Shown piece after piece: positions 1 to 37,095 of a DNA stretch of 37,095 bases (positions are counted from its first letter, which is position 1; each line of letters starts with the position of its first letter). The position numbers and the translations under genes were made by a program. The DNA lies in NCBI GenBank assembly GCA_003990765.1, contig RBNJ01000196.1, positions 1 through 37,095 of the forward strand. The letters are read 5' to 3'. The DNA is from Jimgerdemannia flammicorona (lineage: Eukaryota). The notes under the pieces are model-generated. The model was not told where the DNA came from. It did not search any database and was given only the letters and a program-made list of their open reading frames with translations.

Positions 1-59
1 TTTTTTTTTATAGTCTCTTGGACTCCTTCCTTTATTAATACATCTGTCTATCCAATAAA

Positions 60-3000
60 TATTATACTGAGCCCACTCCTATCCAATCCCCCTAGGGCAC
101 CCCCCTCCCCCCATACTCTCTCTCTTAAAGATTACTAGGTCATTGATCACCTCTATCCACCCACTACTCTGTTTATAAATTTCTTTTACCAGATGGTAGT
201 GATGCCCACCCTGGGGACCCCATCCAACCCACCACCCTATCAGAAAATCTCCCATCAACCTCTCTCATCTCAACAATCTCTCTTACAAACCCAGCTATTG
301 TTTCTCCTCAAAAACAAAAAGCCAATGCCCAGCCAGCCCTACTCATACAGCTAAGATCCACCCTATAGTGAGCTATTTATTGCTCATACTACCCACCAAT
401 CTAGTTCTCAAATCTTCCCAGTGACCTCTCTCTCCATCTGGTCTCCTCTTCACATCTAGCTGGTCCCCTACTGCTATTCAAAAGTCCACCAGAATCTTAT
501 ACTCTCTCAGCTAATGTTTTGGAGTCTATGCAAATCCCCCAACTTGTCCTATATTGTAGTACTCCTCACATTCCAATAGTCCACCATCCACCAGATGTCT
601 AGCATAGAAATTCAACATGACATTTCTCTGTAGCATCTACCACCAAACTACCCAGAACTTGGAAGGAAGCCATCTTCACACTTCTGCACTCCATGCCCAG
701 ACTCCTGCCCAATCCCACTCCTCACCAATCCTTACTATTTACCAACTTCCAGGTCAAAGGTTCTGACTGAGTCCCCTCTGGCACTCTATTCTCAATATTA
801 AACTCAATAAGCAAAGCTGGTCTCCATAGTATCTCTCCTTCATTGCTATGCCAGTATAAGTCTATATAGTGTACTCCATCTGCTACCCCCCACCAGAAGC
901 CTTTATACCATAGCCTATGGCTGTTACCCAGACCCACTAGGGATAGAAAATCTCCTGAGAATCCTCTTGGAGAGAATCTCATCTCTCATATCTTCTGCAT
1001 CAGCAGCACCCATCTCCCTCCCCTAAGTTCCACAGCTTACTTCAACCACCAAGTTCTCAGGCAGTGCAGCTTCTTAGGAAGATCCACCAGGCCTAGTTTC
1101 CCTCAAACTACAGGCATTGAAAGAGTATCCCAACTGATCTGAGACTGCCTCTCAGCCTAAATTCAATCCCTAGTCAGCTTCATCAGTCTCTTTACCACTT
1201 AAGCAGAAAAGTCCAAGTGATAGACCATATACTATAGCTTAGGGAACTAGTAGATATTCAAAATTGATACCTGGCCAGCCAGGGAGATATAGCAACCTCT
1301 CCAGTCTCTAAGAGCCTCCCCCCAGATGGCCACCCTCCTCTCTTACCATATCTATGATAAGACAGATCTATATACTGAAAGGAAGATGCCCAGATATCTC
1401 ACCACCTCTCCTGCAGAGACAATTGTTCCAATGATATCCCCTCTTACTAGCTCATTTCCCAACACTATTGTCTCACACTTATACCAGTTGAGTTTTGCTC
1501 TAGAGTGTACCTCATACTATTCTACTATCTCCTTAAGTAGCTCAACATCCACCACTGATCCAAGTCCAACCACCATATTATCTATAAAGGCCCCCACCTT
1601 CCACACCATACTATAAATAGAGAGTCCAGCCACCCTCTGCTGAATCCTATCCATCAAAGGTTCTAGTTAAAGGGCATATAGAATAGAAGACAGTAGATCC
1701 CCCTGAGGAACTCTTCTCCCTAAGGGAAGAGCCAGATCTTGGTGCCTATTATACATCAGCACTGCCCTACTGCCCTCCAACAGAGTTAGCATAAAAACTT
1801 GAAATAGTGGGGGAACTCCTATTCTGTCCAGTACCTTGCTTAACCACACTTGCCAGATCTGGTCATAGGCCTTCTTCTGATCCAAAAAGACCAGTCTCTC
1901 ATCCAATCTACTAGTCTGTACTCCTTTAATAATACCATAGACCCAGGCTGTCCCATCTCTGATAAGTTTATCTCTAACAAAACCTTACTGCTTCTCACCC
2001 AATCCTGTTAGGCAACCTTCTGTAATCTTACTATAAACATCTTAGTAACCATCTTTCTGTCTATATACAGAAGCATGATTGGTCTCCAGTTCTTCTAATC
2101 CTCTCTCCTCCTCTTGTCCTTGTATAACAGGGTCACCAGCCCTAGGTCCTGCCCTCTCACCCACTGGCCATTTATAAGAATAATGTCACAGAGGGCTGCC
2201 ATCTCTCCTAACACTCCTGGAACTCTTGCCATCTTCTTCCAAAAGTCCCAAGATAGTCTATCCTCTCCTGGTATCATTTCAAGCTTAGTTACCACAAGAA
2301 CTCCCTCTTGGACTAGTAGGATCAAAACCCCCAGGCTCTCTACTTGCAGTAGCTCCCAATTCTCCAGAGTGTCTTCAATTGCTTCTGTATTGGTACCCCC
2401 TTCTTCCTCACTCTACAGACTCCTCCACCACTCCTTCAGCAACCCCAAGATCTGTTGTATACTATGAACTATTTTCCCCTCTGCATCAAGGACTCTATCC
2501 CATCAATGTCACATTTATTTAGTCTAGAGGAGTCTTGACAAATACCTAGTGGGCCTCTCCTCCTTCTTAAGCCCCTGCTACCTCAACCTAGCTACCATTT
2601 CTCTCATCTGCATCTTCTCCTCCTCTCTTAATACATACCTGTTGCAACTCTACTACCTCCAGCTTAGTTCACACTAATCTCCAATCATTCACCTCTCCAG
2701 AGTTTATCAAATCAGCTCATTCCATCTACAATCTAACCAACCTATTTGATGCACACCTTATTTGTTTTCTCCTCTGCATTCCAGCATCCCTACCAGCTCC
2801 TCTCCAGTAAACCCTCACATCCTCTTTCAACTTCTTCCACTGGACATCCACTGGCAAACCCTCACATATCCAGCAAGTGATCTTCTCCTGAATGTCCTCT
2901 GCCCATAGATCCTACAATATCCTCTCAGCCAGTAGAGAGAAGTTGAGGTACCAATGTCCAGGTCCATCTCTACTTCCCCCAAACTGCTCCTACCCTAACA

Positions 3001-3700
3001 ATCCCCAGTGGTCCAACTATAGGCACCACTCCACCTCCAGAGTCCTCCAAACATCCATGCCCCAGCATTTGGCTATCAGTATTCAGTCAATCCTTATATC
3101 TAGTTCATTCACTCAGTGTGTATAAATCCTCTTTTCTCCCTACTGTATTCTGCCCATATCTCCCAAAGAGCTAAGGTTCTCTACCTCCTCTCATACATCC
3201 AGGCTGCCACTTCTTCCACCAGTACTCCTCTCTCCATCAGTTCTATCTAACTGAAGATCCTGCACTATATTGAAGTCACTCTTCAGAATATCTACTCTAT
3301 TCTTCAAGAATGTGCCCTCCTCTAAGAGACCCTTAATTCATGCAATCTGCTCACCCCTAACTATAGGGCAGTAGTAAGAGCCAACTCTCACTAGTTCTCA
3401 CCTTGATCAATACCATTCCCTCTATACCAAATGGTCACCCCAGCTCCTGATCCCACTCAAATCCCCTTTACTACTCTACACCAAAACTGTCACTTTGCCC
3501 ATCCAAGTAGTAGCTCCTCCCCATTCTCTAGTCCACTCTACCTGATTCACATATTCTTGCAATACACATTCTGCACCAGAAAGAGATCAGCCTCCAATCC
3601 CTTCAGTCAAGTGAAAATATTCTTTTGCTGTCCAGAGCCCCTTAATCTATTCACATTTAGAGAAAAAATGTTAGTTGTACTGTTCTTTGGGAATAATATT
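60..3700 (-). pseudogene. LINE ORF2 (APE endonuclease + reverse transcriptase), disrupted
   Basis: Track ORFs 1667-1906 and 2095-2325 match RT motifs; endonuclease motifs at ~3000-3675; multiple stops and frameshifts. Confidence 0.85.
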
Positions 3701-5550
3701 TAGAAGTACTCCACATCCTCTACAAATCCACATTCATCTCCTCCCTTGTCATGTCCAAGTTATGTTTGATAGCCACTTCCTCCTCCACAGCCATTTTTGC
3801 CTCCAATTCAACCAGAAGTTCAGCCATCTCCCCATCCTCCTTCTCCTGAACTCCTCCTGATACTCCAGGCAGGCCTTCTGTCAGAGCTGCAATCTATGAT
3901 GCTCTACCCAACAGTGTGCAGTCTGCTCACTAGTATCACTCACTAGCTTGGCCTCTCTCTCCTTATCAATCTCATACCCCTCTTCCTCTAGGAAAATTGC
4001 AAGTACCTCTGCCTTCAGTGCCTCCATACTCTATCACTATACAGAATCTGTGTCCAATGTTTCTCACTCATCACCCTCAGGTCAACTTCTCTCAACTTCT
4101 CAGTCACAAAGTTGTTCATCATCTGGCTCATCTACAGTAGGTTTCCTACCTTCTTTTCTTCTGGAGATACTGGCCTTCTTATACTCAGCATCATGATATC
4201 TGCTCCTACACTTGCAGTTTCATCCCACTCCTCCTCCATTACATTTACCAGCTCATCCTCACCAACTGCCACCACCTGACCCCCTTTCACTATATTCAGA
4301 ACTCCAAGTATACCTACTGGGCTCTACACATCAGCATATTCTCTGCTGCCTGGCTCCTCACAGTAGGACCTCATCTGATAAGAGAGAGAGTACCATTCAA
4401 GTCCTGTTCCCAGACTTCAAATGTACCATCCACATAAGAGTCCTTATGCAGTGACTTCTCTGCCCTATTCTGATCCTTCTTGATAATCTCTCTCCCCTTA
4501 CTAGCCCAGACACTCACTTCAGCACCCCCAGACTCCTCAATATCATTTGCATTCTTCTTTGCCCTTCCTTCCAGGCTTGCTAACAACTCTTGCTATCTCT
4601 TATACTCCTGAGCTCTCTCTCACTACCTCTTGTTAGTGCGGAGATTTTTTCATTCACAATCTCCAAATGTATCAACTCTACATATATCTTTCAGGCCTTC
4701 ACCCTCCACTCAACTGCTCTACTCATCTCTTCCAGAGTCTTCAATAGATCCTCCTCCTTCTCCTTGCTCCTCTTTACCCTTGACACTTTACAGATGAATA
4801 CCCTCTACAGTATTACTGAAGACCAGTTGCTTGTCTTCCCAGTGACCTCTTTCTCAGCTAGCTGAATCCTGACATCAACATCTTCAGTCCTGAAAGTAGT
4901 TCCCTCCTACATCTGAAATCCAATATTCACTATATTACTATACTCCACCATCATCTCCTCAACCCTCCTCCTGGTCTCCACTATTGTTACTATAGGTATG
5001 CCCTTCATCAGTAGCTGAACCACTCTGGGGTCCCACCTCAAGCACCATACTATAGGGATCACCATCTCTCCTATAGCTACTCCAGTCTTCAATGCTTCCT
5101 CTAGCAGATCTGTCTCCTCAAAACCCACTTCAATCTCCTCTAATCTCTTCAGAAACTTCACTAAGGCAGCTTCTGCTATCTGCTTTGAGATAATCCCCAG
5201 AACTATCCTTACTGTCACCACCAGGCTCTAGAAGTACAAGGTTGCTGCAAACTCTGAGATTGACTTTTTGAGTAATGGTGCCACCACTAGCCCCATCACA
5301 CCATCTGCCAGATCTTCCTTCCTCTTTGGGCCCATCTGCCCAGCCCTACTATCAATAGTCACATCTGGATTTTTTTCCAGATTTCCAGTCATGCCACTAT
5401 CAGCAGTCCCTCCCCTACTTCTAGCTACTGCTCCACTAGCCCTTTCACCCACTAGCTGAGGTCCAGCATCTCTCACTTCTCCTTCTTTCTGTTTTTCCTT
5501 CTCTCTTACCTACTTGCCATAAGTACTGACAGACCATTCTCCAGTCTTCA
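3700..5550 (-). pseudogene. LINE ORF1-like region, disrupted
   Basis: Lies upstream of ORF2 on the same strand; charged, coiled-coil-like fragments (4907-5221, 4371-4586); a homologous fragment recurs at ~34430-35180. Confidence 0.55.
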
Positions 5551-5699
5551 GCATATCTGTAAAGCTCCTCCCCCTCTACTCTTCTACCCCTCCTCCAGTA
5601 TTGCTACTACTACCAGATCTACCCTACTCACTCAGACTACTAAAAGACCCCATCTCTAGTCCATACTCTCATCTGATATATTGCCAGTCAAAGGTTTTA

Positions 5700-6740
5700 G
5701 GTCCACCTGACCTAGTATGCATATTAGCTTACTTGTTAGTTACTATGACCTTAGTATCTTTCTCCAATAAACAGTTCAAAAGTATGTTTCAAAGTTTATA
5801 TTATATAAATGGTAGTAGAGAAAGATGTCAGCATATATTACTGATACTTATTCTAGGTCTCATTTTGCTTATGTTACTTGGAACTGGTATACTTAATTAC
5901 TAGTATTAATCAATATTATATAGATAATATAGTATAGTATATATATATATTAAAGGAGTATCTTTGTTATTATCTGCTTTCACTAGTAGGGCTTACAATC
6001 TTTTATTATAGAATACTTGGGAAAGATAGGTAAAGAGAAACAGTAATTATTTATTAATACTAGCTTATATACTTTTATATATATTGATGATATTTACAGA
6101 ATAATATAGTTAGGCTATGTCACCACATATTGAGTTATTATTACTAAGATATTTCAATAAGTTTAAACAAGTAGAATAATAAACTTTAAAAGATTAAATT
6201 AGTTCAAAAAATAAGATAACTATTTTGACTTAAAGCTTGAGTTAATGAACTTCTCTTAAAAGTAAAAACATAATTTTAAAACATAAAATTAAAAATTTAT
6301 TAAGAGACTTAGATATTAATAAATATTAAGATAAAACTATATTTAAAACCTACATTAGTTAAAATAAAATTCTTTTATAAATAATATATATATATACTCA
6401 TATTTAAAAATATAACTTAAAAAGTTTATAATTTCTAAAATATAATAGCTTTTTAATATATAGATATATATATATATTAATAATTTAAAAAATTGAGTTG
6501 TATTTTGAATAAAAAAATAATATTTTAGAAAATTATTTAAAAGATGTTTTTATCTACAGATAAATAGATATTAAACTATACTAGAAATTTTAAAATTCCT
6601 TTATTTTCAAGCAAGATAATGTTTAAATTATTGTATGAAAAGATTCTTTGTACAATAGATAATTGTCTTAATCCCTTAAGTTTGCTTCCTTTAAGGAAGA
6701 CAACAAATATACCAGTATATGAAAAAAAAAAAAAAATATA
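5700..6740. other. Very AT-rich spacer, probably terminally eroded repeat DNA
   Basis: Strongly A/T-biased, (TA)n runs, no credible ORF. Confidence 0.6.
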
Positions 6741-6791
6741 GTAGATTTTACAAACAACAAACGTGGATATGTTAGCTGATTGAAGAAGTGG

Positions 6792-7809
6792 TCATGAACA
6801 CGGAGCTGTCAAATAAACATAAAGCTTTTTACATACCCATAATGTCTCGTCCGTTTCCCCCGCAAAGACCATATATTCGTCATCTCCGATGGCTTTGCCA
6901 TCACCATTAAGAAAGTGGTTGGTCTCAACGTGGCGGAGCGTGAAGGCCTGATTGGTTTGCCATTTCTATATAAGAAAGAGTCATATAAGTTTGCAGTTCA
7001 AAGTGTCATTGCAATTTGATTCCATCGTGAAAAAGTGAAAAAGATCATTTCCTGCTCTTCGGTAGTGTGTGGCCTCTCAACCTTCCAATTGTTTTTACTG
7101 TCGGAATCCCCAAAAGCAGTCACCTCCTGCCCTTCCCCGCTGAGGGAAGAGAACTCTTTGTGGGAGTGAAGCATTCCGCTGGTCCACCAGTGTTTGAGCT
7201 GGATGACGTCGTTATAACGGACGGGCTTGCCCAAGAGGTCAGAATCGGAGGTAGTCGGTAGTACGATCCATTTTAAGCGATACGTAGATGGTTTGTTGTC
7301 GGCAAAGACCTGTAAATTTGCTCGTTATTCAGTTATCATTGTTAGGTCACCTCTCGCTCGACTTTTCCAATCTACCTACTACACAATATCAATAGCTCAC
7401 CATGCTCTGCCCGCTCCCCTTACTGTACTTATACATGAAGTTCGTGGTAAGGTATCTCCAAACTTCAAGCGAAGAATATTTGAGATCAATTGTGTCTCCA
7501 TATCGTATGAAAATAGGCTCCCAAACTGCCGTAGTTGTCGACGTGATAGTGGCAGTGGTTGTCGACCCGATGGTGGCAGTGGTTGTCGACGTGATGGTGA
7601 CAGTGGTTATGATGGTGGTTGTCGATGTGCCGGGGTTTGGAATTAGGATGATATTGAATATTTTCGTCGCGAGGAATGCCAGGAGGGCCACGATAATGCT
7701 CATGATCACAAAGGATTTCTCGCTCCTCCCTAACAAAAGGAATACAAGTAAAGAATGAGCGTGTCATAGTAATTCTGTATTAAACAAAGGCGAACTCACC
7801 AGTTAGCAT
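6792..7809 (-). CDS. Spliced MIR-domain (beta-trefoil; SDF2/PMT-loop-like) protein with an N-terminal hydrophobic anchor and Thr-rich stalk
   Basis: Exons 7809-7800 (ATG CTA ACT G|gtgagt), 7729-7401, 7309-~7052 and 6965-~6792 join in frame: MLTGRSEKSFVIMSIIVALLAFLATKIFNIILIPNPGTSTTT...IRYGDTIDLKY...GSGQSMVFAD...GKPVRYNDVIQLKHWWTSGMLHSH...GQEVTAFGDSDSKNNWKVE...KWQTNQAFTLRHVETNHFL. Three MIR-type motifs are present. The intron 3 donor and the 3' end are uncertain (a further donor gtatgt at 6836 is possible). Confidence 0.75.
7530..7630 (-). repeat. Imperfect 24-nt coding tandem repeats (TSTTTATI-like) forming the Thr-rich linker
   Basis: Recurring gtggttgtcgac units on the + strand. Confidence 0.7.
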
Positions 7810-8261
7810 GTTATTCAACCAGGTGTTTTTCGCATCCCTTTTGCGCACTCCTGCAAATTTAACTAACAGTTGCTGGTTAAGTAATAAGAAAAATATATGA
7901 TACTTCGTGGATATAACGTCAACTGACAGAATATCAGAGAAGGGGCGTCCTCTGCTTCGCTGAAACAATCGACTTTACCGTAAACGACTTTCGCAAAACG
8001 CATTTTCGACAGGCGCGGTCACCGAGCACTAAAATGAAATAAGATGCAATCGCTCAAATGTTGTCAATCGAGTAGATAACAAAGTCAGATGACTGCTATG
8101 GCTACGACTCGGTCACTGCACCAAACTTTTAAGGGTCCCACGCTCCAGCACGGGTCCTGGAACACGACCGCCGATCCAAATGTTAAATGGTGGCGCAAAC
8201 ACCATAGCATACGGTGTTTTTTTGGATAGTGTTTTTTGGTGACGTATTGGATGATTTTTAA

Positions 8262-8283
8262 GTCACATGGCCGGCCATGTGAC
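8262..8283. promoter_or_regulatory. Perfect 22-bp palindrome GTCACATGGCCGGCCATGTGAC
   Basis: The palindrome is directly visible ~450 nt upstream of the MIR gene start; the regulatory role is inferred. Confidence 0.35.
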
Positions 8284-8304
8284 AATGTAGGGATCGCGTC
8301 ACGT

Positions 8305-9958
8305 AGCTGCCAACAACTTTTCTTATAGCATCAAACGGATTTACACTACACTTGTAAACAACGGTGCACTACCCTGTCCTTGGTATGGATACAGTTGTTC
8401 GTTACCACGTTAGGGTCCACCAGATTCTGCTGCATCTATCAAATTCCCAATAGTAACATATCCTGTGGGCTTCTTTTTGTTATGTACGTGCTAAACGCCA
8501 ACATAAACATACCATCATCCCTCAAATTCCAGCCTCCGCCCCAAAGGGTGTCCTCACTTATTCGACAAATGGTCACTCCAGTGTTGGCTACACTTTCCAT
8601 AATATAGCCTGCATCCGGAGTCTCAAGGAACACGCCCGAGTGTTTGAACTGAGTAAAGCCCAGAATATCCCGATAAAACACGGAGAAACCCTTCACAACC
8701 GTAGCTCTGGTAGCGGGATCTGCAGCGAAGTTAGTGCGTCAGTTTGGAAAAGTAGTTGAATCAAATGCTGATATTTTAGTAATGATATATTCATACCATT
8801 TTTGTATATGTTTATCCCCCAAATAAAAATTCGAGACACTTTGACTAGAGTCCATTGCCTACGATGAGGGGGTGAAGTTGAATAATACCCCGAATTTTAC
8901 ATCAGGATTTTGGAGCCAAATATATGTGATTGCGCGGCATCGATTGACCGGCATGTCATTTCCTCATTTGGGATAAACATTATGATGGCAGCTAGCCAAT
9001 GGAATAGTGGCAGGTGGCAGCTAGCCAATTAAGCCTTGTCTTGTTATGTATATACTCCGGACTCTGTACAACAAGTGGCGCATGCAGCCCTGTGGTGTAA
9101 CGCGAGAGAGAATCCCAGATCCTGGTAGAAGCCTGTGAAACCATATTGAGCGAGACAATAAATTTCATTTCATTCATACTATAATAAGCTCTACTTCAAC
9201 ACAGTTTTCTCCAAATTCTTTTTTTATACAACCCTTCTTTCTTTCCTTCCTTCCAACTGTGGAGACATACCCCTCAATACCTCTCATTTCTACAACAGTA
9301 CTAGCACGTTATAATGTTGCCCTCATTCGTGACTTTCGTGATCATTCACCCCTTCTGCTTCCAAATGCATGCCAAATAATACGGGTTAAACAATTCATTC
9401 ATTCACCCTGTGTCTTTTCTTCCGTCACCCTGCCTCCAAATCTCCTACTATTTCTCACCATCTCCGTTCATTGTTCTCAACCTCCATTCCAACTTCACCT
9501 AGTCAACCAGAGCTAGTTCATCGACGGTGCTGAACGTCAGAGTCCCTGTCTGGAATCTCGCCGATCCCAGTGTCGAGGTTACGTGAGAAGCCACATAATT
9601 TTACGCAAGCTTCCATTGTAATCCGTCGGTACCTAACGTATGACGTGATAGTCCCAATGGGTACGTTTAATTTATTCTCATTGCAGTATCGGGTGTTCGA
9701 GGCACTTATGGTTCGTTATTTCATTTCATGATTCCTTGACCTTCGCTCTTATTTTTTATTCATTCATCCCTCCCCACCCATAGTGAAATGCTCTAAGCAG
9801 ATAACCTAGATCACCCATCTTGGTTCGCCATACTTTGGTGGCAAGCTGTGGGATTGGGTAGGTTGAAAAATTCGGATTTGTGAATGAAGGTGGGGCTAGG
9901 AATCTGAATGGGCCGAGAGAGGTGGTGCGAATGGAAAAAATTAGTTGTGTAAAAGATG
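8305..9958. repeat. Segmental duplication, copy A (direct repeat of ~11670-13310)
   Basis: Colinear similarity from agctgccaacaacttttcttatagcatcaaac to ttagttgtgtaaaagatg / tcagttgtgttgaagatg, with many small indels. Confidence 0.9.
8346..8855 (-). pseudogene. Disrupted paralog of the PPPDE/LRAT-like gene
   Basis: Starts MDSSQS (Gly2 lost). Exon 1 reaches the intron out of phase. A net 4-nt deletion gives an early TGA at 8439, and a 2-nt deletion hits the GPYNVVTNNC motif (CCCTAACG vs CCCTACAACG). Confidence 0.8.
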
Positions 9959-11669
9959 ACACCCTTAAAGCTGGCAGCCGATGCTAGTTAACGATTCCAA
10001 AATAACTTGTACTTCGGACCATTCCATGAGTAATAAAATATATCAAATGCACATCGTTCCGTAAAGTATCTGTATCCAGTATTAGATATATATCTAAGTG
10101 TGTTCCATATCCATATCATTTTATTCACAGCCAAATCTAGGATCGCTTGTTTGTAGCATTCATAGCTAATCCAATATGCACGTTAATGGAGGCAATGTTC
10201 AGCAGTCAAGCATAATGGAAATCTTGGAAGAGTACCGAGCAGTAAAAAATCTTACAACAAAGATTGAAGTTCTACCGATATATGAAATAGCCACTGCCAT
10301 ATTTATTTGTGAAAGGAAGATCATGATAATATACATTTTCTCACTTCGACCTTGGACCCCCTCGCCTCTTTACTCATCATTCATGATGGGTATTACTTTC
10401 CTTTGGAATAAACACCTCATGGGACTTGTGTGCAAAATTATCAATTAATTCCATTACAATTTTATTTTTCGAAAACGTGGAAAAGACATTTATTGAGAGC
10501 GCGCTACAATGTACCACTCGTATATAATATAATTTATGTGAAATTTCTTTACCACGTCGAATTTACACTCATCCTCCTGGCAGAGGTAGATGTCGTGCCA
10601 ATGAACAGAATCGTCTTCGTCCTGTCAGCAATGATGGTGGCTGGATTCTCTTCGCTGCCAACTTAATAGCTCCATTCCCCGAGTTGGTAAATGGTTGTAG
10701 CACACAATCTCCTTGGTCTCGGACAATACAAACGCTGGGAACTCTGAGTCATGATTTTTTTGACATTACACGCGGCAAAAATGGCATTCACGGAGGAAAC
10801 AATGCTGCGATTCAAGCTACCTGAAGTTCCTCTTTGGGTGAATTCACTGATATGGGTGTGGTTGCGTGCCATAATGTCTGTTCATTCGTACAAACAAGAA
10901 TATATATGTATTAATAAGACGAGATCCATGAAAAAGAAATTAGTATTTTTCATGGCAACCATCTCAAATATCGCCAATGTCAATAGGGCTCCAATTACAG
11001 ATTTTTTTAGGCTCGTTGGTCCTATAAAACCGATGTTACGAAAAAACAATGATGTTTAGAAGAAGAAGAAAAACATTAATGCTACTTACAGGTTTGTCAG
11101 AGTGGGAGGACGTTCCGCATAATTGATGGAAAACTATGCGAGTGCATGACAAATAACGATATATGGGCGCGATAGTCATCAACAATTAGCAATACTTGAA
11201 AGGCGTTCGTAGCCTTCCCACCTGGTCATGACGTGCAACCTACCCAGCGCTCTTTTGGCTGACGCTAGCTAAGCCATTTCATATGTCCTTCGCAGTGATC
11301 AATATAATCCCAGTGTTTGCTGGTCAGATAAAGTTATAGTGAACACTTACAATGACACGTCAGGGAAGGCCCCCCTGAATCTCCCGTAGCCTGCGGGTGG
11401 CTTGTTCGAGAATCGCAGCAAAGTTGTCATGGTCAGGAATTCAACCCAGCAGAGTACGAGGTTCCCGGGAATCGAAATTGGCAAAAGTGTGGGGGAGGGG
11501 TGGTCGCCATGAATCATGCAACATGGTGTAATGTCGTCTGTGCAGTCCTTTCCCAAAATAAAACAGAATGAGCAAAAAAATGTTCTGGCATTAGTAAAGC
11601 GGTCATGTCATGGAAAGCAAGGAGACGAGGACATTAACTTGTAATACTGCAATAACTCCCTACAAAACC

Positions 11670-13310
11670 AGCTGCCAACAACTTTTCTTATAGCATCAAA
11701 CCAATTTATTACATCGCGAGCGGATTTACATCACAATTGTAAACAACGGTGCACTACTCTGTCCTTGGTATGAAGACAGTTGTTCGTTACCACGTTGTAG
11801 GGTCCACCAGATTCTGCTGCATCTATCAAATCCCCAATGGTAACGTATCCCGTGGGCTTCTTTTTGTTATATATTGTACTAAACGACGTCGGATTAAGTA
11901 TACCACCATTCTTTAAATTCCAGCCTCCGCCCCAAAGGTTGTCCTCACTTATTCGACAAATGCTCACTCCAGGGTTGGCTACGCTTTCGATAATATAGTC
12001 TGCATCCGGAGTCTCAAGGAACACGCCCGAGTGTTGGAACTGAGTAAGGCCCCAAATGTCCCGATAATACACGGAGAAACTCGTCACAACCGTAGCTCTC
12101 GTAGCGGGATCTGCAGCGAAGTTAGAGCGTCAGTTTGGAATAGTAGTTGAACCGAATGCTGATATTTTAGTAATGACATATTCATACCATTTTTGTCTAT
12201 GCTTATCCCCCCAAATAAAATATTTGAGCTACACTCAGAGACACTTTGACTAGAGCCCATTGTCTACGATGAGGAGGTGAAGGTGAATAATATCCCGATT
12301 TTTACATCAGGATTTTGGAGCCAAATATATGTGATTGTGCGGCATACCGGCCGGGTTGCTGAAGTATCCGTATGTCATTTTCTCATTCGATGGCAGCTGG
12401 CCAGCAACAGCTAGTCAGGTGGCAGCTAGCCAATTAAACCTTGTCTTGTTATGGACATACTCCGAACTCTGGACAATAAGTGGCACATGCCGCCCCTGTG
12501 GTGTAACGCGAGAGAGAATCTCAGATCCTGGTAGAGATTCTACGACCATGAAATTGAAGCCTGTGTAAACCATATTGAGCGAGGCAATAAATTTCAATAA
12601 GCTCTACTGCAACACAGTATTCTCCAAATTCTTTTTTTATACAATCCTTCTTTCGTTCCTCCCTTCCAACTGTGGAGACACATCCCTCAATACCCCTCAA
12701 TACCCCTCATTTCTACAACAGTACTAATGTTGCCCGCATTCGTGACCTTCGTGATCATTCACCCCTTCTGCTTCCGAACGCATGCTAAACAATACAGCTT
12801 AAACTTCATTCACTCACCCCGTGTCATTTCTCCCGTCACCCTGCCTCCAAGTCTCCTACTATTGCTCACCATCTACGTTCATTGTTTTATTGTTTCAAAA
12901 CCTCCATTCCAACGTTACCTCGGTCAACCGGAGCCAGTTCATCGACGGTGCCGAACCTCAGAGTATCTCTAATCTCGCCGACCCCAGTGTCGAGGTTACG
13001 TGACACGTCGTCGCTGTCGCCAATATTAATTAACTCTAAGCTTCCATTGCCCTGGGATGCAATCCATCAGTGCTCAACGTATGACATGAAATGGGTACGT
13101 TATTGCAGTGTTCGAGGCACTTACGGTTCGATATTCTATTCCATGCTTCCTTAATCACCGCTTTTTTCTTTTTTGCACTCATTCACCAACGGAGAAACCC
13201 TCTGGGCAGATAACCTATATCAACTGCTTTTGTGCACCACAATTTGATGGCCAGCGATTACTGAAGGTGGTGGGAGACAAGAATTGGAAACATCAGTTGT
13301 GTTGAAGATG
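11670..13310. repeat. Segmental duplication, copy B
   Basis: Aligns by eye with 8305-9958. Confidence 0.9.
11731..12260 (-). CDS. 150-aa permuted papain-like (PPPDE/DeSI- or LRAT-like NlpC/P60) protein with an N-myristoylation motif
   Basis: Exon 1 12260-12188, 77-nt intron (gtatga...ctaac...gcag), exon 2 12110-11731, giving MGSSQSVSECSSNILFGGISIDKNDPATRATVVTSFSVYYRDIWGLTQFQHSGVFL...GPYNVVTNNCLHTKDRVVHRCLQL. HSGV precedes YNxxxNNCxH, the His-then-Cys order of permuted papain folds. Confidence 0.75.
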
Positions 13311-13475
13311 GGTACAACGATTGTGACCTTCGGTTGGCTTCGATGTCCTCCGCTGGACACTTGTCTTGCATTACCAAGATCTCACACCTGTACGGCCCAG
13401 GATCCCAGGGGTGATGCTTGCGGACATCGAAGCAGGAGGTGAGTATGCATTACCTCTTTGTTGGGGACCTCTACA

Positions 13476-13533
13476 CCGGTCTTGGCTACTCTAGGAGCCA
13501 ACTGACGAGCCCCTTGAGTAAGGGCGAAACCGG
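13476..13533 (+). ncRNA. Type III hammerhead ribozyme
   Basis: Stem III CCGGU(13476-80)/ACCGG(13529-33); cleavage triplet GUC (13479-81); stem I UUGGCU(13482-87)/AGCCAA(13496-501); core CUGACGA (13502-08); stem II GCCC..(13509-12)/GGGC(13522-25); GAAA (13526-29). Loop 1 UACUC is complementary to loop 2 GAGUA. Confidence 0.9.
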
Positions 13534-13577
13534 GGGCGGGGATACCTTTTAACGTACTCAATATTCTTTTCGGGGGG

Positions 13578-13600
13578 TTTTTTTTTTTTTTTTTTTTTTT
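13578..13600 (+). repeat. T23 homopolymer preceded by G6
   Basis: cggggggttttt...tttt, ~45 nt downstream of the ribozyme. Confidence 0.9.
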
Positions 13601-13849
13601 GGAGCGGGTGTTTGACAAAATAAAATAAATAAAAAACACTGATCATCTTTTTTAACTTCCTCTCCATTTCTCTTTCAACTTCGGCCCCTTCCCGTCTCGC
13701 GGCGAGCACTAGTCCATGCGAGACTCTTCTCGGAACTGTATGTATATGTGCAAGATGAGGATTGTGTGGGTAGGGCCGAAGTAGACGGTGGTGAATGACG
13801 GTGAGATGGGGAGGAAGGGGAGAGGTTTGGACGCCAGGGCGCAACGCGT

Positions 13850-15190
13850 AAGCAAGCAGATTGGCTTGGATGGAGTGGCACGAAATCAGGAATCGCAAAG
13901 TGCACATATTGTTTGTACCCAATGACCCAACAACCAGCTCCTGCTCATCTTCCAAATGGCATGATCCTTTTTAACATCAAATAGAAACTCAAAATCTGCT
14001 TCTTCAAGTCCTCTCCTTTTCGAGCAGTTCACATATGACTGTCCTCTTCAGGTCGGCCTCCTCATCTTCTGGGACATTGCCCTCATACCCAAATCGCCGT
14101 CAAATCCCAGTTGCCATCGCAGTCATTCGGTGTCATGGTACTCACCACTGGTAGCGCACTACGGCGATTATGAGACAGGTCCGTTGTGGAACTGCGGGAT
14201 CCTCCATGACTGACAGTGCAAAATGGGGGAGGATGTGCCGAGGGAGACACGGGTGGAGGTGTGAATTGAAGGTTTGCATGATAATGGGGAGATGGCAGTC
14301 AAATTGAAGAGCGGGTGCGTCCTCCGGTATTCCGTTATAAAGTGGGGCTGTGCCGAGAAAGTGAATGTGGAGATGGTGGAGGTGGCAGACTATGACAGGC
14401 GGGGCGGCCGAGGCGCGCGATACGATTTCGAAGGACATGATGGATATGGCAGATTAGGATGGCGATTTGGAGGAAATGAGAAGCGGTTAGGGAGGGATGA
14501 AAGTGACAGTTTGATTAATTTCTCCCCGTATCCTCTCGTTGATATCTGAGAGCATCACTCACCTTCGCTAACGACAACCTCTGCACTATCATCGAGCCCA
14601 ACGTCTGAATAACCATCAGTTCAATGGCGAAGTCCAGACTACCGTTCATCAGGATCGTCCATCAAGGTCGTCCATGGCGAGGTAAGACGTGCTTTCCGAA
14701 TCGGACGCATCTTGTATAAAAACATGACATTGAGGACTATCCTAATATGCTAGAAAAATTCTTGAATAGGATTCAACGCTAATACAAAACCGTTACAATT
14801 TTACGTCCTTCCCCTCTAACTCACCACTTCCAACTGCCATTATCCAATGACCTAGCAACTGGCCTATTCAGACGATTGATAGTACTCTCTCAAGCTGTTC
14901 TAACATCACCATGGGCAGCATTATCTCGGGCTCATTCGATGACAACACAGGAAGCTCCATCTTATGCACATTAGACAACAACACAGGCAGCTCCATCTCG
15001 AGGTTGTTTGAGTGTAGATCATGTTACAATTCCACTCGCAGTTTTATCAGATCTGCTGATTACACCACGTTTACCAAAACAGTGCCACTGCCACGAGAGC
15101 CAGATAGCTGACGAAGGAACCAAGTGCCAGGGCTGCAATACCACCGGAATAATTATTTCCCGAGACAGTATCACTTGTAGCCTGATTTAA
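13850..15190 (-). pseudogene. Possible decayed spliced gene of unknown family
   Basis: Protein-like fragments (FGYEGNVPEDEEADLKRTVICELLEKER; GLEEADFEFLFDVKKDHAIWK; MDDPDER..DVGLDDSAEVVVSE) next to GTGAGT donors at ~14825, ~14561 and ~14145, interrupted by stops. Confidence 0.25.
14897..15002 (-). repeat. Three imperfect 36-nt tandem repeats (EMELPVLLSNVH / KMELPVLSSNEP / EIMLPMVMLEQL)
   Basis: Units gagatggagctgcctgtgttg / aagatggagcttcctgtgttg / gagataatgctgcccatggtg on the minus strand. Confidence 0.65.
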
Positions 15191-15259
15191 GAGTAAGGTA
15201 GAATTGGTGAAACTGGTGAAACTGGTAAATGGTGGAGTGAATCCGGTCTTTTGTTACCA

Positions 15260-15820
15260 ATTAGCTATATCAAGTATATAGAGATTATTTAAATAATAAT
15301 TTCTATAATCCAAATCTATCATAATGATCATTTGTATATTTATTATAATAGTTTGATTATTTGAGAAGAAAAGCAATATATGAAATGAGAAATTTATAAT
15401 TATTCAAAAAAGCAAATAAATAAAAGGATAATAAAGCAAAAACTTATCAATATATATATTTTTCAATTATAATAAAATATTATTAATAGATAATATTACC
15501 TAATTATATTAGTAATATAGATATTGGTATAATTTTAATTAAAATCTCTAAAATAAATATTAAAATATTATTAGAAAATAAATAAGTAAAAAAAAAATAA
15601 AAAAAAAGTATTAATAGTAAATTAAAATTATAAAAATTAATATAATGATAAAAATATATAAATTATAATATAAAATATTTATTTTAAGATACTTAATATT
15701 TAATATTATAATACTCTTTTCATGAGTTACTATTATTATCTTTACTAAAATTTATATTATTGTTAAAATTTAAATAAAAAAAAAATGAAATAAAATAATA
15801 TAAAAAAAAGAAAAATATAT
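15260..15820. other. AT-rich tract (insertion site of the Gypsy element; continues at 28445-28680)
   Basis: Almost pure A/T on both sides of the element. Confidence 0.7.
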
Positions 15821-15952
15821 TGTGACGTATGCAATTGAAAACGGAGTACCGGTGACTGCTAAGATCAGATGACATAATGGCATGACAATCTAATAGACAG
15901 CCTGACCTATTAGGTGACTATCCCAAAAGAAGGCAAGATAATCCAAGCCAAA

Positions 15953-17014
15953 ATGAAGACCACATTATTTAAGGAACCATACTCTACCTCAGGGATCAGC
16001 ACCAAAGAACCAAGTACCCACTACACAATGCCTCCCATTCGCTGATCCAACCAGACCTCCCGCCGCTCTACCCCTTTGCCTGGCCCAAAGACCCTGATCT
16101 TTGAAGCTATCAAGAAGGCCATCTGGTGCCCAGATACTTCCGAACACTTGAACTTCTATACTGAGGACCTTGGACACTTCATCAACTACCGGTATATAAT
16201 GACCCAACAGCTCAAAGACACTACCAAATGAATGACCCTCTGGCATGACTATGAAATCAGACACCGCCTTCGCAATGAGACTCAAGAAGGTGACCAGGAA
16301 GACCTCATTGCCGAAATGTTAACCACCAGCCGGCTAATCAAGAGAGCCCTCCATGTCCATCAAATCTTCCACCATATTCCCTGGGCTATAGCACACTTAC
16401 AAGGAGTAACAGCTGGCAGCCTCTCCTGCCTTTCAACTGAAGATACTGACTGGATAGAATCTGAAGTAGCGAATGCTATTGGCAGCAACTGCATTGCCAT
16501 AGGAAGCCAACAAACCGAACCTACTCAGCCAGGTTTCCACACTACCCCACTCCGAGACAACCATCAAGGTCACCTAATGAGTCTTATGGAGATATTTGAA
16601 GGACCACCCATTACCATAGAAGCACCCATTGGAGCTACCCCAACCACCCACCACCTTGACAGCCACAATTCACACCTCATCATTTGGGAACCGAATCAAG
16701 AAGAAGCCCAAGAAGTTCCTGTCTTTAAAGAGGAGGCCCAAGAACTCCAAGACCCTGCCCCTGAAGAAACCCCCTCTGATACTGAAACTGACGAGTCTTC
16801 AGAAGAAGAAGAGGAGCAACAGAGAGTCTACCAGTCCTCTGTCTGCATTTAAGCTGTTCAAGGGTTGGAGAATGTTGTTGAAGATGACTGGCCACTTTTC
16901 TACCCCCTCACCTCTTGGCTGGCGCTTCCCCCCTTTGAGGAGAGATATGATGAAGAAGAAATCACAACCCAGCAAGATTTGCCCGCCACGGATGAAGGGT
17001 ACTATTTCCTCTAG
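15953..17014 (+). pseudogene. LTR (U3)-encoded ORF of unknown function, 5' copy (353 aa from ATG 15953, 328 aa from ATG 16028)
   Basis: One frame. Stops at 16043, 16229 (TGA) and 16850 (TAA) are CGA/CGA/CAA in the 3' LTR copy. Confidence 0.75.
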
Positions 17015-17039
17015 AGTACCACCCATCAGCCATGAGAAC

Positions 17040-17255
17040 CCAGCTTTTGTCAGCAAGTCCATTTCTAGTGTTGCTACCCAGTACCACCATTTTCAGCATT
17101 TTGTCAGCAGATCCAAATTCAGCATTGCCCCCCTCTACAACTGTTTCTGGCAACAATCATCATATCATGTCAGCTCATCCGAATTCAGCATTGCTATCTA
17201 GTGCCACCATTTTCAGCATTTTGTCAACAAGTCCGAATTCAGCATTGCTATCTCC
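17040..17255 (+). repeat. Imperfect ~52-68 nt tandem repeats in LTR U3 (cagcattttgtcagcaagtccgaattcagcattgc)
   Basis: Four related units; the same array is at ~27303-27518. Confidence 0.75.
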
Positions 17256-17380
17256 TACAACCCAATCCATAGTAAACAATAGCCTGCATCTCGCATTGTG
17301 CAAACCAATAGCATAAGTTCGCCACAACATAGTATACCTTAGCCTTAGTCACGCCCCCTCCCCCATAGCTAGCAAACTTG

Positions 17381-17412
17381 TATAAATAACCCATATTCTT
17401 AGAGTGAATAAA
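17381..17412 (+). promoter_or_regulatory. LTR TATA box (TATAAATA 17381-88) and AATAAA (17407-12)
   Basis: Both motifs are conserved in the two LTRs (3' copy 27644-27675), downstream of the U3 repeats. Confidence 0.55.
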
Positions 17413-18210
17413 CCTCAGCCAGTTTGTGTTTAAAAGTAAAAAGAAATTACTGAGAAACCTCACTGCCTCCAAGAGACCAGATAAATTCTGAGAACAAGAT
17501 AACAACCTAGAGCAACAGATCACTCAGAAGTTTGAGTTAAAGAATTTTCTCTTGCCATGGAAAGAAAACATTACCCGACCGCTGCCATTCGGACCGCCAC
17601 TCGACTGCTGCCATTCGGACTGCCACTTGACCACCATTCGAGACCCAAGTGACCCAGCCAAGGATTCAAGAACCGCCGCCATTCGAGTCCACCATTCGCC
17701 GCCATTTGAGATTCAAGACCCCGAAAAGCCAAGGAACTCAAGGATACCAGTACAAGACCCACCAGCTAGCAAGAACAACCGCCAGGAACCCTTTCAAGTT
17801 AACAAGTCAAGATGGACGAGCGAGCCATCAACCTCCGCTTCTCCGATTCCTGACCTACTGCACCACGAACTGCTTAAATTCAAGTCCGCTGTCATCGCCA
17901 AGTTAATCGACTGCATATTCTGCTAAGTTTATCGCCGTCAGCACACCCAAGTAATCACTCTCTGTTAGCAACAACACCTTTTTCCACTGAATATTGAGCC
18001 ATTGAACAATCGAGCATTCTTGATTTCAACCACAATCGTTGAATAACCGAACGACCTATTATCAATTACCACACAAATCGAACGACCCATCACGTGACCA
18101 TCAACCCGTAACCACCGCGAACACACTCAGTTATACATCGTGCACTTTGCCAAGTGGCACACATTGAGCCATGTAGTCGAAGTTCATTATACATAACCAA
18201 CACCACATTT

Positions 18211-18227
18211 TGGGGGCTCAACTGGGA
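18211..18227 (+). promoter_or_regulatory. Primer-binding site, tRNA-Pro type
   Basis: TGGGGGCTCAACTGGGA starts 3 nt after the LTR and resembles the classical Pro PBS TGGGGGCTCGTCCGGGA. Confidence 0.8.
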
Positions 18228-21200
18228 AAGTTTTCAAAAGACTTGACCATTTGGCTCAAGAACCCAGCTATCTACAGTGGAGAACTTAGCAGGACCAAGT
18301 CAGCAACCAAACCAGGGGCAGCAGCAGTCCTCCTCAGCAGAAAAGAAAGCCCACACCCTTGTCAGAACAGTAGCCAGGACCCTATTCAACAACAGTAGCC
18401 AGAAAACTGAATCAGAAGAAAGAAGTGACCCAGATTATGGTTTGACTTCAAGAGAAAGGAGACGACTCAGAGGACAACCAGAACTGCCCCTTCAAATCCA
18501 AGACTTAGGCCAAGAAGAAGAAGAGGATATCCCCGAGGAGTATCAGACCCTTATCTATAGGAAGAACTTAGACAGAAGCGACTACATAACTACTGTTGTC
18601 ACTCGAGTCACTCTACTAGACCGGGTATACTTTGAAACATCAGAAGGAGAAGAGGACTACCATCCATATCAACTAGAGCAAGACGACGATTGGGGATCAG
18701 ACCATCAAAGAGACGAATTCAACCTATACTATTACCTAAACAGTGACACTGACCCACAACAAGGTGAACAAGACCTCACTACTTCACAACAGCAAGGGGC
18801 AGACGAACTCACTATCAGTTATATCAGTCCACTCCCACCATCAGTTGCTCGAACTTCAGTACCCTGGTCACTCACACCTCGCCACTATCATCAGTCTATC
18901 AGAAGATCTCTACCACTACCCAGGACTTCAACCCCAGCATTAATTAGAAGAGTCAGATTACCCTCACCCTCACCAAGACACTGCCCTCTGCCAGCACCAC
19001 TAGATCATCAAGTACTAGCACCACTACCTTCCCCATCACCCTGAGGATCTGCCAGATCCCATACCCCTGAACAATACTCAGATAGTGAAGACGAGCCAGA
19101 CATGAGCTACCTTCAGAAGTTCCATGGTGCAGACAATGAAGACATCGAGGAATTCTTTGGAGAAATTGAAGTTCAAGCAGCTGCCAAACAATGGGATGCT
19201 GTAAGAAAACTCAGAATTGTGGAGTCACTCCTGAGAGGACTGGCCCTACAGAGGTATAATGAAGCCAAGTAAGCCGGAGGAGGAATCCATACAGAGGAAC
19301 TGAATGATGGCCTTCAATCTGATAGAAACCATGTAGCAAGATACATGATTCACAAAGCCTGGCTCCATGCCCAGTTCAATAGATTCGAGTGCCAATAAGA
19401 AGCACAGGAGACTTTGACCTATATGAGCCAAGCTGCCAATGAAACTCCTAAGAGTTTCTACCATCAGATTCCATCTCAAATAATCAAGGCGAATCTTCAA
19501 CCAGCAGTCCAACTGGCCCTAGCCTCAACTACCTTTCTCAATGGCTTATACCCAGAACTCCGAAGGCAAGTTATCAGGATGGGATATCGAAACATTGAAC
19601 AGCAAGTTGCTGGAGCACAAGGATGTTGGGAAGCAGATTATAGACCAGTATAACAAGTACAAGGCTATCCTGAGCCAATCCAAGCCGAAACCTCAAGGAC
19701 CCGAGGAACAACCATGGAGCAAGAGAATGCCTTCCTCAGAGCCCAGATAGCCAACTATGAGAACAGACCAGCACCCACAAATCCGACTCCATTCAGGCAA
19801 CCACAGCAGCAGCCACCATCAAGAGTTCAAGAAGACCCCATGATAATGCTCACCAAGCAAATGAAGGACCTGGCCATTGCGGTTGCCCAGCTGAACAACC
19901 AAGGTAGAAGACAACAAGACTACCATTGTGATAACAGACCAGACTACCGGCAACAAGACAACAGAGGTTCCGCCCCCACACTACCAGCTGCAACTACAGC
20001 CTCATCAGCGACTGGTTCCTATGGTCCCACCTACTTCAGCTGTGGAAATCAAGGCCACATCCAGAAGAATTGTCCAAGGAACCAATCCACCCAGTCCAAT
20101 GACAGAAATGTCAACCTCTTTCAGGTAGATGAAGAGACTCAGGAGATGGAAGAAGAAGCAGCCTGGCTCCATGGTCAAGAAGATGACATCTACCTGTACT
20201 TCGAGGCTTTTCCATCCAAGGTAACATGGGAAGCTGCCCCAGCAGAGACCAGAGGATGAGGAAGACCACGAAGGAATCCCCCACCTCAACTGCCAGTAAC
20301 AATATCCACAGGCAAGCATCCGCGACATGGCCATTCTTCTTCAGACACTCCACAAGAACAGGAGAAGCGAGTGAGAAGAGATACCCCTGAACCAGAAGCT
20401 GGACCATCTAGGACAACCCCCAGCTCTACCCTGCCAGATCTTGAAGAAGACGAGCATATGAGCATAGAATCTTCAGCTGACGAAATGCCCATCAGGAATG
20501 AGAGACTACCCCCCAAGGGACCAAGACACCGAAGAAGTAGCAAGCCCCATGCAGCAGCCTCACTTTGGGAACATATCTGTCTACAGAATGCTGGTCTTAC
20601 AGTTGAGCAAGTCCTCAAGAACGCACCAGAGGTCAGGCGAAAATTCCTGAAGGAAGCCAAGGAAGATACCAAGAGACTTCCAGTCCAAGGACCACACACT
20701 CAAGAACCTAGCACTATTCACACAGTCCATGAGAGCCAGCGACATGAACATCAATCTACAAGACTCGCCGATGGAAAAGTGCATGGTGAAAATGCCAGAA
20801 TTCTTGTTGATACTGGAGCAGCAGTATGCATCATCACCCAAAGAATGTTGGAGTGAATTGGATGGGGAATAGATAAAGGAACCAAAGCAAGAGTTATCAT
20901 GGCTGACGGATCAGCTTCCACACCCCTTGGACTTGTCAGTGACATTCCCATTCAAGTTGGAAAGGCCCGCCTCAATGTACCCAAAGCTGTCGTGACCCCC
21001 ACAACCTCCTATGACCTGATCCTGGGAACTGACTGGTTAAGCCAAGTTGGAGCCAATGTAGATATCAAGAAACAACTCCTGGTCTTCTCCATTCATGGAC
21101 AGAAGCACAAGATACCCATTGACTCGAAAGGATCATCTAAAAGGACAAATCAAGCCTCAGAAACAGAATGGTAAGGACACGGCGACACCCCCACTACTAC

Positions 21201-22233
21201 TGAGGATGAAAGCGAGGCCAATTTCCTACAAGAACTAGGAAGTGATTTCGATGCCCCAAGGGACCAAGAAAGCGAACAAGAAGACTCTTTCATTGGAGTT
21301 ATTGGTGTTGAAGGCCTAGAAGAAAGCATTGATAGAGCCATTAATGCAAGGGCAGTACTTGAGTTTGCAGGACCTTCTGCTCAACCACCACCACCACTGG
21401 TAGAAAATCGGATCATGCAAGCCTTTTGTCGAGGCACATGTGAACACTTCATCAGCTTCCACTCACTAAGAGATGATTGCAGCAATTGCCAAATCCTGGA
21501 TCTCAAGAAGGTTCCAATGCCAGAAATTGACAACAAGGACGAATTGAAGCAAGCACCATTCCACAGCCGAATACAACCTCCAACCCCGAAGACCTTCAAG
21601 AAGACCTATAAGGAAGGACAGAAGATCCTTGCCCGCCAAACATTCGAGTCCCTTACCATCGAAGGAGAAAGCAACAGCTCTTACACTATCACCTGGGCCC
21701 TCCAGATCACACAGCCCACCTATGACAAGTATCGGAAGAGATTTCCTACCAGTAGGGAGGTCAAACAGCGAAATGAAGACTTTGTTAAGAAGGGACATTG
21801 TGATTGTGGAAAAACCTTTACCTGCTACTGGTGTGAACATCAAGATGTTCACCTCAGCGAAGATGTCTACAAGAGCCGAGTCAAGAGAAAGGATCCCACC
21901 CTGCAAGAACCTCAAATTTGCTGGGCCTGTCGGAAGTGCAAAGAAATCAACTATGAAGGAGACTGCAATTTCAAGAGCAAGACCTCTATCTGAGACCTAC
22001 TATTGGAAGTTCTTGCCATCATTCACTGGTACTGCTGCCCTCATCAAGGAAAAGAAGGTGTCAATCTTACCTTCATCCTTTTGGAAGCTCTGGACCCTCT
22101 AGGAAAGACTGGATTCAATTACACAAGAAACTCAAAGACAGGAGCTCACTGGCCTTTCTTCAAACCAGAGTACATGGACTTCTCACCTACAATGGCAACA
22201 GCTGAAGTACCATTTCTCAAAGCTCAACCAATT

Positions 22234-22640
22234 ATCCAGGTCAAGCTGCTTTCACCCTGGGCATAGCCACCTCTTGCACAAATAGAAGAATCAGTTGGTT
22301 ATGACCTCTGCCTCCCCTACCAAGCAAGAATCCGACCCAGAAGTACCAGGACTTTTGACCTACAGATCACACTCGCTATACCACCTGGGCATTATAGACA
22401 GTTGGTCTCAAGATCCTCATTGGCAACCAAAGGAGTCACAGTAGAAGGAGGAGTCATCGATCAGAACTACTGAGGTCCCTTGAAGGTCATCATCCGCAAT
22501 TCTAATAGAACCAGCTGATTCTTCAGTCCTATGGAAGCCATCTGCCAAATTCTGTTTATCAAGACATCACAGCTGACCATCCAAGAGGTAGACCAACTAG
22601 AAGATACCAACAGAGGACAAGGAGGCTTTGGAAGCACCAA
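22234..22640 (+). pseudogene. dUTPase domain within ORF1
   Basis: GYDL, IPPGHY, SRSSLATKG, GGVIDQNY(R)G, AICQ, RGQGGFGST: the trimeric dUTPase motifs in order. Confidence 0.9.
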
Positions 22641-23006
22641 TAGAAATCTATGGACACCACCTATTGAGGTTCATTTGGCAACAGTTGCTCAATTCCGACA
22701 AATGAGACCCCATATCTGCCGCCCAATCCGAGCAAGAGAAGACATCCTCCTGCAGCCCTACCAGCAAAAAGGCCTAGATGTGCACCTACCAGTAGAAGCA
22801 AACAACTTGATATTTGCACCATCACTGGAGCTTCAAAAGGAATACCACATCCTCCTGGCTGAAGAACGAATTCATGACCAGATGTCACCGATCCACATCC
22901 CTATCAGAAACTCGGGCTTCAAAGTAATAACTATCCCCAAGGGAACAACATTGGGATATTTTGAACCACTGATAGACACCTACAAGGAAGAAGTCTTCGA
23001 ATTCTT

Positions 23007-23061
23007 GGGAAACGGCAAGCCCTCTCCGGTGAGACTGACGGTACCAGGGAGGAAGACTCAG
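23007..23061 (+). promoter_or_regulatory. Programmed -1 ribosomal frameshift signal (G GGA AAC + stem/pseudoknot)
   Basis: The heptamer is in the correct phase of ORF1 and a -1 slip enters the RT frame. A 7-nt spacer is followed by stem 23021-30/23043-52. Confidence 0.75.
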
Positions 23062-24482
23062 CAAATTCAGCAATCAAAGCTATCGACATCGAGACAACTC
23101 TAACCAAAGACCAGCAACAACAAATACAGGAGTTGATAGAGGAGTACAAAGATATATTTACCACCACATACGATAACTTCCCACCATATCAATACAGAGA
23201 ACACCCTATACATACTGGAGATGCAAGACCAATCTGACAATAACCCTACTGAACACCACATCATCTGATTGAATTCGAACAACAACACATAGACGAAATG
23301 CTATGAAATGGAGTCATCAGACCATCATCAAGCCCCTGGGCCTCACCAGCAATTATAGTACCAAAGAAAGGAGGATGGAGATTAGTTGTGGATTTCAGAA
23401 AACTCAACAAAGTCACCACAGAAGATGCTTACCCACTGCCAAAAATTGATGACCTCATCAATGCCCTTGGAAAAGCCAAATACATGACCACTACCGACCA
23501 GTTCCAAGGATTCCAAGTAATACCTATTGCCAAAGAAGATATCTGCAAGACGGCCTTCATCACCAGACGAGGACAGTATGAATACCTATGAATGCCCTTT
23601 GGATTCTGCAATGCACCCACCTCATTCCAATGAATGATGAACCATGTCTACTGGGACCTCATTGGAAAAAATGTACTAGTGTACATAGATGATGTCATCA
23701 TCTACTCTGAGATATTCAAGCAGCATTTGCAAGACCTTCATGAAGTATTCAATACCATTCGAAATTCAGGACTCAGACTCAATGCCAAGAAGTGCTTCTT
23801 TGGAAAACATCAAGTCGAATATCTGGGATATGTTGTCTCAGCTCAAGGAACACATGCTGACCCCTGCAAGGTGGAGAAAGTCAAGAACTACCCAACCCCG
23901 ACCTCAGCAAAGGAGACCCTATCCTTCCTTATGCTGGCATCCTACTATCGGCGATTCATCCCAAGGTTTTCAGATAAGGCAGCACCTCTCTGAGATATCT
24001 CCAAGAAGGACCAACCATTCTACTGGAAAAAGGAACAACAAAAGTCATTCGACCTACTCAAGAAGGCCCTTACCGAAGCCCCTGTCCTGGTGTGACCAGA
24101 CTTTGGCAAACCATTCATCCTGGCAACTGATGCCTCAGCCTTAGGACTTGGATCAATTCTGTCTCAGCAAGATGACCAGAAGAGGGAGCATGTTATCAAA
24201 TATGCTAGCAAGGCCACAAATGAAATACAAGCAAACTATGGAGCCACTAAGTTGGAATGCCTGGCAGTAGTTTGGGTTATGGACCACTTCCGACACTATC
24301 TCTTGGGAAAGAGATTTGCCCTCATCACTGACCATCAAGCTCTACAATAGTTGTTCAATAAGCCGGAGCCCTCAGGAATCTTCGCTAGATGGATCATATC
24401 TCTGCAAGAATATCAGTTCACTATTGTCTACAAGAAAGGTGCTAAGAATTCCAATGTTGATACCCTGTCAAGAATCCCATGA
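23007..24482 (+). pseudogene. pol: Reverse transcriptase + RNase H
   Basis: SSSPWASP, DFRKLNKVT, YPLPKIDD, MPFG, YIDD (23682-93), LATDAS (~24126), NYGATKLECLAV, TDHQAL, DTLSR. Confidence 0.95.
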
Positions 24483-24537
24483 AACCAACAAGAAGGGAAG
24501 GAGCCCCCACAAGAAAGGCTGCTTCCCACTCACCCAA

Positions 24538-25758
24538 ATGAACCAAGAATTGCGCCTCGCCCTCACCTGGAGTCTGCACCATAGAAGCTTCAAGAAAGGA
24601 ATCCAACCAGCCCATAAGTTGTTTATCCAAAGGAATTTCAAGAAATTCCAAGAAGGTGATGGTGAACTTTGGAGAGTAGAAGGAGAGCAGTACACCCGAG
24701 TTCCAAGAGAAGAAGAAATATTGAAGATCCTGACAACAAATCATAACCAAAATGCACACCGAGGAATTGGTGCCACAATTGCAAGAATCAAGAAGCGATA
24801 CTGGTGGCCCAAGATGAGAAAACAAATTTCAACGCACATTCAACAATGTGATACCTGTCAAAGATACCAACAAAAGCCTACTGACAGAGCACCATTAATA
24901 CCAATTGCAGCACCAGCTGGAGCCTTTCAAAGACTAGGAATAGACATTATTAGACCTCTACCAGTAACCAGCCAAAGAAGATACTATATTCTCACTATCG
25001 AAGACCACCTGACAAAATGGCCTGAAGTCTTTGCCATCGAGACTGCTGATGCCCAGACAATTATTGGGATCCTGTATGATGAAATTTTCAGCCGCCATGG
25101 TGTGCCCAAGGAAATCATTACCGAATAAGGCCAAGAATTCGTCAACCAAGCCATGAAGACCTTTGCAAGCAACTTCAAGATCAAGCTATGACCAACAACA
25201 GCCTACCACCCACAGGCAAATGGACTCACTGAACGAATGAACCAGACCATCAAGCGAGGTCTCAGTAGAACCAGAGATCAACTAAACTGGGATATCTATC
25301 TACCGGCAATTCTGTTCAGCATCCATACCTCTAAGACAACTGCTACCCAACAGACCCCCTTCTATTTGGTGTATGGCCAAGAAGCACAAGATCCTACTGA
25401 ACCAGTCCAGCTAGATCTGTCAAAACGAGTCACAGAAGAGATCACCCGGTTACATGACATACGCCAGCAAGCACGAGGATTTATTGCCAAGGCACAAGAA
25501 CAACAAAAGAGGTACTATGACGGCAAAGCCGACCTCGAACCCCTGCTCATTGGACAAAAGGTTCTGGTGTACCATACCATCATAGAAGGAAATTGGAGTG
25601 CCAAGCTTGAACCGAAATGGGAAGGCCCCTATCTCATACACCAAGTATTCTCAAACCACACTTATCAACTCAAGACCTTGGATGGAGTTATACTCAAGAC
25701 CAAGATATATCACAACCACATAAGACTCTACTACTCAAGAGAAGCAAAATGCATTTGA
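24538..25758 (+). pseudogene. Integrase (HHCC zinc finger, core, GPY/F), in a different frame from RT/RH; may extend to 26022
   Basis: HRGIGAT, YWWPKM, CDTCQ, LGIDI, GVPKEIIT, TAYHPQANGLTERMN, WEGPY. No chromodomain seen. Confidence 0.92.
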
Positions 25759-26073
25759 ACAATCCTGTTCACTCTGTCTGTGTTGTCTCCACTGGAGATA
25801 CGATGGACGTTTTACTTGAAACTCAAGAAAGCCAACAACGTTGAAACCAGACTCAAGCCCATCCATGTGACAGACATTGTTACTAAGAAATTGCCTCAGA
25901 TTACAAGTAATACTATTTCCGATGGGTTCAAACCCCCAGCCGCAACTATGGGAGCCCTTGCCCTAGACAAGGATGGCCAGTCCTCACAAATGTGTCAGCA
26001 TTCTGCTCGTCCCTGGAGTTAAGACCACCCAACTCTGTGTAACCCTCACCGCCGAGGACGGCTCTAATTTTGC

Positions 26074-26083
26074 AAGGGGCAGA
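26074..26083 (+). promoter_or_regulatory. Polypurine tract
   Basis: AAGGGGCAGA immediately before the 3' LTR. Confidence 0.75.
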
Positions 26084-28444
26084 TATGACATACGCAATTG
26101 AAAATGGAGTCCTGGTGACTGCTAAGATCAGATGACATAATGGCATGATAATCAAATAGACAGCCTGACCTATTAGGTGACCATCCCAAAAGAAGGCAAG
26201 ATAATCCGAGCCAAAATGAAGATCATGTTATTTAAGGAACCATACTCTGCCTCAGGGATCAGCACCAAAGAACCAAGTACCCACCACACAATGCCTCCCA
26301 TTCGCCGATCCAACCAGACCTCCTGCCACTCTACCCCTTTGCCTGGCCCAAAGACCCTGATCTTTAAAGCTATCAAGAAGGCCATCTGGCGTCTAGATAC
26401 TTCTGAACACTTGAACTTCTACACTGAGGACCTTGGACACTTCATCAACTACTGGTATATAATGACCCAACAGCTCAAAGACACTACTGAACGAATGACC
26501 CTCTGGTATGACTATGAAATCGGACACCACCTTTGCAATGAGACTCAAGAAGGTGACCAGGAAGACCTCATTGCCAAAATGTTAACCACCAGCCAGCTAA
26601 TCAAGAGAGCCCTCTGTGTCCATCAAATCTTCCGCCATATTCCCTGGGCTATAGCATACTTGCAAGGAGTAACAGCTGGCAGCCTCTCCCACCTTTTAAC
26701 TGAAGATGCTGACTGGATAGAATCTGAAGTAGTGAATGCTATTGGCAGCAACTATATTACCATAGAAAGCCAACAAACCGAACCTACTCAGCCAGGTTTC
26801 CACACCACTCCACTCTGAGACAACCATCAAGGTCACCTAATGAGTCTTATGGAGATATTTGAAGGACCGCCCATTACCATAGAAGTACCCATTGGAGCTA
26901 CTCCAACCACCCACCACCTTGTCAGCCACAATTCACACCTCATCATTTGGGAACCGAATCAAGAAGAAGCCTAAGAAGTTTCTGTCTTTAAAGAGGAGGC
27001 CCAAGAACTCCAAGACCCTGCCCCTGAAGAAACCCCCTCTGACACTGAAACTGATGAGTCTTCAGAAGAAAAAGAGGAGCAACAGAGAGTCTACCAGTCC
27101 TCTGTCCACATTCAAGCTGTTCAAGGGTTGGAGAATGTTGTTGAAGATGACTGGCCACTTTTCTACCCCCTCACCTCTTGGCCGGCGCTTCCCCCCTTTG
27201 AGGAGAGATATGATGAAGAAGAAATCACAACTCAGCAAGATTTGCCTGCCACAGATGAAGGGTACTATTTCCTCTAGAGTACCACCCATCAGCTGTGAGA
27301 ACCCAGCTTTTGTCAGCAAGTCCATTTCTAGTGTTGCTACCCAGTACTACTGTTTTCAGCATTTTGTCAGCAGATCCGAATTCAGCGTTGCCCCCCTCCA
27401 CAACCATTTCTGGCAACAATCATCATATTATGTCAGCTCATCTGAATTCAGCATTGCTATCCAGTGCCGCCATTTTCAGCATTTTGTCAGCAAGTCCGAA
27501 TTCAGCATTGCTATCCACTACAACCCAATCCGTAGTAAACAATAGCCTGCACCTCGCATTGTGCAAACCAATAGCATAAGTTTGCCACAACGTAGTATAC
27601 CTTAGCCTTAGTCATGCCCCCTCCCCCATAGCTAGCAAACTTGTATAAATAACCCATATTCTTAGAGTGAATAAACCTCAGCCAGTTTGTGTTTAAAAGT
27701 AAAAAGGAATTACTGAGAAACCTCACTGCCTCCAAGAGACCAGATAAATTCTGAGAACAAGATAACAACCTAGAGCAATGGATTGCTCGGAAGTTTGAGT
27801 TAAAGAATTTTCTCTTGCCATGGAAAGAAAACATTACCCGACCACCACCATTCGGACTGCCACTCAACTGCCATTCGAGACCCAAGTGACCCAGCCAAGG
27901 ATTCAAGAACCGCCACCATTTGAGTCTGCCATTTGCCGCCATTTGAGATTCAAGACCCCGAAAAGCCAAGGAACTCAAGGATACCAATACAAGACCCACC
28001 AGCTAGCAAGAACAACTGCCAGGAACCCTTTTAAGTTAACAAGTCAAGATGGACAAGTGAGCTGTCAACCTCCACTTCTCTGATTCCCAACCTACTGCGC
28101 CACGAACCGCTTAAATTCAAGTCCGCCATCATTGCCAAGGTAATCGACTGCATATTCCGCTAAGTTTATCGCCGCCAGCACACCCAAGTAATCGCCCTCT
28201 GTTAGTAACAACACCTTTTTCTGCTGAATATTGAGCCATTGAACAATCGAGTGTCCTCATTATCAACCACAATCGTTGAACAACTGAATGACCTGTTATC
28301 AATTACCGCATGAATTGAACGACCCATCACATGACCATCGACCCGTAACCACCGCGAACACACTCAGTTATACATCGCGCACTTCGCCAAGTGGCACACA
28401 TTGAGCCATATAGTCGAAGTTCAGTTTACATAACCAATGCCACA
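26084..28444 (+). repeat. 3' LTR (2361 nt; terminal TG mutated to TA)
   Basis: TATGACA...GCCACA; 26 nt shorter than the 5' LTR because one internal repeat unit near 27845 is missing. Confidence 0.95.
26216..27277 (+). pseudogene. LTR-encoded ORF, 3' copy
   Basis: Stops at 26816 (TGA) and 26972 (TAA) are CGA/CAA in the 5' copy; the terminal TAG is shared. Confidence 0.75.
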
Positions 28445-28680
28445 ATATATATATAAAATATAAATTAATTTTATATCATAATTTAAATAATATACTTAAT
28501 TATATTAAGTAATTATATAATTATTAAAAAATAATATAAGTAAACTAATAGTAGTATAATGAATTATTATAAGTTTTTGAAATTTTCAACTAGTAGTTAT
28601 AGTTACTTAAAAGTAATATAACTATATATAGATATACCCAGTATACTATATTTAGTTATAGCCTTAAAATAGACAATACT

Positions 28681-29075
28681 TGGCTCACTATAGGGTGGGT
28701 TTTAGCAGTGTGGGTAGGACTGGCTGGTCATTGGCTCTTTGTTTTTGAGGAGAGGTGACAGATGAGTTTATAGGAGAAGTTGTTAAGGTGGGAGGGGTTG
28801 ATGGGAGATCTGCTGACTGAGTGGTGAATGGGTTGGGGTCCCCAGGGTAGGTGATGTTACAGTTTGGTAGAAAGAATCTGTAAACAGAGTAGTGGGTGGG
28901 TGGAGATAGTGTTAGACAAAGTGGCCTTTAATAGAGTAAGAGTAAGAGGGGGGGGGTCCTCCTAGGGAGATTGGATGAGGGGTGAGCTTAATGTATTTAT
29001 ATGGAATAGATGGGTATTAATAAAGAAAGAAGTCCAGGTGACTATAAAAAAATAAAAAATAAAAAATAAAAAAAA
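28681..29075 (+). mobile_element. 5'-truncated LINE 3' end with A-rich tail (same family as 1-5550)
   Basis: Matches the reverse complement of ~1-380 (e.g. gtattaataaag.aag.agtcca.g.gactataaaaaaa). Confidence 0.85.
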
Positions 29076-31449
29076 TATAGTCTTAAAATATATATAAATA
29101 CTCTCTATACTGAGTATATTATAACCTTAGCTCTACTTTTCTCAAATATAAGAATAAAGTAATATTCTTATTATAGAAACCTCTCAGATCTAACTTGTAA
29201 ATAATTCTAAGCTTAATCAACTTAAGATATAAGCATAGTTATTTTACCAGTATCAGAATCAAAAGTGATACTTGGACTCTACTACATTAGATAACTAGAA
29301 CTCAGTACTTTCTTAAGAACTCAGAACTTAGAGCCAATAGTTCTATTAATTATCTGTAATGTAGTAATTCTATTAACATATAGTTTTATTATAATTTAAT
29401 AGTAGCAGATAGTTACTTCCCATCTATGAGCAATCTTTCTTCAAAGAATCTACTATGAATAATCAGAATTGACTAATATTACCAACTATAAGTATACAAT
29501 CTCTAAGCCACTGAAATCACACATCACTCTCAGAACAAATCTGAAAATCATCTGTCAGATCATGAAGCTGAGTCAAACTAAAGTTATAGATCATGAAACT
29601 GAGTCAACTTGAAGTTATAGAATACAAAATATATAAAAATGAGACCTTACTAATCAGAACTGAAAGTATATATGTATACTAAATATATTATATGTCAAAA
29701 TAGAGAACTGCAACAAACTAAATAACAACCATAACTCTCAAATATATATTCAGCTATGACTATTGAAGTCTATAACTACATCTATACTGATATTTGAAAT
29801 ACCATTATTAACTGAGTCACAGTATCTCTATCTCTCATAAATATTCATAGCCTAACATTTTTCTATTTTATGAAAGCTCAATGGAATGCCCTGAACATAC
29901 TTAGCAAGGTCTACTAAATTGGACAAATCTCAAGCTATAACCAGATCAGCTGTCTTCTAGAAGATATGATTAACCATTACTACAATACAGATATTACCAA
30001 AATATCTATACACCAGAAACTCATCACCCATAAATATCAAGAACTCTTTTATAAGTATAGTACCTTTATTCTCTACCTTTGAGTTACTATTACTGAAATG
30101 GTTACTACTCTGACCTATGGCCAAATTGATGATATGATATAAGAACTCAACTACAAATATATTAAGTATATTTAAATTACAGATAGGCTCTTTTTGTATC
30201 CAGATGACTATATTCTGCAAATGTCTCAAGTTAGATATATTATAAAAGATGTCTATGATATAATTTAGTTCAATAATAACAAAGCAGAAGATAATAATCT
30301 CTCTGATACTGACATGATCTCTAGTCAAGAATCTTTATCAATATTGATCACTCTGCCAATCTTACTAATGAACTTATAACAGTTCATAACTATATATGAG
30401 ACCTATTGAGATAATGACTATTGATATAAGTATCAATCTACATTTATATCTGACTACTTCAACCATAATGAAGAGACTAAAGAATACAACCTATATCTCT
30501 AGACAACTCTTAAGATAGAACTAACAACTCTACCTCTTAAGTATAAGTGAAATAAAGTATAGCTACTAGTATACTACAATCTTGCAACACATAGTACCAT
30601 AACTTATCAAAGGTATGCTGATAGCAAATCTGATAAAAGTGAAGATGATATACTCCTTCTCTACTCACTAATATTATACCCAGTATATGAGACAGATGAT
30701 ACCATCTTATGGACCAGTGATATGGTTCCACCTATTACTATATAAATGAACAGAGAAATATAATCCAAGAACTACTCTTTCTAGAAAACTACTTTATTAG
30801 AGATAATGTCATTAATAATAATCTCATCAAAGAGTATCCAGATAGTATCTAACTCTATAAATAGTATAGCAGTTATTAGTATAGTTAGATTAGCCTTATA
30901 CTATAACTGTATACTAACTTAGCAATCAGTCAATCTCTTGATATATCAGTTCACACTTATACTATGTAACTGTATTCTGACTTATCAAAGTACTAAATAC
31001 TATATCTATATTTAGTATAGTCTAGATAGCCACTCATTAGTATAAATATCCACTCTCTCAGATCTCAGAAACTCAGATAAGAATATAGATACAAATAAGT
31101 CAAGAATACTTCCCTATATAAATATCTCATCACATATATACTACTTCTAGTATTAGTCAATAATAATATTATAAATAGTGAATAAACCTATTCTATAATC
31201 CACAAACTACTCTTAAGTAAATCTATATCCTGTTAAATCCTACTTCTAACCAGATTCTGAAATTTTCTAATTGAGTATTATTTGCAGTAATATACTAATT
31301 CAACTAAACTGGTCTTAGTTTCTTAAACTTCTTGAAATATGGAAAATTCTGAATATCTAGAATAAGTCTAAAAAAGGACTTTGGTTGAGATATCAATCCA
31401 ATCTTGAAATCAATAAGCATAGAGGATATACTTCATATGAAATTGATCT

Positions 31450-34430
31450 TGACCTTAAGAAAATAGTCTTTCAGAACTATATAACAGTATCTAATAGAAC
31501 ATCCTCTAATAACTTAGTAGTAGCAGTTTATAATTCAATTCCACTTTAAGATACTTTCTTATCTAGCTATAACCCTTTAGAAATTTCTATGAGTTGGTAT
31601 TAAGCTCAATTACTGAACTGGAATTTTTCTAAACTATCTGACAATCTGGAGCAAATTGAATCTAATATATAAGAACAATTAGACCTCCACACCTACAACA
31701 AGTGAGACAAGCTTTATATATATAAAGAAGTACTCTAATTAAATCAGCAGATAGGCAAAACCCTATTTACTAACCTTCTTGTTTTATATCCTACAAGTCA
31801 AGACAAAGAAGGTCTTATAGAAGTCTTCTTTACTCTTCTCAATAAGAGTTTTATAAGCTTTACAAATCCAAGTGACCTAGGACAACTAGTAGCTACATAT
31901 CTTCCTAGTCTTAGTTTCTCATAAAGTATAAGCCTTTGTAGCCAAGTGGCTCAACTTTACTAACTACCATTATACTAGAACCAATTCTATCTTGAAAACA
32001 ATTCAATAACAAGGAAAAATCTTAGACAAATTCTAAACTCACTCAGCCAAGTACCTTCAAGAAACTCACTGAAGGAGAAATAAATGAACTTTAAAGAAGT
32101 GGAGTATGCTTCTATTGCTGAAAGACAGGATATATGGCTAGTATCTGCTCTAACTGAAAGCCCCAAACAGCAATATGAGCAACTGTTACTACTTTGCATT
32201 ATCTCAATAATCTGACTACCAAGATATTAGACTTTGTTAAGTTAAGAACAATAGCTATGACTCCAACCAATAGAAGTCAAAAAGCAATCAGATATGACCT
32301 ATATATAGCTAAAAAAGCTACAGTTTCCAACTGAGAAATCAAGCAAGTCTATATAGAAACCAACATTCAAATTCTTAAGAGACATGTTAGAAGGATATAC
32401 TGTTATAGTAGTCTAGCATTAAAAGGACTCTCAGTAGAAAGAGAAGTCATTGATAAAGATTACACAAACAAAATTATTGTTCTCATCCAAAACCCTAGCT
32501 GGACACTATTTAAGATCCCTATTGGATATTATATTACTCAGATCTTATTTGAGAAAATCAAATCAACTCTGACAGTTAAGAAAGTTCTAAAACTATTATC
32601 TACCATCTGAGGATATAAAGGATTTAGCTCATCAAACAAAGCTCCAGTCCAACCTACTATAAATAAGAAGGAATAATTCTACAAAAAATTGAAGATAGAT
32701 TTGTACTAAGTGGTTGATATCTCTATAGCATTGGATTGTACTCTTTCTGAATGATTGATAATTACTTCTTATATTCAATGAGTTGGTCCAATAGAGAGCC
32801 AATAGAAGGAAACCTCCTATAACTGAAATCACTACTATTGGATCAGACAAACTACTTACCCTTCAAGCTTTTATTAATCAAGCACCTATTAAGATCATGA
32901 TAGATAGTAGTGTCTTAGATAATTTCATCAATGAGCAAATAGCCAACAGACTTAAGGTTCTGATCTCTCTAGTATAGCAAACCCAAACAGTCGCTACTAT
33001 AGATAAAACCTCACATATATATTATTAGTAAGAAAGTCTACAACCTACTCTTCAGAATCAGTGACTACTGTATATATATATATTTCTCTCTAAATCATAC
33101 CACTTCCTGACAATGAGATCATCCTTAGGACTCTATGGTTAAAACAAGAGAACTCTATAATTAATTGTGTAAACCATTCTCTAACTAACAAGAAAGAACA
33201 CCACAACTTCAAACTACAAGATAAAAGAGACCCACTTAATTCAAGTAACCTAGGCTCAAAGATCATCTATATTATAAATTACAACTCAAGAAATTAGCCA
33301 AGAAATGCCCTCTCTTTACTATCTCTATATGACTATCTAAAGGAGAATCTGAGAACCTTGAGGAAAACTTTTCCAAAGTCAACAATCATATTAGACCCTT
33401 ACTCTAGAAATTCCAAGACATATTTCTAAAGAAACCTCTAAAAGATCTACCACCTAAACAAGCAGTTGACCATACAATCAAAACCATACCAGATACTAAG
33501 CCAGCCTTCAAGTCAATCTATCATATATCTCTTAGAGAAATTGATATATTTAAAAAAGAGATTAATGAACTTCTAGAACAAGGATTCATTAGATCTAGTA
33601 TATTACTATATGATACACCAGTTCTCTTTATTGTCAAGAAAGGAAGAGATCTATGAATATATATTGATTACTAAGATCTCAATAAGCAGACTATCAAAAA
33701 CTGTTGCCCACTATTCTGAATCAATGAAATATTTAATAGGCTTATGAATTCACAATTTATGAGCTCTTTTAACCTATGAAATTACTACTTGAAAATTGCC
33801 ATAAAAGAAGAAGACATTATCAAAACTGTCTTTTGAACTTACTATGAATATTTTAAGTTTCTAGTTATGCTCTTTGACTTAACTAATACTCCTACAACCT
33901 TTCAGACTCTAATGATACTATTTTATACTCATACCTAGACAAATTTGTTATTATCTATATTGATGATGTCTTAGTCTTTAGCAAAACTCTGGAGAAATAT
34001 CTTGAACATCTTGAACTAGTACTATTAAAGCTTTGAGAAACTGACTCTTTGTAAAACTCAGTAAATGTAAATTTCTCCTAAAGAAAATTCAATTTTTTAG
34101 ATATATTATCACTCTCAATAAAATCAAAGTAACTCCAGCAAAATCTCTGCAATCAAGGAATAGCCCAGACCCAAGAAGCTGAAAGACCTTCAGTCATTTC
34201 TAGGACTAGTAGACTATTATAGGTAATTTGTCACAAACTTTGCCAAGATTGCTACTGCTCTTACTCAACTGACTAAGTATAGTAAAAAAAAAGACAGCCC
34301 TGGACCACAAAGTAAGAAAAAGACTTCAACAATCTTGTAAATTAGAGATCTAAATAAGATACAGCCTTTTAAGCCCTAAAAGATACCCTAATAACTGCCA
34401 CAGTACTTCAAGTAGCAAATTCTGCCCTTA
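31450..34430 (+). mobile_element. Heavily decayed second Ty3/Gypsy element (gag?-dUTPase-protease-RT), 3'-truncated
   Basis: dUTPase remnant 32224-32640 (YDLY, SSLALKG, VIDKDY, GFSSS); protease IMIDSSVLDNFI ~32900; RT PVLFIVKKG ~33620, DLNKQTIKN, YIDD 33956-67, LQSFLGL ~34190. The 5' boundary is unknown and may extend to ~29100. Confidence 0.85.
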
Positions 34431-35180
34431 CTATACTGCACTCTGTCCAGAGCCTCTACTCTCTCTCAGGGCCACTATAAGAGCCACTCTCTTCTTCCCT
34501 ACCCAAGTACTAGCCCTCAATCCAACTTCTTCAGTAGTATTCTCTCTCTCTGCTCTTTTGCTCAGATTTGTCAACAAATCTTTCTGATGCTATCTCCCTT
34601 ATACCCTCTTCCAGGCTGCTTGATCCAGTCACACTCTCTTGCCATTCACAATCTCTACCACTTTCTTAATCTCAAACTCCTTTCAGGCCAACCATCTCTT
34701 CTCTACTGCTTCAGCCAGATCTTTCAATATCTTTAGCAAATTCTCCTCCTTCTCTAGCATTCTCTTCACTCTCAAGACCTTGTACTTCACTAGCCTCTAC
34801 TTAAGTACTACTGGCTAATACCTTTCTTTTCTAATATTCTTCTTATCTACCAGCCTTACCCTGATATCTACATCTCTAGTTCTGAACTCTATACCTTCTC
34901 AGACCCAAAATCCAACATCTACCACATCTCTATACTTCTTGATAATATCAACAATCAGCCCCCTGACCTCCTCTTTCTTCACTATAGGTATATTTGCCAC
35001 CATTAGCTATACTACCCAGAGATTCCAGCATAAGTACCAAGTCATAGAGATTGCTACTTCTTCTACTACCACTCCTTTCTCCAATGCTCTCAACATCAAC
35101 TCCTCCTCCTTGAAGCTCACTTTTACTCCTTTCAGTCTCTTTAAGAACTTCACTGAGGCTGCTCCTTTCACCTCCTAGAC
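34430..35180 (-). mobile_element. LINE ORF1 fragment
   Basis: Colinear similarity to ~4440-5170 (e.g. ctctttaagaacttcactgaggctgct vs ctcttcagaaacttcactaaggcagct). Confidence 0.65.
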
Positions 35181-35347
35181 CAGGTGCTGAAGTGTATGAG
35201 GTTTTTCCAGAGTTTAGACAATCTTTGATCAGTCTGGTTAGAGGGGAGTCAGGCAGCTATTCTGGTGAATAGATACAGAGGAGAGTCCTTCTCTCTGGGC
35301 AGAGAAGTGCCATAGGGGGACCCACTGTCACTGATTCTTATGCCCTC

Positions 35348-35682
35348 TCTCTGGAGCCTTTATTGGACAGAATTAGGCACAGAGTGGGGGGGTTGAATAT
35401 TCTGGAAGTAAACTGAAAGGTGGGGGCCTTTACTGATGATGTAGTAATAGGATTAGACTCTATAGAGGATGTGACAGTACTGAAGAGAGCAGTGGAATGG
35501 TATGAAGAGTACTTGTCTCCTCTCTGGAGTCTTTGTTGGACAGAATTAGATATAGAGTAGGGGGGTTGAATATTCTGAGAGTGAACTAGAAGGTGGGGGT
35601 CTTTGCTGATAATGTGGTAGGGCTGAGCTCTGTGGAGGATGTGGCAGTACTGAAGGAAGCAGTGGAATAGTATAAAGAGTAC
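35348..35682. repeat. Two tandem copies of a ~173-nt unit
   Basis: tctctggag...ttggacagaattag...gggggttgaatattctg...gagtact begins at 35348 and again at 35521. Confidence 0.85.
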
Positions 35683-35689
35683 TCAGATA

Positions 35690-37030
35690 CTAAGCTTAAC
35701 TGGCATAAGTATAAGACTCTAATATTAGATAGAGGAATAGTAGGAGGAGATATGATTGGAATAGTTGTCTTAGCAGGAGAGATAGTCTAGTACTTGGAGA
35801 TTTACTTCTCAGTATATAGTTCTCTATTATCTTAAGAATAGTGGGAGCAGTAGCTGATTAAGTGGAAAAATACTCTCCTGGCTAATATATCTCTCTGGTG
35901 AAAAAAGTAATAGTGTTGAATATATATTGGCTACCTAAGTTATAGTATCTGAGATATCACTTGAACTTTTCAATATGGATGATTAAGAGACTGTTGAAGA
36001 TAGTCAGGATATAGATATGGATAGGGCAGCAGAGTCAGATTGCTGAGAGATATTGATATTACTAGTAGACTAGAGAGGGCTGGGTCTGGTAACTTTACCA
36101 AGTGTCTACACTATTTGAAGATATGGTGGCTAAAGTGAGCTAGTGAGTTGAGGGGCTGAGAGTGAGTGCTACTTATATAGAGAGTATGAGAGATATGGTT
36201 CTCTCTCTGTAGTATATCTGGTGACTTATTCTCACTGATAGTGCTAGAGGAGAGCCAGAAGATATACTATAGGAGATTCTGATTTGGAGTAGTTGATGAT
36301 ACTCAATGAATTAGCCTCTGATAGTAGAGTGATGAGGAGGAGATAGACTGGAAATCCCAGATATAGAAGTAGGACTGTCTTCTGTTGGTAGATATACTGG
36401 TAGATTATTTTAGTTTAGAGAATAGTATGGAATGTCTTCAGGAGAATAGGAGAGATTTGTGGCTAGAGATCTGATAGAGAGTAGAGATTGATAAGAAGTG
36501 AGACTGAAATAGTATTTGATCTTAAAGTAAGTAGGTAGTAAGGTGGATTCTCTTTAAGTTCTGAGTAGTATGGTGGAGGCTCTTACAGTATAATGTGATA
36601 TTGAACAATAGGTCAGGACATTTGGTAGAAGGGAGTACCTTGGAGTATAAGGAGTGTTTTAATATCAAGTAGAAGGGTGAAGTAGTACAGACCCCTGAAC
36701 ATTAGCTAAGAGAGTGCAAGGTTATGAAAGACTTTTGGAGGACCATCAAGAGTCAGATGAGAGTATACCCACCTAGGCAGATAGTAGGTAGGAGGTGGGG
36801 TGATCTCTAGAGGAGGCTAGTGGGAGGGGTTGGAGATGAGTGGTTAACTATTGGGTGAGTTCTGGCTATTTGGATTAGACTTACTGGATATTGGCTAATG
36901 TGTTTAAGGATGATCAGTAGTTAGTACTTAGAGTATGAATTATAAGATAAAAATGATTATTGCTAGACCTTTTGAATAGTTAGTGGCAGGGGTGAGGATC
37001 CAGAGAGAGACTCTATCTCTTAGATGGAAA
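35690..37030 (+). mobile_element. LINE ORF2 3' fragment (C-terminal RT and downstream region), decayed
   Basis: Similar to the reverse complement of ~300-1500 (aagcttaactggcataag; YLEIYFS; acattagctaagagagtgcaag). Confidence 0.7.
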
Positions 37031-37095
37031 AAATAACTATATCTAAAATTTTATAAAAATATAAAGAAATCATAAAAAATTATTTTACTAAAAAA

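Follow-up and report, generated by a model that had tools for sequence, protein, structure and literature searches.

Genomic setting of the ribozyme unit

The stretch of DNA analysed here (the window) comprises 37,095 nt of Jimgerdemannia flammicorona contig RBNJ01000196.1 and is transposon-rich fungal DNA. A non-coding unit of 290 nt (13311-13600) carries a complete hammerhead ribozyme motif. The features of the window are the following:

1670-1984, minus strand: reverse-transcriptase remnant (Pfam)
8305 to about 9957: first copy of a direct repeat, non-coding
11670 to about 13313, plus strand: second copy of the direct repeat, non-coding, its end abutting the ribozyme unit
13326-13441, plus strand: stem domain upstream of the ribozyme, with a 6-bp outer helix, nested helices and small hairpins
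13474-13535, plus strand: type III hammerhead motif (RF00008, 44.2 bits, model positions 1-54 of 54)
13536-13571, plus strand: tail of 36 nt between ribozyme and G-run, with no recognised feature
13572-13577 and 13578-13600, no strand assigned: G6 followed by T23 (TRF, homopolymer census)
15821-28444: Ty3/Gypsy element with LTRs at 15821-18207 and 26086-28444, 2.39 kb each and 92.6% identical
about 29-34 kb: second, decayed dUTPase-Gypsy element, AT-rich

Remnants of integrase, protease, zinc-knuckle and dUTPase lie between the 2.39-kb LTRs of the Gypsy element at 15821-28444. These LTRs are unusually long and have tandem repeats of 120 nt inside them (17045-17261 and 27308-27524), and a T-run and a G-run come directly after the 5' LTR, which ends at 18207, at the position expected for the primer-binding site. 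The only reverse-transcriptase remnant outside the Gypsy elements is the one at 1670-1984, on the opposite strand and 11 kb from the ribozyme unit. With two Gypsy elements, this remnant and the repeat pair at 8305-13313, the surroundings of the ribozyme are a transposon graveyard.

Base composition divides the window. The CpG observed/expected ratio stays between 0.74 and 1.04 throughout 7001-15200, an interval that includes the repeat pair and can be called CpG-intact. In the blocks 1-6000 and 34001-37095 the ratio is 0.00, and the GC skew is about -0.48 in the former and reaches up to +0.5 in the latter. These CpG-free, skewed blocks point to one-strand, CpG-directed hypermutation of repeated DNA. 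Apart from two weak, sub-threshold hits, there was no Pfam match in 7001-15200, and no conserved gene was recognised flanking the unit. Downstream of it, at 14625-14690, there is an ATG-initiated open stretch with a GTAAGA-type, donor-like end, in a region with no Pfam match; it may be exon 1 of a small gene.

The two direct repeats upstream of the unit are 84% identical over 1298 columns (blastn), and about 1.7 kb of non-coding DNA separates them. The pair is LTR-like in layout and may have TG...CA ends; we found no matching target-site duplication and no Pfam match in any frame. The initial annotation had the homology between the duplicated segments stopping where the unit begins, and our end alignments agree, placing the last homologous position at about 13313, beyond which alignment is at chance level: local alignment of the sequences following each copy scores 9, below the shuffle mean of 10.5, and 96% of shuffles do as well. 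An apparent collinear MAFFT match, which would have placed a decayed version of the unit behind the first repeat copy, was rejected (transition-tolerant Smith-Waterman score of 38 against a shuffle mean of 52), and so was a resemblance between the 3' tail of the unit and the opposite strand of the repeat at 12207-12232 (score of 14 against 12.9, 31% of shuffles as good). A perfect palindrome of 22 nt is located at 8262-8283, just 5' of the first repeat copy.

The hammerhead motif and the rest of the unit

RF00008 was the sole ribozyme match in the window when Rfam matches were reported by E-value. It covers the model at full length on the plus strand (E of 1.7e-8 in 501 nt and of 1.3e-6 across the whole window, both strands; cmscan), in accord with the hammerhead in non-coding DNA reported by the initial annotation, and our own scaling gives an expected E of about 1e-3 for this score in a 40-Mb genome. 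The 44.2 bits are below the Rfam gathering score of 48.5, so a default Rfam scan reports nothing at this position. Conserved multi-copy hammerheads from the environmental loci described below likewise fall short of the gathering score (38.5 bits for L022 and 45.8 bits for L014), and the sub-threshold score of the window motif is therefore not in itself a warning.

The hammerhead core is fully intact (CUGACGA, GAAA and the GUC cleavage triplet) and all 15 pairs are standard. Helix I (UUGGCU/AGCCAA) has 6 bp and an 8-nt loop, helix II (GCCC/GGGC) has 4 bp and a 9-nt loop, and helix III (CCGGU/ACCGG) has 5 bp and is open; cleavage is predicted after C13481, that is, between 13481 and 13482. The ACUC of loop 1 is complementary to the GAGU of loop 2 over 4 Watson-Crick nucleotides, a coincidence that by our own estimate would arise about one time in ten by chance. 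Pairing of this kind between the loops is described as stabilising many natural hammerheads (PMC3088659). In the nearest-neighbour model the hammerhead fold has an energy of -19.4 kcal/mol versus -23.2 kcal/mol for a competing minimum-energy fold, which is rod-like and built on the loop 1-loop 2 pairing; the two are 3.8 kcal/mol apart. Against shuffles, the fold of the 62-nt hammerhead has a z of -1.58. An RNAalifold consensus of the window motif and 25 environmental hammerheads (26 sequences) recovered the three-way junction, which the window motif fits, with compensatory changes in 7 of 14 junction pairs, all at places where the search pattern was free. From its sequence, 13474-13535 looks like a real, complete and genuine type III hammerhead motif in non-coding DNA.

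The remainder of the unit was largely as first described. The unit is richer in GC (0.54 for 13311-13573) than the repeat (0.45). Upstream of the ribozyme, the 12-bp helix (13337-48/13422-33) is perfect and the nested 8-bp helix (13368-75/13410-17) is present with one G.U; both are evident in the sequence and were recovered in the fold. The 121 nt of 13325-13445 fold with -45.3 kcal/mol (z of -1.85, matched by 11 of 200 shuffles), and by this modelling the stem domain has real pairing potential, yet not beyond chance. The whole unit behaves similarly, with -93.3 kcal/mol versus -87.0 +/- 5.2 for shuffles (z of -1.21), and 18 of 200 shuffles were as good. Since the unit folds no better than shuffled sequence, its description as highly structured has to be abandoned.

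The G6-T23 tract is where it had been reported, at 13572-13600, and no other homopolymer in the window matches T23 in length, A15 ranking second. We assign no role to the stem domain or the T-tract; T23 may be a Pol III terminator, the tail of a retroposon on the minus strand or simply low-complexity DNA, and any link of the G6-T23 tract to the ribozyme unit is conjectural. The view that the unit has no credible ORF also stood. The ATG-initiated ORFs that overlap it measure 44 and 35 aa on the plus strand and 37 aa on the minus strand, and the only long frame is a minus-strand one of 138 aa from its ATG and 159 aa between stops; it has no Pfam match and crosses the A-run as a run of lysines. 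By our own arithmetic, chance alone would place about 0.6 such frames in a window this large. A scan for bacterial-type promoters and terminators gave results at shuffle level and was uninformative.

Copies of the unit and hammerhead repeats in metagenomes

We found no second copy of the unit within the 37-kb window and no tandem array of it (TRF, repeat and hammerhead searches). Rfam searches at E up to 1 detected no partner hammerhead in the window. Neither did an unfiltered search with a covariance model of 26 hammerheads, whose best match in the window after the motif itself reached 8.6 bits (E of 1.5), in line with the single ribozyme noted at the outset. On the minus strand, no ribozyme of any Rfam family was found at E up to 10.

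We saw no convincing target-site duplication or TG...CA ends at the unit, and no PBS or PPT was identified. There is a candidate AACG repeat at 13316-19 and 13551-54, of a 4-nt kind of which we estimate that about two are expected by chance in the positions inspected. No target-site duplication left by a minus-strand retroposon ending in the A-run was found either: the adjoining 15-mer has a single further match, which carries 3 mismatches and falls within the repeat, and one such match is what chance predicts. The unit and the 5' LTR of the adjacent Gypsy element open with the same 8-mer, and each is followed by a T-run and a G-run; no CA end is present, about 2.3 shared 8-mers of this sort are expected by chance in the window, and similar short matches are at chance level. 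The initial annotation was right in its caution on target-site duplication and on the retrozyme model, there being one ribozyme and no clear duplication.

A hammerhead-pattern scan of JGI metagenome contigs provided 62 environmental loci, none of which has any likeness to the window outside 13465-13552. The 8 IMG/VR loci that match the pattern all carry loops of phage type, with no likeness to the flanks of the unit; scanning IMG/VR with a 24-base pattern from the stem domain returned nothing. Homology of the unit to the environmental hammerhead repeats was considered and rejected, as BLAST and two nhmmer profiles matched only 13496-13531.

Two families stand out among the metagenome loci. Family 2 has 14 members (L013, L022, L023, L025, L029, L030, L031, L033, L034, L039, L046, L056, L058 and L062), and its non-coding unit measures about 448 nt. 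Each unit carries one type III hammerhead, which occupies profile positions 372-423 (about 1496-1557 where a locus retains full flanks), and conservation ends some 20 nt past the hammerhead. Three of the 14 loci are cut by contig ends; 10 of the other 11 have a common, sharp 5' start, one of them with an internal deletion, and the remaining one diverges about 70 nt inside. PF17667 (fungal protein kinase) and PF20153 are encoded in the flanks, which marks the contigs as fungal, and family 2 has the appearance of a hitherto undescribed interspersed element of fungi that bears a hammerhead. Family 1 comprises 23 loci in all (L001, L005, L007-L009, L011, L012, L017, L018, L020, L021, L028, L035, L037, L042, L044, L047, L049, L052-L054, L060 and L061) with a unit of about 470 nt that has a type III hammerhead in the middle, and ankyrin repeats are the only matches in its flanks. 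Five further loci (L004, L006, L026, L048 and L016) have the helix II and loop common to family 1. On another contig, of 16 kb (L051, 142-1657), four type III hammerheads lie on the same strand within 1.5 kb (at 142, 452, 1037 and a weak one at 1558), an arrangement that could be phage-like or tandem.

Short non-coding interspersed repeats with one type III hammerhead each therefore occur in fungi, and their existence makes a ribozyme-bearing element plausible for the unit in the window. Families 1 and 2 resemble it in having one type III hammerhead per non-coding unit and an identical junction architecture, but they show no homology to it outside the ribozyme core, have other loop sequences and are demonstrably multi-copy. 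The environmental families are analogues, not homologues, of the window unit.

Origin of the unit and comparison with known ribozyme-bearing elements

In sum, the features first described at this locus are real and their interpretation as a mobile element is unproven, so that the original proposal is partly supported. Weighing the above, we lean tentatively towards the unit being a lone remnant of a non-autonomous retroelement that bore a hammerhead and was akin to retrozymes, a reading that we find plausible but short of probable. Retrozymes use two ribozymes to excise a unit-length RNA, which is circularised, recopied to DNA by the reverse transcriptase of autonomous elements and inserted by their integrase; their RNAs are described as stable rods. 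Hammerhead cleavage yields 2',3'-cyclic phosphate and 5'-OH ends. A plus-strand transcript of the unit, if made, would cut itself once, between 13481 and 13482, leaving an upstream end with a 2',3'-cyclic phosphate and a 5'-OH RNA that begins with helix I. With only one ribozyme, this copy would be unable to make a circle by itself. The CpG-intact, non-coding stretch of about 260 nt that holds the motif is wedged between an LTR-like repeat end and G6T23 among dead Gypsy elements; on this reading it would be a stranded unit that may be compared to a solo LTR or to a monomer of an element of the retrozyme kind. Several observations speak against such a relic: the single copy and the missing partner in 37 kb, the lack of homology outside the core to the 70 loci fetched, the failure to find a convincing target-site duplication or TG...CA ends, the score under the gathering value, the fold that competes by 3.8 kcal/mol and the folding at shuffle level, in contrast to the rods of retrozyme RNAs.

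A more specific version, in which the unit is an LTR of about 245 bp (13322 to about 13567) of a fungal LTR retrozyme with the type III hammerhead inside, seems to us quite improbable. To our knowledge, LTR retrozymes have so far been described only in plants. The 5' end of such an LTR would copy the first 8 bases of the dUTPase-Gypsy LTR, with the T-run and G-run following both, and if this were true the unit would parasitise that Gypsy family and spread via circular RNA. Some of the single-ribozyme "viroid-like" circles in soil metatranscriptomes could then have been transcribed from fungal genomes. PMC11721086 notes that retrozymes may hide unrecognised among metatranscriptome circles whose ribozyme is in a single polarity, and on that premise a fungal hammerhead retroelement would bear on the origin of soil viroid-like RNAs. 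A single locus cannot carry such a claim, and the multi-copy fungal families are better material for it.

The hammerhead could also lie outside any mobile unit, as a stand-alone, cis-acting ribozyme that processes a host or transposon transcript, either trimming read-through RNA from the upstream repeat or fixing where a downstream RNA starts. Cleavage of a type III motif falls close to the 5' end of the motif, so the ribozyme remains part of the downstream product, like the ribozymes that process the 5' ends of retroelements. Consistent with a stand-alone role, the motif has no second copy in the window and its surroundings are CpG-intact, unlike the CpG-free repeated elements of 1-6000 and 34001-37095, and transcribed, self-cleaving solitary type III hammerheads have been described in Arabidopsis (PMC7761336). 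No conserved gene was recognised on either side (Pfam, 7001-15200), and we consider this reading unlikely. We also think it improbable that the motif is a fortuitous or decayed hammerhead-like sequence, inactive and functionless. Its score of 44.2 under a gathering score of 48.5 would be compatible with this, and scaling the E of 1.3e-6 to about 250,000 windows gives, by our own arithmetic, about 0.3 chance matches; the rival fold is the more stable by 3.8 kcal/mol, and no homologue displaying conservation was found among the fetched metagenome and IMG/VR loci. However, the invariant core positions and the three helices are all intact, the loops have the 4-nt Watson-Crick complementarity of a contact type that stabilises many natural hammerheads (PMC3088659), and 44.2 bits is within the range of the conserved multi-copy families (38.5 and 45.8).

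Hammerhead-bearing viroid-like RNAs and ambiviruses replicate in fungi (PMC13343976, PMC11722881), and the initial annotation had listed an integrated viroid-like RNA among its candidates. Such RNAs are marked by ribozymes in both polarities or by a compact rod or branched fold, and ambiviruses by an RdRp ORF. A viroid-like or ambivirus-like circular RNA integrated as DNA is nevertheless highly improbable at this locus, where there is no minus-strand ribozyme at E up to 10, no compact or unusual fold (z of -1.2), no RdRp-like ORF or other ORF with a Pfam match, no copy of more than unit length in the window and no match in IMG/VR. We attach a very low probability, too, to the unit being part of the terminal repeat of a Penelope-like element, in which hammerhead-bearing terminal repeats flank an RT gene with or without GIY-YIG. 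Hammerheads are present in fungal Penelope-like elements (PMC4209133, 2014) and are akin to the window motif as fungal self-cleaving motifs expected to act as monomers, those of Penelope being retroelement-associated. Those described there are of type I with a large helix III, whereas the window motif is of type III with an open helix III of 5 bp, and no reverse transcriptase was found within 11 kb on the strand of the ribozyme, the non-Gypsy remnant lying 11 kb away on the other strand. SINEs have a tRNA-, 5S- or 7SL-like head with an internal promoter, and an A-rich tail. The ribozyme-SINE first suggested did not hold up: the unit has no tRNA-like head (no tRNA by ARAGORN and only chance-level Rfam small-RNA matches at E up to 10), and the tract on the ribozyme strand is of T and not a SINE-like A-tail. 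As a whole, membership of the unit in retrozymes, SINEs, Penelope-like elements or viroid-like RNAs in each case fails or is putative at best.

Having set these alternatives beside the retrozyme-like relic that we tentatively favour, we compare the unit with the hammerhead systems already described. Type III hammerheads in genomes are described as a feature typical of plants and of the circular RNAs that parasitise them (PMC7761336), and reviews assign type I hammerheads to animals (PMC7761336, PMC6155905); the main text of these two reviews does not mention fungi. Among the titles and abstracts listed by our literature searches, none reports a fungal retrozyme, an absence that is not proof, and the fungal hammerheads found there are those of Yarrowia repeats (PMC3088659) and the type I motifs of Penelope-like elements (PMC4209133). 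The locus is a genomic hammerhead in a repeat-rich eukaryotic region, and its moderate interest comes mainly from the fungal host and the type III topology. The non-LTR retrozymes and satellites of metazoans, with type I motifs in tandem repeats of 150-400 nt, differ from the window motif, which is of type III and in no array. The hammerheads tied to interspersed repeats of Yarrowia lipolytica (PMC3088659, 2011) resemble ours in lying in fungal nuclear DNA, but no repeat family is demonstrated for the unit.

In the plant LTR retrozymes, type III hammerheads are located in the LTRs, which are about 300-400 bp long, and isolated type III hammerheads in plants are mostly solo LTRs, some of them at most 2 kb from LTR retrotransposons (PMC4918200). 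LTR retrozymes also have PBS and PPT boxes that mimic those of their Ty3/Gypsy partners, TG...CA ends and a 4-bp target-site duplication. The two hammerhead direct repeats 600-1000 nt apart that mark an LTR retrozyme were not found in the 37 kb, and the unit differs further in being fungal, in having a single hammerhead and no second LTR in the window, in yielding no clear 4-bp duplication, and in a fold that is not unusually stable. The likeness is to the solo LTRs of the plant elements as described in PMC4918200: in both cases, an isolated type III hammerhead sits in GC-richer non-coding DNA near Ty3/Gypsy elements.

Follow-up and report, generated by a model that had tools for sequence, protein, structure and literature searches.

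The window analysed here, a stretch of DNA of 37,095 nucleotides, encodes a genuine and sequence-intact type III hammerhead ribozyme on its forward strand, at positions 13474 to 13535 (Table 1). We infer its cleavage, docking, transcription and origin, and the reading that on balance we favour is that of a cleavage-competent, solitary, kissing-loop type III hammerhead, most likely left by a small non-autonomous mobile element. Three helices meet at the core, with loops closing stems I and II and with stem III open, and all 15 of the proposed helix pairs are canonical in a scripted pair list (five in stem III, six in stem I and four in stem II). Stem III is short, its 5 bp including the U16.1-A15.1 pair between U13480 and A13529. 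The invariant core is complete, comprising CUGACGA, GAAA, the U13480-A13529 pair, C13481 and the G13509-C13525 pair, and no invariant position is mutated. The first-pass annotation had described the type III hammerhead as intact and its stem III as open, which is borne out by the full-length covariance-model alignment together with the 15 canonical pairs, and its coordinates all agree with the sequence and the pair list. The cut that it had placed 3' of C13481 matches the placement of the GUC in the same alignment and, by analogy with other members of the hammerhead class, cleavage is predicted between C13481 and U13482.

Table 1. Coordinates of the hammerhead, its component parts and the features discussed in the text. 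Positions are those of the window except for the last line, which refers to a metagenome locus.
Feature	Position	Strand	Basis or remarks
Complete type III hammerhead, full RF00008 match	13474..13535	+	Covariance-model alignment, model 1-54 of 54
Stem III 5' strand CCGGU, partner 13529-13533	13476..13480	+	5 canonical pairs; open-ended, giving type III topology
GUC	13479-81	+	Sequence
Predicted cleavage site, C13481 (C17) / U13482 (N1.1)	13481..13482	+	GUC position in covariance-model alignment
Stem I, 6 bp (13482-87 / 13496-501), and loop 1 (13488-95, ACUCUAGG)	13482..13501	+	
Loop 1 arm UACUC of the proposed kissing-loop/pseudoknot	13487..13491	+	Sequence, loop shuffling
Catalytic core box CUGACGA (C3-A9)	13502..13508	+	Sequence, covariance-model alignment
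Stem II, 4 bp (13509-12 / 13522-25), and loop 2 (13513-21, CUUGAGUAA)	13509..13525	+	
Loop 2 arm GAGUA of the proposed kissing-loop	13516..13520	+	Sequence, loop shuffling
Core GAAA, 13526-29 (G12-A15.1), then stem III 3' strand	13526..13533	+	
Upstream hairpin, perfect 12-nt inverted repeat 13337-48 / 13422-33	13337..13433	+	
Downstream U/G-rich segment and T25 run	13564..13601	+	
1.5-kb direct duplication	8305-9846 / 11670-13255		84-91% identical
Ty3/gypsy LTR retrotransposon, degraded	15823-28135 (about)		Integrase_H2C2 2.1e-17, dUTPase 3.7e-6 (Pfam)
~440-nt non-coding repeat	L071:1630-2070	+	Aligned relatives L108, L086, L097, L079, L090, L046, L122, L084

The motif aligns end-to-end with the Rfam model RF00008 (Hammerhead_3) with a score of 44.2 bits, corresponding to an E value of 7.6e-9 in a search of 221 bases and of 1.3e-6 when the whole 37-kb window is searched on both strands with all 4227 Rfam families. 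The second-best match in the window, whatever the family, has an E value of 0.78, and no other ribozyme family was found anywhere in it, on either strand, at E up to 10 with all 4227 families. The gathering score of RF00008 is 48.5 bits; because the motif falls under this, a default Rfam scan at the gathering thresholds returns no match for the window. The shortfall arises mainly because loops 1 and 2 exceed the consensus length, core mismatches not being the cause. The covariance-model match anticipated by the first-pass annotation is found at full length, but with a score under the curated cut-off. The hammerheads represented by RF00008, from viroids, plant satellite RNAs, plant retrozymes, phages and bacteria, share the core and the topology of the window motif, which differs from them in its longer loops 1 and 2 and in its score of 44.2 bits against the 48.5 required. 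It also differs in its setting, being found once, in the chromosomal DNA of a eukaryote, and outside any replicon, prophage or LTR pair.

A score under the gathering cut-off might be expected of a chance look-alike without ribozyme ancestry, as might the behaviour of the core boxes, which alone occur at about chance frequency; the pattern CTGANGA...GAAA has six matches in the window with 3.5 expected. The three helices, however, are present at just one of these sites, 13474-13535, and the window-wide E value of 1.3e-6 with 4227 families, the full-length alignment and the 15 canonical pairs out of 15 all speak against chance. The same site is also the sole match in 37 kb to an independent model, R2, which was built from a metagenome family (described below) without the window sequence and which gives it 38.5 bits and a rough E value of 4.2e-8. 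A chance origin of the motif is very unlikely, and is excluded for practical purposes.

The segment UACUC in loop 1 is the exact reverse complement of GAGUA in loop 2, a complementarity noted in the first-pass annotation and confirmed in the sequence. As U13487 also closes stem I, 4 bp are unambiguous (ACUC/GAGU), with a fifth if U13487-A13520 is counted. When the loops were shuffled, 11% reached a complement of 4 nt and 3% one of 5 nt counting U13487 (p 0.11 and 0.03), and so on its own the loop complement is marginally non-random and constitutes weak evidence. The free energy of the kissing duplex is estimated at -2.1 kcal/mol for 4 bp and -3.4 kcal/mol for 5 bp. The case is strengthened by the layout of the stems, by published pseudoknotted hammerheads and by relatives that pair at the equivalent columns. 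Stem I is longer than stem II by 2 bp (6 - 4), a difference that in the accessible text of Perreault et al. 2011 (PMC3088659) is associated with pseudoknots in type III hammerheads. Mutation and rescue experiments reported in the same text show fast cleavage to be driven by pseudoknots between the loops, and about 40% of hammerheads are estimated there to use one. Among 39 distinct phage type III hammerheads, selected by core and stem II only, the 2-bp difference is the commonest (22 of 39), and at least four loop-loop Watson-Crick pairs are found in seven of the 39, as against 1.6 expected. A Watson-Crick contact between the two loops, as the first-pass annotation had proposed, is thus plausible, being of a type that has been published and tested (PMC3088659, as far as its accessible text goes) and that the relatives of the motif appear to share.

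In the pseudoknotted hammerheads described in the available parts of PMC3088659, as is predicted for the window, Watson-Crick pairing between the loops of stems I and II takes the place of the non-canonical contacts. The tested cases given there are of type II and type I, together with human C10, whereas the pairing in the window is predicted and belongs to a type III ribozyme. The contact in the window would also involve loop 1 through its 5' half, unlike most of the sampled phage type III examples, where the 3' half is used.

Folding calculations do not return the hammerhead as the preferred structure. The minimum free energy (MFE) of 13470-13540 is -23.2 kcal/mol, with a z-score of 0.07, and the hammerhead fold has -19.4 kcal/mol; both the MFE structure and the centroid of this 71-nt segment differ from the hammerhead fold, with the competing MFE fold turning the loop 1/loop 2 complement into an ordinary helix. 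The hammerhead stems have a probability of 0.002 in the pseudoknot-free nested ensemble, a figure that calls for caution but comes from energy models in which neither the tertiary pairs of the core nor a kissing loop is represented. If the transcript is longer, stem II can also face competition from pairing of 13564-80 with 13507-24, and the fold of 13400-13610 is no better than that of shuffled sequences (MFE z-score -0.37). The 12-nt inverted repeat that lies about 40 nt upstream of the hammerhead forms a strong hairpin. The 3' strand of stem I could also be contested by 13330-39, a segment similar to the 5' strand of that stem.

These calculations bear on the possibility that the hammerhead is real but inert, a recent and as yet undecayed relic that is either untranscribed or kinetically trapped in a competing fold. 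Such a relic would be consistent with the non-hammerhead MFE and centroid of the 71-nt segment and its z-score of 0.07, with the low nested-ensemble probability of the stems and the alternative helix 13507-24/13564-80, and with the presence of a single copy for which no partner was detected in the window. The energy models, however, take no account of the kissing loop or of tertiary pairing in the core, stems I and II would form co-transcriptionally ahead of the synthesis of the downstream competitor, and there are zero mutations at the invariant core positions. Overall it seems unlikely that the ribozyme is inert.

The window as a whole is eukaryotic, repeat-rich DNA. The hammerhead lies inside an island from 7 to 15.5 kb with a CpG observed/expected ratio of 0.7-1.0, in single-copy, ORF-poor surroundings, while the ratio is about 0.00 in the old repeats at 1-6000 and 29000-37095 and 0.34 in the gypsy element. 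The first-pass annotation had contrasted the CpGs kept by the ribozyme with those lost from the old repeats. This is true of the hammerhead region but, given the ratio of 0.7-1.0 across the island, the retention is regional, a property of the whole ~7-15 kb and not specific to the ribozyme. GpC is normal where CpG has been lost (1-6000 and 29000-37095), and the loss looks like CpG-targeted hypermutation of old repeats. GC skew is strongly strand-asymmetric, at about -0.48 over 1-5000 and +0.5 over 36001-37000, and an inverted repeat links 99-382 with 28674-28957. The LTRs of the gypsy element are more than 2 kb long (15823-17898 and 26086-28135) and 90-94% identical, and the element has many frame breaks; gypsy elements bearing a dUTPase are associated with fungi. 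Taken with the CpG-specific decay of the old repeats, this dUTPase is an indirect sign that makes the fungal-type nuclear genome proposed in the first-pass annotation likely; a search with the integrase ORF gave a single match and told nothing about the taxon. Within the island, ORFs at 6998-7763 on the minus strand show a weak match to a MIR domain (E 0.0014) and adjoin a Thr/Ile-rich low-complexity stretch, and are possibly exons of a host gene.

The direct repeat closest to the hammerhead is the 1.5-kb duplication, whose end lies about 220 nt away on the upstream side. It carries an ORF of 132 amino acids on the minus strand (8439-8738 and 11731-12129) that has no Pfam match and whose atlas neighbours are clusters of mixed taxa; its H...NC motif presumably recalls thiol enzymes of the LRAT/NlpC type. 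The hammerhead was considered as part of this duplication and rejected, as the homology fades by ~13255-13310 and the first copy is without the motif. No second copy of the hammerhead region was found within the window. No long ORF or Pfam domain was found within 13150-15500, and neither a tRNA-like gene nor a pol III-like feature near the hammerhead. The failure to find a tRNA-like gene also led us to reject a SINE or a tRNA-derived element.

The same surroundings have to be weighed in considering whether the hammerhead has been exapted by the host as an RNA-processing signal, and kept for cutting a host transcript. The ribozyme might in that case end read-through from neighbouring genes, release an RNA of ~100 nt reaching from U13482 to the T25 run, or act inside an intron. 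The motif is intact and sits in a CpG-normal, gene-like island outside the decayed repeats, with the T25 run beginning 44 nt downstream, and GGUGAGU at 13438-44 agrees with the usual consensus for a 5' splice site. Hammerheads are also found in introns and UTRs of amniotes, according to the accessible text of PMC3088659. Against this, 13150-15500 contains no Pfam-matching ORF, the resemblances to a splice site and a terminator are short motifs of a kind expected by chance, and the tRNA-like or pol III-like features that were looked for were not found. A host function of this kind appears rather unlikely.

The first-pass annotation had linked the motif with plant retrozymes and with viroid-like RNAs, a link that is overstated for what is one ribozyme, on one strand, with no surrounding repeat. 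In plant LTR retrozymes, as described in the available text of Cervera et al. 2016 (PMC4918200), each of the two LTRs contains a hammerhead, and a circular RNA is excised. Like the window motif, these are type III hammerheads in non-coding, non-autonomous eukaryotic genomic DNA; however, where they have two hammerheads in LTRs (PMC4918200, same text), the window has one, with no flanking direct repeat that contains the motif. A plant-type LTR retrozyme was accordingly rejected on two counts, namely the single hammerhead in 37 kb (Rfam at E up to 10 and two custom models) and the absence of the motif from the nearest direct repeat (8305-9846 / 11670-13255). Solitary, and set in single-copy DNA that is poor in ORFs and normal in CpG, the window motif is no retrozyme of the plant type. 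Neither element boundaries nor a target-site duplication were found in the window. The flanks of the hammerhead have no short repeats other than T-rich tracts (13162-75 and 13588-601), which were rejected as a target-site duplication, the first tract being inside the older duplication.

Could the motif instead derive from a circular RNA replicon of fungi, viroid-like or ambivirus-like, a fragment of which became endogenised? Fungi do host circular RNA replicons with ribozymes in both polarities (PMC10162972 and PMC11721086, in their accessible parts), and type III hammerhead motifs are common to plant retrozymes and avsunviroids (PMC11721086, likewise in part). In the window, however, the Rfam search at E up to 10 gave no ribozyme on the minus strand or elsewhere, and neither a long ORF nor a polymerase-like domain was found nearby, although very decayed remnants could escape such searches. 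Nor did three patterns reveal a look-alike in the viral contig collection. This origin seems improbable. A hammerhead of a Penelope-like element was also considered and rejected, those being of type I with stem I open and lying in the terminal repeats of the element, while the window has a type III ribozyme and its retroelement is a Ty3/gypsy.

Relatives of the same design were found in metagenome contigs. A pattern in which the core, the pairs of stem II and the inner pairs of stem III were fixed, and long loops were required, gave 86 loci, with 68 matches falling in one family by regular-expression count. The members of this family lie among loci L045-L130, for example L052:1997-2059(-) and L071:1997-2056(+). 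The ORFs flanking the metagenome loci have Pfam matches in 6 of 40 cases, including Tyrosinase_C, Sec1, TPR_12 and Abhydrolase_3, which indicates a eukaryotic, fungal-like source for the contigs. Two covariance models were built, R1, which included the window row, and R2, from the metagenome family alone. R1 gives scores of 56.9-94.1 bits for the 68 family loci; its search of 72 metagenome loci and of the window yielded a single hammerhead in every case, so that solitary copies are the norm for such hammerheads. On RF00008, family members score 42.7 and 38.5 bits, under the cut-off, and a scan of 15 metagenome loci at the gathering threshold listed none; routine annotation would consequently miss the family. 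No description of it was found in the literature searched.

The 55-nt hammerhead is near-invariant across the metagenome family, and the flanks align only inside small subgroups, with a median shared flank of 13 nt or less. In one aligned subgroup of nine copies the element is ~440 nt long, with a fixed 5' hairpin, and ends ~18 nt past the ribozyme (Table 1). The 3' end of this element reads ...CCUACCA, and the copy at L084 is internally deleted. No target-site duplication was seen around the nine aligned copies, and a consensus fold, in which a larger conserved structure around the metagenome hammerheads was sought, gave the hammerhead helices only.

In common with the window motif, the family is of type III, has the stem II/loop 2 frame GCCCC-UU...A-GGGC and the same loop-pairing columns, and combines one hammerhead per locus with sub-threshold Rfam scores, but stem I, both loop arms and all of the flanks differ. 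The loop columns contain ACUC/GAGU in the window as opposed to GCG(R)/(Y)CGC in the family. Within the family the three central loop-loop pairs are broken in none of the 68 members, with one double change (GUG/CAC, L072) and one wobble (L081). When the window and the family are aligned jointly, six pairs change on both sides yet stay paired, two of them in the loop-loop helix, with the window row supplying most of the six. For the stems this 'covariation' is partly circular, because the two hammerheads were aligned by structure, and the search pattern itself fixed stem II and two of the stem III pairs; the loop-loop helix was absent from both the search pattern and the models. Within the family alone 14 of 500 shuffles reach two double-changed pairs, a statistic that is weak because the family shows little variation.

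A BLAST comparison of the window with the metagenome loci gave zero matches at E 1e-3, the flanks sharing nothing. With these unlike flanks, and with a score on R2 (38.5 bits) that is lower than that on RF00008 (44.2 bits), the window motif is not a close member of the family. At best it would represent a parallel lineage of the same design, outside the family. Closer sequences were sought with more restrictive patterns. An exact 30-mer of the 3' half of the ribozyme had 0 matches in the metagenome contigs, a fixed-length pattern of loops and core had 0 in the viral contigs, and a pattern keeping the loop pair of the window had 0 in the contigs of prokaryotic genomes. The stem II/loop 2 frame pattern gave one match in the viral contigs, which is unrelated and has a closed stem III, and no members of the metagenome family were seen among the 44 viral loci obtained with a comparable pattern.

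The genomic hammerheads that we found described from fungi are of a different type. Both the repeat-associated hammerhead of Yarrowia lipolytica, which has a pseudoknot, and those of fungal Penelope-like elements (PMC3088659, PMC10187678, PMC4209133) are given as type I in the accessible parts of PMC10187678 and PMC4209133. They too lie in fungal nuclear DNA, with interspersed repeats or retroelements, and it is in being of type I that they differ from the type III window motif. A search of open full texts brought up no account of families of type III hammerheads, or of elements resembling retrozymes, from the chromosomes of fungi. In the accessible portion of a 2020 review of mobile RNA circles bearing ribozymes (PMC7761336), the words fungi, fungal and fungus are absent.

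If the window motif is the solitary, cleavage-competent hammerhead that we favour, a transcript of the plus strand would fold around the conserved core into a 6-bp stem I, a 4-bp stem II and a 5-bp stem III, and loops 1 and 2 would dock through a kissing interaction of 4-5 bp (ACUC/GAGU, with or without U13487-A13520). Self-cleavage would follow between C13481 and U13482, to give an upstream product ending in a 2',3'-cyclic phosphate and a downstream product that starts with a 5'-OH and keeps almost the whole ribozyme. Being solitary, the ribozyme is unable to release an RNA circle from a monomeric transcript in the way that a retrozyme does; a read-through RNA would simply be split, with the body of the ribozyme staying on the 3' fragment. 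As to its origin, it was probably deposited by a small non-autonomous mobile element that bore the ribozyme. Such elements, each copy with one hammerhead, are present by the dozen in the fungal-like metagenome contigs; as the motif is not a close member of the metagenome family, this origin is proposed by analogy.

Hammerheads are the commonest self-cleaving RNAs, and to our knowledge the roles of their genome-encoded copies are mostly unknown. The window motif is a fresh example of this well-known class, with a known type of tertiary contact. Taken alone its practical value is modest, as a clean and easily testable kissing-loop type III candidate. Together with the metagenome family it suggests that there are type III hammerheads in fungi that have been missed just under the Rfam threshold. 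A more far-reaching and distinctly tentative proposal is that in fungal nuclear genomes there is a class of small non-autonomous mobile elements, as yet undescribed, which have a pseudoknotted type III hammerhead at their centre and would correspond in fungi to the retrozymes; the window would contain a solitary member of this class, and the family of ~68 copies would be another lineage. If this were true, such elements would be escaping notice through their sub-cut-off Rfam scores. The accessible text of PMC11721086 raises the question of whether 'viroid-like' circular RNAs with a single ribozyme are transcripts of genomic elements. Elements of the kind proposed here, if they exist, could be the DNA source of some of the one-ribozyme 'viroid-like' circular RNAs in fungal and environmental transcriptomes.
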